From: an uncultured Gammaproteobacteria bacterium
GTDB lineage: Bacteria > Patescibacteriota > Microgenomatia > UBA8517
DNA: 64,000 bases
NCBI GenBank assembly: GCA_964599625.1
Contig: CAZRGC010000003.1
Location: 97,759-161,758 of the forward strand
Direction: 5' to 3'
The notes below the pieces were generated by a model, which saw only the letters and a list, made by a program, of their open reading frames with translations, was not told the DNA's origin and searched no databases. The translations under genes and the position numbers were made by a program. This document shows positions 1 through 64,000 of the stretch, one piece after another. The number at the start of each line of letters is the position of its first letter. Positions within the stretch are counted from its first letter, which is position 1.

Positions 1-1
1 G

Positions 2-361
2 GCAGACGCCGAAAAGATAACACTTCTTAAGTTCAATATAATTTACGAGCTTCTCAAAGAGATTGAGGAAATTATGAAAAAAGGAAAAGTGGTAGAAGTC
101 GGAAAGGCGGAGATATTGGCCATATTCCCGTTTGATAATAAAAAAGTTGCAGGCTCCAAAGTCATTTCCGGAAGAATCACCAAGGGTGACCAGATAATAT
201 TAAGACGGGCTGACAAAGATCTTGGTAAGGCAAAAGCAGTTTCTGTAAGAAAGGGGAAGCAAGAGGTGGGGTCGGTAGGACAAAGTGAAGAATTTGGCGT
301 TATTCTTGAACCACAGCTTGATTTTGCTGTAGGTGACGTGTTAGTATCCGTGGCGAAGTAA
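2..361 (+). CDS. infB: Translation initiation factor IF-2, C-terminal fragment (5' partial; frame is open from the window start)
   Basis: Frame is open from nt 2. C-terminal IF-2 domain pattern (..KFNIIYELLKEIEEIM..VISGRITKGDQIILRR..GVILEPQLDFAVGDVLVSV). Confidence 0.75.
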   Translation, partial: ADAEKITLLKFNIIYELLKEIEEIMKKGKVVEVGKAEILAIFPFDNKKVAGSKVISGRITKGDQIILRRADKDLGKAKAVSVRKGKQEVGSVGQSEEFGVILEPQLDFAVGDVLVSVAK

Positions 362-379
362 ACCTGCCTCATTTAAGTA

Positions 380-1345
380 ATGGACAATACTCTATCTCAA
401 TTAATTGATTCGTCTTCATCTGTACTTATTATTTTGCCAACAAAACCGTACTTTGATCAGGTTGCTGCGGGGCTTTCGCTTTATTTATCTCTTAGGGATA
501 AGAAAGATGTGGCTATAACATGCCCAAGTCCAATGACAGTCGGATTTAATAGGCTCATAGGGGTTCAAAAGATTGTTTCTGAGGTTGGCAATAAGAATCT
601 AACAATTAGGTTTGCAGGATACGACGCCACAAACATTGAAAAGGTGAGTTATGATATCGAAAACGGTGAATTCAAACTAACTGTGGTTCCCAAGGTCGGT
701 TTCGATTCTCCTCAAAAGGAAAACTTGAACCTGAATTATTCAGGGATGTCTGCTGACCTTGTTATTTTGGTGGGTGGTGCCAACGAGACTCATTTTCCGG
801 TACTAACCTCACCTGATTTTAGTGTAGAAAAAATTGTTCATGTAGGCACAAGAGTTTTAACCACAACCCGTGAAGTCATGTCGCTTTCGAAACCGGGTTC
901 TTCTACCAGTGAAATTGTTGCCAACATAATTAAGACTAACGAGCTTGCAATGGACCCGGATATCGCAACCAATCTCATCATGGGTATAGAAGAGGGCAGC
1001 TCCCACTTTGAGAGTTCCGAAGTTCGTGCGGAAACCTTTGAGACTTTTGCTTTTCTTTTAAGAAATGGAGGAAGGAGAATGCCTAAAAACAAATTAAGTC
1101 CCATGAATTTTCCTCCAGGATCAATTCCCGGAGTACCCGTAGCCCAGCCAGGGATAAGGCTTCCAAAGATGCCACCGATGCCACCTTTGCAGACTCTACC
1201 TTCTTTTGATGAAGTTCTTGCTCCTGACATGGACTCAACCAAAGAGGAAGAATCTGAAATTGACCCCCCTGACGATTGGCTTCAGCCAAAAGTATTCAAA
1301 GGATCCGTTAACCAACCCGAGTCTTTTAGCGAGAACAAGGGTTAA
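380..1345 (+). CDS. DHH/DHHA1 (NrnA-like) fold protein with degenerate catalytic motifs and a Pro-rich C-terminal tail
   Basis: N-terminus (VLIILPTKPYFDQVAAGLSLYLSLRDKKDVAI) aligns to the NrnA N-terminus, but the HxxPDGDAxGS and DHH motifs are replaced (..DLVILVGGANETH..). The C-terminus is P-rich and low complexity. Confidence 0.4.
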   Translation: MDNTLSQLIDSSSSVLIILPTKPYFDQVAAGLSLYLSLRDKKDVAITCPSPMTVGFNRLIGVQKIVSEVGNKNLTIRFAGYDATNIEKVSYDIENGEFKLTVVPKVGFDSPQKENLNLNYSGMSADLVILVGGANETHFPVLTSPDFSVEKIVHVGTRVLTTTREVMSLSKPGSSTSEIVANIIKTNELAMDPDIATNLIMGIEEGSSHFESSEVRAETFETFAFLLRNGGRRMPKNKLSPMNFPPGSIPGVPVAQPGIRLPKMPPMPPLQTLPSFDEVLAPDMDSTKEEESEIDPPDDWLQPKVFKGSVNQPESFSENKG

Positions 1346-1395
1346 ATTTCCCCATATGGTTTAAAATGAGATTTTCCTGATCACTTATAGATATT

Positions 1396-2013
1396 ATGGA
1401 CAAAAAAAATGACCCCGTAGGACATGGTTACGGAACAGATACCCAGAGAGTTATAGATACTTATGTTTCTAGTAGAGACATTGAAGAGTATAGAAGGAAC
1501 TTGGGTTTCGAAAACAAAGAATCTTTTTTAGCCAATATTCCCCAAGGTGCAGTACTGCTTGATATAGGTTCCGGTAACAATGAATTTTCCAGAAACATGA
1601 TGGATGTAAGACCTGACGTTAAGATATTTAACCTCAACCCCGCTTTGGCGGACAAAACAAATAGACTATTCAGCAAACGTTACAACAATTCCTCGAACGA
1701 TATAGCAGCAATTAATCCAGGGCTTCCTTACAAAGACGCTTCTTTTGATGTTGTTTTGGACTGCATGGCCAGTATTTACCGAGCAGATCCGATTTTTGGT
1801 ATGACGAGAGAGGAATCAAATTTACAAAAATTAAAGGAGGTTGTTAGGGTTCTTAAACCCAATGGCTTTGCAGCAGTGGGCCCCCTCTTGAGAGAAGACG
1901 AGATTGCAGAGTTAGTTGAGAATTCGAGACGCATTGGTGGTATTTCGGTTCAAAAAGCTAAAATTATCGAGCCTAACTTCCAAAGTTTTCATATCCGAAA
2001 ACTACCTCTTTGA
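1396..2013 (+). CDS. Class I SAM-dependent methyltransferase
   Basis: Motif I VLLDIGSGNN. Downstream acidic residue and FDVVLD motif. ..VLKPNGF.. motif III-like. Confidence 0.6.
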   Translation: MDKKNDPVGHGYGTDTQRVIDTYVSSRDIEEYRRNLGFENKESFLANIPQGAVLLDIGSGNNEFSRNMMDVRPDVKIFNLNPALADKTNRLFSKRYNNSSNDIAAINPGLPYKDASFDVVLDCMASIYRADPIFGMTREESNLQKLKEVVRVLKPNGFAAVGPLLREDEIAELVENSRRIGGISVQKAKIIEPNFQSFHIRKLPL

Positions 2014-2114
2014 ACTCAGCCTTGAGTTGTGGTAAAATACCCAAGATGAAAACAAGGTTTTCTCTGAAATGAGGCTACTTTGTTTAACATGACGAATAGT
2101 CTTTCAAGACAACT

Positions 2115-2384
2115 ATGGCACTAGCCAAAGATCACAAACAAGACATTATCAAGAAGTTTTCCCGCGAAAAGGGTGATACAGGTTCTCCTGAAGTTCAGGT
2201 TGCGCTTCTTACCATCCAAATTGAAAAACTCGTAGGGCATCTTAAGGAACACAAAAAGGACGTTCATTCCAGACGTGGACTTTTGTCCATGGTTGCCAAA
2301 AGGCGCAGGCTTTTGAACTATCTTAGAAGAAGAGATGAAGAAAGATACAAAAAGCTTATTGAGGAATTGAAATTAGAGAAGTAA
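2115..2384 (+). CDS. rpsO: 30S ribosomal protein S15
   Basis: 89 aa. [36 protein letters not shown] signature of S15. Confidence 0.92.
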
Positions 2385-2405
2385 AATACAAACAGTAGGT
2401 TTGAG

Positions 2406-2455
2406 GTTGAAGATGGTGTCCCGCAACGGCGGGACTTCAGAATACAACCTTCAAC
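2406..2455 (+). promoter_or_regulatory. rpsO-pnp intergenic stem-loop (perfect inner hairpin GTCCCGC-AACG-GCGGGAC with flanking GTTGAAG/CTTCAAC arms); candidate pnp leader / RNase III-type processing structure
   Basis: Inverted repeats read directly from the sequence. Not followed by a U-tract, so a leader structure is more likely than an intrinsic terminator. By analogy to the E. coli rpsO-pnp hairpin. Confidence 0.4.
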
Positions 2456-2470
2456 TTACCCCAGAATTAC

Positions 2471-4825
2471 ATGAAGAAAATAACAAAATCTTTAGAGCTC
2501 GGAGGAAAAACTCTGACTCTTACCACAGGTGAACTTGCAGAACAGGCAGCGGGTGCAGTTCTCGCTAGAATGGGCGACACAGTCGTATTGGCAACAGTGG
2601 CCGCAGCTCCACTCAAGATGGAAATGGATTATTTTCCACTTACAGTTGAATACCTCGAAAGACTTTATGCCGGTGGACGTATCAAAGGCAGTAAATGGGT
2701 CAAAAAAGAAGGAAGGCCCACAGATGAGGAAATTCTTTCCGCGAGACTTATAGACAGATCCATAAGACCCCTTTTCCCCAAGACCTACAAAAAAGAAGTT
2801 CAGGTGATTGTCACTGTAATGGCTGTGGACATGGAAAATGACCCTGCCATTTTGGGTGCAATCGCGGCTTCGGCAGCTGTTCACGTTTCTACACTTCCCT
2901 GGAAAGGTCCAGTTGCTCCACTTACGGTTGGACTTATAAACGGAGAGTACAAGATTAACCCGTCAAATTCAGAGATGGAAAATTCACTTATGGATCTTAC
3001 AGTTTCTTCGACAAAAGAGGCTGTTCTCATGATCGAGGCAGGAGCCAAAGAAGTAACAGAAGAGCAAATTGTGGGAGGAGTTGAATTTGCACAGAAAGAA
3101 TCTAAAGCGGTTTTGGCTTTTATTGAAGAACTTGCAAAAGAGGCAGGTAGGGACAGAGAAACATATGTTCCCGAAAAACCTTCTGCTGAACTTGAAAAAC
3201 AAGTAGAAAAACTGGTTGGAGACAAAATTGCGGGTGTTGTTGAAAGCTTGGTTAGTGTAGAAAACGGAAGATCTACAGAGCTTCAGGATTTGATTGACGC
3301 AGTTGTTGCAAATGTTACGGAGGAAGATGCTAAATGGGTTCCTGAGATTGTTGACCATATGAAGAAAGATTATATTCGTAGTCAGATTCTCAAAAAAGGA
3401 AAAAGACCAGACGGCAGGAAACTCACGGAAGTCAGAAAACTTTCTGGTGAGGTTGGCTATTTACCCAGAGTTCACGGTTCGGCTTTGTTCAAAAGAGGGC
3501 AGACACATGTCTTGTCTGTAGCTACGCTTGGTGCTCAGTCAATGGGACTCCTTTTGGAATCTGCAGAAGGCGAAGTCGAAAAAAGATATATGCACCAATA
3601 TTCCATGCCTCCTTATGCCAGCGGTGAGGTTGGAAGATTTGGTAACGCAGGAAGACGCGAAATTGGACACGGTGCTCTCGCAGAACGTGCACTTACACCG
3701 GTAATTCCTTCTCAGGATGAGTTCCCTTACACAATAAGAGTGGTATCAGAAGTTATGAGTTCAAATGGTTCGACTTCAATGGCTTCTGTTGTTGGTTCTA
3801 CATTGTCACTCATGGATGCAGGTGTACCCATAAAAGCTCCTGTTGCAGGTATTGCAATGGGTCTCATTATCGAAAACGAAAAAGAATTTGCGGTTCTTTC
3901 GGATATCATGGGCATCGAGGACTTCAACGGTGATATGGATTTCAAAGTGGCAGGCACCGATAACGGAATTACAGCACTTCAGCTTGATGTTAAGACCCTA
4001 AACCTTACCAAAGAAATTCTGGAGAAAGCACTTGAACAGTCCAAGGATGCAAGGTCCCAAGTGATGAAAGCCATCAAGGACACTTTGGCTGAACCCAGAA
4101 CTACAGTCTCGGAATATGCACCCAAGATTAAAGTGGTTAAGATTCCAGTTGAGAAGATTGGGGAATTTATAGGCCCAAGCGGAAAGAATATCAAAAAGCT
4201 TATGGCTGACACAGGGTGTCAGGTGGACGTTGAAGACGATGGAAGTGTTGCTATATCTGGAGTTGACCCGGACAAGATGCAGCAGGCGGTTGCATTTGTA
4301 GAAGGTTTTGCAAAAGTCGTGCAACCTGGAGAAATTTATGAAGGTGAAGTCGTGAGACTTATGTCATTCGGGGCATTTGTAAATATTTTGCCCGGCAAAG
4401 ACGGCATGGTGCATGTTTCAGACATGGGCCAGGAGGGATTTGTTAAAGATGCAGGAGATGTTGTAAGCATTGGACAAAAAGTTCAAGTTAGAGTTAAAGA
4501 AGTTGACGATATGGGAAGAATCAATCTTTCTATGAATATGGATCCTGCAATGGATGAAAAGATCAAAGCTGAAAGACAAGCAAAGTTTGGTGACAGAGGC
4601 GGCAGAGGTGGCGGACGAGGTGGATTTGGCGGAGGTCGCGGCGGATTTGGAGGCGGCAGAGGTGGCGGACGAGGTGGATTTGGCGGAGGTCGCGGCGGAT
4701 TTGGAGGCGGCAGAGGAAGAAGTTTTGACAGAGCCGATAGGGGTGCAAGTGGGGGACCACATTTTCCTGCATCCAGATTAATGGGTGACAATAATTCTTC
4801 GGGTGGCAACGACTTCGGAAGATAA
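2471..4825 (+). CDS. pnp: Polyribonucleotide nucleotidyltransferase (PNPase) with an RGG/RG-rich C-terminal extension
   Basis: 784 aa. Two RNase PH-like domains, KH (..KIGEFIGPSGKNIKKL..) and S1 (..GEVVRLMSFGAFVNILPGKDGMVHVSD..). Tail GGRGGGRGGFGGGRGGFG repeated. Confidence 0.95.
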   Translation: MKKITKSLELGGKTLTLTTGELAEQAAGAVLARMGDTVVLATVAAAPLKMEMDYFPLTVEYLERLYAGGRIKGSKWVKKEGRPTDEEILSARLIDRSIRPLFPKTYKKEVQVIVTVMAVDMENDPAILGAIAASAAVHVSTLPWKGPVAPLTVGLINGEYKINPSNSEMENSLMDLTVSSTKEAVLMIEAGAKEVTEEQIVGGVEFAQKESKAVLAFIEELAKEAGRDRETYVPEKPSAELEKQVEKLVGDKIAGVVESLVSVENGRSTELQDLIDAVVANVTEEDAKWVPEIVDHMKKDYIRSQILKKGKRPDGRKLTEVRKLSGEVGYLPRVHGSALFKRGQTHVLSVATLGAQSMGLLLESAEGEVEKRYMHQYSMPPYASGEVGRFGNAGRREIGHGALAERALTPVIPSQDEFPYTIRVVSEVMSSNGSTSMASVVGSTLSLMDAGVPIKAPVAGIAMGLIIENEKEFAVLSDIMGIEDFNGDMDFKVAGTDNGITALQLDVKTLNLTKEILEKALEQSKDARSQVMKAIKDTLAEPRTTVSEYAPKIKVVKIPVEKIGEFIGPSGKNIKKLMADTGCQVDVEDDGSVAISGVDPDKMQQAVAFVEGFAKVVQPGEIYEGEVVRLMSFGAFVNILPGKDGMVHVSDMGQEGFVKDAGDVVSIGQKVQVRVKEVDDMGRINLSMNMDPAMDEKIKAERQAKFGDRGGRGGGRGGFGGGRGGFGGGRGGGRGGFGGGRGGFGGGRGRSFDRADRGASGGPHFPASRLMGDNNSSGGNDFGR
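4598..4716 (+). repeat. Tandem 54-bp direct repeat (2 full copies + 11-nt partial) inside pnp, encoding the 18-aa unit GGRGGGRGGFGGGRGGFG
   Basis: Identical 54-nt units beginning at 4598 and 4652 (ggcggcagaggtggcggacgaggtggatttggcggaggtcgcggcggatttgga). Confidence 0.85.
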
Positions 4826-4846
4826 TCTTCATTGCCTAAGATTTAG

Positions 4847-5929
4847 GTGATACACTGGAAAGGAATTTTTTTTAAATTTGTTATGGATACTGCCGCACAA
4901 GAAATAAACGTACTTATAGAAAAAGTTAAGGCCTCGGATATGCCCGACAAACTTCGTGAGAGAGTGATGGTAAGACTTAGTCAGTTGGCAAAACTTACAA
5001 ATTCCCCATCTTTTTTGCCAGAATTCGACAGCATGGTCAAATATATTGATTGGATAACAATTCTTCCTTGGAACAAAAGAACTAAAGATGTTTTGGATCT
5101 AGCTAACGCCGCAAAAATTTTGGAAGAACATCATTACGGATTGGCCGAGCTAAAAGAGAGAGTTTTGGAGTACATGAGTGTTATGAAACTTAAAACAGAG
5201 CGCGGAGAAAGTGCAGACATATATAGGGCCCCAATTCTTTGTTTTGTGGGACTTGTTGGTACAGGAAAGACAACGATCGCATATTCTATTGCCGAAGCTT
5301 TGGGACGCCCCATTGCCCGTATTCCTTTTGGAGGAATGGGAGACCCGCTTGATCTTCGTGGACAGTCTCGTATGCACCCCGAAGCAGAGCCGGGGAAGAT
5401 TATTAAAGCACTAAGAGACTGTCAGTCCAAAAATCCTGTCATACTTTTGGATGAAATCGACCGTGTCACAGAACAGGGTAGGGCTTCAATAATGGGTGTT
5501 TTGGTTGAGCTTTTGGACCCTAAACAGAATAAAGCTTTTACTGACCACTATTTAGATTTTCCAGTGGATTTATCCGAAGCATTGTTTATTGCGACAGCAA
5601 ACAACACAACCAATATAGCAACTGCTGTTATGGACAGAATCGAACCAATTTCCATGCCTTCATACTCAGATCAAGAAAAAATAGTAATTGCCAAAAAATA
5701 TATTCTGCCGCACGCGCTTAAAGCGTCAGGGCTTCCCGAGGGGTCTTTAACTATAGACGACGAAGTTTGGATTAATATTGTCCGTCCTTTGGGATTTGAT
5801 GCAGGTATCCGTACATTGGAAAGAAATATAGACGGCGTTGTGAGGAAAGTTGCAAGGTTAATGGTGGAAGGAAAAGCACAAACAGTAAGTGTTACCCCCC
5901 AGAACGTTAAACAATTCATGCCACAGTAA
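4847..5929 (+). CDS. Lon-family AAA+ ATPase module (no N-terminal LON domain, no S16 peptidase domain)
   Basis: ILPWNKRTKDVLDL..HYGLAELKERVLEYMSV, Walker A GLVGTGKTT, Walker B ILLDEIDRV. The ORF starts immediately after pnp and ends after the Lon alpha-helical lid (..GIRTLERNIDGVVRKVAR..). The downstream ORF has no Ser-Lys dyad peptidase motifs. Confidence 0.7.
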   Translation: MIHWKGIFFKFVMDTAAQEINVLIEKVKASDMPDKLRERVMVRLSQLAKLTNSPSFLPEFDSMVKYIDWITILPWNKRTKDVLDLANAAKILEEHHYGLAELKERVLEYMSVMKLKTERGESADIYRAPILCFVGLVGTGKTTIAYSIAEALGRPIARIPFGGMGDPLDLRGQSRMHPEAEPGKIIKALRDCQSKNPVILLDEIDRVTEQGRASIMGVLVELLDPKQNKAFTDHYLDFPVDLSEALFIATANNTTNIATAVMDRIEPISMPSYSDQEKIVIAKKYILPHALKASGLPEGSLTIDDEVWINIVRPLGFDAGIRTLERNIDGVVRKVARLMVEGKAQTVSVTPQNVKQFMPQ

Positions 5930-5979
5930 TGTCACAAGAAAGCTATGCCGCAGTAACTCACTAAGTCTGCGACATAAAA

Positions 5980-6006
5980 TTTACAAGCTATTTTGTTGTG
6001 TATAAT
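5980..6006 (+). promoter_or_regulatory. Putative sigma70-type promoter (TTTACA-15nt-TATAAT)
   Basis: TTTACA 5980-5985, TATAAT 6001-6006. Confidence 0.4.
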
Positions 6007-6559
6007 GTTTGAAATGGCAGAGGTTGGATACAATGTTTACGCACAAGAACGAAGATATATAGAAACCCGTGTTGCTGAGATTACATTGGTGGAGCATATA
6101 GCAACAATGTATAAATCCATTCAAGACAATGTTACTACGGGTTGGCATTCTGTAAACAATACTCAAAACCAAATTCTGGACATATTGGCAAACGATTACA
6201 ATTCATGGCAATCGTTTCCTGAGCACCAAAATAAAGCAGGTTTGGACAGGGGCGCTCACGGTGAATACTTTATGAGACTGATTGGAGCCGGAATATTGGA
6301 GGATTTACCTCACAGATTTTTGTCAGAAGATGGAAAAGACATTTCGGGCGTAGAAATTCTCGCCACTCCTTCAGGAGACGACGGTGTAGGTATATTTGAT
6401 GTGACTTTTAAAATAGAATCAGGCAAAAAGAATGAATTTGGAAGGGTTAGAGTAAACGCAAGTATGCAATCACTTAGAGCTAGGATGAAAGATTTGTCCG
6501 AAGAGATGCGAATTTATAACGAAAGAATAAATGAAGGTAGGGGCGATTGGCAAAAATGA
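5993..6559 (+). CDS. Hypothetical protein (likely true start at ATG 6014, just downstream of the -10 box)
   Basis: Long ORF with no recognisable motifs. The annotated start codons overlap the promoter hexamers. Confidence 0.4.
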   Translation: MLCIMFEMAEVGYNVYAQERRYIETRVAEITLVEHIATMYKSIQDNVTTGWHSVNNTQNQILDILANDYNSWQSFPEHQNKAGLDRGAHGEYFMRLIGAGILEDLPHRFLSEDGKDISGVEILATPSGDDGVGIFDVTFKIESGKKNEFGRVRVNASMQSLRARMKDLSEEMRIYNERINEGRGDWQK

Positions 6560-7032
6560 AAATATTAGTCATTTCTGACTCTCATGGACAAATTTCCAAC
6601 CTTGAACATATCTTGGGTTTTGCAAAAAAGATAGGCGCCGGGGCACTTATTCACTGTGGAGATTGGGATAATTTATCTTCCGTAGAAAAAGTTTTGGAGT
6701 CACAAATTCCGCTTTATTCAGTTTCTGGAAATGCCGATGTCGACCCCAGTATTAAAAAAAGACTAGAAGAAGGATCGGAAAAATATGGAGAAAACTTTCT
6801 GTATTTTGAGTTGGAAGGAAAAAAAATCGGAGTGACCCACAAACCTAAAGATGTTAAAAAATATTTTGAAAATAGTGGGGCAGATATAGTTTTTTGTGGA
6901 CATTTACACTCTGTAGACGACAATTTTGTTTCCGGAATCCGAGTTGTCAGACCCGGAGCGGTAAAATCAGGAATAAATATTGTTGTTTATGAAACAAAAA
7001 ATGGAGACCTAGAATTTATAAAAGATGAATGA
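6547..7032 (+). CDS. Metallophosphoesterase (YfcE/MJ0936 family phosphodiesterase)
   Basis: ILVISDSHG ... IHCGDW ... GHLH motifs typical of the calcineurin-like phosphoesterase family. Confidence 0.7.
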   Translation: MAKMKILVISDSHGQISNLEHILGFAKKIGAGALIHCGDWDNLSSVEKVLESQIPLYSVSGNADVDPSIKKRLEEGSEKYGENFLYFELEGKKIGVTHKPKDVKKYFENSGADIVFCGHLHSVDDNFVSGIRVVRPGAVKSGINIVVYETKNGDLEFIKDE

Positions 7033-7615
7033 AAGTATAATTCACGAAAAATACAAAAAACTCCACGAGTTAAAAGACAAAATGGAAAAGGACGAATCTT
7101 TACCTTTGAAAAAGGGTGCCACCCGCCTTGTTTTTGGAACCGGTAACACAGAAGCAAAGATTTTATGTATTGGGGAAGGGCCGGGCTTTAATGAGGACCG
7201 AGAAGGTCTGCCTTTTGTGGGACAAGCAGGGAGGTTGTTGGATAAACTTTTACATCTTGCAGGCATCGAGCGCAAGACGGTATTTATAACAAACGTTGTT
7301 CATCACAGACCCCCTGAGAACCGTGACCCGTTGCCAGAAGAAATATCCGCTTACGGAAAATACCTGGACGAAATAATAAAAATAATAAATCCTAAAATGA
7401 TTATTACACTTGGAAGGTTTTCAATGGCAAAGTTTTTACCTGATGTATTTATTTCTCAGGTGCATGGTAAAAATTACAAAGTTGATTTTGGAGGCAGAAC
7501 AGTAACTATTGTGCCAATGTATCATCCCGCAGCAAGTTTGAGGAACGGCAATATTTTAGAAGCAGAAAAAAAAGATTTTTTAGAACTCGGAAAAATATTG
7601 CGGGATTTTAATTAA
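7025..7615 (+). CDS. Uracil-DNA glycosylase, family 4
   Basis: GEGPGFNEDREGLPFVGQAGRLL and HHRPPENR.. motifs of family 4 UDG. Confidence 0.8.
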   Translation: MNESIIHEKYKKLHELKDKMEKDESLPLKKGATRLVFGTGNTEAKILCIGEGPGFNEDREGLPFVGQAGRLLDKLLHLAGIERKTVFITNVVHHRPPENRDPLPEEISAYGKYLDEIIKIINPKMIITLGRFSMAKFLPDVFISQVHGKNYKVDFGGRTVTIVPMYHPAASLRNGNILEAEKKDFLELGKILRDFN

Positions 7616-7649
7616 ACCGATTATTGGGTACAATATAGATACTTCGAAA

Positions 7650-9377
7650 ATGAAAACATCTTCGCAAAGCAAAAACATGAATGAAAAAAATATAAAAACC
7701 AATCCCTCGATAATGACAACAAAAGTTACAGGTGGAATGAAATTTATAGCACTTTCGGGAACAACAGGTGTTACAGAGAATCTTTATGTATATGAATACG
7801 GTAACGACATGGTTGTTGTTGACTGTGGTGTCGGGTTTCCCGAATCTGAAATGTTTGGGGTGGACCTGGTTATACCTGATTTTTCTTATATAAAACAAAA
7901 CGCCCACAAATTAAGAGGTGTTCTTATTTCTCATGGACACGAAGACCACATTGGAGGTTTACCTTTCCTGCTAAAGGAAGTAAAAACCACAGTGTATGCC
8001 AGTAAACTTGTTGCCGGTTTTATTCAGGAGAAACTTGATGATGCAGAGGTCCAGGGGAATATTAAAGTCTTTGACCCCGAACGTGATGTTTTGACACTTG
8101 GAGTTTTTAAAGTTACACCTTTCAGAGTTGCCCACTCGGTTCCCGATGGGGTTGGTTTTTGTATCGACACACCCGAAGGAAAAATGTTCCATGTGCCGGA
8201 TTACAAATTTGATTGGACACCTGTAGATGGTAGGCCGTTTGACGTCGCAAAACTTTCTGTTCTGGCATCTGGTGGTGCATTGGCCTTGGCATCGGATTCT
8301 CTGGGGTCTACTTCACCTGGATACACTGAAAGCGAGAGAGAGATAGAAGGCAGAATTGAACCTATTGTGCGGGACGCCAAAGGTAAGGTGTACCTGACCA
8401 CTATCTCGTCAAATATAAGTCGTATGCAGCAAACTCTTAATGTCGCAGCAAAAACAGGAAGAAAAGTATGTTTCATTGGCAGATCTATCGTCAGAAAGTC
8501 CGAAATAGCCAGAGATCTGGGTTTTATGTCGCAGGGGAACGGAATAATTGTTCAACCCAAACAAGCCGCCAAACTTCCACCCAATAAAGTTCTTTATATT
8601 ATTTCAGGTAGTTACGGTCAACCCGGAAGTGCACTATACAGGCTTTGTCTGGGCGACCACGACTTCTTGTCTATTGGCAGTAATGACGTGGTTATATTTT
8701 CGGCAGATCCTGCTCCTCCAGGCAGTAAGGCAAATGTTGATTTTTTGGTAGACAAATTAATCGAGTCTGATGTGGATGTGCATTATTACGACATGCAGGA
8801 AGATCTTCATGTTTCGGGACATGGATGTATCAAAGACATCGAAATGCTTTTTGCTTTAGTTAGACCAAAGTATTTTATACCAATTGGTGGAACAGTAAGA
8901 CACAATAGAGCATATGGACTTATTGCTCAAAGTATGGGTGCCGAAGAAAAAGAAATCCTTGCACTTTTGCCTGGCGACATTGTTGAGTTTAATTCTGGAA
9001 TAGCCAGAAGGTCCGGAAAAATTCAGGTTAAAGAGGTGCTGGTTGACGGATTAGGCATTGGAGATGTTGGCAATTCGGTATTAAGGGATAGACACATCCT
9101 TTCTAAAGAGGGAGTTGTTATTGCAATGTGCCAATTTGATCGCAACAACGGTGTTCTTTCCGCACTCCCCGAAATGATAAGCCGAGGTTTTGTTTTTGAA
9201 CAAAAATATGGCCGGCTTTTGGATGAAGCGTCACGGGACCTTGCAAAGGTCCTGGATAGAAAAAAGAATGTTAACGCGCTTTTTATACGAAACACTACGA
9301 TTGATTTTCTCGAAAAATATTTCTTCCAAAAAACAGGCAGGCGCCCAATGATACTTCCGTTGGTTGTGGAGACTTGA
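7650..9377 (+). CDS. rnj: Ribonuclease J (metallo-beta-lactamase / beta-CASP)
   Basis: VVVDCGVGFPE..ISHGHEDHIGGLPFLL, HVSGHG, beta-CASP region. 575 aa. The true start may be an internal Met (approx. 7737). Confidence 0.85.
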   Translation: MKTSSQSKNMNEKNIKTNPSIMTTKVTGGMKFIALSGTTGVTENLYVYEYGNDMVVVDCGVGFPESEMFGVDLVIPDFSYIKQNAHKLRGVLISHGHEDHIGGLPFLLKEVKTTVYASKLVAGFIQEKLDDAEVQGNIKVFDPERDVLTLGVFKVTPFRVAHSVPDGVGFCIDTPEGKMFHVPDYKFDWTPVDGRPFDVAKLSVLASGGALALASDSLGSTSPGYTESEREIEGRIEPIVRDAKGKVYLTTISSNISRMQQTLNVAAKTGRKVCFIGRSIVRKSEIARDLGFMSQGNGIIVQPKQAAKLPPNKVLYIISGSYGQPGSALYRLCLGDHDFLSIGSNDVVIFSADPAPPGSKANVDFLVDKLIESDVDVHYYDMQEDLHVSGHGCIKDIEMLFALVRPKYFIPIGGTVRHNRAYGLIAQSMGAEEKEILALLPGDIVEFNSGIARRSGKIQVKEVLVDGLGIGDVGNSVLRDRHILSKEGVVIAMCQFDRNNGVLSALPEMISRGFVFEQKYGRLLDEASRDLAKVLDRKKNVNALFIRNTTIDFLEKYFFQKTGRRPMILPLVVET

Positions 9378-9456
9378 CGTTAATGTTGCAGGCTTGAAGC
9401 TTCCAAGATCTTTTTGTAAAGTATACAATGCATTTGCGTAGTGAAATCAAAATAAA

Positions 9457-11592
9457 ATGAAGCAAAGAAAAAGAATAACAAAACGGGGTTTCAAATTAAA
9501 ACTTAAGAAGGAAACTACTTTTTCTATTGCTCAGATTTTTTTCTTTATTTTTTCTGCTCTTATTTTGGTCTCTTTTTCAAAACAGGGCGCAATTCTTCGG
9601 GGTTTTAATGACTTTTTAACAAATTATTTTGGATGGTCTGCTGTGTTTTTGCCATTTATAACCCTGTCGTTTGCGTTTCTGGTGTCCAAAATTAAATTTC
9701 CTTTGGGTCAACCCAATGTTGTTGTCGGCGGACTTCTTTTTTTTGTTTCTGTGATGGCTTTGGGTAAGGCGGGGGCTTTGGGAGTGGGCTCCTGGGAGAT
9801 GATTGCCAGTTTGATATCTGGGTTTGGGGCTGGATTGGTTTTTTTCTGCTCGGCCTTTATTGGGTTAATAGTTCTTTTTAACACTTCAGTAGATGTTGTT
9901 TTTAAATATTTACAGGGACTTTTCAAGACAGCAAAAGGATATGTAAAAAGCGATACACAATTTAAAGTTAGCGGTTCCGGCATTAGTAAACCCTTAAGCA
10001 CGGGTCCTTTGAAAGTTGTTGGTGGTGGCGCTTCCCCAGCCATTAATTCGAATACTACGGTTACTCCTACAAAAACTACTGTACCCGCAGCCGTTCCTCA
10101 TGCTGCGCTTGAACAAAAGTTGGTGAGCAATGTTCCAGGCGAAGAGATGATTTGGAAATATCCGTCGGTAAATCTTCTTAGTGAAACGGACAATGGTAAA
10201 GCAGAGCGAGGAGATATCAAAGGCAACGCTGATACTATCGAGAAAACCCTGGACTCTTTTGGAATATCTGCGCGTGTTGTGGAAGTAAACCTTGGCCCTG
10301 CTGTCACACAGTATGCCCTAGAGGTGGCACTTGGAACCAAGCTTTCCAAAATAACCTCACTCGAACGTGATTTGGCATTGGCACTTTCCGCACCAACAGG
10401 AACTATAAGAATAGAGGCTCCAATTCCTGGGCGTAATTTAGTGGGAATTGAGCTTCCAAACCGATCTGCCGAGTTTGTGAGTCTAAGAAAAATGATGTCT
10501 TCTGATGAAATGCTGGGTCATAAATCTAAGCTCGCGGTTGCATTGGGTTTTGATGTTTCGGGTAAGCCTATTGTTGCAGATGTTGCCAGAATGCCCCATG
10601 TGCTTATTGCAGGACAAACAGGATCCGGAAAGTCTGTTTGTATAAACACTTTCCTTGCATCAATTCTTTTCAGAGCAGCACCAACCGAAGTAAAAATGAT
10701 ATTGGTTGACCCTAAGCGAGTAGAAATGACTGGTTACAATGGAATTCCCCATTTGTTGACCCCTGTTATAGTTGAGCCGGATAAAGTCATAAACGCTCTT
10801 AATTGGGTAATGGGGGAAATGGATAGAAGATACAAACAATTTGCCGAAGCAGGCGCCAGAAACATTGAGGCTTATAACGAGATGTCCGGTTTTCAAGCCC
10901 TGCCTTATATAGTTGTAGTTATCGACGAACTTGCTGATATTATGCTTTTTTCACCTGTTCAAGTTGAGGACGCCATTACCAGGATTGCACAAATGAGCCG
11001 TGCAACCGGGATACACATGGTCCTGGCAACTCAAAGGCCGTCTGTGGATGTCATTACCGGACTCATTAAAGCAAATGTACCAAGCAGGATTGCATTTGCC
11101 GTGTCGTCCCAAATTGACTCTCGTGTTATTTTGGATACACAAGGAGCAGAAAAGCTTTTGGGTAAAGGTGATATGCTTTATCTACCTCCGGAACAAGCTA
11201 AGCCGTTGAGAATTCAAGGGGCTTTCGTGAATGACAAAGAAATAAACGCTTTGGTATCGTTTATTAAAAATCAGGGAATTGAGCCGCACTACACCGAAGG
11301 TGTCACAACAAGTGTTAAGCCGGGCACTGTTGTAGTTCCGGGAGTTGAAGGAGGGGTTGATGATATGTTCAAAGAAGCGGTAAGGGTGGTGTGTCAATTT
11401 GATCGAGCAAGCGCGTCACTTTTGCAAAGAAAACTTTCAATTGGTTATTCAAGGGCAGCAAGAGTTATAGATCAGTTGGAAGCTGCGGGGGTGGTGGGCC
11501 CCTCTGATGGAACAAGTAAACCCAGAGAAGTATTGGTGCAAAATGCGGAAGAATTCCTTGCCTCATTCGGTGCTCAGCCAGCCCAAGGTTAG
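9457..11592 (+). CDS. ftsK: DNA translocase FtsK/SpoIIIE
   Basis: N-terminal TM segments. Motor domain with Walker A AGQTGSGKSVCIN, Walker B VVVIDELADIM, and a gamma wHTH domain at the C-terminus. Confidence 0.9.
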   Translation: MKQRKRITKRGFKLKLKKETTFSIAQIFFFIFSALILVSFSKQGAILRGFNDFLTNYFGWSAVFLPFITLSFAFLVSKIKFPLGQPNVVVGGLLFFVSVMALGKAGALGVGSWEMIASLISGFGAGLVFFCSAFIGLIVLFNTSVDVVFKYLQGLFKTAKGYVKSDTQFKVSGSGISKPLSTGPLKVVGGGASPAINSNTTVTPTKTTVPAAVPHAALEQKLVSNVPGEEMIWKYPSVNLLSETDNGKAERGDIKGNADTIEKTLDSFGISARVVEVNLGPAVTQYALEVALGTKLSKITSLERDLALALSAPTGTIRIEAPIPGRNLVGIELPNRSAEFVSLRKMMSSDEMLGHKSKLAVALGFDVSGKPIVADVARMPHVLIAGQTGSGKSVCINTFLASILFRAAPTEVKMILVDPKRVEMTGYNGIPHLLTPVIVEPDKVINALNWVMGEMDRRYKQFAEAGARNIEAYNEMSGFQALPYIVVVIDELADIMLFSPVQVEDAITRIAQMSRATGIHMVLATQRPSVDVITGLIKANVPSRIAFAVSSQIDSRVILDTQGAEKLLGKGDMLYLPPEQAKPLRIQGAFVNDKEINALVSFIKNQGIEPHYTEGVTTSVKPGTVVVPGVEGGVDDMFKEAVRVVCQFDRASASLLQRKLSIGYSRAARVIDQLEAAGVVGPSDGTSKPREVLVQNAEEFLASFGAQPAQG

Positions 11593-11673
11593 TGTAATAA
11601 TATAAAATTCCGTTAGGAGATGTTAGGCGATTCGAAGAATCTCCAAAGATGAATTTTATATAAAACAAATTTT

Positions 11674-12303
11674 ATGAAAACAATTGGACAGATACTCAAA
11701 AATGCCCGTGTTGAAAAAAAACTTTCAATTGCTGATCTGGAAGACACCACAAAGATCAAGGAATCTTTTCTAAGATCGATCGAAAATGAAAACTGGTCGT
11801 CACTTCCCGCATTCCCAGTGGTACTGGGTTTTGTAAAGAGCATATCAGGTGTGTTGCATTTAAACGAAAACACAACGGTGGCAATTCTTAAAAGGGACTA
11901 CCCACCCAAGAAACTGACAATAAATCCAAGTCCGGATATTTCTGATAAAAAAATGGTGTGGGGTCCAAAGACGACTTTTTTTGCCGGTGTTTTTTTTGTG
12001 GTTCTTTTTGTTGTTGGGTATTTGGGTTACCAATACTACAAATTTGTTTCTCCACCAATGATAAGACTGGAAAGTCCCAAGGAGAATCAAATGATTTCAG
12101 GGAGTTCTGTTCTCGTGTTTGGTTCAACAGATACAGACGCCAAAATAACTGTAAACAACCAACCTGTTTTGGTTGATGACGGGGGTAAGTTCAAAGTAGA
12201 TCTTGGAGTGAGCAAAGCGACTCAGGAAGTTGTTGTGAAGGCCACGTCCCGTACTGGCAAAGAGAGTGTAGTTTCGCGTAAAATAAACGTAAGTCAAAAC
12301 TGA
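11674..12303 (+). CDS. HTH (XRE-type) domain membrane protein, RodZ-like
   Basis: N-terminal HTH (..LSIADLEDTTKIKESFLRSIEN..), a single TM (FFAGVFFVVLFVVGYL), and an extracytoplasmic C-terminal domain. Confidence 0.55.
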   Translation: MKTIGQILKNARVEKKLSIADLEDTTKIKESFLRSIENENWSSLPAFPVVLGFVKSISGVLHLNENTTVAILKRDYPPKKLTINPSPDISDKKMVWGPKTTFFAGVFFVVLFVVGYLGYQYYKFVSPPMIRLESPKENQMISGSSVLVFGSTDTDAKITVNNQPVLVDDGGKFKVDLGVSKATQEVVVKATSRTGKESVVSRKINVSQN

Positions 12304-12306
12304 TAT

Positions 12307-12540
12307 ATGGACTCTGTTCAAACACTTTTAGTGATCGTAGTGATAAGCCTGACGTTGCTTTTGATGGTTGTGGGTGTTCAAGTGATGCTTATAATTTTTG
12401 ATCTTAGAAAGGCAATCAAAAGACTCAATAGTATTTTGGAAGACTCAATTTTGGGTGGAGGACTTATACGACCCGAAAAGCTGACTTCAGTTATGGAGAT
12501 CCTCAGGAAAAACAAGAAAATTGAGACTCACGGAGGATAG
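12307..12540 (+). CDS. Small hypothetical membrane protein
   Basis: 77 aa with one hydrophobic helix. No motifs. Confidence 0.3.
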   Translation: MDSVQTLLVIVVISLTLLLMVVGVQVMLIIFDLRKAIKRLNSILEDSILGGGLIRPEKLTSVMEILRKNKKIETHGG

Positions 12541-12582
12541 GAGTATAATCTATAGGATAGTTTTCGTTTAGAGGAGTGAACC

Positions 12583-12936
12583 TTGAACATAAGATTACCC
12601 TACTGGATTACAGGGATTGCCTGGATCCTTATATTTATCTACCTGGGATACAACAACATCAACTACCTTTCCGGGCGCCCTAACACATATTTTGGCGGTG
12701 TCGAGGCCATGATTCTCGTCATGGGTGGTGTTGGTCTTGTTTTTTCGGTCTTTCAATTTAAGTATGGGCTTTTGGGAGTTGGCATCCTGATGCTGGTGTT
12801 CGCTGTATGTGGCGGGCTTGCGACAATTATCACATCGGTGAACCTGGAATACATGGTGCAGTATTTGAAAGGTTTGTCCTTTCTGGCTCACACCTCCCTT
12901 CCCAATTTTGTGGTTCTTTTTGACAAAGAAAGTTAA
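12583..12936 (+). CDS. Hypothetical integral membrane protein (TTG start)
   Basis: 117 aa with 3-4 predicted TM helices. Confidence 0.4.
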   Translation: MNIRLPYWITGIAWILIFIYLGYNNINYLSGRPNTYFGGVEAMILVMGGVGLVFSVFQFKYGLLGVGILMLVFAVCGGLATIITSVNLEYMVQYLKGLSFLAHTSLPNFVVLFDKES

Positions 12937-12941
12937 GGCCT

Positions 12942-12979
12942 AACCGCGACGACAAAAAACCGTCGCGGTTATTTTTTTT
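12942..12979 (+). terminator. Rho-independent terminator (AACCGCGACG-loop-CGTCGCGGTT + T8)
   Basis: Perfect 10-bp stem followed by ATTTTTTTT, directly upstream of alaS. Confidence 0.75.
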
Positions 12980-12985
12980 GACCAA

Positions 12986-14815
12986 ATGCGATATACTTTA
13001 CGCATGACGACGAAGGAAATAAGAGAAAAATATTTAGAATTTTATAAAAAACAAAACCATAAGATTATTGCTCCATCTCCGTTGGTTTTGGAAAACGACC
13101 CAACAACGCTGTTTACTTCGTCCGGAATGCAACAAATGATCCCCTACTTAAAAGGTGAGACGCATCCTCTGGGAAAAAGACTTGTTGATTCGCAGCCGTC
13201 ACTCAGGCTGCAAGATTTGGAAGAAGTTGGAGATAATCGTCATACGACTTTTTTTGAAATGCTTGGTAATTGGAGTTTGGGTGATTACTTTAAAGACGAA
13301 CAACTCAATTGGATCTGGCAGTTTTTTACAAAGGAGCTTGGGCTTAATCCCGACAGACTTTACGTGTCATGTTTTGCCGGAAACGAGAGTGTTGCAAAAG
13401 ATGAGGAATCATACGAAATTTGGAAAAAAATTGGTGTTCCCGAAAATCACATTCATTTTTATGATGCCAAAAAAAACTGGTGGAGCAGAGCAGGTGGGCC
13501 CGACCAAATGCCTGCTGGTGAAGTGGGTGGACCAGATAGTGAAGTCTTTTTTGAATTTGAGAATGTGTCCCACAACCCAGAATTTGGCAAATTTTGTCAT
13601 CCGAACTGCGACTGTGGAAAATTCATGGAGATTGCCAACTCAGTTTTTATGCAGTTTAAAAAAGAGAGTAGCGGGAGTTTGAGCGAGCTGCCTCAGAAGA
13701 ATGTCGACTTTGGGGGAGGTCTCGAAAGAATCTCGGCTGCTTTAAACAATGATCCTGATATTTTTAAAATAGACATTTTTGACTCAATTGTTAAGAAGAT
13801 TGAAAAAGAAGTTGGTGCAGAGTACGGAACTGACGAAAAGAAGACAAAGAGTTTCAGGGTTATAGCGGATCATCTTCGTGCTTCCTGCAATCTTCTTTCG
13901 GAGGGCGTCATTCCTTCCAACAAGCTCCAAGGTTATGTGCTTAGGCGTTTGGTTAGACGGGCGATGTTTCACTTTCACTTGTTGGGAAGCGGAATTTCTG
14001 GGAGTGCAGTCTCATCCATCGCTGAAAGCCTTAGAAATGAGTATCCAATTATCGATAAAAACTGGCAAGTTGTATCAGAAAACTTGACTATAGAGGCAAC
14101 AAAGTTTGAATCTGCTCTCAAACGGGGTCTTGCCAAATTGACTAAGGGGGTTTCCGGTGGCAAAAACATTGACGGTAAGTTTGCATTTGACTTGTATCAA
14201 ACAGAGGGTTTTCCTCTTGAGCTTACGCTTGAGATTTTGACTCAAAACGGAATGCAGTTTAGTGACAACGAGAAGAATAATTTTGCATCGGAATTTGAAA
14301 AACATAAAGAAAACTCAAGAACAACAAGTGCCGGAATGTTTAAAGGTGGTTTGGAAAGTAAGAGCGATGAGACAATCACCAAGTTGCATACTGCGACACA
14401 TCTTTTGCATGCATCGCTGAGAAAGGTATTGGGAGAACATGTTTCCCAAAAAGGAAGCCATATTACGAAAGAAAGATTGAGATTTGATTTTTCTCACCAA
14501 TCTAAACTTACTCAAGAACAGATAAAAGAAATTGAAAATCTTATAAACGAACAAATTAAAAAAGATTTACCTGTGTCTTTTGAGATGAAAACTCTTGATG
14601 AGGCGATTACAGAAGGCGCTTTGCATTTTTTTGCGGAGAGATATGGGAGTGAGGTTAAAGTCTATACGATTGGTGACCCTAAGGGTGATTATTTTTCTAA
14701 AGAAATATGTGGCGGTCCCCATGTTGCCCACACTGGCGAGGTTGGTAATATTAGTATAATAAAGCAAGAGAGCATTGGTTCAGGAACAATTAGGATTTAT
14801 GCGTCTATAACCTGA
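12986..14815 (+). CDS. alaS: Alanine--tRNA ligase (short form, lacks C-terminal C-Ala domain)
   Basis: N-terminal catalytic core (..TLFTSSGMQQ..HHTFFEMLGNWSLGDYFK..), editing domain with HTATHLLHASL and ..GGPHV.. motifs. 609 aa. Confidence 0.9.
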   Translation: MRYTLRMTTKEIREKYLEFYKKQNHKIIAPSPLVLENDPTTLFTSSGMQQMIPYLKGETHPLGKRLVDSQPSLRLQDLEEVGDNRHTTFFEMLGNWSLGDYFKDEQLNWIWQFFTKELGLNPDRLYVSCFAGNESVAKDEESYEIWKKIGVPENHIHFYDAKKNWWSRAGGPDQMPAGEVGGPDSEVFFEFENVSHNPEFGKFCHPNCDCGKFMEIANSVFMQFKKESSGSLSELPQKNVDFGGGLERISAALNNDPDIFKIDIFDSIVKKIEKEVGAEYGTDEKKTKSFRVIADHLRASCNLLSEGVIPSNKLQGYVLRRLVRRAMFHFHLLGSGISGSAVSSIAESLRNEYPIIDKNWQVVSENLTIEATKFESALKRGLAKLTKGVSGGKNIDGKFAFDLYQTEGFPLELTLEILTQNGMQFSDNEKNNFASEFEKHKENSRTTSAGMFKGGLESKSDETITKLHTATHLLHASLRKVLGEHVSQKGSHITKERLRFDFSHQSKLTQEQIKEIENLINEQIKKDLPVSFEMKTLDEAITEGALHFFAERYGSEVKVYTIGDPKGDYFSKEICGGPHVAHTGEVGNISIIKQESIGSGTIRIYASIT

Positions 14816-14878
14816 TATTATATAGTCATATTAAAACAAGATATCAGTTTTGTTTTGCTATAAATAGCTGCCCAAAAG

Positions 14879-17107
14879 ATGAATTTAAAAGATTTTTTGT
14901 CCAACAAAGGAAAACCACCCGAACTCTATTGGTCGTTGGTATTGGAAGACGGTTGGGTTCAAGCCGGTATTTGGTATATAGATCAGTCTGTTGCGCAGGT
15001 TGTTGGAACAAGTCCCGCAGCAGCATGGGAAGTCAAAGAAGAATTGGTTGGAGCAACTGATTCAGCTTTGTCTTCGGCGATTCAAAGACTTCCGGAGGAT
15101 TACCCCGAACCCAACAAGACAGTGTTTGGCGTTCCTTCTTCATGGGTCAAAAACGGCGAGATCGACGAAGATCATTTGAGGTTGATTAAAAAAATTTGTT
15201 CAGAACTATCATTGATACCTGTGGGTTTTGTTGTGCTTCCTGAAGCAATTGCACATCTTTACAAGTCTGAAGAAGGGGCGCCTGTTAATGCGATAGTAAT
15301 GGGAATAGGGAGAGAGAATTTGGAAATTGCAGTGTTTTCTTTGGGTAATCTGTTGGGTACAACTCAGGTTGCCAGAAGTGTGTCTTTAATCGATGATGTT
15401 ACCGAGGGGCTATCCAGATTTGAAAGCTCTTCACCGCTCCCGTCTAGGTTTATTCTTTTTGACGGAAAAGGGGGAGAGTTGGAGGATGCTAAAGACCAAA
15501 TCCTAAAAAATCGTTGGGAAGAGAGTGAAAGAGTCAAATTTTTACACACACCAAAAGCTGAAATATTGCTCCCCGAAAGGAAAGTTTTGGCAACGTCTTT
15601 GGCGGGTGCAAACGAAATTGCAGATGTCTCAAAAGTTGAAACTCAAGACCAAAAAGAAGTTATCGAAGGTCCCTATACGGAGAACATCCCACCCGAAACA
15701 GCAAATGTCCAGGAAACAAACGAAGTTACACCTGAAGACCTTGGTTTTTCTTTGGATTCCGACGTGAGTTTGAACAAACAGGTTGAACCTGATGTTGTAA
15801 AAGCTTTTGAAAAACCGCCGGCTACTGAGCACGTGCAGCCCACGATTCACCGTCAATCTCCTGTTTTTGAACATAAGCCAAAAATTAACCTTAAAGAAAT
15901 GTTCAATAAAGTGAAAACAAAAGCATCGGCTTTGCTGAAAAGACTTTCGTTTTCGGCAAAAATCTCTTCTGCCAGACATGGAGTGATGAAGCCGGTGTAT
16001 CTGGTTGTTCTTGTGCTTGTTTTGGCAGGACTAGGGGCGCTTTGGTGGTTTGTACCCAAAGCGGAAGTAGTTGTATATGTTAGGCCTCAAATAGTTCAGG
16101 AAGAAACAGAAGTTGTATTTACAACTAGTGGCCAGGGTGACATAAATTCGGGGTTGGTTGCTGCCAAATCCGTGACCTCTAATGTTAGCGGCGAAAAGAC
16201 GAAGTCGGCAACTGGAAGCAAACTTGTCGGTGACAAAGCCAAGGGTACAGTACAAATTCAAAACGGCACAGCATTTCCAATCAATCTGACTGCCGGAACT
16301 TTTTTGGTGTCGTCGGGTAATTTAAAATTCGAACTTGATCAGGCAGCCTCAGTCTCTGCTGCGCTGTCCCCGACTTCGCCGGGAACGGCTAGCTTGTCTG
16401 TGACGGCGGGTTCGATAGGCGCGGAATACAATTTGGCAAAAAGTGAAGTATTCAAGGTAGGCAATTATCCCAAAGCCGAGGTTGATGCCACATCAATAAC
16501 CGACTTTGCAGGAGGAAGCTCCAGACAGATTTCAGCCGTAAGCAAAGTGGATATTGAAACATTGCAAACTTCACTTAAAGAGGAGCTAGTACAAAAAGCA
16601 AAGGAAGATTTATCGTCTAAGGTTTTAGACGGCCAAGTGTTGGTTTCTGATTTTGTTTCAAGCGATGTTGCATCCGAAACATTTGATCACAAACAGGGTG
16701 AAGAAGCCAACAACGTTAAGTTAAATATGGAGATTGCTGCCAATGCGCTTGTGGCCGACAAGAACAATTTATATGATTTTGCATCAAAAGTTCTGACTGA
16801 CAAAAAACCGGAGGGTTTTGTTTTAAGAAACGAACAAATAAAGTTCGAGTTTAGTTTTGTGGAACAAAAAGACGAGGGTTATGTTTACAAGGTAAAAATC
16901 AATGCAAATTTCCTACCTTCATTTTCTGAGAAGGACATAGTAGATAAAATTATTGGAAAGAACCGGGCAACCGCAAAAAATTATCTGTCGAGTATTCCTG
17001 GCTTCGTAAGGGTGGAACTGAAAATCAATCCGCCTTATCCGTTTATATTTAACAGCCTTCCAAGAGTTAGAAAAAACATTGATATTACAGTTGAGGCAGA
17101 CAGGTAG
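14879..17107 (+). CDS. FtsA/PilM-like actin-fold domain fused to a TM segment and a large extracytoplasmic domain (function unknown)
   Basis: N-terminal ~230 aa show the actin-like ATPase pattern (..LIKKICSELSLIPVGFVVLPEAIAHLY...AIVMGIGRENLEIAVFSLGN..). TM at ~aa 370-392 (VYLVVLVLVLAGLGALWWFV). ~350-aa C-terminal domain with no motifs. Confidence 0.5.
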   Translation: MNLKDFLSNKGKPPELYWSLVLEDGWVQAGIWYIDQSVAQVVGTSPAAAWEVKEELVGATDSALSSAIQRLPEDYPEPNKTVFGVPSSWVKNGEIDEDHLRLIKKICSELSLIPVGFVVLPEAIAHLYKSEEGAPVNAIVMGIGRENLEIAVFSLGNLLGTTQVARSVSLIDDVTEGLSRFESSSPLPSRFILFDGKGGELEDAKDQILKNRWEESERVKFLHTPKAEILLPERKVLATSLAGANEIADVSKVETQDQKEVIEGPYTENIPPETANVQETNEVTPEDLGFSLDSDVSLNKQVEPDVVKAFEKPPATEHVQPTIHRQSPVFEHKPKINLKEMFNKVKTKASALLKRLSFSAKISSARHGVMKPVYLVVLVLVLAGLGALWWFVPKAEVVVYVRPQIVQEETEVVFTTSGQGDINSGLVAAKSVTSNVSGEKTKSATGSKLVGDKAKGTVQIQNGTAFPINLTAGTFLVSSGNLKFELDQAASVSAALSPTSPGTASLSVTAGSIGAEYNLAKSEVFKVGNYPKAEVDATSITDFAGGSSRQISAVSKVDIETLQTSLKEELVQKAKEDLSSKVLDGQVLVSDFVSSDVASETFDHKQGEEANNVKLNMEIAANALVADKNNLYDFASKVLTDKKPEGFVLRNEQIKFEFSFVEQKDEGYVYKVKINANFLPSFSEKDIVDKIIGKNRATAKNYLSSIPGFVRVELKINPPYPFIFNSLPRVRKNIDITVEADR

Positions 17108-17145
17108 CACTTAACTTCATCCAAATAATTGTTTATATTTGTGAG

Positions 17146-17826
17146 ATGGATCAACGTACAGTTCTTAGAATATCGGCAATAATCTCAGGTATATCAGGGG
17201 TAATAATACTGGTTGGAGTTTTTTATCCAATAATTTCATACAATTCATCAAAAACCATACCACTCGTTGCACCCGTAACCGAAGAAAATTCCGGTAACCC
17301 TGTTGTTGAAGGTTATCAAACCACACAAAGTTTGGACTACACCCAGGCCAGCAATTGGTTTCAGGGTGGTAATGTTACCAAGAGTGACTTTATTTCTTCG
17401 AAAATTGAATACTACACAATAACCATCCCCAAACTGAAAATTGACTCTGCAACTGTGGCAATTGGTGGAGAGGATTTAAGCAGCCACCTTATACAGTATC
17501 CCGGAACCGCCGTACCGGGAAAAAGGGGAAACTCAGCGATTTTTGGACATTCTATTTTGCCAATTTTTTACAACCCCAAAAATTATCTTGCAATATTTTC
17601 ACTTCTGCCAACCCTTAAGAAAGGTGACGAGATTTTCATCAACTACGACGGTATAGCCTACACTTATAAGGTTGAGTCCATGTTTGAAGTTCTTCCAACA
17701 GACATTCAAGTTCTTGACCAGGATTCCTCTGACTCATTTTTGACACTTGTCACATGCGTACCTCCGGGAGACCCAGGACAACCAAGGAGGCTTGTTGTTA
17801 GGGCAAGAGTTGTTCCGCCTACTTAA
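17146..17826 (+). CDS. Sortase family transpeptidase
   Basis: N-terminal TM anchor, conserved His (AIFGHS), TLVTC active-site Cys motif, conserved Arg near the C-terminus. Confidence 0.75.
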   Translation: MDQRTVLRISAIISGISGVIILVGVFYPIISYNSSKTIPLVAPVTEENSGNPVVEGYQTTQSLDYTQASNWFQGGNVTKSDFISSKIEYYTITIPKLKIDSATVAIGGEDLSSHLIQYPGTAVPGKRGNSAIFGHSILPIFYNPKNYLAIFSLLPTLKKGDEIFINYDGIAYTYKVESMFEVLPTDIQVLDQDSSDSFLTLVTCVPPGDPGQPRRLVVRARVVPPT

Positions 17827-18219
17827 ATGAAAATCATCGGAATAGATTACGGAAGAAAAAAAATAGGAGTGGCACTTTCTATAAACGGATTTGTGGAGCC
17901 AATCAAGGTGTTGCATCTTTCCAACTACCAAGATGGTTTGCAAAAAATAAGAAGCGTGGTTGAATCCGAGAGTCCAGAAAAGATTGTCGTGGGTGTTTCT
18001 GAGGGCGAAATGGGCCTTGAGATAGAAGATTTTGCTGATGACTTGGCAGAAATGCTCAGTCCAACTCAGATTGAACTTTTTGATGAGACCCTCTCTACAA
18101 AAGATGCTAACTTTATTGCCAGGGAATCTGGTGTCGGACGTAAAAAGCTAAAAGAGATGGAAGATGCCTATGCGGCTACGATAATGCTCCAAAACTATTT
18201 AGACTCAAGCGTCTCGTAG
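17827..18219 (+). CDS. ruvX: Putative pre-16S rRNA nuclease / Holliday junction resolvase-like YqgF (RuvX)
   Basis: IIGIDYGRKKIGVALS N-terminal motif of the YqgF family. 130 aa. Confidence 0.8.
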   Translation: MKIIGIDYGRKKIGVALSINGFVEPIKVLHLSNYQDGLQKIRSVVESESPEKIVVGVSEGEMGLEIEDFADDLAEMLSPTQIELFDETLSTKDANFIARESGVGRKKLKEMEDAYAATIMLQNYLDSSVS

Positions 18220-18273
18220 TTTGCCAATTCTTGGCTGGTCCTAAAAAAGATAGTTTGGATTTGTCGAAAAAGG

Positions 18274-18300
18274 TTGACACGCCAGCCTTCGTGTTATACT
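18274..18300 (+). promoter_or_regulatory. Putative sigma70-type promoter (TTGACA-15nt-TATACT)
   Basis: Consensus -35 at 18274-18279, -10 at 18295-18300. ATG at 18313. Confidence 0.5.
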
Positions 18301-18312
18301 TTTATTACACAA

Positions 18313-18507
18313 ATGTTTAAAACAGTTATAGCACCAATACAGGCTTGGTTGATGAGTCAAGGAAGATGTGTGGGTTGTGGAACTGAACTTTCGGAAGGAA
18401 CAACCAAAAGTACAAGATTTGGTGAACAGGTTACCTGCAAAAAATGCGGTAGGATTTTTATCAAGAAAGACGGAAAATACCGCAGGGCCCTTCTTGAAGA
18501 GGTTTGA
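18313..18507 (+). CDS. Small zinc-ribbon protein (CxxC...CxxC), hypothetical
   Basis: 65 aa with CVGCG..CKKCG. The start is placed at the ATG after the promoter rather than the ORF-track start at 18274. Confidence 0.4.
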   Translation: MFKTVIAPIQAWLMSQGRCVGCGTELSEGTTKSTRFGEQVTCKKCGRIFIKKDGKYRRALLEEV

Positions 18508-18515
18508 TTTTTTAA

Positions 18516-19487
18516 ATGAAAAAGCTACTTTACGTTCCTTTGTTTCTCTTGTTGCTTGCTTTGGGAATTTTTGCCTGGTTTTACTCAGTAATTAAACCCG
18601 TGGCATCAACCAAAGAGTTCACAACTTTTGTAATCAATAGGGGCCAGTCTGCAGGTCAAATTGCTCAAAATTTGGAAAGTTCTGGGATTATAAGAAGTGC
18701 TTTGGCTTTCAAAGTTTATCTTCAATTCACAAATCAGTCTGGAAAAATTCAAACGGGTGAATTTAGACTTTCGCCGGGACTTTCGCTGTTCGAAGTTGTT
18801 GATGCATTGCAAAAAGGACCATTGGAAATTTGGGTCACAATACCCGAAGGACTAAGAAGAGAAGAGGTGGCTTCAAGATTTGCAGATACTCTTGGAAAAG
18901 ATCAGCTGTTTGTCGACGAATTTTTGAGTCTGACTGAGGGCAAAGAAGGAATGCTTTTTCCTGACACATATCTGTTTCCTAAAGAAGCGTCTGCGTCATC
19001 AATTGTTAAAAAGTTGTTGAGCAATTTTGATGCCAAAACCCAAGGTTTGTCTTCCGCAACCAACCTTAACCCTAACCAAGTACTAACATTGGCATCCCTG
19101 ATCGAGAGAGAGACAAAAAAAGGCAGTGAAAGAGAAATTGTTGCGGGAATACTTTTGAAACGCATGGAAGCGGGTTGGCCCCTGCAGGTTGATGCTGCCG
19201 TTCAGTATGCAGTTGCAGATAAAAAGTCGGGAGGAAAGTCTTTGGATAATTGGTGGCCGATATTAACCAGAGATGACTTGGGAATAGATTCACCATACAA
19301 TACTTACAGGTTTCAGGGCCTACCACCGGCACCAATTGCAAACCCAGGGTTGACCGCAATTAAAGCTGCTTATAGTCCCCAAGACTCAGAATATTGGTAC
19401 TATATACATGACAACTCAGGTGTAATCCACTACGGCAGGACACTTGAAGAGCACAACCAAAACATTGCAAAGTACTTGGGGAAATGA
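18516..19487 (+). CDS. mltG: Endolytic murein transglycosylase MltG (YceG family)
   Basis: N-terminal TM, YceG-like domain with the GLPPAPIANPG catalytic-region motif. Confidence 0.85.
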   Translation: MKKLLYVPLFLLLLALGIFAWFYSVIKPVASTKEFTTFVINRGQSAGQIAQNLESSGIIRSALAFKVYLQFTNQSGKIQTGEFRLSPGLSLFEVVDALQKGPLEIWVTIPEGLRREEVASRFADTLGKDQLFVDEFLSLTEGKEGMLFPDTYLFPKEASASSIVKKLLSNFDAKTQGLSSATNLNPNQVLTLASLIERETKKGSEREIVAGILLKRMEAGWPLQVDAAVQYAVADKKSGGKSLDNWWPILTRDDLGIDSPYNTYRFQGLPPAPIANPGLTAIKAAYSPQDSEYWYYIHDNSGVIHYGRTLEEHNQNIAKYLGK

Positions 19488-19500
19488 TCTATATTACCTG

Positions 19501-19528
19501 TTGACATGGTGTATTTTTCTAATATAAT
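19501..19528 (+). promoter_or_regulatory. Putative sigma70-type promoter upstream of rpoB (TTGACA-16nt-TATAAT)
   Basis: Consensus hexamers at 19501-19506 and 19523-19528. Confidence 0.55.
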
Positions 19529-19533
19529 CCCCA

Positions 19534-19585
19534 TTAGGCGTACATAGATTGGTACGCCAGTCCCGCTTCTTTGTAGCGGGAATTT
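19534..19585 (+). promoter_or_regulatory. Two adjacent stem-loops in the rpoB 5' leader (GGCGTAC..GTACGCC and CCCGCT..AGCGGG)
   Basis: Inverted repeats read from the sequence. No T-tract after either. Confidence 0.35.
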
Positions 19586-19605
19586 AGTGTCTTTAAACTA
19601 CAAAA

Positions 19606-22600
19606 ATGAACTCAAAAACTAACCGCAGAAATTTTGGTAAAGATGACACAAACCTCCCAGTCATAAATTTATCAGAAGTCCAAACAGAAAGCTGGAAGTG
19701 GTTTTTGACAGAAGGAATCAAAGAAGAACTCATTCAAATTTCCCCAATTGATGATTTTACCGGGAAAAACTGGCAACTAATTCTCGGAGACCATTCCTTG
19801 GGAGTCCCCACAATTTCTCCAAGACAGGCACAGAAAAAAGGCATAACATACTCCTCACCTTTGAAGATAAGAGCAACTTTAGTAAACAAGAAAAATGGAC
19901 GTGAAGTAACCCAGGATGTTTTCTTGGGAGATATTCCACAAATGACTACCCGTGGCACCTTCATCGTTAACGGAATTGAAAGAGCAGTTATCAACCAGAT
20001 TGTCAGATCTCCGGGAGCATATTTCTCAGGTGAACTCGATCCTTCATCAGGAAGGGTTTTGTATAAGGCTGAAATCAGACCACTTCACGGAAGTTGGTTG
20101 GAATTTGAAGTTACAAGAGGTGATCTCATTTATGCAAGAATTGACAGGCGCAGAAAAGTGTTGGCGACCACTTTCCTGAGGGCAATGGGTCTTGAATCCG
20201 ATCAGGAAATAATGTCTGCCTTTGCAGATTCTGATAAACATGCAGAACATAAATATATTGCCACAACACTTGCTAAGGATTCCACAAAGACTAGGGAAGA
20301 AGCTCTTATAGAAATTTACAGAAAAATGAGGCCAGGAGAACCAGCTGTTTTGGACAATGCCGAAACACTTTTTGCTACTCTTTTTACAGACGGCAGAAGG
20401 TACGACCTTGGTAAAGTTGGAAGGTTCAAGATTAATAAAAGACTTGGTGTAACTCTTCCCAACGATAAGTCCACATGGGTTTTAACAAAACAAGACGCAG
20501 CCGCATCGATCAATTACCTTTTGGGACTCCAAAATGGAAACGGAAGAATTGACGACATTGACCATCTTAGCAATCGAAGACTCAGAAGAGTTGGTGAACT
20601 TGTTGCTGTCAACGCATTTAGAGTGGGACTTTTAAGACTTGAAAGGTCCGTTAAGGAAAAGATGAGTTTGATTTCCCCTGATGACAAACCTCTTCCTGCA
20701 AGCCTCATCAACGCAAGACCTTTAATAGCATCACTAAACGAATTTTTCCGAAGCAATCAGCTGTCAACCATATTGGATGACACAAACCCCTTGAGTGAGG
20801 TAGATAACCTTAGACGTGTTTCTGTTCTTGGTACGGGTGGTATAAACAGGGAACGTGCAAGTTTCTCAATTCGTGACGTTAACGCTTCTCAATATGGAAG
20901 AATTGATCCGGTCAGAAGCCCTGAAGGACCAAACATTGGATTGGTAACATATCTTACCCTTTACGCAAAAGTAGACGAATTTGGATTTATTCAGGCTCCA
21001 TACAAAAAAGTTGAAAAAGTTAACGGAAAAATGAAAATCTCAGATGAGGTGTCCTACCTTACAGCCGACGACGAAGAAGACAAATACATTACCCATTCGG
21101 GAGTTGGAGTCGATAAAGACGGTTTTATAACAGATACTCGTGTACCGCTTAGACAAAGAGGAAAGTTTATCGAAGGTGACGTCGAGCTTGTTGAGTATAT
21201 TGACATTACACCTAGAGAAGTTATTGGTGCATCTGCTTCTCTCATTCCGTTTTTGGCCAACGACGAAGGTAACAGAGCCCTCATGGGAAGTAACATGCAA
21301 TGTCAGTCTGTTCCTCTTGTAAATCCGGAATCTCCAGTGGTCGGAACTGGTATGGAAAAGGTAATTTCGGCAGGAATGCAGAGAGTTTTTACAGCCAGGC
21401 ACGCAGGAGTTGTTGAATGGGTTGACGGGGAAAAAGTAATAGTCAAACTGGACAAGAAGGAAGAGACAGAGCCGGGAACCGAGATGGAGGACGTTGAGAT
21501 TACTGACGGAGGAAAGAAAGAAGTCTATTATCTTACAAAGTTTAAGCGCACTGCTCACTCAACTGCTTACAACCAAATAGCACGGGCAATGCCAGGCCAG
21601 AAAGTTAATGTTGGAGATCTTTTGGTGGACGGTCCTGCAAGTCAGCACGGAGAGCTTGGACTTGGACGTAATTTGGTGGTTGCTTATGCAAACTATGGTG
21701 GATACGGTTTTGAGGACGCTATTCTCATATCCGACAGATTAGTCAGAGAAGATCTTTTGACCTCTATTCATATCGAAGAATACGACGCCGAGGTTGTTGA
21801 TACCAAACTTGGTCCTGAAGAAATTACCAACGACATTCCTAACGTTTCCGAAGCCGAACTTGCAAATTTGGCAAGTGATGGAATTGTAATGATTGGAGCC
21901 GAAGTTGGCCCCAATGACATTTTGGTGGGTAAAATCGCACCAAAAGGAGAAACAGAGCTGACATCTGAGGAGAGGCTTCTGAGAGCCATATTCGGTGAAA
22001 AGGCAAGAGAAGTTAGAGACACATCTCTAAGAGTTCCTCATGGAGAAAAAGGAATTGTAGTTGATGTTCAGGTTTTGGATCGCGACAAGGGTGATGAACT
22101 AGGGGCAGGTGTAATCAAAAAGGTTATAGTCAGAGTAGCCCAAATCAGAAAGATCACAGTAGGTGACAAAGTTGCGGGCCGTCACGGAAACAAGGGTGTT
22201 GTTGCTAAAGTAATGCCAGTTGCAGACATGCCTTATATGGAAGACGGAACACCTGTAGATATTATTATCTCCCCACTTTCTGTTATTTCCCGTATGAATT
22301 TGGGACAGCTCATGGAAGCACATCTCGGATGGGCACTTCTTAAAAAAGGTGACAAAGCTGCACTCCCTGTTTTTGACAAGATTGGTGCAGACACAATTAC
22401 AAATGAGCTTAAAGATGCCGGTCTTCCTGTAACAGGAAAAACACGACTTTATGACGGTAGAACCGGTGAGCCGTTCAAAGAGGATACTGTGGTCGGAGTT
22501 TCATACATCATGAAGCTTATCCACATGGTGGAGGACAAGACTCATGCACGCTCAACAGGTCCGTACTCACTGGTTACACAACAGCCGTTGGGAGGAAAAG

Positions 22601-22974
22601 CTCAAATGGGAGGTCAGAGACTTGGAGAAATGGAAGTCTGGGCACTCGAGGCACACCGTGCCAGCCATACATTGCAGGAAATGCTTACCATTAAATCCGA
22701 CGATGTGTTAGGGCGTGCCAAAGCATTCGAAGCAATTGTCAAAGGAATTGATATTCCAGAAGCAACAATACCAGAGTCGTTTAAGGTTTTGGTTAGGGAA
22801 CTTAACTCATTGGGTCTTGCAATTGACCCTAAAGGAGTTAGCCTTGCAAAGGTAGAGGAAACATCAACAGACGAAGGGGCGATTCTTGCAGAAGCAGCCG
22901 GAGCTGAATTGGTTGCAACAGAAGAACTTTTAGCCAAAGACAGTCCAATGGAAGTCGAGGAGGCGGCAGTCTAA
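19606..22974 (+). CDS. rpoB: DNA-directed RNA polymerase subunit beta
   Basis: 1122 aa with canonical beta-subunit blocks (..GRHGNKGVV.., ..NMQRQ..-like region NMQCQ). Confidence 0.97.
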   Translation: MNSKTNRRNFGKDDTNLPVINLSEVQTESWKWFLTEGIKEELIQISPIDDFTGKNWQLILGDHSLGVPTISPRQAQKKGITYSSPLKIRATLVNKKNGREVTQDVFLGDIPQMTTRGTFIVNGIERAVINQIVRSPGAYFSGELDPSSGRVLYKAEIRPLHGSWLEFEVTRGDLIYARIDRRRKVLATTFLRAMGLESDQEIMSAFADSDKHAEHKYIATTLAKDSTKTREEALIEIYRKMRPGEPAVLDNAETLFATLFTDGRRYDLGKVGRFKINKRLGVTLPNDKSTWVLTKQDAAASINYLLGLQNGNGRIDDIDHLSNRRLRRVGELVAVNAFRVGLLRLERSVKEKMSLISPDDKPLPASLINARPLIASLNEFFRSNQLSTILDDTNPLSEVDNLRRVSVLGTGGINRERASFSIRDVNASQYGRIDPVRSPEGPNIGLVTYLTLYAKVDEFGFIQAPYKKVEKVNGKMKISDEVSYLTADDEEDKYITHSGVGVDKDGFITDTRVPLRQRGKFIEGDVELVEYIDITPREVIGASASLIPFLANDEGNRALMGSNMQCQSVPLVNPESPVVGTGMEKVISAGMQRVFTARHAGVVEWVDGEKVIVKLDKKEETEPGTEMEDVEITDGGKKEVYYLTKFKRTAHSTAYNQIARAMPGQKVNVGDLLVDGPASQHGELGLGRNLVVAYANYGGYGFEDAILISDRLVREDLLTSIHIEEYDAEVVDTKLGPEEITNDIPNVSEAELANLASDGIVMIGAEVGPNDILVGKIAPKGETELTSEERLLRAIFGEKAREVRDTSLRVPHGEKGIVVDVQVLDRDKGDELGAGVIKKVIVRVAQIRKITVGDKVAGRHGNKGVVAKVMPVADMPYMEDGTPVDIIISPLSVISRMNLGQLMEAHLGWALLKKGDKAALPVFDKIGADTITNELKDAGLPVTGKTRLYDGRTGEPFKEDTVVGVSYIMKLIHMVEDKTHARSTGPYSLVTQQPLGGKAQMGGQRLGEMEVWALEAHRASHTLQEMLTIKSDDVLGRAKAFEAIVKGIDIPEATIPESFKVLVRELNSLGLAIDPKGVSLAKVEETSTDEGAILAEAAGAELVATEELLAKDSPMEVEEAAV

Positions 22975-23023
22975 AAAAATTGAAGCTTAACCAAGGCTAA
23001 AAATTTGGTAAAATACGAAAATT

Positions 23024-26000
23024 ATGGAACAAATGGCAGATCTAAAAAACTTAGCAGACTTTAAGAGTCTTTTGGTGCGTTTCGCGTCACCGGAAGAAAT
23101 CAGAGCTTGGAGCCGTGGAGAAATAACCAAACCCGAGACAATCAACTACAGAACCCTCAAGCCGGAGAAAGATGGACTTTTTGACGAAAGGATCTTTGGA
23201 CCTACAAAAGATTGGGAGTGTTATTGTGGTAAGTACAAGAGGATTAGATACAAAGGAGTTATTTGTGATAAATGTGGTGTCGAAGTCACCCAATCTCGTG
23301 TTAGACGCGAAAGAATGGGTCATATCACACTTGCTTCGCCGGTTGCACATGTCTGGTTCTTTAAAGGTGCACCTTCAAAGATCTCACTTCTTTTAGGGGT
23401 TGCTCCAAGAGGAATTGAACAAGTGGTCTATTTTGCAAGATATTTGGTCACTGAAGTAGACGAAGAGAAGAAGAAAGATGCCATGAAGAGCATTGAGAAT
23501 GCCAAGAATGAAAGACTCGACGAAATCGCAGAAGGTTTTAAATCCAGAAAAGATGCACTCAAGCAAGAAGAGAAAGAAGCTAAGGACAAAATATCTGCAA
23601 AAATCAAAGACAAAGAACAGGCGTCATTAGCCATAAGTGAAATCGAGCTTTCATTAAGAAAGAAAGAAGCTGCAGTAGGCGAAGAAGAAAAAGGTACTAT
23701 TTCCAAAACAGAACAGCTTTTTGAAAATCTTAACCTTGTAATTAAAAGCCTTAAACCTCTTAGTATTCTTTCTGAAGAAGAATACGATGAGCTTTATCAG
23801 CATGGTGCAGCAGATTTCTTTACAGCCAAAATGGGTGCTGACGCAGTATTGGAAGCCGTATCCAAACTTAATTTGGAAGAAATAGTCAAACCTTTGAGAG
23901 AAGAAATCACAACAATTAAGGGTGGAAGTAGCAAGTATGTGAAATTGGTTAAAAGACTCAAGCTTATAGAAGGACTCAAAAGAGCAAAGGTAAATCCTTC
24001 GTGGATGGTTCTTAAGGTTCTTCCGGTGCTTCCGCCAGACTTGAGACCAATGGTTCAACTTTCAGGCGGGAGATTTGCAACAAGCGATCTTAACGATCTT
24101 TATAGAAGAGTAATCAACAGAAACAACAGATTAAAACATCTTATTAGTCTTGGTGCCCCCGAAATTATCTTGAGAAACGAAAAGAGAATGTTGCAGGAAG
24201 CAGTCGACTCTTTGATTGATGCATCCCAAAGAAAGGCAACAAGAAAGTCCCGAGGTAGACAACCATTAAGGTCGCTTTCCGACATGCTTCGTGGTAAACA
24301 GGGAAGATTCAGACAAAACCTTTTGGGTAAACGTGTCGACTATTCCGGCAGGAGCGTCATCATCGTCGGACCCGAACTCAAACTCACTCAGTGCGGACTT
24401 CCCAAAGATATGGCTCTTGAAATGTTTAAGCCTTTTGTTCTTCGTGAAATGATTGCCAGAGGAATTGCACCCAACGTAAAAAGTGCCAAAAACATGCTCG
24501 AAAGACGACCTCCCGAGGTGTTTGATATTTTGGAAGAAATCACCAAAGATCATCCTGTGCTTTTGAATCGTGCGCCAACTTTGCACAAACTTTCAATTCA
24601 GGCTTTTTATCCTGTTCTTATTGAAGGGAGCGCAATAAGACTTCATCCTGCAGTTTGTAGCGGATTTAACGCAGACTTTGACGGAGACCAGATGGCTGTA
24701 CACGTTCCACTTTCAAAACAGGCTATCGAAGAGGCCAGAGCCTTGATGCTTCCATCCAACAACTTGCTTAGACCTGCTGACGGATCTCCTGTTGCCACCC
24801 CTTCGTCTAAAGAAATTGCTTTGGGCGCTTATTATCTCACCAGTGATGACGACAGAATTCCGATGGGTGAAACTGTTTTTTCAGACAAAGACGAAGCCAT
24901 ATATGCATATCAGTGTGGACGAATTGAGGTAAGGCAAAAAATAAACGTTTATATGAGTGGCAAAATAGTTACAACAACAGTTGGAAGAATTCTTTTCAAC
25001 GAAGTTTTGCCAGAGAACTTTGATTATGTGAACGAGGCGGCGACATCATCGCTCATCAAGGGACTATTCGTAAAAGCTTATGCCACAGTATCCAAAGATA
25101 GAGTTGTTCAAATGGTAGACGACATTAAAGACCTCGGATTTTTGGGAGGGACAATGTCTGGTATATCTTTTGGAGTGTTTGATGCCAAAGTCTATCCCGG
25201 AAAAGCAGATGTTCTTAAAGAAGCAGATGCAAAAGTTGCCGAAATCGAAGACAACTTTGATCAGGGGCTTATCACAGCAGAAGAGAAAAAGCGCCTTACT
25301 CAGGAAGTTTGGATCGACGTTTCTGAGGACTTGGCAGACAAGACTTGGAACGAAATGGAGCCCACAAACCCAATTAGGGTTGTTATTGATGCAAAAGTAG
25401 GTCGTGCAAGCAAAGATCAAGTTAAACAGCTTGCAGCCATCCGCGGACTTGTTGTTGACCCGCTTGGAAAAATCGTTGAACTTCCTATTAAGTCCAACTT
25501 CAGGGAAGGACTTTCGATATTTGAATATGTTACATCATCTCGTGGTTCCAGAAAGGGTCTTACCGATACAGCTATCAAAACCGCCGACGCAGGTTATCTT
25601 ACACGCCGTTTGGTAGACGTTGCTCATGACGTGATCATTAGACTCGAAGATTGTGAAGCCAAAGAAGGACTAATCATTAAAAGAGACATCAGGACACCGG
25701 CATTTTATGCCAGAATCCTTGGAAGGTTTGCAGCAAAAGATGTTGTAGGGAAAGATGGGAAGAAAGTTTTGGTTCCCGCCGGCGAGCTTATTGACGAAGA
25801 AAAAGCAAAAATGATCGACGAAAGTGGAATTTCAGAACTTACTTTGAGATCTCCTCTGGAGTGCAGGGCCAGATATGGAATGTGTGCCAAGTGTTACGGA
25901 TGGGATTTGGGTACCAAGAAAGTTGTTGATTTGGGAATGCCTGTGGGAGTTGTTGCTGCACAATCAATCGGAGAGCCTGGAACCCAGCTAACACTTCGTA

Positions 26001-26743
26001 CTAAACACGCAGCTGGTGTGGTTGGAGTAGACGTTACACAAGGTCTTCCTAGGGTTGAAGAACTTGTGGAATCAAGAATTCCCAAAGTTGTGTCTGCACT
26101 TTCAGAAATCGCAGGCAAAGTCAGAGTTGGTGAAGCAGAAGAAGGTTGGACTGTTACCGTTGTTAGCAAGGGTACTCCCAAAGAAGAGAAGTCATACATT
26201 ATTCCAAAGACCTTGGAACTGGCAGTGGGAGATGGAGATCTTATAGACTCGGGTACACCTTTGGCCAAAGGACCGCTTGATATCAAAGATGTTCTTTCTA
26301 TAAAAGGGCTGAGAGCTGCTCAGGAATATTTGGTAAACGAAATCCAAAGAGTCTATGAATCTCAGGGAATTCCCATTAATGACAAACACTTTGAGGTAAT
26401 TGTCCGAAAGATGAGTGATGAAGTAAGGATTGTTACAACAGGAGACACTCCTTTCCTTCCGGGAGAGCTTACAAGTCGTGCAGTATTTGAAGAAGAAAAC
26501 GAAAAAGTTTTGGCAGCGGGTGGGGAACCTGCAAGCGCACAACAAGTTGTCTTGGGAATTACCAGAAGGGCTTTGTACACAGACAGCTGGCTTTCGGCAG
26601 CATCTTTTGAACAGACAACAGATGTTCTTACGGAGGCTTCACTCTTGGGCCGAGAAGACAGGCTTATTGGACTCAAGGAAAACGTTATCATCGGAAGACT
26701 TATTCCGGTTTCCCCAGAACGGGCCGCCTTGCCTCAGAAGTAA
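23024..26743 (+). CDS. rpoC: DNA-directed RNA polymerase subunit beta'
   Basis: 1239 aa. Zn finger CxxC..CxxC near the N-terminus, NADFDGD catalytic motif. Confidence 0.97.
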   Translation: MEQMADLKNLADFKSLLVRFASPEEIRAWSRGEITKPETINYRTLKPEKDGLFDERIFGPTKDWECYCGKYKRIRYKGVICDKCGVEVTQSRVRRERMGHITLASPVAHVWFFKGAPSKISLLLGVAPRGIEQVVYFARYLVTEVDEEKKKDAMKSIENAKNERLDEIAEGFKSRKDALKQEEKEAKDKISAKIKDKEQASLAISEIELSLRKKEAAVGEEEKGTISKTEQLFENLNLVIKSLKPLSILSEEEYDELYQHGAADFFTAKMGADAVLEAVSKLNLEEIVKPLREEITTIKGGSSKYVKLVKRLKLIEGLKRAKVNPSWMVLKVLPVLPPDLRPMVQLSGGRFATSDLNDLYRRVINRNNRLKHLISLGAPEIILRNEKRMLQEAVDSLIDASQRKATRKSRGRQPLRSLSDMLRGKQGRFRQNLLGKRVDYSGRSVIIVGPELKLTQCGLPKDMALEMFKPFVLREMIARGIAPNVKSAKNMLERRPPEVFDILEEITKDHPVLLNRAPTLHKLSIQAFYPVLIEGSAIRLHPAVCSGFNADFDGDQMAVHVPLSKQAIEEARALMLPSNNLLRPADGSPVATPSSKEIALGAYYLTSDDDRIPMGETVFSDKDEAIYAYQCGRIEVRQKINVYMSGKIVTTTVGRILFNEVLPENFDYVNEAATSSLIKGLFVKAYATVSKDRVVQMVDDIKDLGFLGGTMSGISFGVFDAKVYPGKADVLKEADAKVAEIEDNFDQGLITAEEKKRLTQEVWIDVSEDLADKTWNEMEPTNPIRVVIDAKVGRASKDQVKQLAAIRGLVVDPLGKIVELPIKSNFREGLSIFEYVTSSRGSRKGLTDTAIKTADAGYLTRRLVDVAHDVIIRLEDCEAKEGLIIKRDIRTPAFYARILGRFAAKDVVGKDGKKVLVPAGELIDEEKAKMIDESGISELTLRSPLECRARYGMCAKCYGWDLGTKKVVDLGMPVGVVAAQSIGEPGTQLTLRTKHAAGVVGVDVTQGLPRVEELVESRIPKVVSALSEIAGKVRVGEAEEGWTVTVVSKGTPKEEKSYIIPKTLELAVGDGDLIDSGTPLAKGPLDIKDVLSIKGLRAAQEYLVNEIQRVYESQGIPINDKHFEVIVRKMSDEVRIVTTGDTPFLPGELTSRAVFEEENEKVLAAGGEPASAQQVVLGITRRALYTDSWLSAASFEQTTDVLTEASLLGREDRLIGLKENVIIGRLIPVSPERAALPQK

Positions 26744-26789
26744 GGTAGATGATACAATACAGCCTTGAATTAACCTAAACCGATTTATT

Positions 26790-27215
26790 ATGCCAACAAT
26801 TAACCAACTTACCAGGAAAGGTAGAAAAAGAGTTATTAAGAAAATGAAAACTACTTCTCTCAAGAAGTGGTTTAACGCTAAAGAAAGAAGTTTCAAAGAA
26901 AACCCTTCGGCTTTCAAAAGAGGGGTGGTTTTGGCTGTGCGTACTATGACTCCCAGAAAACCAAATTCGGCTCTTCGAAAAGTTGCCAGGGTTAGGCTTT
27001 CCAACAAGCAGGAAGTTACAGCTTATATTCCAGGTGAAGGGCACGAACTCGCCGAGCATTCTATCGTATTGGTCCGAGGAGGGCGTGTTAAGGATTTGGC
27101 CGGGGTTAAATATCATGTAGTTCGTGGAAAGTTTGACACAACCGGTGTTACTGGAAGAATTAACGGTCGAAGCAAATATGGAGCAAAGATGAATCAAAAA
27201 GCAGCAACTAAATAA
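26790..27215 (+). CDS. rpsL: 30S ribosomal protein S12
   Basis: [17 protein letters not shown] signature. Confidence 0.95.
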
Positions 27216-27217
27216 AT

Positions 27218-27697
27218 ATGTCACGAAAAGGACAGTTCAGAAGAATAAAAGCACAGCCCGACCCGGTTTACGGAAGTTTCCTTATTTCCAAGCTCATCAA
27301 CAGGGCAATGTTTGATGGCAAAAAGTCTGTTGCCAGAAAAGAAATATATAGCGCGCTCGAGATCATAAGAGAAAAGATGGGCGAAGATCCGGTTAAAGTC
27401 TTCGACAGAGCAATGGAAAATATTAAGCCTGTGATGGAAGTCAGACCCAGACGTGTAGGAGGAGCTGCCTATCAGGTTCCTCAACAGGTCAGAGGTGATA
27501 GGCGTGAATCTTTGGGAATAAGGTGGTTGGTTGCAGCAGCAAATTCAAAATCCAACTCCGAATTCAAGACATTTGGTCACAAAATGGCCCAAGAAATAAT
27601 GGACGCGGCAAAGGGCGAAGGGGCGTCTGTCAAAAAGAGACAGGATGTCGAACGTGTTGCCGAAGCCAACAAAGCCTTCAGCCATTTTAGATGGTAA
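27218..27697 (+). CDS. rpsG: 30S ribosomal protein S7
   Basis: Typical S7 sequence (..KFINRAMFDGKKS..AMENIKPVMEVR..). Confidence 0.95.
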   Translation: MSRKGQFRRIKAQPDPVYGSFLISKLINRAMFDGKKSVARKEIYSALEIIREKMGEDPVKVFDRAMENIKPVMEVRPRRVGGAAYQVPQQVRGDRRESLGIRWLVAAANSKSNSEFKTFGHKMAQEIMDAAKGEGASVKKRQDVERVAEANKAFSHFRW

Positions 27698-27731
27698 ATA
27701 TGGTTTGTCACTCAAGGTGATAATATAAAAC

Positions 27732-28511
27732 ATGTCTGGCCCCGATTCCCCTTTTCACTCAGACTCAAGTGTTTTCGAAACAAAAAACTCTCATATAGAC
27801 ACCCCTTTAGAGACAGTAATAAAAGCGGATTATTGGGCCAATTCACATTATCCTCAAATGTGGATAGCAAAACGCCTGGTTACAACGCACGCAGCTTTGG
27901 AACAGGTGCTTGCGGGAAAGTTGTTGTGGAGTGATTTTTCCACATCACAACTCCCCGACGTTTTTATTGAACCCCATATGAAAGAAAAGGCAAATAAAGC
28001 ACATGCTGCATATGGGCAACCTGCAATAATGGATCGTGATCTTAACAACCTGTGGAGGTCTGATGTAAGTGATGTATCAAATACACTTTGGAATTTGCTG
28101 CCCGACAAGGGAGACCCGTTGGAAATCCAAGACGTAACAATTGCCAAAGCCTTGAAAGACCCAAAAAATAAACAGTTTTTTGGGTCGTTGTTGGGTGTAT
28201 TGGCGGCAGAGAAGTCGGCCTTGGAAAGCCAGGAGTGCCTGGAGATATCAAAAGACCTGCGTGAGTCATTAAGAGACCTTCATCATAAAAAATTTGACCG
28301 CGGGTATAGTTTTTCTTTAAAGGAACAAGCTGACTTAAGGGTCAGATGGAACGCTATTTCAGACCGTCTCGAGTCTGTTTTGCAGCGGGAGCTTTCAAAG
28401 GCCAATCAAAAAGCAAAACTGATGCTTAACGATAGCCAATTGGAGTTTCTAACGCATCAAATCCATGTTGGTTCGAGAGTTGTGGCCAGTACGCCGATGG
28501 AGTCTTTTTGA
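27732..28511 (+). CDS. Hypothetical protein inserted between rpsG and fusA
   Basis: 259-aa ORF with no recognisable motifs. Occupies the position where fusA normally follows rpsG directly. Confidence 0.5.
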   Translation: MSGPDSPFHSDSSVFETKNSHIDTPLETVIKADYWANSHYPQMWIAKRLVTTHAALEQVLAGKLLWSDFSTSQLPDVFIEPHMKEKANKAHAAYGQPAIMDRDLNNLWRSDVSDVSNTLWNLLPDKGDPLEIQDVTIAKALKDPKNKQFFGSLLGVLAAEKSALESQECLEISKDLRESLRDLHHKKFDRGYSFSLKEQADLRVRWNAISDRLESVLQRELSKANQKAKLMLNDSQLEFLTHQIHVGSRVVASTPMESF

Positions 28512-28591
28512 TTCATATTGAGCTTTGGAGTTTTAACTGATAAAATCACTTTTGCTTCCGATAGGGAGTTTTTTGTTTGGATCTTACTTAA

Positions 28592-30763
28592 ATGGCAGAA
28601 GTTGCAAAGAAAAAGGCAAGTATTGTTATGACGGCCACCAAGGACCGTGTAGTTTCCTATGAAAAAATTAGAAACATAGGAATTATTGCCCACATCGACG
28701 CAGGAAAAACTACAACAACAGAGAGGCTTCTTTATGAAACAGGCAGGACCTACAAATTGGGGAGTGTCGATGATGGAACCACAGTTACAGATTGGATGGC
28801 CCAAGAAAGGGAGCGTGGGATCACAATTGTTTCTGCTGCAATCACCGCTTTTTGGGACCTTAAAACAGATTCGTCTGTAGAAGCTGGTCATTACAGAATT
28901 AACCTTATTGATACACCAGGCCACATCGACTTTACTGCAGAGGTAGAAAGAAGTTTGAGAGTTCTAGACGGTGCTGTAATGGTATTTGATGGAAGGACAG
29001 GTGTTGAGTCCCAATCCGAAACAGTTTGGAGACAGGCAGATAAATACAACGTCCCAAGAATTTGTGTTCTAAATAAACTCAACTTGATTGGAGCTGACTT
29101 TGAAAGCTCAATCCAATCAATCAGAGAAAGACTCAAGGCAAATGCATCCCCGGTAGTAGTTCCAATTGGTCAAGAACACGACCACAGAGGTGTTGTGAAC
29201 CTTATTACAATGAAAGCTTTGACATTCAAAGCTATCGAAGACCACGAACTTACAGAAGGAGAAATTCCTGCAGAAGTTGCCGACATGGCCCAAAAATACA
29301 GAGCCGAACTAATTGAAAAGGTTTCAGAATTTGACGACGAAGCTCTTAACATGTTTTTGGAAGGAAAAGAACCGGATGAAATAACTCTTAAGCGGGCAAT
29401 CAGAAAAGGAGTTATTGCCGGCAAGTTCTTCCCCGTATTTGGTGGAGACAACAGAACTGCAGAAAGCCAGTTGCTTTTGAACGGGGTTGTGGAATTTTTG
29501 CCGTCTCCAATCGACGTTCCACCTGTGGTCGGTTCAAATCCCAAGACCGGAGAAGAAGAAAAAAGAGAAAGAAAGAACGAAGCTCCGCTTTCCGCTTTGG
29601 CATTCAAGGTTATCACGGATCCTCATGTAGGACGATTGGTTTATATGAGAGTTTATTCCGGAACACTCAAAACAGGACAAGAAGTCTATAACTCATCCAA
29701 ACAAAAATACGAAAGAATTGGAAAACTGGTTCTTTTGCACGCTGACCAAAGAGAGCTTATTGAAGAAGCATTCGCAGGAGAAATTGTTGCGGTTGTCGGT
29801 GTAAAAGATACTTCTACAGGTGATACGGTTTGTGATTCGGATCATCCAATATTCTTGGAGTCAATTTCGTTCCCAGAACCTGTCATATCACTGGCAATCG
29901 AACCCGCAACCAAATCTGATCAAGAAAAAATGGGAATTGCCCTTTCCAAGCTTTCGGACGAAGATCCAACCTTTAGAATCAAAAGCAATCCCGAGACAGG
30001 GCAGACAATTATCTCCGGTATGGGTGAGTTGCAGCTAGAGGTTTTGGTAGACCGTATGAAACGGGAATTCAATGTTGTCGCTAATACCGGTGCTCCGCAG
30101 GTTGCGTACAAAGAAACAATCAAAAAATCAGGCGATGGAGAAGGAAAATACATCAGACAAACAGGAGGACGCGGACAGTATGGACACTGTCTCCTTAGAC
30201 TTGAACCTTTGGGCAGGGGTGAGGGTTTTGAATTCAAGAGTGAAATCAAAGGAGGGGCAATTCCACAAGAATACATTGGGCCAATCGAAAAAGGTGTCAA
30301 AGAAAAGATGGAGAATGGAGTTTTGGCGGGCTTTCCTATGGTTGACATGAGAGTTGTCGTTTATGACGGATCATTCCACGAAGTTGACTCTTCTGAAATG
30401 GCCTTCAAGATTGCAGGATCGATGGCTCTTGAGGATGGTTTCAAAAAATCAGATCCGGGACTTTTGGAGCCCATAATGAAGATAGAGGTTTTCACCCCAG
30501 GTGAATTCATGGGAGATGTCATAGGAGACCTTTCTAGTAAACGTGCACAAATTTCAGGGTCCGAAGAAAAAGCGGGAGAAACAGTTATCTACGGCAGTGT
30601 TCCTTTGGCCGAGCTTTCTGGTTATGCAACCAAACTTAGGTCGTTGACTCAGGGTCGTGCCAGGGCCTATGTGGAGCCGTCACACTATGACGACGTTCCT
30701 TCGCATATAGCCGCGCAGGTTATAGAAAAGGCAGGTAAAGTTACAATGGCCAGGGGCCAGTAA
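28592..30763 (+). CDS. fusA: Elongation factor G
   Basis: G domain AHIDAGKTT, DTPGHIDF, NKLN. Full five-domain length (723 aa). Confidence 0.95.
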   Translation: MAEVAKKKASIVMTATKDRVVSYEKIRNIGIIAHIDAGKTTTTERLLYETGRTYKLGSVDDGTTVTDWMAQERERGITIVSAAITAFWDLKTDSSVEAGHYRINLIDTPGHIDFTAEVERSLRVLDGAVMVFDGRTGVESQSETVWRQADKYNVPRICVLNKLNLIGADFESSIQSIRERLKANASPVVVPIGQEHDHRGVVNLITMKALTFKAIEDHELTEGEIPAEVADMAQKYRAELIEKVSEFDDEALNMFLEGKEPDEITLKRAIRKGVIAGKFFPVFGGDNRTAESQLLLNGVVEFLPSPIDVPPVVGSNPKTGEEEKRERKNEAPLSALAFKVITDPHVGRLVYMRVYSGTLKTGQEVYNSSKQKYERIGKLVLLHADQRELIEEAFAGEIVAVVGVKDTSTGDTVCDSDHPIFLESISFPEPVISLAIEPATKSDQEKMGIALSKLSDEDPTFRIKSNPETGQTIISGMGELQLEVLVDRMKREFNVVANTGAPQVAYKETIKKSGDGEGKYIRQTGGRGQYGHCLLRLEPLGRGEGFEFKSEIKGGAIPQEYIGPIEKGVKEKMENGVLAGFPMVDMRVVVYDGSFHEVDSSEMAFKIAGSMALEDGFKKSDPGLLEPIMKIEVFTPGEFMGDVIGDLSSKRAQISGSEEKAGETVIYGSVPLAELSGYATKLRSLTQGRARAYVEPSHYDDVPSHIAAQVIEKAGKVTMARGQ

Positions 30764-30805
30764 AGTATTTGACTTAAAAACCCCGCGGTGTAAACTGAAT
30801 TAAGT

Positions 30806-31600
30806 ATGAATTTCTTTAAGAAAGTTGCTTCTAGTGTTTATTCCCCGGAGTTCTATTCCCAAATACCCAAAATGACACTTGGTTCTGTGTTGGGTTATTT
30901 TTTCTTGCTGCTTCTAGTGGTCGAACTTGTCATGTTTGGCAAAAGCATGCCGGAGTTTATGTTTGGTTTCTCAGGAAAGATAAAATCTACAATAAGCGAG
31001 GTTATCGACACTTATCCCAGTAATTTGGTTTTGACAATCAAAGATGGAGCGCTTTCCACCAATGTTAAGGAGCCTTACTACCTTATGGATAAAACCAACA
31101 ACAAGTTCGCGGTTATAGACACAAAAACTGCATACTCTGCCGATCAATTTAAAAAGTACAACGTACCGGTCTGGGTTACCAAAGATACTGTTTTTTACCA
31201 AGACAGCGACCAAATCAAGAGCAATAGTTTTGTAGAGATGAAAGATATGGTGGTAAACAAAGAACTTGTAAACAGTTTTTCTGCCAAAATATCTCCCTGG
31301 ATTCCATATTTTGGCCCTGTTGTTATGATTTTTGCACTCGTAACTCTTTACGCCCTCCAATCTTTCAGACTGGTTTATGGGTTTTTCCTTGCACTTTTAA
31401 TTTTGCTGGTTGCCAAAATGACCAAGAAAAGTCTGACGTATAAAGAATCTTACAAAGTAGGGATATTTGCCATGACACTACCCTTTATTTTAGAAGCGCT
31501 TAATACCTATATCGGTTGGAAGGCTTTTCCGTTCACTTTTACTATAATTGCACTTATTGTTGTTGGCGTAAATTTTGCAGGATCCAACTCGAAGAAGTAG
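30806..31600 (+). CDS. Hypothetical integral membrane protein inserted between fusA and tuf
   Basis: 264 aa with hydrophobic helices at the N- and C-termini (..LGYFFLLLLVVELVMF.., ..VMIFALVTLYAL.., ..IIALIVVGVNF..). Confidence 0.5.
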   Translation: MNFFKKVASSVYSPEFYSQIPKMTLGSVLGYFFLLLLVVELVMFGKSMPEFMFGFSGKIKSTISEVIDTYPSNLVLTIKDGALSTNVKEPYYLMDKTNNKFAVIDTKTAYSADQFKKYNVPVWVTKDTVFYQDSDQIKSNSFVEMKDMVVNKELVNSFSAKISPWIPYFGPVVMIFALVTLYALQSFRLVYGFFLALLILLVAKMTKKSLTYKESYKVGIFAMTLPFILEALNTYIGWKAFPFTFTIIALIVVGVNFAGSNSKK

Positions 31601-31610
31601 AATATTCCTA

Positions 31611-31640
31611 TTGACAGCTTTATTTAGGCTCAATTATAAT
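31611..31640 (+). promoter_or_regulatory. Putative sigma70-type promoter upstream of tuf (TTGACA-18nt-TATAAT)
   Basis: Consensus hexamers at 31611-31616 and 31635-31640. Confidence 0.55.
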
Positions 31641-31754
31641 TGCTCTAGGTAATTAGATTTCTTAGAGAAATCATAATAACTTTGGAGGCTAAATATGCCT
31701 CTTGTTTTTTGAAAGACAGTTATTTATACTAGCATTTCGGTAAAATTAAAAAAA

Positions 31755-32945
31755 ATGGCAGACGCAAAACAAAAATTTGATCGCAGCAAACCACACGTAA
31801 ACATTGGTACTATTGGTCACGTTGATCACGGAAAGACAACCTTGACCTCTGCTATCACCATGGTTCTTGCCAAGCAAGGACTCGCCACAGCTAAGAAATA
31901 CGAAGACATCGATTCAGCCCCAGAAGAGAAAGAAAGAGGAGTTACAATCAACCTTTCTCACCAAGAATACCAAACAGCAAAAAGACACTATGCTCATATT
32001 GACGCTCCTGGCCATGCCGACTATATCAAGAACATGATTACCGGTGCAGCACAAATGGACGGAGCAATTCTGGTTGTTTCCGCAGCAGACGGACCCATGC
32101 CTCAGACAAGAGAACACGTTATTTTGGCCAGACAGGTTAACGTGCCAGCTTTGGTAGTTTTCCTCAACAAATGTGATACAGTTGATGATCCAGAAATTAT
32201 CGACTTGGTAGAAGCAGACGTAAGAGAACTTCTCAAAAAATACGAATACCCAGGAGATGAAGTTCCTGTAATTCGAGGTTCCGCTCTCAAAGCAGTCGAA
32301 GGCGACGCAGAAGCAGAAAAGAAGATCACAGAGCTCATGGATGCAGTAGACAGCTACATCCCTGATCCTGTAAGACAAACAGATAAACCTTTCTTAATGC
32401 CTGTTGAAGACGTATTTACAATTTCAGGACGCGGAACAGTTGTTACAGGTAGAGTAGAACGCGGAGTTATCAAAGTTAACGAAGAAATTGAAATAGTTGG
32501 TATCAAAGACACAGCAAAGTCAGTTGTCACAGGTCTTGAGATGTTCAGGAAGACTTTGGACGAGGCTATGGCAGGTGACAACGTTGGAGTTCTTCTAAGA
32601 GGTGTAGAAAAAGATCAAGTAGAAAGAGGACAAGTTCTCGCAAAGTCGGGAAGTGTTACTCCGCACACAGAATTTGAAGCAGAAGTTTATATTCTTTCAA
32701 AGGAAGAAGGAGGAAGACACACGCCTTTCTTTACAGGTTACAAACCTCAGTTTTATATTAGGACTGCAGATGTAACAGGAGAAGCAACACTCCCCGAAGG
32801 AATCGAAATGGTTATGCCTGGCGACAACGCTAAGATGAAAGTCAAACTTATTCAGCCAGTAGCTCTCGAGGAAGGTCTTAGGTTTGCAATCAGAGAAGGC
32901 GGACACACAGTAGGTGCAGGAGTTATCACCAAGGTACTTGTATAA
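31755..32945 (+). CDS. tuf: Elongation factor Tu
   Basis: [22 protein letters not shown]. 396 aa. Confidence 0.97.
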
Positions 32946-32985
32946 CCGCTAAAAGCTTTCACGCTTCTAGCTCTTTCATAAGGAT

Positions 32986-33291
32986 ATGGCAATTAGACTA
33001 AGAGTCAAACTTAAAAGTTATGACCACAGGGTCTTAGATGAAGCAGCCGGTAAAATTATAGATACCGCGCTATCATCTGGTGCAAAAATTGTCGGTCCTA
33101 TTCCTCTCCCCACAAACCGCAGCGTAATGGCAATCAAAGAATCACCATTTACGGACAAAGACGCTCAGGAACACTTTGAAGTTCTAACCCACAAAAGACT
33201 TATTGATATTTTGGACCCAACCCCCAGAACTGTTGATTCTTTGGGCAACCTCGACCTCCCTGCGGGAGTTTCTATCGAGATTAAGATGTAA
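32986..33291 (+). CDS. rpsJ: 30S ribosomal protein S10
   Basis: [34 protein letters not shown]-like signature. Confidence 0.95.
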
Positions 33292-33318
33292 GGCCTCTTG
33301 TTCGACCAAACCCCATAG

Positions 33319-33346
33319 TTGGAATAACTGAACTACCTGATATAAT
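33319..33346 (+). promoter_or_regulatory. Island promoter P1 (CCCATAGTTGGAA-16nt-TATAAT)
   Basis: TTGGAA 33319-33324, TATAAT 33341-33346. Shares the CCCATAGTT(T/G)G upstream motif with P2-P4. Confidence 0.5.
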
Positions 33347-33392
33347 GCCAATGTCTGAATTAAGTTAGATCTTTGTACAATCAAAAAGGAAT

Positions 33393-33701
33393 TTGACTAT
33401 GGATCCGATAAGAGTAGTTGTTGCAGTGGATGGCGACAAGGCAAAGTTCCACACCACTTTTCCGTTGGACGTGTATTTACCAGGACGACAAAAAAGGTCT
33501 GAAAAAGGCCAGGAGCTGGTAAACAAGTTGAAAGAGGTCAAGGGTATTAAAAACGAAGAGTTGGATATCTGGATCTACGAATATGAAATTTCGGCCAATA
33601 AGCTACACGCCTTTAAATGGAAGGATGAGGTCGCACCTGCTGTAGTTGAGGTTCTCAAGACCTTTTACAATCTCGGCACAGTCGAAATTGTATACGAATA
33701 A
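33393..33701 (+). CDS. Island ORF1, hypothetical protein (102 aa)
   Basis: ORF with its own promoter and downstream terminator. No recognisable motifs. Confidence 0.5.
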   Translation: MTMDPIRVVVAVDGDKAKFHTTFPLDVYLPGRQKRSEKGQELVNKLKEVKGIKNEELDIWIYEYEISANKLHAFKWKDEVAPAVVEVLKTFYNLGTVEIVYE

Positions 33702-33734
33702 TACCCTGTCCGAATATCTGTTGTGTTAGTTTTT

Positions 33735-33771
33735 GCTCCGCTTTGTGGAAATTTCCCGGGCGGAGTTTTTT
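33735..33771 (+). terminator. Rho-independent terminator, repeat-module copy 1 (GCTCCGC-loop-GCGGAG + TTTTTTGTGGC)
   Basis: 6-7-bp GC stem, 18-nt loop, T6 tract. Confidence 0.6.
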
Positions 33772-33793
33772 GTGGCCAACATTAGTCCCATAG

Positions 33794-33823
33794 TTGGATT
33801 TATGGTGGTTAATCTGCTAGAAT
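33794..33823 (+). promoter_or_regulatory. Island promoter P2 (CCCATAGTTGGAT-18nt-TAGAAT)
   Basis: Hexamers at 33794-33799 and 33818-33823. GGAGG RBS before the ATG at 33867. Confidence 0.45.
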
Positions 33824-33866
33824 CCGCTAGCACGTTGAATTATTACAGAACGTCCTTGGAGGAACA

Positions 33867-35015
33867 ATGATTCTTGGACTGAAATTAACTGTCGAAAACG
33901 ACGATATTGTCGACATTGGCGGAGATTTGTACGTCAAAAACTCCAAAGCCATGAAGCGTCTTCACAGGGAGCTTCGCTACCTGGGATACCAAATCGACAA
34001 CTTGCGGCACGATAAATACCGCTTGGACAAGGGAGCCACCCCGCGCGAAATGGAAAAAGGTGGTTGGTCGCTTTGGTTTGCCAAGTTACCCAATATCAGA
34101 CGTGGTGTCTGTGGAAGCTGTGGAGCAACCATTTCCACTCTCGGCATTCAGTCACACGGCCACAAATGCGAGAGGTGCGGCGAAGTGACCTACTGGGAAA
34201 TGGTGGAAGGATCAGTAATCCGGTTCGTCTTTTTGCAAAAAGAGGGCCGTGGAATGTGGGATCCCGAGCTTAAGATGAAAGTGCACCATTGGGATACGCG
34301 TGAAGGGCTTTTATATCTTTACCCGGAAGCCTTGGAAGGTGGCCTTTCGACTGTGACGGGAGATACAGCACGGCAGTACTTGGGCAATAACCACGAAAAG
34401 TGGAATGTAGTCACGATCGATGGCCAAAAAATTATCGTGATCAAGTACCCCAAGCAGTGGCGGCGCGATACGGCTGTTATCGAACCTTATGAGATTTACG
34501 GTCATCAGTGGAATCACAAGATCGTCAAAATCTACAAAGGTAAACATTACAGTGACTGGGACCGGCTCCCTGTTCCCGAGACATTTTCTATCTACGAAAC
34601 CTGGCACTGGGACAAGCTTGTGGCTTCGCCAACATTGCACAGGCGTGTATTGCAGGCTGTTCACAACACCGATGACAAGGGTTGGCACTACCAAGACGGT
34701 CGTCCCTGGTTTAGAGAAGGAAGCTGGAAGGGCATGGCAAAGTTTATTCGCCATTTTACAGCCCTTGATGCTGATGCCTTTGACCGAGCCTGGCCACGTT
34801 TCAGAAACGACGGTCCCGGCGGGATCGACGACTTGGCACACTTCTGTCACCCCAAAGCCATCACTCGTGATGAGCCAAACATAGGTAATGTTCTTGTTGC
34901 CATGGGGAAACGCATGGAAAATAAGTCTCTCACGCGCGATGAGATCGAAGCAGCCAAACGCGGCTTGAGCGATCCATTGACGGGTGATTTTTTACGTTCC
35001 CTGCGTAAGCGTTAG
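33867..35015 (+). CDS. Island ORF2, hypothetical Trp/His-rich protein with a Cys4 zinc ribbon (382 aa)
   Basis: CGSCG...HKCERCG cluster. Many W/H/Y residues. Higher local GC by eye. No family motif recognised. Confidence 0.55.
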   Translation: MILGLKLTVENDDIVDIGGDLYVKNSKAMKRLHRELRYLGYQIDNLRHDKYRLDKGATPREMEKGGWSLWFAKLPNIRRGVCGSCGATISTLGIQSHGHKCERCGEVTYWEMVEGSVIRFVFLQKEGRGMWDPELKMKVHHWDTREGLLYLYPEALEGGLSTVTGDTARQYLGNNHEKWNVVTIDGQKIIVIKYPKQWRRDTAVIEPYEIYGHQWNHKIVKIYKGKHYSDWDRLPVPETFSIYETWHWDKLVASPTLHRRVLQAVHNTDDKGWHYQDGRPWFREGSWKGMAKFIRHFTALDADAFDRAWPRFRNDGPGGIDDLAHFCHPKAITRDEPNIGNVLVAMGKRMENKSLTRDEIEAAKRGLSDPLTGDFLRSLRKR

Positions 35016-35028
35016 TTTTGGAGTCTCA

Positions 35029-35066
35029 CTCCGCCTTGTGGAAATTTCCCGGGCGGAGTTTTTTGT
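35029..35066 (+). terminator. Rho-independent terminator, repeat-module copy 2 (CTCCGCC-loop-GGCGGAG + TTTTTTGTGGC)
   Basis: 7-bp stem, 16-nt loop, T6 tract. Confidence 0.65.
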
Positions 35067-35087
35067 GGCTAAAATAAGCCCCATAGT

Positions 35088-35116
35088 TTGACATAACTTT
35101 GAACCTTTGATATATT
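35088..35116 (+). promoter_or_regulatory. Island promoter P3 (CCCATAGTTTGACA-17nt-TATATT)
   Basis: TTGACA 35088-35093, TATATT 35111-35116. Confidence 0.55.
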
Positions 35117-35156
35117 CACAAGGTTTATTTGCACATTATGGTTAAAAGGAGAGACT

Positions 35157-35660
35157 ATGGGAATTACCCATGCAGAGGGTGTTGACTTGCAAGAGTGGGC
35201 GAATGCTCACAAACCGGATGATGACTTGATTTACAGGGATGGTTATTGGCATCAAATCATCTTTGTCCGGGATCGCTTGCCACAGCCGCTTTTTGGCTCA
35301 TACGAAGAGTACAAAGCCAATCCGGTACGCGTGGTGGGTGATCATACAAGCAAATCAGTACTCCTTCCTGTTTACAGTATCAAATTTGCTCCTCTCGAAA
35401 TTCGGATGCGTTACAACTTTTACGACTGGAAAGTGAGTGTGGTATCTCAAGTTCCCATCAGGTCGAACTTTTACCCGTTCCTTTTTAGAGATGAAGCTGT
35501 GCACCCGGTTTATTTTGAGGGTTTTACCAATGACTGGGTTTTTGGCTCCTACTCTGCCGACAACACCAAATTTTCTGTTGAAATTAGCAACGAACACATG
35601 TTGTTCGCTTTCATGGCTATTTTAGCGGGTGATTTGGGCTTGGGAGGCAATAAGAAGTAG
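35157..35660 (+). CDS. Island ORF3, hypothetical protein (167 aa)
   Basis: GAGAG RBS. No recognisable motifs. Confidence 0.5.
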   Translation: MGITHAEGVDLQEWANAHKPDDDLIYRDGYWHQIIFVRDRLPQPLFGSYEEYKANPVRVVGDHTSKSVLLPVYSIKFAPLEIRMRYNFYDWKVSVVSQVPIRSNFYPFLFRDEAVHPVYFEGFTNDWVFGSYSADNTKFSVEISNEHMLFAFMAILAGDLGLGGNKK

Positions 35661-35672
35661 TTTGGAGCTCAA

Positions 35673-35710
35673 CTCCGCTTTGTGGAAATTTCCCGAGCGG
35701 AGTTTTTTGT
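35673..35710 (+). terminator. Rho-independent terminator, repeat-module copy 3 (CTCCGC-loop-GCGGAG + TTTTTTGTGGC)
   Basis: 6-bp stem, 18-nt loop, T6 tract. Confidence 0.6.
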
Positions 35711-35731
35711 GGCAAAAACAAGTCCCATAGT

Positions 35732-35761
35732 TTGACAAAGCCTCGAATATGGTTTTATAAT
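35732..35761 (+). promoter_or_regulatory. Island promoter P4 (CCCATAGTTTGACA-18nt-TATAAT)
   Basis: TTGACA 35732-35737, TATAAT 35756-35761. Confidence 0.55.
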
Positions 35762-35804
35762 CATCTGTTGTCAGAAATTTGTACTTTACAAAAAATAGCT
35801 TGGC

Positions 35805-35846
35805 AGGCAGCTTTTTACCCGTAAAATTTATGGTTGAAAAGCTGCC
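35805..35846 (+). promoter_or_regulatory. 10-bp stem-loop in the 5' UTR of island ORF4 (GGCAGCTTTT ... AAAAGCTGCC)
   Basis: Perfect inverted repeat with a 22-nt loop, about 75 nt upstream of the ORF4 ATG. Confidence 0.4.
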
Positions 35847-35922
35847 TACGGATGATAGTGAGGCGTATGGGAGCACTCCTAAAACAAAAACCAAATAAAA
35901 ATTAGAAAGTAACAGGAGCAAA

Positions 35923-36300
35923 ATGTCTCAATCTCAAAAGCGCGTTTCCGAACGCGAGGTACCCGAAGTCAATCCCAACAAGAGGTTTTTCCCAGACTTT
36001 CCTCTTTGCAACGACACGGCTACCCACACAAGCTATTCATACAGGAACAAGAAGGATGTCGGTGAAAAGGGTGTCGCCTTGGTAGAGGCTGTTTTGGCAA
36101 TCCACGGCGTGATCGATCTGACGATCTCAAAGAATGAACTTCGGGTCGTCAAACAACCTGCCCACACCTGGGAAGAGGTTACACCTTTGATCCACAATGC
36201 TTTCAGGCATGTTTACGGCGACGATATCAAATTTATCGGAGAAAACAAGGCTATTTTGGCCTACAGACGTCTCCGAGTTGCCATGAACGTGGCTAAGTAA
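35923..36300 (+). CDS. Island ORF4, hypothetical protein (125 aa)
   Basis: AGGAG RBS. No recognisable motifs. Confidence 0.5.
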   Translation: MSQSQKRVSEREVPEVNPNKRFFPDFPLCNDTATHTSYSYRNKKDVGEKGVALVEAVLAIHGVIDLTISKNELRVVKQPAHTWEEVTPLIHNAFRHVYGDDIKFIGENKAILAYRRLRVAMNVAK

Positions 36301-36315
36301 CATCAATGGCCTTCC

Positions 36316-36348
36316 GGCCCAAATCTCACAAGGTTTGGGCCTTTTTTG
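36316..36348 (+). terminator. Rho-independent terminator closing the island (GGCCCAAA-loop-TTTGGGCC + TTTTTTGTGGG)
   Basis: 8-bp stem followed by T6GTGG, the same tail as the three repeat-module terminators. Confidence 0.65.
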
Positions 36349-36353
36349 TGGGT

Positions 36354-36393
36354 TTGACCCGTGCTTGCGGCGTTTTGGTATATCTGATATAAT
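36354..36393 (+). promoter_or_regulatory. Putative promoter region re-initiating transcription into rplC (TTGACC ... TATATC / TATAAT)
   Basis: TTGACC 36354-36359. Candidate -10 hexamers at 36379-36384 and 36388-36393. A further small hairpin (GCGCCTTCCGAAGGCGC + T6) lies at ~36478-36500. Confidence 0.35.
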
Positions 36394-36539
36394 TCCGAAT
36401 AACAAATATGGTGGTTACAATGTTTGCTCAACCACGCTAAGTTAGTCTTTGGCAGATGCCTCACTGGCGCCTTCCGAAGGCGCTTTTTTGTTTAATGTCC
36501 TTCGACTCGCAAGAGCTCGCTCTAGGATCCAAAACAAAT

Positions 36540-37265
36540 ATGATCAACACAATTTTAGGTTCCAAGCTGAAAAACAGTCAAACCTTCTTGCAAGGGTTTA
36601 GGATTCCCGTGACCAAAATCATGGCAGGCCCCTGTACAGTCACTCAAATTAAGAAAATGGACAAAGATGGATATTGGGCAGTTCAGATCGGATTCGGTAC
36701 CAGACGCACCAAAGTTACTTCAAAAGCACTCCAAGGACACCTCAAACTAACAGCAAAAGAAAACCTTTTCCCCAGACATCTTAGAGAAATAAGATTAACA
36801 GAAGAACCCGAGTTTAAAGTAGGCGATACAATAAATGTCGCCGATATTTTTGCTGCAGGGGACGTTGTTGCTGTCACTGGGGTTTCCAAAGGCAAGGGAT
36901 TTGCCGGCGTTGTCAAAAGGCACGGTTTTCGTGGAGGACCCAGAACTCATGGACAATCTGACCGCGAACGCGCACCCGGATCAATCGGACAAACAACAAC
37001 ACCAGGCAGGGTCTACAGAGGCAAAAGAATGGCAGGAAGAATGGGTGGCGAACAAATAACCATCAAAAATTTGCATGTGGTATCAGTGAATGCAGACACC
37101 GGCGAGGTGGAAATTTCAGGACAGGTTCCGGGATCCGTTGGAACACTTCTTTCAATCAAAAAGATCAAAGCAGGCAGTCTTAAAGATTTGGAACACGAAA
37201 CAGTTGCTCAGGTAGTAGAAGGAGAAGGTGCTAAGGTTGCAGGTTCGGCACCAAAATCAGAATAA
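36540..37265 (+). CDS. rplC: 50S ribosomal protein L3
   Basis: L3 signature (..GVSKGKGFAGVVKRHGF.GGP..HG). Start placed at ATG 36540; the longer ORF-track start at 36456 would read through the leader hairpins. Confidence 0.9.
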   Translation: MINTILGSKLKNSQTFLQGFRIPVTKIMAGPCTVTQIKKMDKDGYWAVQIGFGTRRTKVTSKALQGHLKLTAKENLFPRHLREIRLTEEPEFKVGDTINVADIFAAGDVVAVTGVSKGKGFAGVVKRHGFRGGPRTHGQSDRERAPGSIGQTTTPGRVYRGKRMAGRMGGEQITIKNLHVVSVNADTGEVEISGQVPGSVGTLLSIKKIKAGSLKDLEHETVAQVVEGEGAKVAGSAPKSE

Positions 37266-37270
37266 TCAAA

Positions 37271-37933
37271 ATGCTGAAAATAAATTCATACACACTCAAA
37301 GGTGAGAAGAAAGGAGAAATAGTTCTTCCCAAGGAGTTTGATGTCAAACTAAATCTTCCTTTGTTGGCTCAGGCAATTAGAGTTTACGAAGAAAGATCTC
37401 ATGTCGGTCTTAGAAACACAAAAACAAGATCCGAGGTCAACAGAACCACCAAAAAAATTTACAAACAAAAAGGAACAGGTGGGGCCAGACATGGAAGCAG
37501 ACGCGCTAACGTGTTTGTGGGCGGAGGCATAACTTTTGGTCCCAGACCGGAACGAAGAATCTTAACTCTTACTTCGGCTCTTAAGTCTTTGGCAAAAATG
37601 ACAGCCTTTGTTTACAAAGCAAGTGAAAAGTCGCTGATTGCTGTCGAAGGCCTTTCTAAAATTGATAAGACAAAAGTAGCCGGAGAATTTCTCAAAAAGT
37701 TATCCACCGAGCTTAAGGCAAATAGGTTCACTTTTGTAATTGCAGACAAAAACGCCGCTTCAAGAAAGTTCCTTAGAAACTTGGGCAATGCTGTTCCGAT
37801 TTCGTTCAAAGAAGTTAGCGCCTTTGATGTGGCCCGCGGTGGTGTTGTAATAATGGACGCTGATATTTTTGAAAAAGCAGCCGACAAAGCCGTAAAGACT
37901 GTCAAAAAGATAGCTGTTAAGAAGCAAACATAA
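37271..37933 (+). CDS. rplD: 50S ribosomal protein L4
   Basis: L4/L1e family sequence and operon position. Confidence 0.9.
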   Translation: MLKINSYTLKGEKKGEIVLPKEFDVKLNLPLLAQAIRVYEERSHVGLRNTKTRSEVNRTTKKIYKQKGTGGARHGSRRANVFVGGGITFGPRPERRILTLTSALKSLAKMTAFVYKASEKSLIAVEGLSKIDKTKVAGEFLKKLSTELKANRFTFVIADKNAASRKFLRNLGNAVPISFKEVSAFDVARGGVVIMDADIFEKAADKAVKTVKKIAVKKQT

Positions 37934-37950
37934 GAAATAAATATATAACT

Positions 37951-38226
37951 ATGATTAAACCAGTATTTACAGAAAAAAGTTTAACGCTTGCCAGACAGGG
38001 TAAGTATTCATTTTGGGTGGACAAAAATGCAACCAAGCCCGCGCTTAAGGCTGCCATTGCAAAAATGTTTGGAGTTCATGTTTTGTCCATTAAAACAATC
38101 ACCATCCCGGGTGAATCCAAAAGAAATGTACGAGGCAAAAAGATAGTTGTTCTCCCAAGTAAGAAGGCGGTTGTAACTCTCAAAAAAGACGAAAAAATAG
38201 ACATTTTTGAAGAAACCAAGAAATAA
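37951..38226 (+). CDS. rplW: 50S ribosomal protein L23
   Basis: L23 family sequence and operon position. Confidence 0.9.
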   Translation: MIKPVFTEKSLTLARQGKYSFWVDKNATKPALKAAIAKMFGVHVLSIKTITIPGESKRNVRGKKIVVLPSKKAVVTLKKDEKIDIFEETKK

Positions 38227-38264
38227 AACATAGAATATAGAACATAAAACATAAAAAATAAAAT

Positions 38265-39017
38265 ATGAAAAGACTCAAATCAATATTATCCAAAAAATCA
38301 GGACGTGCAGGGGGAACAGTTGTTGTCAGACACCAAGGTGGACGACACAAAAGATTTTTGAGAGAAATCGATTTTAAGCGTGTTCACAAGGATGTTTGGG
38401 GAGTTGTTCAGGCAGTAGAATACGATCCCAACAGAAACTCAGAAATCGCCCTGGTACTTTACGAAAACGGCAAGAGAGGGTATATTTTGTCTCCTGTCGG
38501 TCTTACGGTTGGGATGAAGGTGATAAGCTCAGAGTCCGCGCCAATAGAGCCCGGGAACTCACTTCCTTTAAAATTGATTCCAGTGGGTGCTCAGGTTCAC
38601 AACATAGAATTAACAAAAGGCAAAGGTGGCCAAATAGTTAAAGGGGCAGGAAGCGCAGCCGTTATTTTTGGACGTGAAGAAGCTTGGATTTTGGTTAAGC
38701 TTCCGTCTGGAGAAATCAGAAGATTTGATCCGGAATGTTATGCCACAGTTGGTCAAGTCGGCAATGTTGATGCCAAAAACGAGATAATGGGGAAAGCGGG
38801 AAGAGTGAGGCATATGGGTGTAAGACCTTCAGTTCGTGGAGTTGCAATGCATCCTAATGCACATCCTCACGGAGGAGGAGAAGGAAGAAGTGGAATTGGT
38901 ATGAAGCACCCCAAGACTTTTTATGGTAGAAGTGCAGTCGGAAAAACAAGGGCTAAGAAAAAATATTCTGATAGACTAATAGTTCAAAGGAAGGGAGGCA
39001 AAGCCCTTCTGGGTTAA
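38265..39017 (+). CDS. rplB: 50S ribosomal protein L2
   Basis: ..GRNxxGxITxRHxGGGHKR-like motif (VVRHQGGRHKR), C-terminal HPHGGGEG. Confidence 0.95.
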   Translation: MKRLKSILSKKSGRAGGTVVVRHQGGRHKRFLREIDFKRVHKDVWGVVQAVEYDPNRNSEIALVLYENGKRGYILSPVGLTVGMKVISSESAPIEPGNSLPLKLIPVGAQVHNIELTKGKGGQIVKGAGSAAVIFGREEAWILVKLPSGEIRRFDPECYATVGQVGNVDAKNEIMGKAGRVRHMGVRPSVRGVAMHPNAHPHGGGEGRSGIGMKHPKTFYGRSAVGKTRAKKKYSDRLIVQRKGGKALLG

Positions 39018-39025
39018 TTTAAATT

Positions 39026-39307
39026 ATGGCAAGAAGTTCAAAAAAGGGTCCGTTTGTAGACCCGATACTAGTCAAAAAGTTGGAAAAAGGAATGGGCACA
39101 AAAGAAAGCCCTATCAAAACCTGGTCCAGAAGATGCCAAATTTCACCGGAATTTGTTGGTAAATATTTTCAGGTTCATAACGGTCGTGTATTTATCGATG
39201 TATTTGTAACAGAAGACATGGTCGGCCATAGGCTTGGTGAGTTTTCACCTACAAGAACATTCAGAGGACACGGAGAGATAGTCAAAAGAACGATGGACAA
39301 GACGTAA
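39026..39307 (+). CDS. rpsS: 30S ribosomal protein S19
   Basis: [23 protein letters not shown] signature. Confidence 0.95.
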
Positions 39308-39341
39308 ATGTCTTCGTCTGGCGACGTAAAAAAGTAAAACT

Positions 39342-39803
39342 ATGGAAAAAACATACACATCAACTCAAAAATATCTGATTATGAGTCCTAGAAAAATAAG
39401 ACTTGTAACTGAACTTGTAAAAAAGATGAAACCGCTTGATGCGATTGAGAAGTTGCCCTTTGTTCAAAAAAGAGCAGGAGAGGTTGTTGCAAAAGTAATA
39501 AAAAGCGCTTTAGCAAACGCTAGAGTTCAGGGTGCGACCGATACAGATTTGGTTTTTAAAGAGATTCAAGTTGGCGAAGGACCCAGACTCAAAAGAGGTA
39601 GGGCTGCAAGCCGCGGAAGATGGCATCCGTTTAAACACAGAATGTCACACATTAGAGTGGTTTTGGTATCAGGTAAACAAGTAAAGACAGTGGAAGCCGA
39701 AGTGACCAAGAAAGTAGAAGATAAAGAAGTCAAAGCAGAAGTAGTGAAGAAAGAGACGCCGGCAAAAAAAGCCGCAGCAAAGAAAAATGGGACAAAAGGT
39801 TAA
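39342..39803 (+). CDS. rplV: 50S ribosomal protein L22 (with Lys-rich C-terminal extension)
   Basis: L22 core plus a K/E-rich tail. Overlaps the rpsC start. Confidence 0.9.
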   Translation: MEKTYTSTQKYLIMSPRKIRLVTELVKKMKPLDAIEKLPFVQKRAGEVVAKVIKSALANARVQGATDTDLVFKEIQVGEGPRLKRGRAASRGRWHPFKHRMSHIRVVLVSGKQVKTVEAEVTKKVEDKEVKAEVVKKETPAKKAAAKKNGTKG

Positions 39804-40443
39804 TCCAATCGGTATAAGAATCGGAAGCTACCTTCCTTGGAAATCAAGATGGTTTGCCGACGGTGGTGTTCTGAAGGACTTTTTGGTGGAAGATATCAAA
39901 ATCAGAAAAGGACTCATGGAACGTCTCAAGCTTGCCGGAGTCACAACTGTTGAAATCGAAAGACTTCCCAAAAGCATGGTGATTTCGATAACAGTCAGTA
40001 GGCCAGGAGTTGTAATTGGGCGAGGCGGAACAGGAATCGAAGACGTCAAAAAATTCGTAATGAGCATAATTAACGAGGTTAGAAAGAAAAAAGTTAAAGA
40101 TCTTAAAATCGACATTAGAATCAATGAAGTCAAAAATGCAGAACTTTCGGCACATCTTGTTGCAGGAAGGATTGTGGGAGAGTTGGAACGTAGAATTCCC
40201 CACAGACGTGCAGTTACAAAAGCTCTCGAAAGAGTAATGGCCTCGGGGGCCTTGGGAGCCAAAGTTGTTTTGGCAGGGCGCATAAACGGAGCAGAAATCA
40301 GCAGAGTTGAAAAGTTCCATGTTGGATCTGTTCCCACTCAAACACTTAGAGAAACTGTCGATTATGCACAGACACCGGCATCGCTTAAAAGAGGTTATGT
40401 CGGGGTAAAAGTTTGGATACACAAAAAACAGGAAGGTAATTAA
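39787..40443 (+). CDS. rpsC: 30S ribosomal protein S3
   Basis: MGQKVNPIGIR start, KH domain. Confidence 0.95.
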   Translation: MGQKVNPIGIRIGSYLPWKSRWFADGGVLKDFLVEDIKIRKGLMERLKLAGVTTVEIERLPKSMVISITVSRPGVVIGRGGTGIEDVKKFVMSIINEVRKKKVKDLKIDIRINEVKNAELSAHLVAGRIVGELERRIPHRRAVTKALERVMASGALGAKVVLAGRINGAEISRVEKFHVGSVPTQTLRETVDYAQTPASLKRGYVGVKVWIHKKQEGN

Positions 40444-40448
40444 CGATT

Positions 40449-40859
40449 ATGATGCAACCAAAGCGAAGAAAGTTTGTAAAAGAGTTTAGGGGAAGACGAC
40501 GCGGTCTCGCTACCCGCGGTGCCAGTATGGCTTTTGGAGAATTTGCACTGAAGGCTCAGGAAGTTTCTTGGATAACATCTGCTCAGATTGAGGCAGCTAG
40601 AAGAAGCATAACCCACAATCTAAAAAAAGGTGGACGTGTTTGGATTAGAATTTTTCCGGACAAGCCCATTACCAGTAGGCCAGCAGGAAAAAGAATGGGT
40701 GGAGGAAAGGGAGATATTTCGACATATGTTGCAGTAGTTAAACCCGGAATGATACTTTTTGAAGTTGCAGGGGCAGCGGAAGATGTGGTTAGGACTGCAT
40801 TCAAAAGAGCATCCGCCAAGCTCCCGATAGATGTCAAGATAGTTACAAGAGAAGACTAA
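40449..40859 (+). CDS. rplP: 50S ribosomal protein L16
   Basis: L16/L10e signature (..RMGGGKG..). Confidence 0.95.
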   Translation: MMQPKRRKFVKEFRGRRRGLATRGASMAFGEFALKAQEVSWITSAQIEAARRSITHNLKKGGRVWIRIFPDKPITSRPAGKRMGGGKGDISTYVAVVKPGMILFEVAGAAEDVVRTAFKRASAKLPIDVKIVTRED

Positions 40860-40863
40860 GACT

Positions 40864-41091
40864 ATGAAAAGAAAAGAATTTACAGATTTAAAAACAAAAC
40901 AGATAAAAGACCTTTTAAAAATGGTTTCTGCCAAAAGTCTTGAGGCGGGCAAGAAACAAATGGAAGTGTCCGGAGGAAAAGAAAAGAATCTAAGATCGGT
41001 CAAAAATATCCGAAAAGATATTGCCAGAATTTTGACGTTAATCAAAGAAAAGCAGATAATCGAGACTTTGGAGAAAGGAGTGAATAAATAA
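40864..41091 (+). CDS. rpmC: 50S ribosomal protein L29
   Basis: Small helical protein at the operon position of L29. Confidence 0.8.
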   Translation: MKRKEFTDLKTKQIKDLLKMVSAKSLEAGKKQMEVSGGKEKNLRSVKNIRKDIARILTLIKEKQIIETLEKGVNK

Positions 41092-41094
41092 TTT

Positions 41095-41340
41095 ATGAAA
41101 ATTTTTAGAGGAAAAGTAATCGGTAAAAAGATGACCAATACTGCGACTGTGGCTGTAGAGCGTGTTATTGTTCACCCTCTTTATCAAAAAAGATTCAGAC
41201 GCGATACAAAATATCAAGTCCACGACGAGATGGATACAAAAGTTGGTGATACTGTCAAATTTGCAGCCAGTAAACCCTATTCAAAGACAAAGAAATGGAA
41301 AATTTTGGAGATAGTTAAGGAGAAAGGGGGAGCCAAATAA
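41095..41340 (+). CDS. rpsQ: 30S ribosomal protein S17
   Basis: ..GKVIGKKMTNTATVAVER..HPLYQK signature. Confidence 0.92.
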   Translation: MKIFRGKVIGKKMTNTATVAVERVIVHPLYQKRFRRDTKYQVHDEMDTKVGDTVKFAASKPYSKTKKWKILEIVKEKGGAK

Positions 41341-41705
41341 TGGTGCAGTTAAGAACAATGTTGGTTCCTGCAGACAACAGCGGAGCCAAAAGACTCCAGA
41401 TAATTGGAGTTCCTGGAAGAGTTGGTAAAATTGCCACTTTGGGAGATGTTGTTCTTTGTGTAGTCAAAGGCGCGGACCCAACAGGTGTGGTGGCTGATCA
41501 CGAAAAAGTGAAAGTGCTTATCGTACGCACCAAAAAAGAAGTAGGCAGACCAGATGGAAGCTATATCAGATTTGACGATAACGCAGGGGTGGTAATTGAT
41601 AAACAAGGGTTGCCAAGGGGTACCAGAATATTGGGACCGGTTGCCCGCGAGGTTAAAGAGGCAGGGTACAACAAAATTGCATCACTCGCCCGTGAGGTTA
41701 TATAA
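41340..41705 (+). CDS. rplN: 50S ribosomal protein L14
   Basis: MVQLRTMLVPADNSGAK start. Confidence 0.95.
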   Translation: MVQLRTMLVPADNSGAKRLQIIGVPGRVGKIATLGDVVLCVVKGADPTGVVADHEKVKVLIVRTKKEVGRPDGSYIRFDDNAGVVIDKQGLPRGTRILGPVAREVKEAGYNKIASLAREVI

Positions 41706-41720
41706 GCAAACAAAACAAAT

Positions 41721-42035
41721 ATGCTCAAAATTAAACTTGGAGACACAGTCAAAATAACAGCAGGCAAAGACAAAGGCCGCGAAGGGAAGGTTGAAAAAAT
41801 CTACCCAGAGGACTCAAAGGTTGTTGTGCCAGGCGTAAACCTGTACAAAAAACACGTTAAAGGTTTTGGTGACGTTAAGGGTGGAATCTACGAAATTCCC
41901 AGAGCTTTGGGATTTGGAAAAATTGCACTTATATGTCCAAAATGCAAAAAAATAACCAGAGTTGGTTTCAAATTTGCGGGTAAGGAAAAAGTGAGAGTTT
42001 GCCGCAAGTGCGGAAAAGAAATCGACGGTAAATAA
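41721..42035 (+). CDS. rplX: 50S ribosomal protein L24 (with C-terminal Cys4 zinc-ribbon extension)
   Basis: KOW motif (GDTVKITAGKDKGREGKV) plus CPKC...CRKCG at the C-terminus. Confidence 0.9.
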   Translation: MLKIKLGDTVKITAGKDKGREGKVEKIYPEDSKVVVPGVNLYKKHVKGFGDVKGGIYEIPRALGFGKIALICPKCKKITRVGFKFAGKEKVRVCRKCGKEIDGK

Positions 42036-42040
42036 ACAAT

Positions 42041-42619
42041 ATGGAAAATAATAAACAAAGATTACAGGTTAAATACGAAAAAGAGGTTAAGCCGGTTTTG
42101 ATGAAAGAGTTTGGCATCAAACACGAACTGGCCACTCCCAAGATTGCCAAAGTGGTTGTTAATATGGGAGTCGGAAAACTCTCCAAGAACCAAGCCCAGA
42201 TGGACGCACTTAAAAAAGATATTGCTACCATGACAGGTCAGGCGCCGTCGGTCAGAAACGCGAAGGTTTCTATTGCGAGCTTCTCGCTCAGGGAAGGACA
42301 GCCTGTAGGTTTGTCAGTGACTCTTAGAGGTGCCTCTATGTACGGTTTTCTGGATAGACTAGTTTCTATAACCTTACCGCGTCTTAGGGACTTTAGAGGA
42401 GTTTCTGGTAAGTCTTTTGACCAGGCAGGCAACTACACCCTTGGTTTTCAGGAACATACGGTTTTTCCGGAAATTGACCCGACCCGGTCTGCTCAGCCTC
42501 ACGGAATGGAAGTAACAGTAGTTGTAACAGGCACCGATCCGTCAGATAAATCAGGCACAAACGTGGTAAAATCCAAAAGACTTTTAGAGCTTATGGGTAT
42601 GCCTTTTGAAAAACCCTAA
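42041..42619 (+). CDS. rplE: 50S ribosomal protein L5
   Basis: L5 signature and operon position. Confidence 0.93.
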   Translation: MENNKQRLQVKYEKEVKPVLMKEFGIKHELATPKIAKVVVNMGVGKLSKNQAQMDALKKDIATMTGQAPSVRNAKVSIASFSLREGQPVGLSVTLRGASMYGFLDRLVSITLPRLRDFRGVSGKSFDQAGNYTLGFQEHTVFPEIDPTRSAQPHGMEVTVVVTGTDPSDKSGTNVVKSKRLLELMGMPFEKP

Positions 42620-42655
42620 GGTTTTTGGTTCTAAAGTACAAATAAATATAAACAT

Positions 42656-42841
42656 ATGGCAACAACAGCAAAAGAAGTAAGAGAAACAAAAAAATTAAAG
42701 TACGCAATTAGGTACCGCAATAGGTGCCGCCTTTGCGGAAGAAGCAGAGGTTACCTTAGAAAATATGGTATTTGCAGACTGTGTTTTAGAGAGCATGCCT
42801 TAAGAGGTGAAATTCCAGGTGTCAGAAAGGCAAGTTGGTAA
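42656..42841 (+). CDS. rpsZ: 30S ribosomal protein S14 type Z (zinc-binding)
   Basis: 61 aa, CRLCGRS...CRLC zinc motif. Confidence 0.92.
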
Positions 42842-42853
42842 TTAATAATAACT

Positions 42854-43261
42854 ATGAAAAAAGCAGAAACAATCAAACACGGAACAGTTAACTACGGAGT
42901 AGGAGATTTTCTTATAAAAATCAAAAACTGTTCTATGGCCAAAAACAAAAGCCTGGTAACCAGATATACAAAACACAATATGGCTATCGCAGAAACTCTC
43001 AAGAAACTTGGCTATTTGGACGAAGTCAAAAAAGACGGACTCAACCTCCATCTTTCTCTGACATTCAAAAACAAAAGACCTGTAGTTATGGACCTCAAAC
43101 TTGTTTCCAAACCAGGACTTAGGGTTTACAAGGGAGTAGATGAAATTGAAAGCAAAAAAGGACCTTCCCTTCTTTTGATTTCTACACCTTTGGGAGTAAT
43201 TTCTTCCAAAGAAGCCATCAAAAAGAGAGTTGGCGGAGAAGTAATAGCAGAAATTTGGTAA
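42854..43261 (+). CDS. rpsH: 30S ribosomal protein S8
   Basis: S8 family sequence and operon position. Confidence 0.92.
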   Translation: MKKAETIKHGTVNYGVGDFLIKIKNCSMAKNKSLVTRYTKHNMAIAETLKKLGYLDEVKKDGLNLHLSLTFKNKRPVVMDLKLVSKPGLRVYKGVDEIESKKGPSLLLISTPLGVISSKEAIKKRVGGEVIAEIW

Positions 43262-43265
43262 AAAT

Positions 43266-43814
43266 ATGTCAAAGATAGGAAGACAACCAATTAAAATTGC
43301 CCAAGGAGTAACGGTTGCGGCCGACAAATCAAATGTCAAAGTCACCGGTCCCAAAGGAACGCTTGATCTTGCATTGCCTGCAGGTGTAAGTGTGGAAGTT
43401 AAAGATGGTGAAGCGCTTGTGAATGTCAAAGGCACAGGTAAGTTTTACTCTAGCCTTCACGGAACAATCCGTTCGCGCATCAACAACAATGTAAAAGGTG
43501 TGAGTACGGGTTGGAATAGACAGCTTGAACTTGTGGGTACAGGTTTTAGGGCCGAAGTTTCGGGAAAAACATTGACACTTACTGTAGGATATTCTCACCC
43601 TGTAAAAATCGAGGCACCCGAAGGGATTACGTTCAAGGTGGAAAAATTAATAGTAACCGTTGAGGGTTACGATAGAGTAGTTGTCGGACAAGTGGCTGCA
43701 AATATCAGAGCAGTAAGACCGCCCGAACCATACAAAGGAAAAGGAATTAAATATGTCGACGAGGTTATAAGAAGAAAGCCTGGTAAAGCTGCAGCAAAAA
43801 CAACAGGAGCATAA
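43266..43814 (+). CDS. rplF: 50S ribosomal protein L6
   Basis: MSKIGRQPIKI start, two L6 repeats. Confidence 0.93.
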   Translation: MSKIGRQPIKIAQGVTVAADKSNVKVTGPKGTLDLALPAGVSVEVKDGEALVNVKGTGKFYSSLHGTIRSRINNNVKGVSTGWNRQLELVGTGFRAEVSGKTLTLTVGYSHPVKIEAPEGITFKVEKLIVTVEGYDRVVVGQVAANIRAVRPPEPYKGKGIKYVDEVIRRKPGKAAAKTTGA

Positions 43815-43832
43815 TCCCAGCAGTAAAATATT

Positions 43833-44192
43833 ATGAAAACAATACAACTTAAAGCTAAAAGACAAGCAAGAAGAAAAACAAGTGTTAAGTCCAAGATTTT
43901 TGGGACAACCGATAGGCCAAGACTTTCCGTTTTCAGGTCCAACCTGCACATTTACGGACAGTTGGTGGACGATGTTAAAGCTATTACAGTCGCAGCTTTT
44001 TCCGACCTTAAACTCAAAAAATCAGATAAAATGACAAAATCGCAAATTGCAGAAGCGGTTGGCGAGGAACTTGCCAAGCTCGCAGTTGCTAAAAAAGTCA
44101 AAAAAGTAATTTTTGACAGAAACGGATTTATTTATCACGGACGAGTAAAATCACTGGCAGAGGGAGCAAGAAAGGGAGGATTGGAGTTTTAA
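43833..44192 (+). CDS. rplR: 50S ribosomal protein L18
   Basis: L18/L5e signature (..[18 protein letters not shown]..). Confidence 0.92.
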
Positions 44193-44201
44193 GATATAAA
44201 T

Positions 44202-44708
44202 ATGGCAAATTTTAACCGAACATATGCCGACCAGGCACCAAAAGAATATGAGGAGACAGTTGTTCAAATAAACAGGATCTCCAAAAAGACAAAAGGTGGA
44301 AACACAATGAGATTTTCTGCACTTATTGTGGTGGGCAACAGAAAAGGAAGAGTTGGGGTTGGTATGGCCAAGGCACACGACGTTAGAAACGCAATCCGAA
44401 AATCAATCGAGGCAGCCAAAAGAAATTTGGTGGACGTTCCTCTTACTGGAACAACCATCCCTTACTCAGTAAGCGAAAAGTATTCTGCAGCTAAAATTCT
44501 TTTGAAACCAGCACCCCCCGGATCCGGAATTATTGCAGGCGGACCAATGAGAGTTGTTTTGGAAGCGGCAGGAATCAGAGATGCAGTCGGAAAAATTTTG
44601 GGAACAAAGAATAAAATTTCTAATGTTTATGCGACACTCAAGGCGCTGGAGCAAGTATCACGCCTTGTTGTTATGAAGAAAAATGAGCCAAAAGCAGAAA
44701 CTAAATAA
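44202..44708 (+). CDS. rpsE: 30S ribosomal protein S5
   Basis: S5 dsRBD and C-terminal domain (..VVGNRKGRVGVGMAKA..). Confidence 0.95.
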   Translation: MANFNRTYADQAPKEYEETVVQINRISKKTKGGNTMRFSALIVVGNRKGRVGVGMAKAHDVRNAIRKSIEAAKRNLVDVPLTGTTIPYSVSEKYSAAKILLKPAPPGSGIIAGGPMRVVLEAAGIRDAVGKILGTKNKISNVYATLKALEQVSRLVVMKKNEPKAETK

Positions 44709-44710
44709 CT

Positions 44711-45118
44711 ATGAGCAAATTACCAAAAGTTGTAACAAAGTCAAAAAAGAGAATCGGTAGAGGTTTTGGAACCGGTAAAGGTGGACACACCACAAACCGC
44801 GGACAGAAGGGGCAAAAATCCCGTGGTTCCATTGGAGTTCTTTTCGAAGGAATGAAAGTCAAGAAGTCACTTCTTAAAAGACTTCCATTGCAGCGCGGAA
44901 AAGGAAAGTTCAAAGCCAACGGAAAACCGGTTATTGTTACCCTTACCGACCTGGATATTCTCCCAACCGGTAGTGAAATTACTTTAGATCTTTTGATCAA
45001 AGAGAACTTGGTCGACCCTATTTTAGGCCGAAAATTCGGAGTAAAAGTCTTGGGAGGAGGAAAATCTACCAAGAAATTTACTTTCAAAGTCCCAACTTCC
45101 AAATCTGTAGCCAAATAA
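44711..45118 (+). CDS. rplO: 50S ribosomal protein L15 (no rpmD/L30 between rpsE and rplO)
   Basis: ..GRGFGTGKGGHTTNRGQKGQKSR signature. rpsE is followed directly by rplO. Confidence 0.93.
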   Translation: MSKLPKVVTKSKKRIGRGFGTGKGGHTTNRGQKGQKSRGSIGVLFEGMKVKKSLLKRLPLQRGKGKFKANGKPVIVTLTDLDILPTGSEITLDLLIKENLVDPILGRKFGVKVLGGGKSTKKFTFKVPTSKSVAK

Positions 45119-45122
45119 ATAT

Positions 45123-45599
45123 ATGACAGAAAGTCCAACACCTGTTGGAGAAGAAGCAGAAAAACTACAAAAAACATCACTTTTAGTGATGTATTCACGC
45201 CAAGATATGGCAGATACAGCCCTTGAGGTAATAAAAGAACTTAGGGAAGCAGGTCTTAATGTCATCGATATAAACGATAAGATTGCAGATGGCTCGTGGG
45301 TGGGTGAGTCGGATAAAATATTGGAAAATACCCCAGCAGTTCTTGTTATTCCATCAAAATCCATAAAAGAAGATGGTTTGGTTAAGGACGCAGTTTACCG
45401 TGCCGACATGCTAAGGGTAGAAAAAAGAAAGAGAATCGTTCCAATATTTTTTCAGGCTAATGCAAATGTTTCGATAGGAGGCCTTGGCAGCCTTGCCGGA
45501 ATAAATTGGGACGGTGAGACAGAAGGGATTCAAAATTTTGATAAGACTGCAGCTTTCGGCCACCTCAAAACTTTTGTCGCCCAAAATACTAATTCATAA
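45123..45599 (+). CDS. TIR-like (TIR_2 / DUF1863-type) domain protein
   Basis: LLVMYSRQDMADTALEVIKELREAGLNVIDINDKIADGSWVGESDKILENTPAVLVIPSKSIKEDGLVKDAVYRADMLRVEKRKRIVPIFF follows the bacterial TIR pattern (xISYSxxD..AxxLxxxLxxAGxxVxxDxDIxxGxxW...AIxxSxxxLxxxSxxSxxSxW..E...A...KRIIPV). Confidence 0.55.
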   Translation: MTESPTPVGEEAEKLQKTSLLVMYSRQDMADTALEVIKELREAGLNVIDINDKIADGSWVGESDKILENTPAVLVIPSKSIKEDGLVKDAVYRADMLRVEKRKRIVPIFFQANANVSIGGLGSLAGINWDGETEGIQNFDKTAAFGHLKTFVAQNTNS

Positions 45600-45601
45600 A
45601 C

Positions 45602-46030
45602 ATGGAAACAATTAAACCTAACGGGTTTTTGACAAGCTTCGAGTTTGAGGGATTAAAACTTCCTGTGGAATACGTGAGAACAGATCAAGTTTGTGAGGGT
45701 GTAACTTGCGACGTTTACAAATTTTGGGGAGACAAAAAGAAGGACTTGGCGATAATAACAATACAACCTGACGCCAAAACACCACCCCAAAAAGTTTTGT
45801 CGGGAGAAAAAACAATCGAAGGATATATTTCGGGATCGGGTGTATTTACAGTGAAAAAGGACGACGGGGGTGAAGAAAGAATATTGGTAGAAGATAAGCC
45901 CACAGAGTACTTTTCAATTCAAGTAAACGTAGGGGACACAATGCAATGGAAAGCTTCGGAAGATTCTATTCTTACTGTTTTTGAAGTTTGCTACCCCCCA
46001 TACGAAGACGGCAGGTTTCAAAATCTTTAG
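45602..46030 (+). CDS. Cupin-like small beta-barrel protein (hypothetical)
   Basis: 142 aa. Alternating beta-strand pattern with a Gly-rich turn typical of cupin_2 folds. No metal-binding His motif identified. Confidence 0.35.
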   Translation: METIKPNGFLTSFEFEGLKLPVEYVRTDQVCEGVTCDVYKFWGDKKKDLAIITIQPDAKTPPQKVLSGEKTIEGYISGSGVFTVKKDDGGEERILVEDKPTEYFSIQVNVGDTMQWKASEDSILTVFEVCYPPYEDGRFQNL

Positions 46031-46045
46031 TGTTATACTTCCAAT

Positions 46046-46489
46046 ATGTCCCGCGATAGATTCAGACTTCTTGCAGCGTGTTACTTATTGCCAATAAAGG
46101 GGAAGAAAGTTCTTTTGTCCCGCCGTTTTAACACTGGCTGGAAGGATGGTTGGTATTCCTTGATTGCAGGGCATTTGGATGGCAACGAATCTGTAAGCGA
46201 CTCAATGATTCGTGAAGCGAAAGAGGAGTCTGGTATTGAAATTGCCAAAAAAGACTTGGTTCCTTTAACCTCCGTTCACCACAAAACAGAAGACTCAGAA
46301 TATGTGGACTTTTTCTTCGCAGTAAAAAAGTGGAAAGGTGAACCGCAAATCAAGGAGCCCAACAAGTGTGACGATATGTCCTGGTTTCCAATAGACAAAC
46401 TTCCGGAAAAATTACTTCCACACGTTAAGCAAATAATTCAAAACCTGGACTCCAATGTTCCTTTTTTTGAACACGGATGGAACAAATAA
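46046..46489 (+). CDS. NUDIX hydrolase
   Basis: Nudix box GHLDGNESVSDSMIREAKEESGIEI (Gx5Ex7REUxEExGU). Confidence 0.8.
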   Translation: MSRDRFRLLAACYLLPIKGKKVLLSRRFNTGWKDGWYSLIAGHLDGNESVSDSMIREAKEESGIEIAKKDLVPLTSVHHKTEDSEYVDFFFAVKKWKGEPQIKEPNKCDDMSWFPIDKLPEKLLPHVKQIIQNLDSNVPFFEHGWNK

Positions 46490-46504
46490 CTGCTAAACTA
46501 TTTT

Positions 46505-47476
46505 GTGGCTCAAAAAGAAGACGACTCCTACCAAAAATATCTTGAAGACAAACACTTGGCATTTGCAACGCCCGAAAGTCTGGTATCGTCTATGGTAAAA
46601 AAGGCAACGGGATCAGAACCCTTTTCTGTCGAAAAGTTGATTCAGGGTGAAGTGAACGAGGTTTATGATGTGGAGGCTGGTGGTCAAAATGTAATAGTAA
46701 GAATTTCCCGACAAGGACCGGAAAATTTTGAAACCGAAGAAACTGTAATACGCCTCGCTTTGCAAGCAGGTGTACCCGCTCCCAAAGTTCTTCTTTTGGA
46801 ATCTGCCTCAACCGAAACCGAAGAATTGACCTTTTGTATAGAAGAAAAGATTGAAGGAAAGCCATTGAAAGAATTACTAAAAACTCTGGACGCAGAAACT
46901 CTCAAGGCAATTCTGATTCAGTCGGGCGAGATATTATCCCGTATCCATTCATTGGAAACGGACAGATTTGGGCCCTTGGATAGGCAGGTCTTTTATCCTT
47001 CATGGACAGAATATTTATTCAGGAAGGAAGAAAATAAACGTGAGATAATTGAGTATGGCTCTAAAGTGGGACTCCTGCCCGGTGTTATAGATAAAGCCTT
47101 TTCTATACAAAGGAAAAACTCAGGAATTTTGGAAATACAAATCCCCTATATTCTGCACGGCGATTTTAGTCCCAAACACATTCTCACGAATGGAAAAACA
47201 GTCACTGGAATAATAGATTTTGAAGACGCCAAAGGAGGCGATCCGGTGAGAGATATTGCTTGGATGAACTTTTTTTATGGCGATTCGGTAAATCTTGAGT
47301 GGTTTTTAGAAGGATACGGAAGGGAAAAAACAGGAATGGACTTTGATATAAAAATGAGACTTTTGAAAGTTAACTTGGGACTGGACCTGTTGGATTATTA
47401 CGGATCAGAAGGTAATATTTCAGGACTTAAATACTCGAAACGTAAATTGGAGGAAGAGATGGAATTTTTCAAATGA
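46505..47476 (+). CDS. Phosphotransferase enzyme family (APH/choline-kinase-like) protein
   Basis: Brenner motif LHGDFSPKHIL (HGDxxxxN) and IIDFEDA (D-F/x-E metal-binding loop). N-terminal nucleotide-binding lobe. Confidence 0.7.
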   Translation: MAQKEDDSYQKYLEDKHLAFATPESLVSSMVKKATGSEPFSVEKLIQGEVNEVYDVEAGGQNVIVRISRQGPENFETEETVIRLALQAGVPAPKVLLLESASTETEELTFCIEEKIEGKPLKELLKTLDAETLKAILIQSGEILSRIHSLETDRFGPLDRQVFYPSWTEYLFRKEENKREIIEYGSKVGLLPGVIDKAFSIQRKNSGILEIQIPYILHGDFSPKHILTNGKTVTGIIDFEDAKGGDPVRDIAWMNFFYGDSVNLEWFLEGYGREKTGMDFDIKMRLLKVNLGLDLLDYYGSEGNISGLKYSKRKLEEEMEFFK

Positions 47477-47483
47477 CCCGACA

Positions 47484-48065
47484 ATGAATTCAAACACAAT
47501 AGTAATTTTGGGAACCCTGATTGGTGCAATTGGCTCGATCTTTTATCTTGTCGACGTTGTTAAGGGAAAAATAAAACCCAATCGGGTTTCTTTTATTCTT
47601 TGGTCACTCCCACCATTGATATCTGCATACGCAAATATTAAAAGTGGCGGTGGAATTGAATCTTTAATGACTTTTAGTGTTGGTTTTTTTCCACTGCTTA
47701 TATTTTTGGCAACTTTTCTCAACAAAAAATCCGTTTGGAAACTTACCAAATTTGATTTTGTTTGCGGCGCACTTTCACTTTTGGGATTCCTGCTTTGGCA
47801 GGTAACAAAAGAAGGATATTTGGCAATAACTTTTAGTATAGTTTCCGATTTTTTGGCTGGAATTCCCACCATAACAAAAACTTACAAACACCCAGAAACG
47901 GAACTGGCTTGGCCCTGGTTGATGCCGGTCTTGGGAGAAATTCTTACACTTTCCACACTTGGGGATATTACTTATCTCAACTCAGGTTTCATGATTTACG
48001 TAACTTTGTATAACACAGTCATTTTTCTTTTGGCGCAGTATAAAATCGGAAAGATATGGAAATAA
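47484..48065 (+). CDS. Hypothetical integral membrane protein (about 6 TM)
   Basis: 193 aa with alternating hydrophobic helices. No family motif recognised (PnuC-like was considered, not supported). Confidence 0.45.
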   Translation: MNSNTIVILGTLIGAIGSIFYLVDVVKGKIKPNRVSFILWSLPPLISAYANIKSGGGIESLMTFSVGFFPLLIFLATFLNKKSVWKLTKFDFVCGALSLLGFLLWQVTKEGYLAITFSIVSDFLAGIPTITKTYKHPETELAWPWLMPVLGEILTLSTLGDITYLNSGFMIYVTLYNTVIFLLAQYKIGKIWK

Positions 48066-48562
48066 TTAAACTACCTGTTTCAGAGTGGAAAAGTTATAAA
48101 GCAATAAGGCTTCGAGCTCTCAAGGAAGACCCTCAGGCATTTGGAGCCTCATACGACGATGCGGTCAAATTTGACGAGTCCGAATGGAGACGCAGGCTTG
48201 AAAATGCCGAAAATTCGGACAGAAGTTGGTTATGGTTTGCACAAGAAAACCAGAAAATTGTAGGCCTTATTGGGGCATATATGGAAAAAGGTGCAACAAA
48301 TGAGGCAACTATAGTTTCTGTTTTTGTTCCCAAGGAAGAAAGAGGGAAAGGAATATCGAGCCTTTTGATGGATAAGATGATATCCGAACTTTCAGCTAAA
48401 CCATATCTCAAAAAAATTAATTTGACTGTGAACAAAGACCAAGTAGCGGCCGTAAATCTTTATACAAAGTTTGGTTTCGTAAAAGTCGGTGAGCAAAATT
48501 TTAAAATGGGAAACGGTCAGAAGGCTGTGGAATTTGTTATGGAAAGACAAATTAGCACTTAA
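48056..48562 (+). CDS. GNAT family N-acetyltransferase
   Basis: Motif A region (..RGKGISSLLMDKMISEL..) and C-terminal ..NLYTKFGF.. typical of GNAT. Confidence 0.75.
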   Translation: MEIIKLPVSEWKSYKAIRLRALKEDPQAFGASYDDAVKFDESEWRRRLENAENSDRSWLWFAQENQKIVGLIGAYMEKGATNEATIVSVFVPKEERGKGISSLLMDKMISELSAKPYLKKINLTVNKDQVAAVNLYTKFGFVKVGEQNFKMGNGQKAVEFVMERQIST

Positions 48563-48606
48563 GGTCTGTCATTGATAACTTAGTTGCGATATAATTCAAC
48601 TTCGGT

Positions 48607-49890
48607 ATGTTTGAACAAATTTTGAATTTCTTCAAGAAAGCTGTAACCACACCTTCTATTAGGAAGAAGCTTCTGGTTACCGCGGTTATCCTTGTTGTAT
48701 TTCGTTTGGCAGGACATATCCCGGCCGCAGGAATAGATCGCAATACACTCACCGCACTCTTTTTGGGAAGCCCTCTTCTTTCGCTTTTGGATGTGTTTTC
48801 CGGAGGAACTCTTGCAAACTTTTCTATTTTGGCCTTAGGGCTTAACCCTTACATCAATGCATCCATTATTTTGCAGCTTTTGGGTTATGTAGTTCCATCG
48901 TTGGAAGCCTTGCAAAAAGAGGGTGAGTACGGCCAGGAGAAAATAAATCAGTACACAAGGCTTTTGACAGTGCCTCTTGCGGCTCTCCAGGCGTTTGGTA
49001 TGTACGCACTCCTTAAGGGGCAAAATGTAATTTCCAATCTTGCTCCTTTGGAACTTTTGGCTTTGGTGATTACGATGACAGCCGGAACTGTTTTCTCGGT
49101 TTGGTTGGGAGAGCTGATTAGCGAGTATGGATTTAAAAATGGAGTTTCCCTGCTAATTTTTACAGGAATAGTAGCAAGACTTCCTGTTGTTTTGGGACAG
49201 TCGGCCAGTGTTGTACAGTCGCAGGATATTCTGAAAGTAATTCTCTTCCTGGTTGTAGCAGCTTTGGTTGTGGGAATGATTATTTTCATAAGTGAAGCTT
49301 CCCGCAAAATCCCAATACACTATGCAAAAAGACGCACCGACACAGGTTTGGGGGCAACTTCCTATTTACCACTAAGACTCAATCAAGCAGGTGTGATTCC
49401 TATCATATTCGCGGTTTCATTGGTTTTGATACCTTCGCTTATGGGTCAGTTTTTGGCCAACATTCCAAATGCTGCTGTTGCGAATGCTGCCAGATTCATA
49501 AGTACTGCATTTAATCCCCAGTCTGTTGTCTATAACCTTACATATTTTGTTTTAGTGTTTGGTTTCACTTATTTTTATACAGCGGTTATTTTCAATCCGG
49601 ATAAAATTTCCGAAGATTTACAAAAAGGTGGAGGTTTTATTCCGGGAATCAGACCCGGAAAAGAAACATCCAAATATTTGTCTTTCGTTTTGTCTCGTTT
49701 GACAGTGGTTGGAGGAGTGTTTTTGGGTTTGGTTGCTGTCATGCCTTCTTTCTTTCAAAATTCGATTGGTGCCAGTAATTTAGCAATTGGAGGAACTGGG
49801 GTGTTGATTGTTGTTTCTGTGGCTTTGGAAATTGTCAGAGAAATGGAAGGTGAGTTGGTAATGGGTAAGTATGAAGGTTTTCTAAGATGA
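48607..49890 (+). CDS. secY: Preprotein translocase subunit SecY
   Basis: 10-TM SecY topology, ..[15 protein letters not shown].., ..[13 protein letters not shown].. motifs. Confidence 0.95.
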
Positions 49891-50519
49891 ACATCATTTT
49901 AATTGGGCCTCAAGGGTCCGGAAAAGGAACTCAAGCAAGACTTATTTATGAGAAGTTTAACTTTTTTTATTTTGAGTCTGGGGCCTTCTTGCGAAAAATT
50001 GCCGAAAACAATCAGGAGCTGAAAGAAGCATTGGCCTCTGGTATGTTAGTACCAGACAGGGAAATGACATCATACCTTTCTGCTTTTTTGGATCAGGAGG
50101 GTCTTTATGACGATGTGATTTTTGACGGGTTTCCAAGAACTGTTGACCAATTTAAGTTTTGGAGAAAATGGCTTGAAGACAAAGAGGTGAAATTGGACCT
50201 AACACTCCTTCTGGTTATTAGCGAGGACGAAACAGTCAGAAGACTGTCGGCAAGAAGGCTCGATCCCGCCAGCGGGGCCATATACAATTTGGTGACAGAT
50301 CCCCCACCCAAAGAAGTAGACATTAGCAAATTGGTTCACAGGGACGACGACAAACCCGAGGCAATTAAAAAAAGGCTTGCTTTATACAAGGAACGCACAG
50401 AACCCCTGATAGAGGAACTCAGGAGTGTGTCAGAGGTTGTGGAAGTCAGCGGAGAACGACCAATTGACGAGATTGCCAAGGAGATTAGAAAGATTATAGA
50501 ATACCGCCTCAGGTCATGA
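49887..50519 (+). CDS. adk: Adenylate kinase
   Basis: P-loop [20 protein letters not shown] motif. Confidence 0.9.
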
Positions 50520-51265
50520 TTACAATTAAAACTGACGAAGAGATCAAAATAATGGCGGAGGGTGGCGCCAAACTTGGACGGGTTAAAAACTCCCTCAAAG
50601 AAGCGGTGGCTTCGGGTGTCAGGGCCTCTGAGATAGACAAGTTGGCCGTTGAGCTCATCAAAAAGGAGGGAGCGGAAGTGGCATTTAGCAAAGTGAAAGA
50701 CTACAAATGGGCTACCTGCATAAATGTAAATGAGAGTCTGGTGCATGGAATTCCCCATGACTCAATAGTTTTCAAAGATGGCGATGTTGTTTCAATAGAT
50801 GTTGGGGTTTATTACAAGGGCTTTTTTACCGACACTTCTATATCTACAGTCATCAACCCTTCTCCCGAAGTAAAAAAATTTGTGAATATAGGAAAGATGG
50901 CTCTTGAGAAGGCAATATCCAAAGTAAGGATTGGAAACTATATATACGACATCTCAAAGGTGATCGAAGACGCCGTCGAAGGTGCAGGCTACGCAACAGT
51001 CAAAGCCCTTGTGGGGCATGGTGTGGGGCGTGAGCTTCACGAGGATCCGCAGATACCATGTTTCGTTCCCGGCAAACGTGAGGAAAGCCCGGAAATCAAA
51101 AAGGGTATGGTTTTGGCCGTGGAGGTAATGTATGCTATGGGAAGCGATAAAGTGGCCATCGCCGAAGACGGGTGGACAATTGTTATGCGTGATGGTAAAA
51201 TATCAGCACTTTTCGAGGAGACAGTGGCAGTAACCGAAAAAGGCCCTAAGATACTGACTCTTTAA
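50516..51265 (+). CDS. map: Methionine aminopeptidase type I
   Basis: ..VHGIPHD.., ..DVGV.., ..GHGVGRELHEDP.. metal-ligand motifs. Confidence 0.92.
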   Translation: MITIKTDEEIKIMAEGGAKLGRVKNSLKEAVASGVRASEIDKLAVELIKKEGAEVAFSKVKDYKWATCINVNESLVHGIPHDSIVFKDGDVVSIDVGVYYKGFFTDTSISTVINPSPEVKKFVNIGKMALEKAISKVRIGNYIYDISKVIEDAVEGAGYATVKALVGHGVGRELHEDPQIPCFVPGKREESPEIKKGMVLAVEVMYAMGSDKVAIAEDGWTIVMRDGKISALFEETVAVTEKGPKILTL

Positions 51266-51316
51266 GTTAGTTATATCCACGTAAAGTAGGTAGTCTAAGG
51301 CTATCTGTGTCAAAAA

Positions 51317-51532
51317 ATGAAAACGACAAGCGTACTGGAAGTTGACGGAACAGTTAGTCAGGCCTTGCCCAATACAATGTTTAGGGTTGATTTGGCTGAC
51401 GGCCGAGAGGTCTTGGCAACTTTGAAAGGCAAAATGAGACGAGCCTATGTCAGGATTTTTCCGGGCGACAGGGTTAAAGTTGAAATGACACCTTTTGACG
51501 AAAAGAGAGGGAGAATAGTTTTTAAGTATTAA
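51317..51532 (+). CDS. infA: Translation initiation factor IF-1
   Basis: 71 aa, S1-like fold, ..LPNTMFRVDLADGREVLA..GKMRR.YVRIFPGDRV.. signature. Confidence 0.95.
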   Translation: MKTTSVLEVDGTVSQALPNTMFRVDLADGREVLATLKGKMRRAYVRIFPGDRVKVEMTPFDEKRGRIVFKY

Positions 51533-51565
51533 AAAGAGAAAGGAATTTATATCAATAAGATAGCT

Positions 51566-51679
51566 ATGAAAGTTATAAGCTCAATCAAGCCAAGATGTAA
51601 GGACTGCAAAATTGTCAAAAGACGAGGGGTGCTTTATATTATTTGCAAAAATCCTAGGCACAAACAGCGTCAAGGTTAA
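51566..51679 (+). CDS. rpmJ: 50S ribosomal protein L36 (37 aa; not in the supplied ORF track)
   Basis: Translated by hand: [38 protein letters not shown]-x2-C-x12-C-x4-H zinc-ribbon pattern of L36 (CKDC...CKNPRH). Confidence 0.85.
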
Positions 51680-51689
51680 TTTTAAATAA

Positions 51690-52100
51690 ATGAGAATTGT
51701 AGGTATTGATTTACAAGACGGTTGGAAGGTAGACTACGCTCTGACAAAAATCAAGGGGCTTGGATGGACATTGTCCAGAAAAGTCATGAAAAGCGTAGGA
51801 GTTGATTTGGCAAAAAGAGTTTCAGAACTTACAACCGACGAGGTTAGCAAGATCTCTGCAGAGCTCGAAAAATATACAGTAGAAGGAGATTTGGCCAGGG
51901 TTGTCAGAGGTAACATTCAAAGACTGCAAGTAATCGGATCTTATAGGGGTTTGAGACATTCCAGAAATCTTCCGGTTAGGGGTCAAAGAACCAAAACTAA
52001 CGGTCGTACAAAACGAGGTAAAAGAAAGACAGTTGGTGCATTCAAGAAAGAAGTTCTTTCCAAGATGGCAACTGCCAAAGCTGAAGACGCAAAGAAATAA
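51690..52100 (+). CDS. rpsM: 30S ribosomal protein S13
   Basis: MRIVGIDL start, ..GLRHSRNLPVRGQRTKTN signature. Confidence 0.95.
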   Translation: MRIVGIDLQDGWKVDYALTKIKGLGWTLSRKVMKSVGVDLAKRVSELTTDEVSKISAELEKYTVEGDLARVVRGNIQRLQVIGSYRGLRHSRNLPVRGQRTKTNGRTKRGKRKTVGAFKKEVLSKMATAKAEDAKK

Positions 52101-52109
52101 TTTATTTAA

Positions 52110-52490
52110 ATGGCTACAACAACTAAAAATATTAAAAAAGAATCCAAACTCGGAAAGATTTACGTTTCTGCTTCGTTCAATAATACATTGGTTACCATTA
52201 CAAACGATCGTGGGGAAACACTCGCTTGGGGTAGCTCAGGTGCGTCAGGTTTCAAAGGAACAAGGCGCGCAACTCCTTATGCTGCAACAACTGCAGTTGA
52301 GAAAGTCTTAGGAAAAGCTAAATCTGAATTTGGTGTTGAAGAAGTTGAGATTTACGTAAAAGGTCCCGGACCGGGCAGAGATGCCGCACTGCGTGCTGTA
52401 AGAAGCACTGGGGTTAAAATCAATTTGATTGCGGACATCACACCGGTTCCACACAACGGACCAAGACCCAAGAAAAAGAGGAGAGTGTAA
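52110..52490 (+). CDS. rpsK: 30S ribosomal protein S11
   Basis: ..ASFNNTLVTITN..GE.LAWGSSGASGFKG.RRATPYAA signature. Confidence 0.95.
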   Translation: MATTTKNIKKESKLGKIYVSASFNNTLVTITNDRGETLAWGSSGASGFKGTRRATPYAATTAVEKVLGKAKSEFGVEEVEIYVKGPGPGRDAALRAVRSTGVKINLIADITPVPHNGPRPKKKRRV

Positions 52491-52520
52491 GCAAATAAAT
52501 AAAACAAAAATAAAAAAGAC

Positions 52521-53120
52521 ATGGCAAAATACGTAGGACCAAAAGATAGACTTTCAAGACGCGAAGCGTTTGATATTTTTAGTGCTGGAACAAAACTCAC
52601 AAGACTCAATGTTCCGCCCGGGGTTCATGGGCCAAAAGGTTCCAGATCTTCTTCCCAATACGGAAAGCAGCTCAGGGAAAAACAAAAGGTCAAAAGAATG
52701 TATGGCATTATGGAAGCACAGTTCGAGAGGTATGCAACCGAAGCTTTCAAATCCAAAGGAAACACAGGTGAAGCACTTCTATCTGCTCTTGAGAGACGTT
52801 TGGATAGTGTTGTCTACAGACTTGGCCTTGCTCCCAAAAGGACATCTGCAAGACAGCTTGTTTCTCACAGACACGTGCTCGTGAACGGAAAAAAGCTTAA
52901 TATTCCTTCGTACAAAGTCATGGTGGGGGATACAATTTCCCTGGATGGTAAGGGTATGAATATTCCCGAAATCAAAAAAAGCATCGACAATGACGAGTAC
53001 AAAGCCCCTGAGTGGTTGGAAAGAAAAGCTGCAGCAGGAAAAATGGTTAGAGAGCCAAAAAGAGGAGATATAACAGAACCTATCAGCGAACAGGACATAG
53101 TAGAGTTTTATAGTAGATAA
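52521..53120 (+). CDS. rpsD: 30S ribosomal protein S4
   Basis: MAKYVGPK start, S4 RNA-binding domain (..LDSVVYRLGLA..). Confidence 0.95.
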   Translation: MAKYVGPKDRLSRREAFDIFSAGTKLTRLNVPPGVHGPKGSRSSSQYGKQLREKQKVKRMYGIMEAQFERYATEAFKSKGNTGEALLSALERRLDSVVYRLGLAPKRTSARQLVSHRHVLVNGKKLNIPSYKVMVGDTISLDGKGMNIPEIKKSIDNDEYKAPEWLERKAAAGKMVREPKRGDITEPISEQDIVEFYSR

Positions 53121-53251
53121 AGACAAATTGAGGCTATTTTGTGCCTAAATAGGCAATTTCAGAATTGGTGTTGAAAAACACTTAAATTAGGTTTAAAATA
53201 GCTCAATTCCCAAGAAATCTTGGGACTTTTATTTGTAAGCGAGTTAATAAT

Positions 53252-54169
53252 ATGAACGAACCAATGTTTGAGATCAAAGAAGAAGGAAAGTCGGCAAACT
53301 ATTCAAAGTTTGTGATTTCTCCTTTGGAGAGGGGTTACGGACTTACAGTCGGAAACTCTCTCAGGAGAGTTTTATTGACCAGCCTTTCCGGAATTGCAGT
53401 TACTTCTGTTAAGATTGCAGGTGTTAAGCACCAATTCTCAAGCCTTAGCGGCATGAGAGAGGATGTAGTAGAGTTTGTTTTAAACCTCAAAAAAGTCAGA
53501 TTCTCCGGAGACATAGATAAAGTAACCAAAGCCACAATCGAAGTAAGTAAAGAGGGTGAATTCACAGCAGAAAACATTAAAGTTTCAGGAGGGGTAAAGG
53601 TTGTTAATCCGGAACTGGTACTAGGAACACTCAACAAGGGGACAAAACTTTCTGCGGAGCTCACAATCGAAAAAGGAGTAGGTTTTTCTCCCGCGGAAGA
53701 TAGATCAGTGGAAACAATTGGACTTATCCCCATGGACGCATCTTTCTCTCCTGTCAAAAGAGTAAGCTACAAAATCGAAGAGACACGTGTTGGACGCCTT
53801 ACAAACTACGACAAACTTATTTTGGAAGTCTGGACAGATGGCACAATGGACGCCGCAGATGCAGTTACCGAATCTGGTAAAATTTTGGTTTCTTACTTTG
53901 GACAGGTGGTAAACCCCAAAAAAGTAGAGGAAGCCGAAGTCGAAATTAAAAACGACCTTGGTTTGGTGGGTAAACTCTCTGTAGAAGAAATTGGACTCCC
54001 AACAAGAGTCGCAAATGCTTTAATCAAGGCTGGTTTTGAAACAGTCGAGCAATTGGCATATGCCAAGAAAGAAGATTTGGTCAAAGTCAGAAACTTGGGA
54101 GAAAAGTCCCTCAAAATTATAGCGGCTGCACTCGGAACAAAAGGAGTCGAGTTCCAGGCTATAAAATAA
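53252..54169 (+). CDS. rpoA: DNA-directed RNA polymerase subunit alpha
   Basis: NTD (..GYGLTVGNSLRRVLL..) and CTD (..LPTRVANAL..VEQLA..) present. 305 aa. Confidence 0.95.
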   Translation: MNEPMFEIKEEGKSANYSKFVISPLERGYGLTVGNSLRRVLLTSLSGIAVTSVKIAGVKHQFSSLSGMREDVVEFVLNLKKVRFSGDIDKVTKATIEVSKEGEFTAENIKVSGGVKVVNPELVLGTLNKGTKLSAELTIEKGVGFSPAEDRSVETIGLIPMDASFSPVKRVSYKIEETRVGRLTNYDKLILEVWTDGTMDAADAVTESGKILVSYFGQVVNPKKVEEAEVEIKNDLGLVGKLSVEEIGLPTRVANALIKAGFETVEQLAYAKKEDLVKVRNLGEKSLKIIAAALGTKGVEFQAIK

Positions 54170-54215
54170 TAGTCCCGAACTTCGATTTTCTACATTCTGT
54201 CTTAAATTTCATCAC

Positions 54216-54695
54216 ATGAACAAGAAAGTCTTTGGAAGAAAATTGTCCAGAAGCAGGCCTGCAAGAGAAGCTTTATTTGCCTCAATTGCTCGCGCAATGC
54301 TTCTTAATGGAAAAGTTGAAACAACCAGGGCCAAAGCCAAGGCTACTCTTGGCATGCTTGAAAAAATGGTAACAGTTTCCAAAAAGGGAACAGTTGCAGG
54401 TATGAGGCGTGTTTTGGCAGATCTGGATAATCAAAGAGATGCTCTAAACGCTTTGTATCAGGAGGTTGCACCATCGTTTACAAGGACGTCCGGTTTTATC
54501 AGACTTATCCAACTTCCAAACAGGAAGGGTGACAATGCCCAGATGGTAAGGATGGAATGGACTGATAAAATTGTCAAAAAAGCCGTGCCCGCCGGCAGGC
54601 AGGAAAAAGTTGTTAAAGAACCTAAGAAAAAAGAAGTTAAAAAAGTAGAAAAATCGGCTAAAAAAGTAGCAACAAAGAAAGAAACAAAGAAATAA
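54216..54695 (+). CDS. rplQ: 50S ribosomal protein L17 (with Lys-rich C-terminal extension)
   Basis: L17 core (..LGR..SHR.AML.N...L..HE.I.TT..KAK...) plus a K/E-rich tail. Confidence 0.9.
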   Translation: MNKKVFGRKLSRSRPAREALFASIARAMLLNGKVETTRAKAKATLGMLEKMVTVSKKGTVAGMRRVLADLDNQRDALNALYQEVAPSFTRTSGFIRLIQLPNRKGDNAQMVRMEWTDKIVKKAVPAGRQEKVVKEPKKKEVKKVEKSAKKVATKKETKK

Positions 54696-54696
54696 A

Positions 54697-55116
54697 ATGA
54701 AAACATACCAGCCATCATCCAAAGAAATCACAAGAACCTGGCGTGTAATGGACGCCAAGGATAAGATTTTGGGTAGATTCGCCACAGAAGTTGCAATAGC
54801 ACTTACAGGCAAAGACAAAGTTACCTACAGCACACATATGGATTCTGGTGATTTTGTGGTTGTTTTGAACTCCGAAAAAGTAAAGGTAACAGGCCGAAAG
54901 GCCTCTCAGAAAGTTTACAGAAGCCATTCTGGATACCCAGGTGGTTTTCGAGAAAGAAAGTTCTCCAAGGTTATGAACGAACATCCTGAGAGAATCTTGG
55001 AAAATGCAATTTCCGGAATGCTTCCTGACAACAAACTCAAAGCCAAAAGAATGGCAAGGCTCAGAGTTGTGGTAGGTGACAAAAATCCGTATTCGGATAA
55101 AATTGAGAAACAATAA
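54697..55116 (+). CDS. rplM: 50S ribosomal protein L13
   Basis: MKTYQPS..WRVMDAKDKILGRFATEVA signature. Confidence 0.95.
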   Translation: MKTYQPSSKEITRTWRVMDAKDKILGRFATEVAIALTGKDKVTYSTHMDSGDFVVVLNSEKVKVTGRKASQKVYRSHSGYPGGFRERKFSKVMNEHPERILENAISGMLPDNKLKAKRMARLRVVVGDKNPYSDKIEKQ

Positions 55117-55118
55117 CT

Positions 55119-55523
55119 ATGGCAAAGAAACTTGATTACACATACGCAATTGGTCGCAGAAAAGAATCCCAGGCAAGGGTGAGGGTATACCGTGGCAAAG
55201 GAGAAAACACTGTTAACGGAATGCCGGCATCAAAATATTTCGAGGGTGAACTTTTCCAAAAAATGCTTGCAAAGCCGATGGGTGCAACCGAAACATCCGA
55301 CAAGCATTATTATTCCGGACGCGTTGTGGGCGGCGGGAAAATGGGACAGCTTTCCTCGTTGATCCTGGCACTTTCCAGGGCTTTGGTAAAGATTTCTCCC
55401 GAAAAAAACAGAATAGTTCTTAGAAAATTAAATCTTCTCACCCGTGATTCCAGAATCAGACAACGAAGGATGGTTGGAATGGGTGGAAAAGCCCGCAGAA
55501 AGAAACAATCTCCAAAACGTTAA
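55119..55523 (+). CDS. rpsI: 30S ribosomal protein S9
   Basis: ..GRRKESQARV.., C-terminal ..ARR.KQSPKR. Confidence 0.95.
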   Translation: MAKKLDYTYAIGRRKESQARVRVYRGKGENTVNGMPASKYFEGELFQKMLAKPMGATETSDKHYYSGRVVGGGKMGQLSSLILALSRALVKISPEKNRIVLRKLNLLTRDSRIRQRRMVGMGGKARRKKQSPKR

Positions 55524-55567
55524 CGGTTTTCTTTTTCCATAGCTTCACTTTGTAGTACAATCTTTCT

Positions 55568-55939
55568 ATGGTAAGTGATCGTATTTTGGCAGAGGCTAAA
55601 AAATATATACCTGAGTGTGACTACATCGTAGATCTTTTTGACCTAATGTTTATTTGGGTTAGCGACAAAGCACTAAAGGAGACAGGTTTTACCAAGGATG
55701 AGATTTTGAGGATGCGAAACCTTGATCTTATAGCCGAAGGAATGTATTCCGAAGTTGACTTGCGCAAGCAACTTATTGAAAGAATTACCAAAAAACAGGG
55801 CGAAAACACTTACATTCTCAAAACCGCCAAGGGTCTTTTGAATGTGCGTTATCAATATCAGGCATTTCAATTTGATGGCGGCTGGTACATAACGGGAAAG
55901 ATTTTGGAAACCTCCCCCGCCCCAAATCCTCAGTCTTAA
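55568..55939 (+). CDS. Hypothetical protein (123 aa)
   Basis: ORF directly after rpsI. No recognisable motifs. Confidence 0.4.
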   Translation: MVSDRILAEAKKYIPECDYIVDLFDLMFIWVSDKALKETGFTKDEILRMRNLDLIAEGMYSEVDLRKQLIERITKKQGENTYILKTAKGLLNVRYQYQAFQFDGGWYITGKILETSPAPNPQS

Positions 55940-55954
55940 GTTATAATTTTTACA

Positions 55955-56998
55955 ATGTCAGAACCACTTTATGATCCGACGGTTTTGGAAAAATATGAAG
56001 TGCCGGAAGCTTTCCGTTATTCGTTGGACGAAGAAGAGGTGACCAACGAAGAAATTTCGGCTGTCAGGCGTTTGGTAAGGGAAAATAAAATAGAGCAAAA
56101 AGGAGCATTTGCAGCAGGTATTAAATACGCGAGGCAAGAGATAATAGCGCTGGAGAATGATCTGGGTCTGGTTCAGAAAGATGAAAGGTCGATGCAAGTA
56201 GCTGTCTTACCCGACGCAGTATTTGAAAAGGCATACTTTGATCTTACCCGTCAAGAAGCCGGAGACAGTGGTGGCGGTTATGCAAACGCACTGGGAAGTG
56301 TTGTATTAAGAGCAAGTACCGACCCTGCATATATAAAATCTTCAATGGTTTACCACGAGTTTGTACATAAGTTTATAGATAAGCATATACAGGTTTTTTC
56401 CAAGGTAAGACGCCCAAGTGGCAGAATTGCCCATGATTATGTAGATAGAAGATCGGGTCTATCGGTGGAAAATGTAACCAAAGAAAGCTCGGCAAAAGGG
56501 ACAAAACCCCGCGGCGAACTTTTGAATGAGCTGGGAAACTACATGGAACAGCATAGGTTTATTTTAAATATATTGGATAAGCCCGAATTTGCTGAAGAAA
56601 AACAGAGGCGCGAGAAACTTCTCAGATCGATGGGTTTTGGAGAATCGGGAGGGTTTTGGATAGCAAATGTCAAAAAGCAGGATGGGAGTACATTGCAGAT
56701 AAACCTTGATAGAGACAGTATTCATATTGACGAAAACGGGGATTTTAATCCCGCAACCCTGTTTTTTTATATGCAACTTGCAACGGATTTGGGAAAGGCA
56801 TGTGACCCACAAAACGATGGGGCGGCTTTCAGGAAGCTTCTTTTGGATTGTAAAGTTGATCCCTCAAAACAAAACGAACTCAGAAAGATGGTGGATATGG
56901 GAATGGGAGAGGGTTTTTACACCAGATTAAAGTCGGCGGGTTACCAATCGGACGATGAACTTTTAGACCTCATTGTAGAGGTGCAATCCAAACTATAG
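55955..56998 (+). CDS. Hypothetical protein with an HExxH motif (possible zinc metallopeptidase-like)
   Basis: ..SSMVYHEFVHKFID.. contains HEFVH. No other protease motifs verified. Confidence 0.4.
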   Translation: MSEPLYDPTVLEKYEVPEAFRYSLDEEEVTNEEISAVRRLVRENKIEQKGAFAAGIKYARQEIIALENDLGLVQKDERSMQVAVLPDAVFEKAYFDLTRQEAGDSGGGYANALGSVVLRASTDPAYIKSSMVYHEFVHKFIDKHIQVFSKVRRPSGRIAHDYVDRRSGLSVENVTKESSAKGTKPRGELLNELGNYMEQHRFILNILDKPEFAEEKQRREKLLRSMGFGESGGFWIANVKKQDGSTLQINLDRDSIHIDENGDFNPATLFFYMQLATDLGKACDPQNDGAAFRKLLLDCKVDPSKQNELRKMVDMGMGEGFYTRLKSAGYQSDDELLDLIVEVQSKL

Positions 56999-57030
56999 TG
57001 AAACCTATTGTGTGGTAAAATAGGCTCCTA

Positions 57031-57045
57031 CGGGGTGTAGTTTTA
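57031..57045 (+). repeat. Partial copy 1 of the tRNA-Pro 5' end (CGGGGTGTAGTTTTA)
   Basis: Matches tRNA positions 1-13/14 at 57181. Confidence 0.6.
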
Positions 57046-57084
57046 GCCAGCAGGCGAAATACACACTTTAGTCTTAGTTACAAA

Positions 57085-57107
57085 CGGGGTGTAGTTTACC
57101 CGGTAAG
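57085..57107 (+). repeat. Partial copy 2 of the tRNA-Pro 5' end (CGGGGTGTAGTTTACCCGGTAAG)
   Basis: The first 16 nt are identical to the tRNA 5' end, then it diverges. Confidence 0.6.
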
Positions 57108-57180
57108 CTTCGATGGGTCCCTTCCCATCTCAGGTGCTTTGCACCAAGCTTGGCCAGTAATCTCCACCCCTCGCATAGCT

Positions 57181-57251
57181 CGGGGTGTAGTTTACCGGTA
57201 GAATGGGCGCATGGGGTGCGTCCGGACTGAGTTCAATTCTCAGCACCCCGA
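57181..57251 (+). tRNA. tRNA-Pro (anticodon GGG), CCA not encoded
   Basis: Manual cloverleaf. Acceptor CGGGGTG/CACCCCG; U8; D-stem GTTT/GAAT with GG in the loop; anticodon stem GGCGC/GCGTC; loop A-U-GGG-G-U; T-stem CTGAG/CTCAG with a TTCAATT loop; discriminator A. Confidence 0.65.
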
Positions 57252-57754
57252 CCGAATGGTGGGTTTAGTTTATAAAGGTCGGCAAGGGTTTTTTTGACGC
57301 TTTCAAAACCGATATTTTTAAGATTTGGAATATCTTTGATATCCACCCAAACCAGTTCTGATACGTCGTCACTTGCTTCTATCTCTCCACCCGTAATCTC
57401 CACAATAAACTGAAATACTAATATTGGTTTGTCCGCATCACCATATGTGTCGGGATAATTCCCGAGAAGTCTGATTACTTTAACATCAAGCCCTGTTTCT
57501 TCTTTTGTTTCCCGAATAGCAGCCTCTTCAGCTGACTCTCCCGGGTTTATAAATCCTCCAATCACATCATATGTTCCTTTGAATGGTTCGTTTTTTCTTA
57601 TTGCCAGAAGTACTTTATTGTTTTTTATGGGAATTGCTGAGGCGCCGGGTACAGGGTCTTGGTAAATACTAAACCCGCAGTCCAAACAAATGATTTTGGT
57701 TTCTTTGAGGTCCAGTTTCCGACTTCCGCAAACAGGGCAAAATATATATTTCAT
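57233..57754 (-). CDS. NUDIX hydrolase with N-terminal zinc ribbon (NudC / NADH pyrophosphatase-like architecture)
   Basis: CPVCGS...CLDCG zinc ribbon followed by the Nudix box GGFINPGESAEEAAIRETKEETGL. Start placed at MKYIF (ATGA overlap with the upstream gene) rather than the ORF-track start at 57874. The 3' end overlaps the opposite-strand tRNA by ~19 nt. Confidence 0.7.
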   Translation of the reverse strand: MKYIFCPVCGSRKLDLKETKIICLDCGFSIYQDPVPGASAIPIKNNKVLLAIRKNEPFKGTYDVIGGFINPGESAEEAAIRETKEETGLDVKVIRLLGNYPDTYGDADKPILVFQFIVEITGGEIEASDDVSELVWVDIKDIPNLKNIGFESVKKTLADLYKLNPPFGRGAEN

Positions 57755-58311
57755 TTTTCTACCTTCGAATTTTCGAACATTGTCTTTAGTGTCTTCCAAT
57801 TCTCTGGTAACGGTGTGCCATTTTGTGATAATTCCAAAGCAAAAAGAATTATTTTTTCGTCTCCATCTTGCCAATCCTCAATTCTTCTGTCGGGATAATA
57901 ATAACCATTCGGTGGTATTTGGATGTCTTTGTTTACCTTGTAATCAGTAAAATACTGAGGTATTTTGTCGGGAAACATGTGTGCAATTCCCGAAAAGGCG
58001 TCCATAACAGAAGCGGCATATTTTGAACCGTTTTCGGAAACATCAGGGCCGTCTTCCACATGTCTTTGTAAATTTTTTATATGCATGTGCAACACTTTTG
58101 TTTCAAATACTTTCTTTTTTCCATCCTTGGTTACCGGCAGATAAACCTGACTTCCACCTTGGTCCAAGATGTAATCATGTGACACTTTGTCCAATACACT
58201 TCTGGCTTTTTCCCTGAAGTCGTTGCCAAGACGTTCTGTTAAGTGCAAATTATTTTCGGCAAGTTTTCCTGTGTGTTGTCTCAATTCTATTTTGTCGTTT
58301 GTTGAGTCCAT
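57751..58311 (-). CDS. Hypothetical protein (186 aa), translationally coupled to the downstream NUDIX gene
   Basis: The stop overlaps the NUDIX start (ATGA). No recognisable motifs. Confidence 0.45.
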   Translation of the reverse strand: MDSTNDKIELRQHTGKLAENNLHLTERLGNDFREKARSVLDKVSHDYILDQGGSQVYLPVTKDGKKKVFETKVLHMHIKNLQRHVEDGPDVSENGSKYAASVMDAFSGIAHMFPDKIPQYFTDYKVNKDIQIPPNGYYYPDRRIEDWQDGDEKIILFALELSQNGTPLPENWKTLKTMFENSKVEK

Positions 58312-58366
58312 GGAGATAGTCTAACATTTTAATTGCTTTTTTATCTGCTAAGGAGTAAAAAAAGCT

Positions 58367-58981
58367 ATGCCCAAGAAAGAAACACATTCTTTGATTGAGT
58401 ACTTGGCAATACGCGAAGAAGAACGAATGAAAGCTGTTCGCGAGGGAACACCCGGAGTGCAAAAACGGCTTAAAGAAATGATTCTTCACAGATGGGGGGA
58501 GATTTTGGCAATAAAACAAACAGAAATCCCGCCCGAAATCCATGAAATGGTTGGGTACAAAATGCCGAAAACCGCGGCAACAGTTCTTTGGATGTCGCCT
58601 TCCCCAAACGATTTTGATGTTTTTGGTAAAACCGACATTGATTCAGTGAGTCTTTTTACACAACTTGCCCAAAACACACTTTGGGAAGCCAATAAAAAAA
58701 GTGACGTTTTGAATTATTTCCAAAAACTTGCCGATAATTTGTCGGATTTGAAACACAAATTTAAAATTCCCACCGAGATCAGATATTTTTCACCGCGTCT
58801 AAATGAAAGTGTTTTGCAAACATTATGGAGGCTTCCTTCACCTTGGCTTTGGGGATTTGATGACCGCGATGAGGTTGTTGACTTGCGAAGGTCGCCAATG
58901 GGTATGTGGAAAGACAACGACAGACAACAAGTTATAAATTATATGAGAGTTGTTGCTGACAACATTGAGTATATTCATTAA
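58367..58981 (+). CDS. Hypothetical protein (204 aa)
   Basis: ORF with no motifs. Divergent from the minus-strand pair. Confidence 0.4.
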   Translation: MPKKETHSLIEYLAIREEERMKAVREGTPGVQKRLKEMILHRWGEILAIKQTEIPPEIHEMVGYKMPKTAATVLWMSPSPNDFDVFGKTDIDSVSLFTQLAQNTLWEANKKSDVLNYFQKLADNLSDLKHKFKIPTEIRYFSPRLNESVLQTLWRLPSPWLWGFDDRDEVVDLRRSPMGMWKDNDRQQVINYMRVVADNIEYIH

Positions 58982-59042
58982 TTCTACCTTCATCCTGTAA
59001 TTGCTTCTTGTAATTTGTTTTTACAAATAGTAAAAAGTACCA

Positions 59043-60131
59043 ATGGCAAACAAGAAAAAACCCGAAACAGACGCACCGGTCAAACAAGAAGGTGCATCCG
59101 CAAAGCTTCAGGCAATCAAACTTGCCATGGATCAGATTGAGAAACAATACGGAAGGGGTTCCATTATGCGACTTGGAGAAAGAACTCCGGAGCAAATGAA
59201 AATAGAAGTAATCTCAACAGGGGCAGTTGCCTTGGACTTGGCACTTGGAGTGGGTGGATTTCCCAGGGGAAGGATAATTGAAATCTATGGACCAGAAGCT
59301 TCCGGAAAAACTACACTGGCATTATCAGTAATTGCAGAAGCTCAGAAAAAAGGCGGGCAGTGTGCTTTTGTAGATGCAGAACATGCTCTAGACCCAGTAC
59401 GGGCCGAAACAATAGGAGTTGATTTGGACAATCTTCTTATGAGCCAGCCTGATACAGGCGAGCAGGCTTTAGAAATTACAGAAACTTTAATCAGGTCGGG
59501 TGCGCTGGACGTTGTCGTTGTTGACTCGGTCGCCGCTCTTGTGCCGCGGGCAGAGTTGGAGGGTGAAATGGGTGACTCTGTCATGGGTATGCAGGCACGC
59601 CTTATGTCCCAAGCATTAAGAAAGCTCACAGGCGCAATTTCCAAGTCTAAAACTGTTCTTATATTTACAAACCAACTCAGACAAAAAATCGGTGTCATGT
59701 TTGGAAATCCGGAGACAACACCCGGCGGACTTGCGCTTAAGTTTTATGCATCCGTAAGAATTGACACCAGAAGGATAGAAGTCCTGAAAGATGGTGAACG
59801 TGTAATTGGTTCACGCCACAGGGCCAGAATAGTCAAAAACAAAGTTGCGCCCCCTCTTCGAGTAGCTGAATTCGACATAATGGAGTCAGAAGGAATATCC
59901 AAGTCCGGCGGACTTTTGGATGTGGGACTTGAGCTTGGTATAGTTGGAAAAAACGGTTCATTCTTTAATTACGACGGTAAACCCATAGCCCAAGGAAAAG
60001 AGGCTGCCAAAATGTATCTTTCCGACAATCCCAAAGTTGCAGACGAGATAGAAAAGAAAATCCGCGATATGGCAACCTCCGGAAAAAAGCTTCCCAAGGA
60101 AATAGGCGAAGAAGATTCAGAGGAAGAGTAG
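59043..60131 (+). CDS. recA: Recombinase RecA
   Basis: Walker [14 protein letters not shown]1/L2 loops, ..[22 protein letters not shown]... Confidence 0.97.
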
Positions 60132-60140
60132 AATAAGATT

Positions 60141-60746
60141 GTGCCGACAGTCACTTCATTAAAAAGCCAGAAAAAAGACGGAAGAGTTAATGTTTTTATA
60201 GATGGCAAATTTGGATTCGGAATAGACCTGGACAATTTAGTTCTCCAAAAAATAAAAATCGGAAAAGAGTTTACCGACGAAGAATTGGCAGAGGTGGTTA
60301 AAAAAGCAGAGTTTCAAAAGACTTTGGACAAACTCTTGGCATATGCAACACTCAGACCCAGGTCAGAAAAGGAAGTGTCCAACTACTTCAAAAGAAAAAA
60401 GATTCATGATAGTTTATGGAACACCCTTACCGACAAACTTCGGCATTTTGAACTTTTGGACGATCTTAAATTTGCCCGTTGGTGGGTGGACCAAAGGCAA
60501 TCTTTCAAGCCCAAGCCAAAAAGAATATTGGTTGCGGAACTAAAGACAAAGGGTATAAAAGATGTTTTTATTGAAGAGGTTTTGGGTGAAACAAAATTGG
60601 ATGAGGTGGTTATGGCCAAAAACATTTTGGAAAAAAGATCCTATAAATGGGCCAAATTTGAACCAAGGATAGCACGACAAAAAATGGCGCAATACCTGGG
60701 TGGAAAAGGTTTTTCTTGGGAAACTATTGAGAAAGTTCTTCCTTGA
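60141..60746 (+). CDS. recX: Regulatory protein RecX
   Basis: Three-helix-repeat RecX pattern (..LAYATLRPRSEKEV...ARWWVDQR..). Immediately downstream of recA. Confidence 0.75.
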   Translation: MPTVTSLKSQKKDGRVNVFIDGKFGFGIDLDNLVLQKIKIGKEFTDEELAEVVKKAEFQKTLDKLLAYATLRPRSEKEVSNYFKRKKIHDSLWNTLTDKLRHFELLDDLKFARWWVDQRQSFKPKPKRILVAELKTKGIKDVFIEEVLGETKLDEVVMAKNILEKRSYKWAKFEPRIARQKMAQYLGGKGFSWETIEKVLP

Positions 60747-60862
60747 TTAGAGGTGGTCTAAGATGGTAAAATAGCACAGTCAAAGATTATGGTTAAAAGA
60801 GCACAAAATTCAGCCCCTTTTGCCACAAGGCTTTCTTAAGCCCCTCTTTGCGTTATTAGAAT

Positions 60863-62026
60863 ATGTCTAAACAGGACGAATATATCGAAAAATTGGCCAA
60901 AGTGGCTAAAATGACCTCTGAAGAGGCTAAGCGAGCTCTTCTTGACGAGGTACAAAAGGATCTGGTGGGCGAAATTGCCAAGAAGATTAGAGCCGCGGAA
61001 GAAAAGATTAAAGAAGAGGCCAAATTAAAGGCTCAGGAAATTCTTTTGGACGCCATGAAACAGGGAGCCACCCAATACACCGCTGAGTACACAGTTTCTG
61101 CGGTTACAGTCCCCAACGAAGACGTCAAAGGAAGAATAATAGGTGCGGGTGGAAGGAACATCAGAACTTTTGAAAAAGAAGCAGGTGTGGAAATTGAAAT
61201 TGACGAAACAAACGAAATCAGACTTTCCTCGTTCGACGCAATAAGACGTGAAATTGCCAGGAGATCTTTGGAAATACTTATCAATGATTCAAGAATTCAG
61301 CCTTCCAGAATTGAGGAAGTGATTAGACAAGTGAAAGCAAGTATGGAGGATGTTCTTTTGGAAGAAGGAAAGAAAATCACTCACGAGTGTGGTGTTTACA
61401 ATCTTCCGCTTGAGCTTATGAAGATGATAGGCAGATACAGGTTTAGAACTTCTTACGGGCAGAATTTGGGCATCCACACAATCGAGGAAACCAAAATGGG
61501 AGTTGCTATCGCCGAAGAGATCGGCGCCAATACAGACATTGTAAGACTTGGATGTTTACTCCATGACGTTGGTAAAATTGTCACCGACGAAGAAGGTAAT
61601 CATGTGGAGTTGGGAGTGAATCTTCTTAAAAAGTACGGCATTCCCAAAGAGGTGGTTGCTTGTGTTGCAGAGCATCATGAGGATAGACCTTTTTCTTCAA
61701 ACGAGTCAGTTTGTGTGTGGATAGCAGATGCAGTTTCGGGTTCCCGCCCTGGTGCCAGATATGAACCACACGAAGGTTATGTTAAAAGAATGAGCAAGAT
61801 TGAGGAAATCAGCAAAGGTTTCCCGGGTGTTGACGCAGTATTTGCTTTCCAGGCAGGCCGTGATGTTCGTGTTATTGTTAACCCTGATGAAGTAGATGAT
61901 GACAAACTTACAGTTTTGGCACACGATATTGCCAGAAAATTAGAAAAAGAAGCAGAATATGCAGGTCAGGTTAAAGTATCTGTGATTAGAGAAGTTAGGG
62001 CCACCGAAATTACTTCAGCAAAATAA
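60863..62026 (+). CDS. rny: Ribonuclease Y (KH + HD domains; no N-terminal TM anchor in this ORF)
   Basis: KH motif VKGRIIGAGGRNIRTFE. HD domain LLHDVGK. 387 aa. Confidence 0.85.
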   Translation: MSKQDEYIEKLAKVAKMTSEEAKRALLDEVQKDLVGEIAKKIRAAEEKIKEEAKLKAQEILLDAMKQGATQYTAEYTVSAVTVPNEDVKGRIIGAGGRNIRTFEKEAGVEIEIDETNEIRLSSFDAIRREIARRSLEILINDSRIQPSRIEEVIRQVKASMEDVLLEEGKKITHECGVYNLPLELMKMIGRYRFRTSYGQNLGIHTIEETKMGVAIAEEIGANTDIVRLGCLLHDVGKIVTDEEGNHVELGVNLLKKYGIPKEVVACVAEHHEDRPFSSNESVCVWIADAVSGSRPGARYEPHEGYVKRMSKIEEISKGFPGVDAVFAFQAGRDVRVIVNPDEVDDDKLTVLAHDIARKLEKEAEYAGQVKVSVIREVRATEITSAK

Positions 62027-62105
62027 TTTTTTAAATTATAAATTTAGTTTCTATCTTTGCCCGAAATCTTGACTTTTTATTCAATGTGTCATATCCTTTT
62101 CGGTA

Positions 62106-62381
62106 ATGACAAAAGGTGAACTTATGGATCAGGTCGCAAGAAAAGCGCACCTCACAAAAAAAGCCGCAGAAGAGGCAGTAGAAGTTTTTTTGGACGAAAT
62201 TGGAAGAGTTTTGGGTAAGGGAGAAAAAGTAGTTTTGTCAGGCTTCGGAACTTTCAGAGTTATCTCCATGAAAGGTAAAACCGTAAAAATTCCCAAAACC
62301 GATAAACTGGTTACAATAAAATCACATAGATCTCCAAGGTTTACTCCTGGTAAAAAACTCAAAAGACAAGTAAGCAGATAA
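62106..62381 (+). CDS. hup: DNA-binding protein HU
   Basis: MTKGELMDQVA..., ..GFGTF.V....R.G.NP-like beta-arm (SGFGTFRVISMKGKTVKIPKT). Confidence 0.9.
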   Translation: MTKGELMDQVARKAHLTKKAAEEAVEVFLDEIGRVLGKGEKVVLSGFGTFRVISMKGKTVKIPKTDKLVTIKSHRSPRFTPGKKLKRQVSR

Positions 62382-62444
62382 TTTCCTCGTTATATTTCAA
62401 AGTAGTATACTGGGCCCAGGGGCTAGTTAGCTGTAATAACTATT

Positions 62445-63431
62445 ATGGATAGAGCTGTCATTGTAGATCATCTTGTTAAAAACTTCGAAGTACCCGTAAG
62501 GGGTAAGGGTCTGTCTGGTGCTATTTCTTCATTTTTGTCTCCCAAGGTGAAAACCGTAAACGCTGTCCGCGATATAACCTTTACAATTCAACCGGGTGAG
62601 TTGGTGGGTTTTATCGGCCCAAATGGCGCAGGTAAAACAACCACACTCAAAACACTTTCCGGCCTTTTGTACCCAACTAACGGATTTGTACAAGTCCTTG
62701 AGTTCGACCCTTGGGATAGACGGCCGGAGTTTTTGAAACAAATAGCACTTGTTATGGGTCAGAAAAATCAGATGTGGTGGGATTTGCCTGCAATTGAAAC
62801 TTTTGAACTAAATAGAGCAATTTACGAAATTCCTAAAAAGGAGTACGAAGACTCACTTAAAGAACTTGTCGGTATGTTAGAGGTTGGCAAACTTTTGGAT
62901 ACACCAGTTAGAAAATTATCTTTGGGGCAGAGGATGAGGATGGAGTTGATCGCGGCGTTGATTCATAAACCAAAAATTCTTTTTTTGGATGAACCCACCA
63001 TTGGCTTAGATCTTGTTGCTCAACAAAAAGTTCGTGATTTTATATACGAATACAACCGAAAATACAAAGCAACAATATTGCTCACATCTCACAACATGGA
63101 CGACCTTACAGACTTGGCCAGACGGGTGATTGTAATAGATGAAGGGAAAATGTTATTTGATGGGGTTATCGATGAACTTGTATCAAAATTCGCAAAAGAC
63201 AAAATAATCAAAGTTACCTTTAAAGGCGGCGAAGACATTAAAGAATTGGAAAATATTGGCAAAGTCAAAAAGTTAAATTATCCAACAGCGGTTATTAGTG
63301 TTCCCAGGGATACTGTGCCGGTTGCTGCTTCAGAGCTTTTGCAAAACTATCCTGTGGAAGATCTGACAATTGAGGAGGTTCCCATTGAAGACATAATTAG
63401 AAAAGTCTTTAAAGGAGAACTCAAAAAATGA
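62445..63431 (+). CDS. ABC transporter ATP-binding protein
   Basis: Walker A GPNGAGKTT, signature LSLGQRMR, Walker B ILFLDEPT, H-loop. Confidence 0.9.
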   Translation: MDRAVIVDHLVKNFEVPVRGKGLSGAISSFLSPKVKTVNAVRDITFTIQPGELVGFIGPNGAGKTTTLKTLSGLLYPTNGFVQVLEFDPWDRRPEFLKQIALVMGQKNQMWWDLPAIETFELNRAIYEIPKKEYEDSLKELVGMLEVGKLLDTPVRKLSLGQRMRMELIAALIHKPKILFLDEPTIGLDLVAQQKVRDFIYEYNRKYKATILLTSHNMDDLTDLARRVIVIDEGKMLFDGVIDELVSKFAKDKIIKVTFKGGEDIKELENIGKVKKLNYPTAVISVPRDTVPVAASELLQNYPVEDLTIEEVPIEDIIRKVFKGELKK

Positions 63432-64000
63432 ACACTCTGATTTCTGTCTTCAAGATATCGTTTCAACAAGAATTTATTTACAAAGCAAACTTCATTATGT
63501 GGAGAGTCAGAAATATATTTCAGATAATTGTTAATTTCTTTTTATGGACAACTATTTTTGCCGCAAAAGACAGTCAATTTTTTGGTTATGACAAAACAAT
63601 GATACTAACATATGTTTTTATGCTCATGGTGGTAAGGTCAATAGTTTTGTCCGGTCGTGCAAGCGATGTTTCAACAGATGTATCCGAAGGTAACATTTCG
63701 AACTACCTTCTCAAGCCAATAAGCTATTTTAAATATTGGTTTGTAAGAGACATTGCCGGAAAATCGTTGAATCTTTTTTTTGCTTTTTTGGAATTTGGTG
63801 CTTTGTATATTATTTTGCAGCCGGAAATTTTTATCCAAAGTAATCCCTTGTACTTACTCCTTTTTGCTCTGTCATTGGCTATCGCAATACTTATTTATTT
63901 CAATGTTGTTTTCTTAATTTCTGCAGTTCCTTTTTGGGCTCCTGAACTCGGATGGGCATCACAATTTTTGGTGGCTGTGGTTGTTGTTGAGTTTTTGTCC
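63428..64000 (+). CDS. ABC-2 type transporter permease (3' partial, runs off the window)
   Basis: ATGA overlap with the ATPase gene. Open frame to the window end with multiple hydrophobic helices. Confidence 0.7.
   Translation, partial: MNTLISVFKISFQQEFIYKANFIMWRVRNIFQIIVNFFLWTTIFAAKDSQFFGYDKTMILTYVFMLMVVRSIVLSGRASDVSTDVSEGNISNYLLKPISYFKYWFVRDIAGKSLNLFFAFLEFGALYIILQPEIFIQSNPLYLLLFALSLAIAILIYFNVVFLISAVPFWAPELGWASQFLVAVVVVEFLS

What the first reader, a model, noticed from the sequence alone, without database searches (positions are those of the whole stretch)
33292..36539. Four-gene island of unknown function inserted between rpsJ (S10) and rplC (L3)
The rpsJ-rplC junction is among the most conserved gene adjacencies in bacteria. 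Here it is interrupted by ~3.2 kb carrying four ORFs (102, 382, 167 and 125 aa) that match no family I can recognise. Each ORF has its own near-consensus sigma70-type promoter and its own intrinsic terminator, like phage 'moron' cassettes. The coding DNA looks GC-richer by eye than the flanking r-protein genes. rplC is then re-promoted behind a final terminator plus leader hairpins. No mobility gene is present, so this is either a stably domesticated acquisition or a lineage-specific set of highly expressed accessory factors placed in the ribosomal operon.
Basis: partly seen in the sequence, partly recalled or inferred. Interest (0 to 1): 0.9.

Follow-up and report, generated by a model that had tools for sequence, protein, structure and literature searches.

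The report
Variable gene-cassette hotspot after rpsJ
In one small clade of candidate-phyla-radiation bacteria, the normally unbroken junction between ribosomal genes rpsJ and rplC is a fast-changing docking site for separately promoted, phage- and mobile-element-type genes of unknown function.

Summary
Four real + strand genes lie between rpsJ and rplC. Each has a Shine-Dalgarno site, a promoter-like site and a strong intrinsic terminator. Their GC3 is 0.50-0.56 against 0.37±0.04 for 65 other window genes.

It is not a four-gene unit. Four relatives (S10 87-98% identical) also carry genes directly after rpsJ (in L115 the contig ends before rplC), but each carries a different set. ORF2, ORF3 and ORF4 are each shared with only one or two of them. 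The nearest outgroup and 77 other bacteria have a gap of at most 149 nt.

That outgroup already has a promoter and terminator-bearing leader before rplC. The site is therefore an operon boundary, and rplC's "re-promotion" is ancestral.

The cargo comes from the mobile gene pool:
- ORF3 belongs to a family found in 64 mostly huge-phage contigs.
- ORF2 has more than 100 homologues in these bacteria, never near ribosomal genes outside this clade and sometimes on serine-recombinase elements.
- ORF1 and ORF4 are Nfu_N-like.

ORF2 and ORF3 give confident models with no convincing known fold.

Island promoters in window, L021, L033 and L115 share a CCCATAG-TTGA box, with near-variants in L116. Terminator/promoter modules are repeated within three islands (window, L033, L115).

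Best reading: an integrase-free accessory-gene hotspot. Function is unknown, possibly phage conflict.

The parts
32986..33291 (+). rpsJ (S10), the conserved left flank. It lies 40 nt after tuf with no terminator between them.
   Evidence: PF00338 in the orthologous loci. 87-98% identical to S10 of L021, L033, L115 and L116.
33312..33346 (+). ORF1 promoter: CCCATAGTTGGA box (33312-33323), -35 TTGGAA, 16-nt spacer, TG-extended -10 TATAAT.
33399..33701 (+). ORF1, 100 aa from ATG 33399. Near-orphan and remotely Nfu_N-like.
   Evidence: AAGGA lies 8 nt upstream. GC3 is 0.495. Only 3 weak relatives exist among 1.84 billion representatives, and two of those match Nfu_N.
33724..33810 (+). Junction module copy 1: terminator hairpin 33735-33766 plus U6, then the CCCATAGTTGGA box (33787-33798). 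The ORF2 promoter follows: TTGGAT (33794-33799), 18-nt spacer, TAGAAT (33818-33823).
   Evidence: repeat family D1; -16.4 kcal/mol.
33867..35015 (+). ORF2, 382 aa. A zinc-ribbon protein (C82 C85 H97 C101, C104) of a family specific to candidate-phyla-radiation bacteria (CPR), with no detectable known fold.
35017..35116 (+). Junction module copy 2: terminator hairpin 35028-35059 plus U6 and CCCATAGTTTGA box (35080-35091). Includes the ORF3 promoter, TTGACA-17-TG-TATATT (35088-35116).
   Evidence: -19.0 kcal/mol.
35157..35660 (+). ORF3, 167 aa. An alpha+beta protein of a family common in uncultivated huge phages.
35661..35761 (+). Junction module copy 3: terminator hairpin 35671-35704 plus U6 and CCCATAGTTTGA box (35724-35735). 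Includes the ORF4 promoter, TTGACA-18-TATAAT (35732-35761).
   Evidence: -17.9 kcal/mol.
35762..35922 (+). About 160 nt of 5' UTR before ORF4, with a long hairpin (35805-35847). A similar hairpin precedes the ORF4 homologue in L115.
   Evidence: inverted repeat I1; z -3.4; L115 sequence.
35923..36300 (+). ORF4, 125 aa. Nfu_N-like, below Pfam's cut-off.
   Evidence: PF08712 at 2.4e-5, 24.7 bits against a cut-off of 27. One homologue at 62% identity, also located after rpsJ. GC3 is 0.563.
36316..36347 (+). ORF4 terminator, which is the right end of the island.
   Evidence: 11-bp stem; -18.2 kcal/mol. A similar terminator closes the island in L116.
36365..36539 (+). Ancestral rplC promoter (TTGCGG-17-TG-TATAAT, -10 at 36388-36393) and leader. 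The leader has a GTGGTT/AACCAC hairpin and a terminator-like hairpin at 36466-36484 plus U6.
   Evidence: Conserved in L021, L033 and L116, and in altered form in the island-free outgroup L035. No Rfam match.
36540..37265 (+). rplC (L3), the conserved right flank.
   Evidence: PF00297. 70-74% identical to the L3 of relatives.

Best explanation
This is an integrase-free hotspot for accessory genes. It sits in the spacer between the tuf-rpsJ transcription unit and the rplC-led ribosomal operon of one clade of candidate-phyla-radiation (CPR, Patescibacteria) bacteria.

Shown:
- The spacer is a natural operon boundary, because rplC has its own promoter and terminator-bearing leader even where no island exists. 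DNA placed upstream of that promoter does not have to disturb ribosomal gene expression.
- The site holds single-gene cassettes, each with a strong ribosome-binding site, its own promoter and a strong terminator.
- The cargo is compositionally foreign. It belongs to families that otherwise occur scattered in CPR genomes, on serine-recombinase elements and in huge phages.
- Content turns over among relatives, while one gene (ORF2) has been kept vertically.

Inferred:
- Gain and replacement occur by RecA-dependent double crossover in the highly conserved flanking ribosomal genes after DNA uptake.
- Loss and shuffling occur by recombination between the repeated terminator/promoter junction modules.

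Speculative:
- The products are small binding or inhibitor-type proteins used in conflicts with phages or other mobile elements.
For: Hotspot:
- Five related genomes (S10 87-98% identical) carry five different gene sets directly after rpsJ: the window, L021, L116, L033 and L115.
- ORF2 is shared with L021 and L116 (69% and 64%), ORF3 with L033 (60%) and ORF4 with L115 (62%). All other genes are unique to one genome.
- The outgroup L035 (S10 81%) and 77 other loci have gaps of at most 149 nt.

Operon boundary:
- L035 has a promoter, hairpins and a terminator in its 149-nt spacer. The leader is conserved in four ingroup genomes.

Foreign origin:
- GC3 z-scores are 2.8-4.4.
- The ORF3 family appears in 64 IMG/VR contigs with GC 0.28-0.67. 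In subsets of 6-7 related loci, recurrent neighbours match phage topoisomerase II, helicase, SbcD and HNH families.
- ORF2 homologues lie beside large serine recombinases and restriction-modification or ABC-type genes. None of 17 genome loci has rpsJ or rplC within up to 10 kb.

Vertical retention:
- ORF2 identities (L021-L116 75%, window 64-69%) follow the L3/L4 relationships.

Shared regulatory signature:
- CCATAG[CT]TTGA occurs only in these islands across 1.17 Mb of fetched DNA. It occurs 4 times in the island, against 0.49 expected for the whole window.

Repeated junction modules:
- Window 3 copies (75-85% identical), L033 3 copies (96%), L115 2 copies (98%).

Means of exchange:
- RecA is encoded in the window.
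- Natural competence with homologous-arm integration has been demonstrated in Saccharibacteria (PMC10633639).
- Hotspots free of mobile elements and flanked by core genes are known and are enriched in transformable species (PMC5635113).
- Small insertions at operon boundaries of the ribosomal supercluster are known (PMC8046335).
Against: - No recombination breakpoints or phylogenetic incongruence in rpsJ or rplC were tested, so the exchange mechanism is inferred only.
- Shared cassettes can be explained by an old island with differential loss, without repeated import.
- L033 carries a 10-codon duplicate of the S10 C-terminus, which points to at least one site-specific or single-crossover event.
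- No cassette protein matches any PADLOC, PHROG, NCBIfam or Pfam model of known function, so the conflict role has no direct support.
- Expression was not measured.
- Only five genomes were found, two of them as incomplete contigs.
Confidence: 0.7

Rival explanations
1. This is the decayed remnant of a site-specific integrative element (prophage, satellite or integrative mobilizable element) that targets the 3' end of rpsJ. The integrase and most of the element have been lost, leaving moron-like cargo.
For: - L033 holds an exact GAGVSIEVKM-stop copy of the S10 C-terminus, written with synonymous codon changes, 118 nt after the real stop. None of 2000 shuffles gives such a match. This is the kind of relic left by integration into a gene's 3' end.
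- ORF2 homologues ride on serine-recombinase elements.
- ORF3 belongs to a huge-phage family.
Against: - There is no recombinase in any of the five islands.
- No S10-end relic exists in the window, L021, L115 or L116.
- The islands are only 2.4-4 kb.
- The relic in L033 lies at the left end rather than next to rplC, where a displaced host 3' end should be.
- ORF2 divergence tracks the ribosomal proteins, so residence is long-term.
- The island promoters of the window, L021, L033 and L115 share one box, with near-variants in L116. That fits local evolution better than independent decayed elements.
Confidence: 0.15
2. These are lineage-specific translation or ribosome accessory factors, placed in the ribosomal cluster so that they are co-expressed with it.
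For: - Position is between tuf-rpsJ and rplC, with strong Shine-Dalgarno sites and promoters.
- ORF2 is retained vertically in three genomes.
- In L021 the first island gene overlaps the rpsJ stop codon (TAATG), so it is co-translated with S10.
Against: - Gene content differs in each of five close relatives.
- ORF2 homologues elsewhere are never near ribosomal genes.
- ORF3 homologues sit in phage genomes, beside replication genes in a subset of about 7 loci.
- Composition is atypical.
- Each cassette is insulated by its own terminator.
Confidence: 0.08
3. It is an integron-like cassette array in which the repeated hairpin modules act as recombination sites.
For: - All cassettes are in the same orientation.
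- A conserved hairpin-containing repeat follows each of ORF1-3.
- Equivalent repeats occur in L033 and L115.
Against: - No tyrosine-recombinase match appeared among the island genes or the roughly 27 other window ORFs scanned, or in the called genes of the related loci.
- Every cassette has its own promoter.
- The hairpins are followed by U6 and look like plain intrinsic terminators.
- The repeat sequence differs between genomes.
Confidence: 0.04

Closest known systems
Horizontal-transfer hotspots that lack mobile elements and are flanked by core genes (Oliveira et al. 2017, PMC5635113)
   Same: - A fixed interval between two core genes has different gene content in related genomes.
- No integrase or transposase is present.
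- Homologous recombination in the flanking genes is proposed as the mechanism, especially in naturally transformable bacteria.
   Different: - Here the flanks are two genes of the canonical S10 operon.
- The cargo is organised as insulated single-gene cassettes with a shared promoter box and repeated terminator modules.
- Recombination in the flanks was not tested.
[quoted passage not shown]
   Same: A few genes invade an inter-operon spacer of the ribosomal supercluster without separating the operons.
   Different: - The boundary is shifted by one gene: rpsJ stays with tuf, and rplC starts the next unit.
- The inserted genes are not housekeeping genes fixed in a large clade. They are uncharacterised, phage- or mobile-element-type genes that differ between close relatives.
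Phage morons (independent promoter-gene-terminator units inserted between conserved phage genes; from established knowledge of lambdoid phage genomics)
   Same: - One gene has its own sigma-70-type promoter and its own intrinsic terminator.
- Base composition is atypical.
- The unit sits between genes that are adjacent in relatives.
- One cargo family is phage-borne.
   Different: The units sit in a cellular chromosome between ribosomal genes, not in a prophage. There are several in tandem, sharing promoter and terminator modules.
Variable anti-phage hotspots in P2-like phages and P4-like satellites (Rousset et al. 2022, PMC9122126; title and abstract only, seen)
   Same: A fixed locus between conserved genes holds rapidly exchanging small cargo.
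   Different: Those hotspots lie inside mobile elements, and their cargo has been shown to be defensive. Here no defence function has been shown, and PADLOC gives no hit.

Membership tests
Mobile-element-free horizontal-transfer hotspot flanked by core genes | The interval is bounded by the same two core genes in related genomes. | tested here: met
   rpsJ on the left and rplC on the right in the window, L021, L033 and L116. L115 has rpsJ on the left and the contig ends before the right flank.
Mobile-element-free horizontal-transfer hotspot flanked by core genes | Gene content differs among related genomes. | tested here: met
   Five genomes hold five gene sets. An all-against-all BLASTP finds only ORF2, ORF3, ORF4 and the 61-aa membrane peptide shared.
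Mobile-element-free horizontal-transfer hotspot flanked by core genes | No integrase or transposase in the interval. | tested here: met
   Pfam, PHROGs and PADLOC scans of the island proteins and the precomputed Pfam hits.
Mobile-element-free horizontal-transfer hotspot flanked by core genes | Excess homologous recombination or phylogenetic incongruence in the flanking core genes. | not tested
   This needs many complete genomes of the clade. Only five partial loci were available.
Inter-operon insertion in the ribosomal supercluster | The insertion lies between two transcription units rather than inside one. | tested here: met
   A promoter and a terminator-bearing leader precede rplC in the window, L021, L033 and L116, and also in the island-free outgroup L035. 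This rests on sequence only. No transcript data were available.
Phage moron | The gene has its own promoter and its own terminator. | tested here: met
   The ORF2 promoter is weak by consensus (8/12).
Phage moron | The unit resides in a phage or prophage genome. | tested here: not met
   The flanks are tuf-rpsJ and rplC-rplD. No phage structural or integration genes were found among the window ORFs that were scanned.
Integron | An adjacent IntI tyrosine recombinase with attI. | tested here: not met
   No recombinase match among the scanned window ORFs (the island genes plus about 27 others). Not every ORF was scanned.
Integron | Promoterless cassettes separated by attC sites. | tested here: not met
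   Each cassette has a promoter. The repeated hairpins carry U6 tails typical of terminators.
Site-specific genomic island or prophage remnant | Direct att repeats that duplicate the end of the target gene at both island borders. | tested here: not met
   No rpsJ-end duplicate in the window, L021, L115 or L116. L033 has a single relic at 1349-1381.
Nfu_N domain (PF08712), for ORF4 and ORF1 | Score at or above Pfam's gathering threshold (27 bits). | tested here: not met
   ORF4 scores 24.7 bits, E 2.4e-5. ORF1 is linked only transitively, through P0163 and P0164. No direct ORF1-ORF4 alignment was found.
Known anti-phage defence systems (PADLOC 2.0) | A match to a defence-protein model. | tested here: not met
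   No hit for ORF1-4 at E up to 0.1.
Described ribosomal-protein leaders (Rfam 15), for the rplC leader | A covariance-model match. | tested here: not met
   Only two sub-threshold, unrelated sRNA hits in 32900-36700.

The most novel reading that the evidence does not exclude
In this clade, operon boundaries of the ribosomal supercluster (rpsJ-rplC, rplO-secY and perhaps rpsG-fusA) serve as dedicated high-expression docking sites for captured genes.

Under this reading:
- A portable junction module, made of a strong terminator plus a CCCATAG-TTGA promoter, insulates and drives each captured phage or mobile-element gene.
- The module also provides the homology for shuffling cassettes. That would make it an integrase-free analogue of a cassette array.
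- The cargo consists of previously unknown anti-phage or anti-defence proteins, including two confident structure models with no known fold.
Probability: 0.15. Interest if true: 0.8.

Novelty: new variant of a known kind. Interest (0 to 1): 0.55.

Why it matters
- It shows that one of the most conserved gene adjacencies in bacteria can become a site of rapid gene turnover. It also explains why this is tolerated: in this lineage the junction is an operon boundary.
- It points to two uncharacterised protein families shared between CPR bacteria, their mobile elements and huge phages. Both give high-confidence structure models with no known fold, so they are candidates for new conflict or host-takeover functions.
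- It identifies natural sites with an insulated promoter and terminator next to rpsJ. These could serve as expression landing pads, now that genetic manipulation of these bacteria is possible.
- A second variable insertion in the same window (TIR, NUDIX, APH and GNAT genes between rplO and secY) suggests the behaviour is general for this clade's ribosomal cluster.

Tried and rejected
- Curated libraries gave nothing for ORF1-4: Pfam, PHROGs, NCBIfam and PADLOC. The only exception is the sub-threshold Nfu_N hit for ORF4.
- PDB sequence profile searches with the ORF2 and ORF3 alignments gave nothing below E 0.1.
- Foldseek against BFVD gave nothing for ORF2. The afdb50 library was unavailable.
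- tblastn of ORF2, ORF3 and two viral ORF3 homologues against 50,697 GenBank phage records gave no match.
- No conserved neighbour of ORF2 was found across 22 loci, so guilt by association fails.
- Rfam gave no family in the island or in the rplC leader.
- Five leader sequences gave no compensatory pairs, so the leader structure remains untested.
- The window's terminator module is absent from IMG/VR. The island promoter pattern gave one IMG/VR match with no homology to any island or flanking protein, which I judge to be chance.
- The metagenome scan with S10 returned only one close relative, the outgroup L035, so the clade is poorly sampled there.
- The source organism's NCBI record could not be retrieved. 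Assignment to CPR rests on the ORF2 and ORF3 homologue names and on the absence of a gene between S5 and L15. I assigned S5 by position only, not by a scan.

Full report
**What is there**

The window carries the usual cluster rpoB-rpoC-rpsL-rpsG-fusA-tuf-rpsJ-rplC-rplD and onward, all on the + strand. rpoB, rpoC, rpsL and rpsG were assigned by ORF size and by position matching the annotated relative L021. The others were confirmed by scans or tblastn.

Between rpsJ (32986-33291) and rplC (36540-37265) lie four ORFs:
- ORF1, 33399-33701. ATG 33399 with AAGGA 8 nt upstream is a better start than TTG 33393.
- ORF2, 33867-35015.
- ORF3, 35157-35660.
- ORF4, 35923-36300.

Each has a strong Shine-Dalgarno sequence. 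Promoter-like sites precede each one. ORF4 scores 12/12, ORF3 11/12 with TG, ORF1 10/12 with TG, and ORF2 only 8/12. Each ORF is followed by a hairpin of -16.4 to -19 kcal/mol and a U6 tract.

GC3 of the four genes is 0.50-0.56, against 0.371±0.044 for 65 other genes in the window (z 2.8-4.4).

The region is not an assembly artefact. Unitigs from other sequencing runs reproduce 33742-35065 at 99.9-100% identity and end inside the repeated terminators. Another reproduces ORF3-ORF4-L3-L4-L23.

**Repeated regulatory modules**

An 87-nt unit occurs three times, at 33724, 35017 and 35661, with 75-85% identity. It consists of a terminator hairpin, U6, GTGG, a spacer and the box CCCATAGTTKGA, which overlaps the -35 hexamer.

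The box occurs a fourth time just after rpsJ (33312). All four exact matches in the 64-kb window lie in the island. The only other match (one mismatch, - strand, 8927) lies outside. The expectation is 0.49.

**Is the junction normally unbroken?**

Yes. In 78 metagenomic loci that contain both S10 and L3, the gap is -6 to 149 nt.

The nearest outgroup found is L035 (S10 81%, EF-Tu 85% identical), with a 149-nt gap. That gap already contains a TG-extended promoter, hairpins and a terminator-like hairpin with a U-tract before rplC.

The same leader is conserved upstream of rplC in the window, L021, L033 and L116. It has a GTGGTT/AACCAC hairpin, then GGCGCC...GGCGC plus U6. rpsJ follows tuf by 40 nt with no terminator.

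So in this lineage rpsJ-rplC is an operon boundary, and rplC's own promoter and leader are ancestral rather than a repair after insertion. Small insertions at operon boundaries of the ribosomal supercluster are documented in Gammaproteobacteria and Bacilli (PMC8046335).

**A hotspot, not one island**

Contigs that encode homologues of the island genes revealed four relatives with genes directly after rpsJ:

| Genome | S10 identity to window | Genes after rpsJ |
|---|---|---|
| L021 | 92% | 139 aa (start overlaps the rpsJ stop), 61-aa 2-TM peptide, ORF2 homologue (69%), 80-aa membrane protein |
| L116 | 98% (over 90 aa) | 61-aa peptide, ORF2 homologue (64%), 80 aa, 158 aa |
| L033 | 87% | 156 aa, 128 aa, ORF3 homologue (60%), DUF7919, 61-aa peptide, 293 aa |
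| L115 | 91% | 126 aa, 109 aa, ORF4 homologue (62%), then two minus-strand membrane ORFs; contig ends |

An all-against-all BLASTP finds no other shared genes.

By L3 and L4 identity the order of relationship is (L021, L116), then the window, then L033. ORF2 identities are congruent with that order (75% against 64-69%). ORF2 has therefore been inherited in place since before these three lineages split. The genes unique to one genome require gains, or an implausibly large ancestral island.

**Shared signature of the islands**

The motif CCATAG[CT]TTGA occurs only at island promoters across 1.17 Mb of fetched loci. It is found in the window, L021/22/23, L033/34 and L115. L116 has near-variants.

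L033 holds three copies of its own terminator module (96% identical) and two of its promoter module. L115 holds two copies of a different terminator (98%).

High similarity within a genome alongside divergence between genomes suggests local duplication or gene conversion. Direct repeats of this kind also provide substrates for cassette loss.

**Where the cargo comes from**

ORF2:
- It has 102 detected homologues, none with a Pfam domain. The few that carry source names are CPR (Woesebacteria, Paceibacterota, Magasanikbacteria, Parcubacteria). Among the genome loci, two come from bins labelled Woesearchaeota.
- In 17 species-representative genome loci, none has rpsJ, rplC or an ORF1, ORF3 or ORF4 homologue within up to 10 kb.
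- Known contexts include a core-like site between VanW and Lon in a complete Woesebacteria chromosome, and islands with a large serine recombinase, DUF5659, a LexA-like repressor, RhuM, restriction-modification or ABC-type genes.
- Two IMG/VR contigs carry it.
- No conserved neighbour exists.

ORF3:
- It has 56 homologues in the protein search.
- It appears at 64 loci in IMG/VR, mostly on contigs of 50-670 kb with GC 0.28-0.67.
- In subsets of 6-7 related loci, recurrent neighbours match phage topoisomerase II subunits, a helicase, SbcD, HNH, QueD and a methyltransferase.
- It is therefore largely a family of uncultivated huge phages. It is absent from GenBank phage records.

ORF4 has a single homologue and a sub-threshold Nfu_N match. 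ORF1 is a near-orphan whose only distant relatives match Nfu_N.

**Structures**

AlphaFold2 models are confident: ORF2 pLDDT 92.7 and ORF3 pLDDT 93.3.

**Mechanism**

Shown:
- The site is an operon boundary.
- It holds insulated monocistronic cassettes.
- The cargo is compositionally foreign and of phage or mobile-element type.
- Content turns over among relatives while ORF2 is retained vertically.
- There is no mobility gene in any of the five islands.

Inferred:
- Exchange occurs by double crossover in the very conserved flanking genes after DNA uptake. RecA is present. Natural competence with integration through about 1-kb homology arms has been shown in Saccharibacteria (PMC10633639). Hotspots free of mobile elements, with recombining core flanks, are enriched in transformable bacteria (PMC5635113).
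- The repeated junction modules probably add duplication and deletion dynamics.

A rival is site-specific integration into the rpsJ 3' end. L033 carries an exact GAGVSIEVKM-stop duplicate of the S10 C-terminus with synonymous differences, and none of 2000 shuffles gives such a match. No other island has such a relic, however, and none has an integrase.

A ribosome-factor role is unlikely, given the variable content and the unrelated contexts of homologues elsewhere.

A role in phage conflict is plausible but unsupported: there are no PADLOC hits.

**Verdict**

This is a new variant of two known kinds of event: a mobile-element-free hotspot flanked by core genes, and an inter-operon insertion in the ribosomal supercluster.

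It is notable for four things:
- its position inside the canonical S10 operon;
- its cassette architecture with a clade-specific promoter box;
- its structurally novel cargo linked to huge phages;
- a second variable insertion at rplO-secY in the same window.

Noticed in passing
window 45123-48562: The ribosomal cluster is interrupted a second time. Six + strand genes lie between rplO/L15 (44711-45118) and secY (48607-49890): a TIR-domain protein (158 aa), an unknown (142 aa), a NUDIX protein (147 aa, which hits the PADLOC candidate PDC-S07 at 1.8e-9), an APH-family phosphotransferase (323 aa), an unknown (193 aa) and a GNAT acetyltransferase (168 aa). In the outgroup L035 the L15-SecY gap is 119 nt. 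The relative L021 has unrelated genes after L15. This junction therefore also looks variable.
   Followed up: partly
window 27732-28511 and 30806-31600: There are extra genes at two more junctions of the str region. An unknown 259-aa ORF lies between rpsG and fusA. L021 has an unrelated 124-aa membrane ORF at the same place. A DUF1189 membrane protein lies between fusA and tuf, and this one is conserved in L021 at 54% identity.
   Followed up: partly
window 36394-36539; L021 11520-11650; L033 5146-5283; L116 2786-2869; L035 10349-10453: A conserved leader precedes rplC, with a 5' hairpin and a terminator-like hairpin plus U-tract. This is a candidate attenuator for the rplC-led operon, and it has no Rfam match. 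Five sequences gave no compensatory pairs, so the structure is untested.
   Followed up: partly
L033 1349-1381: A 10-codon duplicate of the S10 C-terminus plus a stop codon (GAGVSIEVKM*), with synonymous differences, lies 118 nt downstream of the real rpsJ stop. None of 2000 shuffles reaches this match. It may be a relic of integration or of single-crossover import.
   Followed up: partly
window 35762-35922; L115 about 1560-1742: ORF4 has a 5' UTR of about 160 nt with a long, stable hairpin (35805-35847, z -3.4). A hairpin with similar arms precedes the ORF4 homologue in L115. It may be a regulatory RNA element, but only two sequences are available.
   Followed up: partly
L021 9806-9991; L033 3880-4065; L116 about 379-564: A conserved 61-aa two-helix membrane peptide sits directly behind a CCCATAG-type promoter in three islands. 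It is followed by ORF2 plus an 80-aa membrane protein in L021 and L116, but by an unrelated 293-aa protein in L033. The window has lost it.
   Followed up: partly
window 12583-12936: A 117-aa TTG-start ORF has GC3 0.54, the only ORF outside the island with island-like composition. No family matches above any curated cut-off (only a 15-bit NCBIfam hit, E 0.006). It may be another foreign gene or may not be a gene at all.
   Followed up: no
window 44202-45118: No ORF lies between the ORF I take to be rpsE/S5 (44202-44708, assigned by position only) and rplO/L15 (44711-45118, Pfam match). If the S5 call is right, L30 is missing, which fits a CPR origin for the window (the link to CPR rests on my own knowledge).
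   Followed up: no

Follow-up and report, generated by a model that had tools for sequence, protein, structure and literature searches.

Repeated terminator/promoter-like units between the genes of a variable array in the rpsJ-rplC gap of a Patescibacteria genome: probable insulators and probable homology for cassette exchange

Gene order in the S10 ribosomal-protein cluster is among the most conserved in bacteria. In the Patescibacteria (CPR) genome considered here, a small gene island is nevertheless wedged between two ribosomal genes of this cluster, rpsJ and rplC, and each adjacent pair of island genes is separated by one copy of a short repeated unit, which raises the question of what these units do and how such an island might be assembled. 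We analysed a stretch of 64 kb (the window) that contains the island, together with related loci. The explanation that we favour, with a probability of roughly two in three, is that the units insulate the genes as composites of terminator and promoter and at the same time provide homology through which gene cassettes are shuffled by recombination.

The island lies between tuf-rpsJ and rplC-rplD-rplW-rplB; the ORFs of the window were screened by Pfam, and its ribosomal-protein and polymerase genes were assigned from their positions alone. Four cassette genes on the + strand follow each other in the order g1-g2-g3-g4. The first (g1, 33399-33701, 100 aa) is an ORFan with only 3 weak matches among 1.84 billion representative proteins. 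The next two belong to uncharacterised families that are found CPR-wide, g2 (33867-35015, 382 aa) being marked by four invariant Cys residues and g3 (35157-35660, 167 aa) having 56 homologs, and the last (g4, 35923-36300, 125 aa) has a weak Nfu_N-like match and is preceded by a long, structured 5' UTR with a hairpin at 35805-35847. Searches of Pfam, PHROGs, PADLOC and NCBIfam gave no above-threshold match for g1-g4, for ORF144 (a gene that occupies the gap in some relatives) or for the other genes of the gap. The AlphaFold models of g2 (pLDDT 92) and g3 (pLDDT 93) are of high confidence and have no significant match in the PDB, and the g2 model has none in BFVD. Paralogy of g1 and g4 was considered and rejected, as the two do not align.

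The unit is ~75 nt long and occurs in three copies, at about 33735-33823, 35029-35116 and 35673-35761, in which a 12-pair hairpin, T6, GTGGC, a short spacer, CCCATAGTTKGA and a -10 box follow in this order. Three near-identical copies with these positions and motifs had been noticed in a preliminary description of the DNA, and they were recovered both by motif counts and by a repeat finder, which returned an 87-nt family of 3 copies (33724-33810, 35017-35103 and 35661-35747; 75-85% identity) and a CCCATAGTTKGA family of 4 copies (at 33312, 33787, 35080 and 35724). Between copies of the unit 34-41 nt are identical, with the hairpin and CCCATAGTT intact and the spacers scrambled. Unit A (33736-33823, + strand), the predicted terminator of g1 and promoter of g2, has its hairpin at 33736-33765, T6 at 33766-33771, GTGGC, CCCATAG at 33787-33793, a -35 box TTGGAT at 33794-33799 and a -10 box TAGAAT at 33818-33823. 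The corresponding parts of unit B (35029-35116, + strand; predicted terminator of g2 and promoter of g3) are a hairpin at 35029-35058, T6, GTGGC, CCCATAG at 35080-35086, TTGACA at 35088-35093 and TATATT at 35111-35116, and those of unit C (35673-35761, + strand; predicted terminator of g3 and promoter of g4) are a hairpin at 35673-35702, T6, GTGGC, CCCATAG at 35724-35730, TTGACA at 35732-35737 and TATAAT at 35756-35761. The earlier claim that such a module stands between all of the island genes thus holds, at one unit per adjacent pair.

Both ends of the island carry partial relatives of the unit, again as first described. Directly 3' of rpsJ there is a promoter-only copy for g1 without a hairpin (33311-33346, + strand), composed of CCCATAG, TTGGAA, 16 nt and TGATATAAT, with CCCATAGTTKGA starting at 33312; the same sequence is present in the relatives L095 and L097. 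The island is closed by a related terminator (36316-36347, + strand) with an 11-pair stem, a 4-nt loop, T6 and then GTGG, which a terminator scan detects as 36316-36341 plus TTTTTTGTGG and which is common to the arrays whose last gene is g4 or ORF144. Beyond it, the rplC promoter and conserved leader (36366-36539, + strand; TTGCGG, 17 nt, TGATATAAT, and a terminator-like hairpin at 36466-36484) form the conserved right flank of the variable gap.

Folding of the unit hairpins gives a 12-pair stem with two bulged U residues, an AAUU loop and then U6, at energies of -18.7 to -21.2 kcal/mol (z -2.5 to -3.2); the 16-nt loop of the preliminary description has to be abandoned, as folding places that segment in the extended stem. 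The hairpins start 12-34 nt 3' of the stops of g1, g2 and g3, and a G+C-rich stem-loop with T6 in a position after a stop codon is the pattern of an intrinsic terminator. Pairing is retained in 72 of 72 pair cells across 6 variants, with C-G, U-G and U-A or U-G and U-A pairs at the three variable positions; the covariation lacks statistical significance (equal support is reached in 237 of 500 shuffles) because the copies are nearly identical and offer too little variation. The right half of the unit resembles a sigma-70-type promoter, with near-consensus hexamers 16-18 nt apart ahead of genes that are preceded by a ribosome-binding site. Scores for the -35 and -10 boxes are 12/12 (35732), 11/12 (35088) and 10/12 (33319), and the promoter of copy A, read directly from the sequence, is weaker (TTGGAT, 18 nt, TAGAAT). 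A strong hairpin, a U tract, consensus -35 and -10 boxes and a GGAG-type Shine-Dalgarno sequence ahead of the start codon of every island gene are, as far as sequence can tell, what a terminator followed by a promoter would look like, in agreement with the first reading of the unit.

The motif is confined to the gap. The 64 kb contain its hairpin-tail 17-mer, GCGGAGTTTTTTGTGGC, 3 times, where 0.36 occurrences are expected (a count of 3 was reached in 0 of 100 shuffles), and all 4 exact copies of CCCATAGTTKGA in the window fall within the island. Neither the hairpin nor the CCCATAG promoter signature has a copy elsewhere in the window, many operon boundaries included, and other consensus promoters there (19501, 31611) are without a CCCATAG-type element. 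The degenerate form CYATAGYTKGA is found in the window and in L004, L093, L094 and L095 in the gap only and on the + strand, and about a dozen related loci have no copy of the motif outside the rpsJ-rplC gap. The refuting condition named in the preliminary description, occurrence of the motif at many unrelated intergenic sites of the genome, was examined over the window and these loci. Upstream of g2 homologs elsewhere (21 JGI loci and the Woesebacteria genome L008) CCCATAG is absent, which ties the box to the gap rather than to the gene. A DNA-uptake sequence was considered as well and dropped, since the remaining ~60 kb of the window do not contain the motif. When the unit was translated in six frames and compared with a protein database, one candidate and nothing significant came up, and Rfam reported no family in the window at the gathering threshold and, below it, only terminator-dominated sRNA models.

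Comparison with relatives, based on short-read metagenome contigs, shows the gap between rpsJ and rplC to be empty (L113) or to hold 1-6 different genes (L004, L093-L096, L104, L107, L110, L111 and the window), the genes that occupy it being unrelated. L095 and L096, which match the window in their flanks at 99.6% and 97.5% identity, respectively, carry the array g1-unit-ORF144, and L093 carries g1'-unit-g3'-unit-ORF144; g2 is thus missing from the L093 and L095 arrays, and ORF144 takes the position of g4 in both, while L094 has a g4 homolog that is 43% identical. The arrangement in the window is itself supported at the g1-unit A-g2 junction by L099, L102 and L103 and, from the right part of unit B through g3, unit C and g4 to rplC, by L057. 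For the junction of g2 with g3 the only support is the assembly of the window itself, because the Logan contigs break within the repeat. Break points, as placed by patterns of divergence, coincide with the unit: L095 is identical to the window over 32940-33771 and diverges from 33772, in the T run of unit A. On the right side of the same exchange, mismatches are dense between 36292 and about 36690, a position inside rplC, and near-identity follows; a right break point inside rplC fits ordinary homologous recombination. That the unit marks a cassette boundary, as had been suggested, is therefore supported by strains and species that differ by whole genes with break points inside it.

A second, more distant comparison reveals mosaic divergence. 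In L093, positions 253-329 are 96% identical to unit B even though the upstream gene is g1' and not g2, and the left half of unit C is followed there by the promoter of ORF144 in place of that of g4. Together with both of its units, the g3 block is 93.5% identical between L093 and the window (g3 dS 0.28, dN/dS 0.05), whereas g1 is only 68.5% identical with saturated dS (58% protein identity, dN well below dS) and the flanking genes have dS of 0.68 (rplC) and 1.68 (rplD). The g3 cassette and its flanking units are thus far less diverged between the two species than the flanks. The low dS of g3 could partly be due to a gene-specific constraint; identity is likewise high (90-96%) in the non-coding units and UTR. 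A third species, L111, has six genes in the same gap in the same layout, with a different hairpin that occurs three times and with three promoters that carry CCCATAG or CCCATAA, and CCCATAG or CCTATAG is kept beside the -35 box in L004, L094 and L111, where coding DNA is only 66-82% identical. As L111 keeps the promoter box next to an unrelated hairpin, the hairpin sequence is not conserved across species.

We propose the following scheme. The left half of each unit would act as the Rho-independent terminator of the upstream gene, and the right half as the sigma-70-type promoter of the downstream gene, with a lineage-specific CCCATAG beside the -35 box. Every accessory gene would in this way become a separate transcription unit; read-through from the highly expressed tuf-rpsJ transcript would be blocked, and rplC and the genes downstream of it, which possess their own promoter and leader, would be shielded. 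The same unit might serve as portable homology because 34-41 nt are identical between copies. Two units could then recombine with each other, or one of them with incoming DNA that is anchored in rplC, so that whole genes would be deleted, inserted or replaced along with their own signals, and the outcome would be a rpsJ-rplC gap that is a hypervariable cassette array. Terminator and promoter activity are what we infer from the sequence features, as is any role of CCCATAG, and RecA-type recombination is the putative agent of exchange; genes for RecA and RecX are present within the window.

Other explanations attach the repeat to different causes. The unit might be nothing more than a strong terminator/promoter that this organism uses generally, or a dispersed repeat of the REP or MITE type, and its presence in the island incidental. 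Intergenic hairpin repeats are common in bacteria, and our motif counts cover 64 kb of the source genome together with related loci. We consider this quite unlikely, since neither the hairpin nor CCCATAGTTKGA recurs beyond the island at the many operon boundaries of the 64 kb or beyond the gap in the related loci examined. A hairpin 19-mer found only 47 single matches to unrelated organisms, evidently by chance, among 185,579 species-representative genomes (a collection that does not include the source genome), and neither a scan of IMG/VR for the hairpin nor a scan of JGI metagenomes with a 26-mer produced a match. Terminal inverted repeats and target-site duplications are also absent. Alternatively, the hairpin, with its inner palindrome GGAAATTTCC, and CCCATAG might be conserved as binding sites of a regulator, in which case the island would be a regulon and shuffling a by-product. 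The persistence of CCCATAG or CCTATAG by the -35 box in the diverged species, and the contrast between scrambled spacers and an intact hairpin and CCCATAGTT, are in keeping with this idea. The palindrome is, however, accounted for by stem pairing, the hairpin of L111 is unrelated despite its kept promoter box, and no candidate regulator was identified; we regard such a regulon as unlikely, and binding of a regulator is in any case compatible with insulation and shuffling by the units.

Dedicated mobility has also to be weighed. The units might be sites of a site-specific recombinase, in an integron-like or new cassette-capture system that inserts circular cassettes at the unit, and the preliminary description had raised the possibility of a repeat used by a dedicated recombination system. 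The array does look like an integron, with tandem single-gene cassettes, a conserved structured repeat after each of them, an almost invariant hairpin sequence and gene content that varies between strains at the unit sites. An attC site is an imperfect palindrome, R''-L''/L'-R', with RYYYAAC and GTTRRRY cores. The unit is a simple hairpin without an inverted R''/R' core pair around it: no inverse core lies upstream, and GTTGGAT is present in copy A only, the equivalent in B and C being GTTTGAC. Pfam found no integrase, transposase or other site-specific recombinase among the screened ORFs of the window, and so nothing that would correspond to the IntI-type tyrosine recombinase which, with an attI site, adjoins the array of an integron. 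Every cassette has, unlike those of integrons, its own promoter as well as a predicted terminator, and the break points are consistent with general homologous recombination, the right one of the L095 exchange lying within rplC rather than in a unit. The different hairpin in the same layout of L111 is easier to reconcile with local homology than with a conserved recombinase site. Identity with integrons was rejected on these features, and we hold a dedicated recombinase of any kind to be very improbable. Equally little credence can be given to the island as a remnant of phage DNA in which moron-like genes with their own promoter-terminator motifs preserve a phage architecture. The PeSL regions of T4-type phages have exactly the layout of the island (PMC2839356), and a 327-kb IMG/VR contig with a repeated promoter motif of its own carries a g2 homolog of 39% identity. 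Phage morons, too, are single genes that have been inserted into a conserved operon, between two of its genes, and that are bracketed by a promoter and a terminator of their own. The island proteins nevertheless match no PHROG family at E < 0.003, g3 and ORF144 are without viral loci, the hairpin is missing from IMG/VR, and there are no structural or integration genes of phages in the island and no prophage context around it. The GC content of the island is close to that of its flanks, many CPR chromosomes carry members of the g2 and g3 families outside any phage context, and the elements that bracket the genes are, in contrast to those of morons, copies of one another.

The closest parallel to insulation and shuffling by the units is nevertheless the promoter-early stem-loop (PeSL) of the T4-type phages (Arbiol et al. 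2010, PMC2839356; Comeau et al. 2014, PMC4122927). Unit and PeSL alike combine a sigma-70-like promoter and a terminator stem-loop in a small repeated element, stand between ORFan genes in a hypervariable region amid conserved core genes, and bound insertions, deletions and replacements between close relatives, as the unit does for the differences among the window, L095 and L093; the action proposed is also the same, namely insulation together with homologous recombination between motifs that moves genes with their own signals (PMC2839356; PMC4122927). The unit differs from the PeSLs, which are phage early promoters, in its location in the S10 cluster of a CPR chromosome and in having no sequence similarity to them. 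The order of its parts is fixed, the hairpin preceding the -35 box by about 20 nt, while the stem-loops of PeSLs occur in five positions relative to the promoter, and its 3-4 copies are all at one locus, against about 50 in a phage genome (PMC2839356; PMC4122927). The gap also resembles the minimal mobile elements (MMEs) of Neisseria according to the definition quoted in PMC3082526, which cites Snyder et al. 2007: two conserved genes have strain-dependent whole-gene cassettes between them, without mobility genes. Incorporation into MMEs is by homologous recombination, and the same may hold here, where the divergence patterns place one break point in rplC and one in the unit. MMEs so defined use the homology of the flanking genes only, whereas in the rpsJ-rplC gap the internal repeated unit splits the site into slots that appear to be independently exchangeable.

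A strain-variable array of ORFans that are apparently transcribed independently is unexpected inside the S10 cluster, and the more so because the same design is present in more than one species of this CPR lineage. The use of regulatory cassettes as recombination handles, a principle described only for phages in the literature that we searched, would be extended from T4-type phages to a cellular genome. It would also offer a testable way for CPR bacteria, with their tiny genomes and probable competence, to sample accessory genes without the machinery of mobile elements. One can go further and imagine that the lineage keeps a dedicated cassette slot in the S10 cluster, where ORFans are captured, expressed and swapped between species via the units, perhaps as excised circles of module and gene that natural competence takes up, with a specific factor that reads CCCATAG. 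If true, this would be a recombinase-free cellular counterpart to integrons and to PeSL shuffling in phages, at a place where both expression and inheritance are guaranteed; we think it improbable. For the emerging genetics of Patescibacteria, the unit is a candidate source of native terminator/promoter parts and the gap a candidate permissive insertion site. The repeated unit is also the reason why short-read assemblies break at the rpsJ-rplC locus.

The window covers a core region of a Patescibacteria (CPR) genome in which all the genes lie on the same strand, in the order rpoB/C, rpsL, rpsG, fusA, a DUF1189 gene, tuf (31755-32945) and rpsJ (32986-33291), followed by an island of four genes, g1 to g4 (100, 382, 167 and 125 aa), and then by a promoter, a leader, rplC (about 36540-37265), rplD, rplW, rplB and so on. 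No family in Pfam, PHROG, PADLOC or NCBIfam was matched above threshold by g1-g4. Gene g1 is essentially an ORFan, and the g2 and g3 families occur in CPR bacteria only, with at least 102 (35-69% identity) and at least 56 database relatives, respectively. A Pfam screen of window ORFs detected no integrase or transposase; RecA and RecX are encoded at 59043-60746.

The repeated unit that separates the island genes (copies A, B and C: 33736-33823, 35029-35116 and 35673-35761) is real, and the preliminary description of the region was borne out when we re-read the sequence. The repeat finder recovered an 87-nt direct repeat in three copies of 75-85% identity (33724-33810, 35017-35103 and 35661-35747), and a four-copy family, CCCATAGTTKGA, at 33312, 33787, 35080 and 35724; exact CCCATAGTTKGA occurs four times in the window, always within the island. 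The 17-mer GCGGAGTTTTTTGTGGC is present three times against 0.36 expected, a count reached by no shuffle. Each copy of the unit folds as RNA into a 12-pair stem with two bulged U residues and an AAUU tetraloop, followed by U6 (-18.7 to -21.2 kcal/mol; z-scores -2.5 to -3.2), so that most of what had been described as a 16-nt loop is in fact predicted stem. All of the hairpin pairs are kept across six sequence variants from several samples, with three variable positions (C-G, U-G, U-A and U-G, U-A); the variation is so small that the covariation lacks statistical significance (equalled in 237 of 500 shuffles). Three of the four promoters match the -35/-10 boxes at 10-12 of 12 positions, copy A being weaker, and the predicted terminator that closes the island (36316-36347) was also recovered by the scan. 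The interpretation of the repeat as a terminator joined to a promoter appears sound.

Within the window, the unit is not a generic signal of the organism. The CCCATAG box is missing from the other two consensus promoters found there (19501 and 31611), and in all the related loci examined the motif CYATAGYTKGA occurs in the rpsJ-rplC gap only and on the coding strand only. Among 185,579 representative genomes, a set that excludes the source genome, the hairpin 19-mer had no more than single matches, which fell in unrelated organisms and were evidently due to chance; it had none in IMG/VR, and a 26-mer had none in JGI metagenomes. The unit does not accompany the g2 homologs of more distantly related CPR genomes, where the surroundings are unrelated.

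Very close relatives show three arrangements of the array. That of the window is g1-A-g2-B-g3-C-g4, for which separate contigs confirm the junction g1-A-g2 (L099, L102 and L103), A-g2 with the left half of B (L001-L003) and the right half of B with g3-C-g4-rplC (L057); at the B junction itself, which has no separate contig confirmation, the Logan contigs break within the repeat. Contigs L095 and L096, which come from two samples and whose flanks match the window at 99.6% and 97.5% identity, carry g1, one unit, an alternative last gene (ORF144) and then the same terminal terminator as the window. Identity of the window with L095 is complete from 32940 to 33771, and divergence begins within the unit A T run, at 33772; to the right, dense mismatches extend from 36292 to about 36690, inside rplC, beyond which identity is again nearly complete. 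The third arrangement is that of L093, judged by its flanks to be a different species: g1', unit, g3', unit, ORF144 and the terminal terminator, without g2. The two units of L093 have no more than 23 consecutive bases in common, so that its contig is unambiguous at k=31. From these arrangements it follows that each unit is a joint, whose left half moves with the upstream gene and whose right half moves with the downstream gene. Logan short-read contigs from at least seven samples (L001-L003, L097, L098, L100 and L101) end precisely within the unit hairpin or T run, so the repeat fragments assemblies; one such end has T7 in place of T6G, the L095 variant, and several array types therefore probably occur together in one sample.

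The cassettes and their surroundings have diverged to different degrees. Between L093 and the window, the g3 block with both units is 93.5% identical at the nucleotide level (g3 coding dS 0.28, dN/dS 0.05), as compared with 68.5% for g1 (dS saturated), 87.6% for rplC (dS 0.68), 76.7% for rplD (dS 1.68) and 75.8% for the non-coding terminal terminator plus rplC leader. Similarly, L093 and L095 differ by a dS of 0.44 in ORF144 and of 1.74 in rplD. Low dS is the norm for ribosomal-protein genes. Since the cassettes fall below even these genes, the sequence comparison indicates an ancestry shared more recently than that of the flanks, that is, exchange of cassettes between species; the low dN/dS values show the cassettes to be real genes under selection.

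The rpsJ-rplC gap is a hotspot. We compared its contents across public assemblies by exact and related-protein look-up, in relatives with tuf at least 90% identical. The gap is empty in L113 (211 nt, with the rplC promoter and leader only) and holds one gene in L104 and L107, three in L094 (a g4 homolog among them), four in L004 (including a g2 homolog, 69% identity), five small ORFs in L110 and six genes in L111 (including a g3 homolog, 60% identity). The six L111 genes are separated by three copies of a different terminator hairpin (about 2075, 3688 and 4979; TAGCCCTGAAC...GTTCAGGGCTA, then T7), and three promoters in that gap carry CCCATAGCTTGA or CCCATAATCTTGACA. In L110 two minus-strand genes are each immediately preceded by a copy of an exact 31-nt repeat, GTAGTTTACTTCTTCTTCTTCTTCTTGTCAA (2396-2426 and 3252-3282), whose reverse strand starts with TTGACA; it is a further duplicated regulatory element in the hotspot. 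By sequence, therefore, the design recurs and the hairpin is species-specific, as expected if local recombination homogenises or spreads copies within one array. L004, L094 and L111 all retain the CCCATAG/CCTATAG box adjoining the -35, and this points to function or common descent of the promoter half. At the empty site of L113 (7556-7600) the rplC promoter has CCCCTTTAGTTGCAT, resembling CCCCATAGTTGGA, and the -10 region of the g1 promoter (TACCTGATATAATGCC, 33334-33349) agrees with that of the rplC promoter (TATCTGATATAATTCC, 36381-36396) at 14 of 16 positions (repeat family D6); we might speculate from this that the island promoter "brand" was derived or copied from the native rplC promoter.

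The best-supported reading is that the unit serves both as an insulator and as homology for recombination, where we infer signal activity and pathway from the sequences. The terminator and promoter would let each accessory gene, lying between two highly expressed operons, be transcribed as a unit of its own, and the 34-41 nt of exact identity between copies would permit general recombination to delete, insert or replace cassettes. The earlier idea of a cassette boundary gains support from the strain and species comparisons; its other part, a special recombination system, does not, and ordinary recombination is favoured instead, in that homologous recombination, over a dedicated site-specific system, is argued for by the right break point within rplC, by the species-specific hairpins and by the failure to find a recombinase among the window ORFs screened. 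The array does not qualify as an integron: no integrase was detected among those ORFs, there are no attC cores, and the cassettes are not promoterless. The closest described system is the promoter-early stem-loop (PeSL) of T4-type phages, a small motif, repeated in hyperplastic ORFan regions, that combines a sigma-70-like promoter with a terminator stem-loop. Promoter and terminator action has been demonstrated for PeSLs, and modular shuffling and mini-circle formation have been proposed (PMC2839356; PMC4122927). The present unit would work in a similar way, but it lies outside T4-type phages and its sequence does not resemble PeSLs; relative to the minimal mobile elements of Neisseria, the internal handles are additional here. 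In the literature searched, the coverage of which is incomplete, PeSLs are mentioned for phages only, and no paper on insertions in the Patescibacteria S10 operon was found. The interest of the unit comes mainly from its location in the S10 cluster of a CPR bacterium and from the parallel with phage genome plasticity.

A g2 homolog (39% identity) is carried by L105 (IMGVR_UViG_3300028800_000001, 327 kb, classed as viral), which has dense small ORFs on the same strand and a promoter-like repeat, TTCTGAAWAT..ATAGAAA..CTTGACGTT, that occurs at least four times in 11 kb (1368-1400, 6786-6818, 7608-7684 and 10625-10701); L105 could represent a huge phage that infects CPR bacteria and shares the repeated-promoter design. 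Within the g2 family (g2, 33867-35015; alignment A3), Cys82, Cys85, Cys101 and Cys104 are invariant, in a zinc-ribbon-like motif, and a WHYQDG motif is conserved. The confident AlphaFold model of g2 (pLDDT 92, pTM 0.79) has no significant match in PDB or BFVD, and its fold may therefore be undescribed. The g3 model (35157-35660; alignment A6) is also confident (pLDDT 93, pTM 0.89), with no significant match in PDB; the L111 homolog adjoins a DUF7919 protein and is preceded by a long structured UTR (2614-2799). The g4 5' UTR (35762-35922, roughly 160 nt) contains a hairpin with 21-nt arms (35805-35847), and the g4 homolog in L094 (10206-10337) has one in the same place with other arm sequences (GGCAGCTTTT/AAAAGCTGCC vs GGTAGTTTTC/GAAAACTACC), so that pairing has been kept through changes on both sides.

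Other str/S10/spc junctions also hold non-ribosomal genes that differ among relatives, and the repeated unit is absent from all of them. At rpsG-fusA there is a 259-aa protein of no family in the window (27732-28511), a PIN/PhdYeFM toxin-antitoxin pair in L108 (2046-3317) and a DUF559 protein in L113 (2522-3632); fusA-tuf holds the DUF1189 gene (30806-31600), and rplO-secY holds APH, an unknown gene and a GNAT gene (46505-48562).

A conserved leader lies between the dedicated promoter and rplC, both in the window (36396-36539) and in L004 (7517-7655), L093 (1585-1690), L094 (10808-10955), L095 (4990-5138), L104 (8100-8250), L111 (5146-5290) and L113 (7596-7732). It comprises a hairpin (GGTGGTTA...CAACCAC), a conserved stretch (GTTAGTCTTTG) and a predicted terminator (GGCGCC...GGCGC, T6, GTTTAATG), with TCCAAAACAAATATG at the rplC start codon and no obvious Shine-Dalgarno sequence. 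Rfam gave no match to this leader. In the alignment fold the conserved stretch appears able to pair with the terminator arm, which would create an antiterminator, and the leader may represent an undescribed ribosomal-protein attenuator of the rplC-rplD operon in CPR bacteria.

Follow-up and report, generated by a model that had tools for sequence, protein, structure and literature searches.

A protein family of CPR bacteria and DPANN archaea with a predicted zinc ribbon and no match to known families, encoded in one clade between rpsJ and rplC

In the 64-kb stretch of DNA analyzed here (64,000 nucleotides, referred to as the window), four open reading frames form an island between the ribosomal protein genes rpsJ (32986-33291) and rplC, within the otherwise standard str/S10/spc ribosomal cluster of a small, low-GC, CPR-type genome. 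The largest of the four, ORF2, begins with an ATG and encodes a protein of 382 amino acids. The reading frames of the island, and the ribosome-binding site of ORF2, are located as follows:

33393-33701: ORF1 of the island
33858..33862, + strand: Shine-Dalgarno sequence GGAGG, 4 nt before the ATG of ORF2, read from the sequence
33867..35015, + strand: ORF2, coding sequence of a member of an unannotated Patescibacteria/DPANN family (open reading frame call, homologs, dN and AF2 model)
35157-35660: ORF3 of the island
35923-36300: ORF4 of the island

The genes of the island are punctuated by repeated transcription signals. A repeat search identified an 87-nt terminator-plus-promoter module that occurs three times in the island, at 75-85% identity, and whose full length is found nowhere else in the 64-kb window. 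Each copy consists of a stable hairpin followed by U6 (-19 to -21 kcal/mol), after which a CCCATAGTT(G/T)GA box leads into a -35/-10 pair. The core of the terminator, GCGGAGTTTTTTGTGGC, has exactly three copies in the window, all of them within the island, and the 12-nt CCCATAGTTKGA box is present four times on the + strand of the island, the fourth copy (33312-33323) being located just after rpsJ. The signals that concern ORF2 and its neighbors are:

33724..33810, + strand: module copy 1, which ends ORF1 and starts ORF2 (75% identity to the reference copy)
33794..33823, + strand: putative promoter-like site of ORF2, with -35 TTGGAT, an 18-nt spacer ending in TGc, and -10 TAGAAT
35017..35103, + strand: module copy 2 (the reference), which ends ORF2 and starts ORF3 (promoter 11/12)
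35027..35065, + strand: intrinsic terminator of ORF2, hairpin and U6 (RNA fold of -21.2 kcal/mol, z = -2.8)
35661..35747, + strand: module copy 3, which ends ORF3, with a promoter before ORF4 (85% identity; promoter 12/12)

The repetition of the module and of the box suggests that each gene of the island is a cassette of its own. The original prediction had assigned to ORF2 both a promoter and a terminator; the latter, a -21 kcal/mol hairpin with U6, is well supported as a predicted element, and the promoter is a plausible but weaker consensus match, which falls within module copy 1 and scores under the threshold of the sigma-70 consensus scan. Ahead of ORF3 and ORF4, by comparison, the promoters come close to a perfect sigma-70 sequence. 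Such signals support the view that ORF2 would be transcribed largely as its own unit. A search of JGI metagenome contigs produced no match to the repeated terminator module, and short-read contigs that carry ORF2 (L001-L003, ~1.3 kb) seem to stop within or close to the repeats. The search of the island with Rfam returned nothing above gathering scores.

A search of 5.8 billion proteins retrieved 102 homologs of ORF2, most of them full length and at 35-69% identity, none of which carries a Pfam domain and whose named representatives are all "hypothetical protein"; an exhaustive search of representatives extended the family to 197 clusters at 50% identity. The early impression that this protein has no recognizable homology is thus correct with respect to characterized families, but not in view of the more than 100 unannotated homologs. 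Values of dN are 0.20-0.34 versus the closest relatives, and 0.27 versus the copy of the sister locus, while synonymous sites are saturated, so that the dN/dS ratio is not quantifiable; low dN at saturated synonymous sites indicates purifying selection on a genuine protein-coding gene. When one genome per GTDB species was screened by a pattern scan, 21 loci of the family emerged, in Woesebacteria, Collierbacteria, Paceibacterota, Magasanikiibacteriota, Gracilibacteria, Saccharimonas, Saccharibacteria, Kaiserbacteria, and Buchananbacteria, as well as in three DPANN archaea (Woesearchaeota, Nanoarchaeota) and in five MAGs that are Proteobacteria or Bdellovibrionales according to their labels. 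Two IMG/VR contigs also carry a member. Collections of cultured phages and plasmids contained no match, and a profile search with 100 diverse members for annotated distant relatives yielded nothing further. The family is small and unannotated; it occurs sporadically, and across domains of life, in Patescibacteria (CPR) and DPANN archaea and in phage-like or integrative elements of these organisms.

The AF2 model of the ORF2 protein is of very high confidence (pLDDT 94.8) and, in combination with natural variants of the protein, divides the chain into four predicted modules:

33900..34064, + strand: N-terminal beta-beta-alpha-beta domain with short helices, residues 12-66, G40 and Y41 invariant (DSSP on the model, conservation)
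34110..34178, + strand: C4 zinc ribbon, C82-x2-C85-x15-C101-x2-C104, H97 invariant (sequence, conservation)
34179..34559, + strand: beta-rich middle region, residues 105-231 (strands at 107-229 of the model)
34560..34991, + strand: conserved C-terminal core, residues 232-375 (conservation; helices on the model)

The zinc ribbon had been recognized at the outset from the strings CGSCG (residues 82-86) and HKCERCG (99-105), both of which are present, although separated by 12 residues rather than the 17 initially given. The assignment itself withstands comparison with the family: a CxxC-x15-CxxC pattern exists in 151 of 154 full-length relatives, with a spacing of exactly 15 in 147 of the 154, and C82, C85, H97, and C101 are invariant. 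The C-terminal core is the most conserved part of the protein, and its motifs comprise LPxPE..SIYExWHW, QDGR, HFTxLD, FRxDGPGGIDDxAxFCH (or FRxDGPGGIxDxAxFCH), PNIGN, and G..LT..E..A; the fourth of these corresponds to a degenerate EF-hand-like loop (nt 34800-34850). Not all modules are shared by all relatives. The middle region is absent from P0101, P0147, P0153, and P0161, with roughly residues 110-205 deleted in the short variants, and P0157, P0175, and P0218 have neither the ribbon nor the middle region. All short variants retain the first and last modules, which suggests that these constitute the functional core and that the ribbon is accessory. As modeled, the core would combine the N-terminal beta-alpha-beta domain with a C-terminal short beta segment and helical bundle, the zinc ribbon and the beta insert being optional in some members. 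The protein displays neither a signal peptide nor a hydrophobic segment (the maximal 19-residue Kyte-Doolittle average is 0.69), and is predicted to be soluble and cytoplasmic.

Numerous resources were searched for a relationship between this architecture and known proteins. Pfam (with ORF2, 60 members and 25 C-terminal domains), PHROGs, NCBIfam, and PADLOC produced weak zinc-ribbon matches and nothing else, and PADLOC-DB v2 gave no match at E up to 1 for any of ORF1 to ORF4. Sequence searches of the PDB, performed with the single sequence, the full-length profile, and three domain profiles, led only to sub-threshold, EF-hand-like matches in the C-terminal region; N-terminal matches to de novo designed beta-alpha-beta proteins were generic, and were rejected as homology. 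Comparison of the predicted structure with solved and viral structures revealed no similar fold, in keeping with the original prediction. No fold or profile match to any enzyme was found, no carbohydrate-binding module or nucleic-acid-binding fold matched above noise, and ORF2 contains no RuvC or HNH motif, no match to the OrfB_IS605 or OrfB_Zn_ribbon profiles, and no TnpB/Cas12 fold. The ORF2 family matches no known family or solved structure, and, on the basis of Pfam, PHROGs, NCBIfam, PADLOC, the PDB, and solved and viral structures, both the family and its architecture can provisionally be regarded as categorically new, with no described relative.

The partial likenesses that do exist concern single modules. 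Residues 82-104 form two CxxC knuckles on beta hairpins, as do the Zn_ribbon families of Pfam (Zn_ribbon_RRN7/TFIIB, Zn_ribbon_ACC, Zn_ribbon_TiaS). Weak matches to Zn_ribbon_RRN7 were obtained for 18 of 60 members and to Zn_ribbon_ACC for 12 of 60, all under Pfam gathering scores; the best E-value was 0.0024 (Zn_ribbon_RRN7), and ORF2 itself, which possesses the two CxxC knuckles, lies below the curated threshold (14.4 bits versus a 24.5-bit cut-off). Unlike the ribbons of these families, however, the predicted ribbon amounts to ~6% of the protein, is inserted, carries the additional invariant His97 and is absent from some relatives, and the likeness says nothing about the function of the remaining protein. 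The C-terminal core was compared with EF-hand pair domains such as those of calmodulin, polcalcin, and the EF-hand region of dystrophin. Against the 12-residue DxDxDG....E loop of an EF-hand, that of the core reads x313-x-D315-G-P317-G-G-I320-x-D-x-A324, with an invariant Pro at position 5 and Ala at position 12, so that of the EF-hand ligand positions 1, 3, 5, and 12, those at 1, 5, and 12 are lost. The middle region was compared with PilZ/split beta-barrels and Sm-like small barrels; its only fold matches were weak ones of the PilZ/split-barrel type, below significance (E 0.13, TM-score ~0.2). The PilZ motifs RxxxR and D/NxSxxG were not seen in ORF2, and the region is dispensable in short relatives.

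The genomic surroundings of the relatives provide a different type of evidence. A link of ORF2 to the other genes of the island had also been proposed; tblastn identified no homolog of ORF1, ORF3, or ORF4 in any of the ~35 loci that carry an ORF2 relative, and an all-against-all BLAST of ORFs from 28 loci showed no recurrent neighbor. This lack of co-occurrence led to rejection of the island as a functional operon. In ~9 of ~24 independent contexts, hallmarks of mobile elements or of defense lie near ORF2 relatives: large serine recombinases (L009, L040), a LexA-like repressor with RhuM and a restriction-modification system (L040), TnpB with a resolvase, an RNA ligase, and SSB (L037), a type IV coupling protein (L016), a reverse transcriptase (L017), a small DNA ligase directly upstream (L021), a 2017-aa fusion with PHP that has toxin-antitoxin, Fic, and ORF6N genes in its vicinity (L035), and PNKP, LPD29, and DUF5131 on the viral IMG/VR contigs. 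With DUF6011 and an HD domain as further neighbors, these viral contigs have the content expected of a phage or mobile element. Nothing stands out in the other contexts.

Two of these loci have individual features. In L035, positions 10001-16054 of a 498-kb contig encode the 2017-aa protein (P0243/P0156), whose N-terminus is hydrophobic and resembles a signal peptide. The ORF2 module occupies residues 267-648 of this protein, which also has a PHP phosphoesterase domain and whose gene is surrounded by Fic, ORF6N, toxin-antitoxin, and HTH genes; it is the only fusion cluster among the 150 representative clusters listed of the 197 found. In L038, the relative follows a series of unannotated genes (3447-8481), among them those for a ThiF/E1-like protein and an 87-aa ORF; this series could be a ubiquitin-like conjugation cassette, and nothing of the kind was seen in the other loci.

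The patchy, mobile-element-associated distribution of the family, the presence of one relative within a multidomain PHP protein in a region rich in TA, Fic, and ORF6N genes, and the LPD29 protein encoded by a viral contig with a family member, are all reminiscent of the orphan LPD domains found in "polyvalent proteins" of phages and conjugative elements (Iyer et al. 2017, PMC5512222). They differ, however, in that no member of the ORF2 family matches any Pfam LPD model and nearly all are stand-alone proteins of ~380 aa. A text search of that article found no zinc-ribbon or CPR terms, and the ORF2 family is not mentioned.

The reading favored here, albeit tentatively, is that ORF2 is an accessory protein derived from mobile elements, which binds a partner through its core, with the ribbon and the insert as optional docking parts, and which has been fixed as a cassette in the rpsJ-rplC spacer of one lineage. 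According to this proposal the protein would travel on mobile elements and, within one Microgenomates-type clade, would have become fixed as an independently transcribed cassette between the two ribosomal genes. Its C-terminal core (or the N- and C-terminal core together) would bind a protein or a small ligand, with the zinc ribbon serving for docking, rather than catalyze a reaction, and a conflict between element and host, be it defense, anti-defense, or takeover, would be the most plausible setting.

The main rival is an enzyme of a new fold, whose active site would be located in the C-terminal core (Q276/D277/R279, H296/T298, C327/H328), and whose ribbon and insert would position a nucleic-acid end or a protein substrate. 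In favor of this rather unlikely possibility, among 60 full-length members Q276, G278, T298, C327, and H97 are invariant, and H258, H296, D277, D306, and N338 are conserved in at least 90%. Also in its favor are neighbors that act on nucleic-acid ends (the DNA ligase of L021, the RNA ligase of L037, and the PNKP of L033), and the fusion of one relative (2017 aa) to a PHP phosphoesterase domain. These ligase and PNKP neighbors do not recur, however, and the conservation weakens with distance: in a wider alignment of 100 sequences no polar residue reaches 90%, only G, P, Y, and one Cys remaining at or above that level, and divergent members (P0147, P0157, and P0217, for example) replace QDGR, GPG, and FCH. 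The absence of an invariant polar triad from this alignment, and an EF-hand-like loop that is devoid of ligand positions 1, 5, and 12, argue for binding over catalysis. The lack of any fold or profile match to an enzyme also speaks against this rival.

The proposal of a partner-binding accessory protein could be carried further. In a more ambitious form, the family would be the first example of a new fold and of a new class of single-gene conflict proteins that CPR bacteria, DPANN archaea, and their phages pass among themselves, active in defense, anti-defense, or takeover, in which the pseudo-EF-hand core binds a host target and the other modules provide swappable specificity; as a whole this version is distinctly improbable. 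The reality of the gene, its family, modular build, variable contexts, transcription signals and lack of known relatives are demonstrated by the data above, whereas an origin in mobile elements, binding instead of catalysis and a role in conflict are inferences.

A further explanation, put forward with the original prediction, considered the composition of the protein as the mark of nucleic-acid or carbohydrate binding. With respect to 63 other genes of the window, Trp (3.9% versus 0.78%, p = 5e-7) and His (4.5% versus 1.44%, p = 5e-5) are clearly raised, as had been claimed, but Tyr (3.9% versus 2.5%, p = 0.06) and Arg (8.1% versus 5.3%, p = 0.014) only mildly so. The strings that had been quoted as examples are present (HHWDTREG at residues 140-147, YGHQWNHK at 211-218, WHWDK at 246-250, GWHYQDGRPWFREGSWKG at 272-289) but are for the most part not conserved, the exceptions being W70, W246, H97, H258, and H296. 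Moreover, the pI of 9.1 makes the window copy an outlier in an acidic family, with a median pI of 5.8, a median net charge of -8 and a median pI below 6.4 for every domain. The conserved aromatics W70, W246, F120, and F297 look core-like, an extracellular role in carbohydrate binding is unlikely for a protein with neither signal peptide nor transmembrane segment, and the searches found no binding module or fold of either kind above noise. The explanation by composition is consequently quite hard to sustain.

The location of the gene raises the question of whether ORF2 could be a lineage-specific translation or transcription factor, which would bind the ribosome or RNA polymerase by way of its zinc ribbon. 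In three related genomes (that of the window, L007/L008, and L039), members of the family are indeed found between rpsJ and rplC, and the closest relatives, P0002 (69% identity) and P0003 (64%), occupy the same site. Their companions differ from those in the window, being small membrane proteins together with an unrelated reading frame (139 or 158 aa); since the companions vary, ORF2 is the constant element of the insertion in this one clade. Its identity between the window and L007 is 69%, versus 70% for the adjacent L3 and 65% for L4, and a divergence so similar to that of L3 and L4 fits long co-inheritance. Site and divergence rate would favor such a factor, and ribbons of the TFIIB/Rrn7 type are the commonest of the weak Pfam matches. 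All other relatives, however, are located elsewhere, with no linkage to ribosomal or RNA polymerase genes, so that the ribosomal association extends to three related genomes only. The family is sporadic rather than clade-wide, some relatives dispense with the ribbon, and the promoter-like site and terminator of ORF2 would separate its transcription from that of the ribosomal genes.

Codon usage provides an additional distinction from the ribosomal genes. The GC3 of ORF2 is 0.56, which differs from that of every ribosomal gene in the window and compares with a mean of 0.37 and a maximum of 0.468 for 63 window genes; all four ORFs of the island, at 0.50-0.56, exceed all 63 background genes. The copy in L007 has a GC3 of 0.50 versus 0.25-0.34 for its flanks, and the family member ranks first in GC3 among the genes of its locus in 9 of 27 cases. 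This foreign-looking GC3 counts in favor of the mobile-element reading, although ORF2 appears to have been inherited together with its ribosomal flanks for a long time. The GC3 of the island could be explained either by slow amelioration after transfer from high-GC CPR donors, or by selection on synonymous sites. A translation or transcription factor is, on balance, very improbable. That ORF2 is a spurious reading frame or decaying pseudogene in a non-coding spacer, as its unusual location and GC content alone might suggest, is scarcely credible given 102 full-length homologs of conserved length and motifs, a dN far below the saturated dS, a confident structure, and a ribosome-binding site and terminator.

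As a putative partner-binding accessory protein, ORF2 points to no specific new mechanism yet; unannotated families are very abundant in CPR genomes. If the negative results hold, it belongs to a well-folded family with no described relative that is common to CPR bacteria, DPANN archaea, and their viruses, and its structure, once solved, would probably turn out to be a new architecture. Families of this kind are candidates for the unknown biology of episymbiotic, ultra-small cells and of their mobile elements, and the existence of ~200 clusters and a very confident model makes this one easy to work with. The locus also indicates that the adjacency of rpsJ and rplC, which is otherwise near-universal, can be broken by cassettes bounded by promoters and terminators, with rplC keeping a conserved leader.

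This leader spans ~100 nt (36405-36500; 9530-9615 in L007), and is near-identical to that of the sister genome, while its flanks diverge. It contains a GGTGGTT/AACCAC hairpin followed by a terminator-like hairpin with a U-run (36466-36484), has no match in Rfam, and resembles a ribosomal-protein attenuator or leader that would act on the L3-L4 operon. The start of rplC assigned mechanically, at 36456, overlaps the terminator-like hairpin of the leader; judging by L007, the true start of L3 is probably the ATG of MINTILGSK near 36540.

Several observations concern other genes at these loci. In L007 (7806-7991 and 9160-9402) and L039 (379-567 and 1730-1972), the ORF2 homolog has small membrane proteins (61-62 aa and 80 aa) as its immediate neighbors on either side, each with 2-3 predicted helices; these proteins are absent from the window and from the other loci; their restriction to L007 and L039 excluded small membrane partners as a feature of the family. 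ORF3 is a member of another unannotated CPR family, distinct from that of ORF2, for which 56 homologs were retrieved at 35-60% identity; ORF3 has no Pfam domain, the only named source of the family is a Zambryskibacteria (CPR) MAG, and viral contigs carry no close relative. ORF4 has a weak match, slightly below threshold, to the N-terminal domain of the Nfu/NifU scaffold (E 2.4e-5, 24.7 versus 27 bits), and a 21-nt inverted repeat (35805-35847) is located in its long upstream region. Elsewhere in the ribosomal cluster, rpsG and fusA are separated by a 259-aa ORF that matches no family (27732-28511), and a 264-aa membrane protein is encoded between fusA and tuf (30806-31600), its equally placed counterpart in L007 being annotated as DUF1189.
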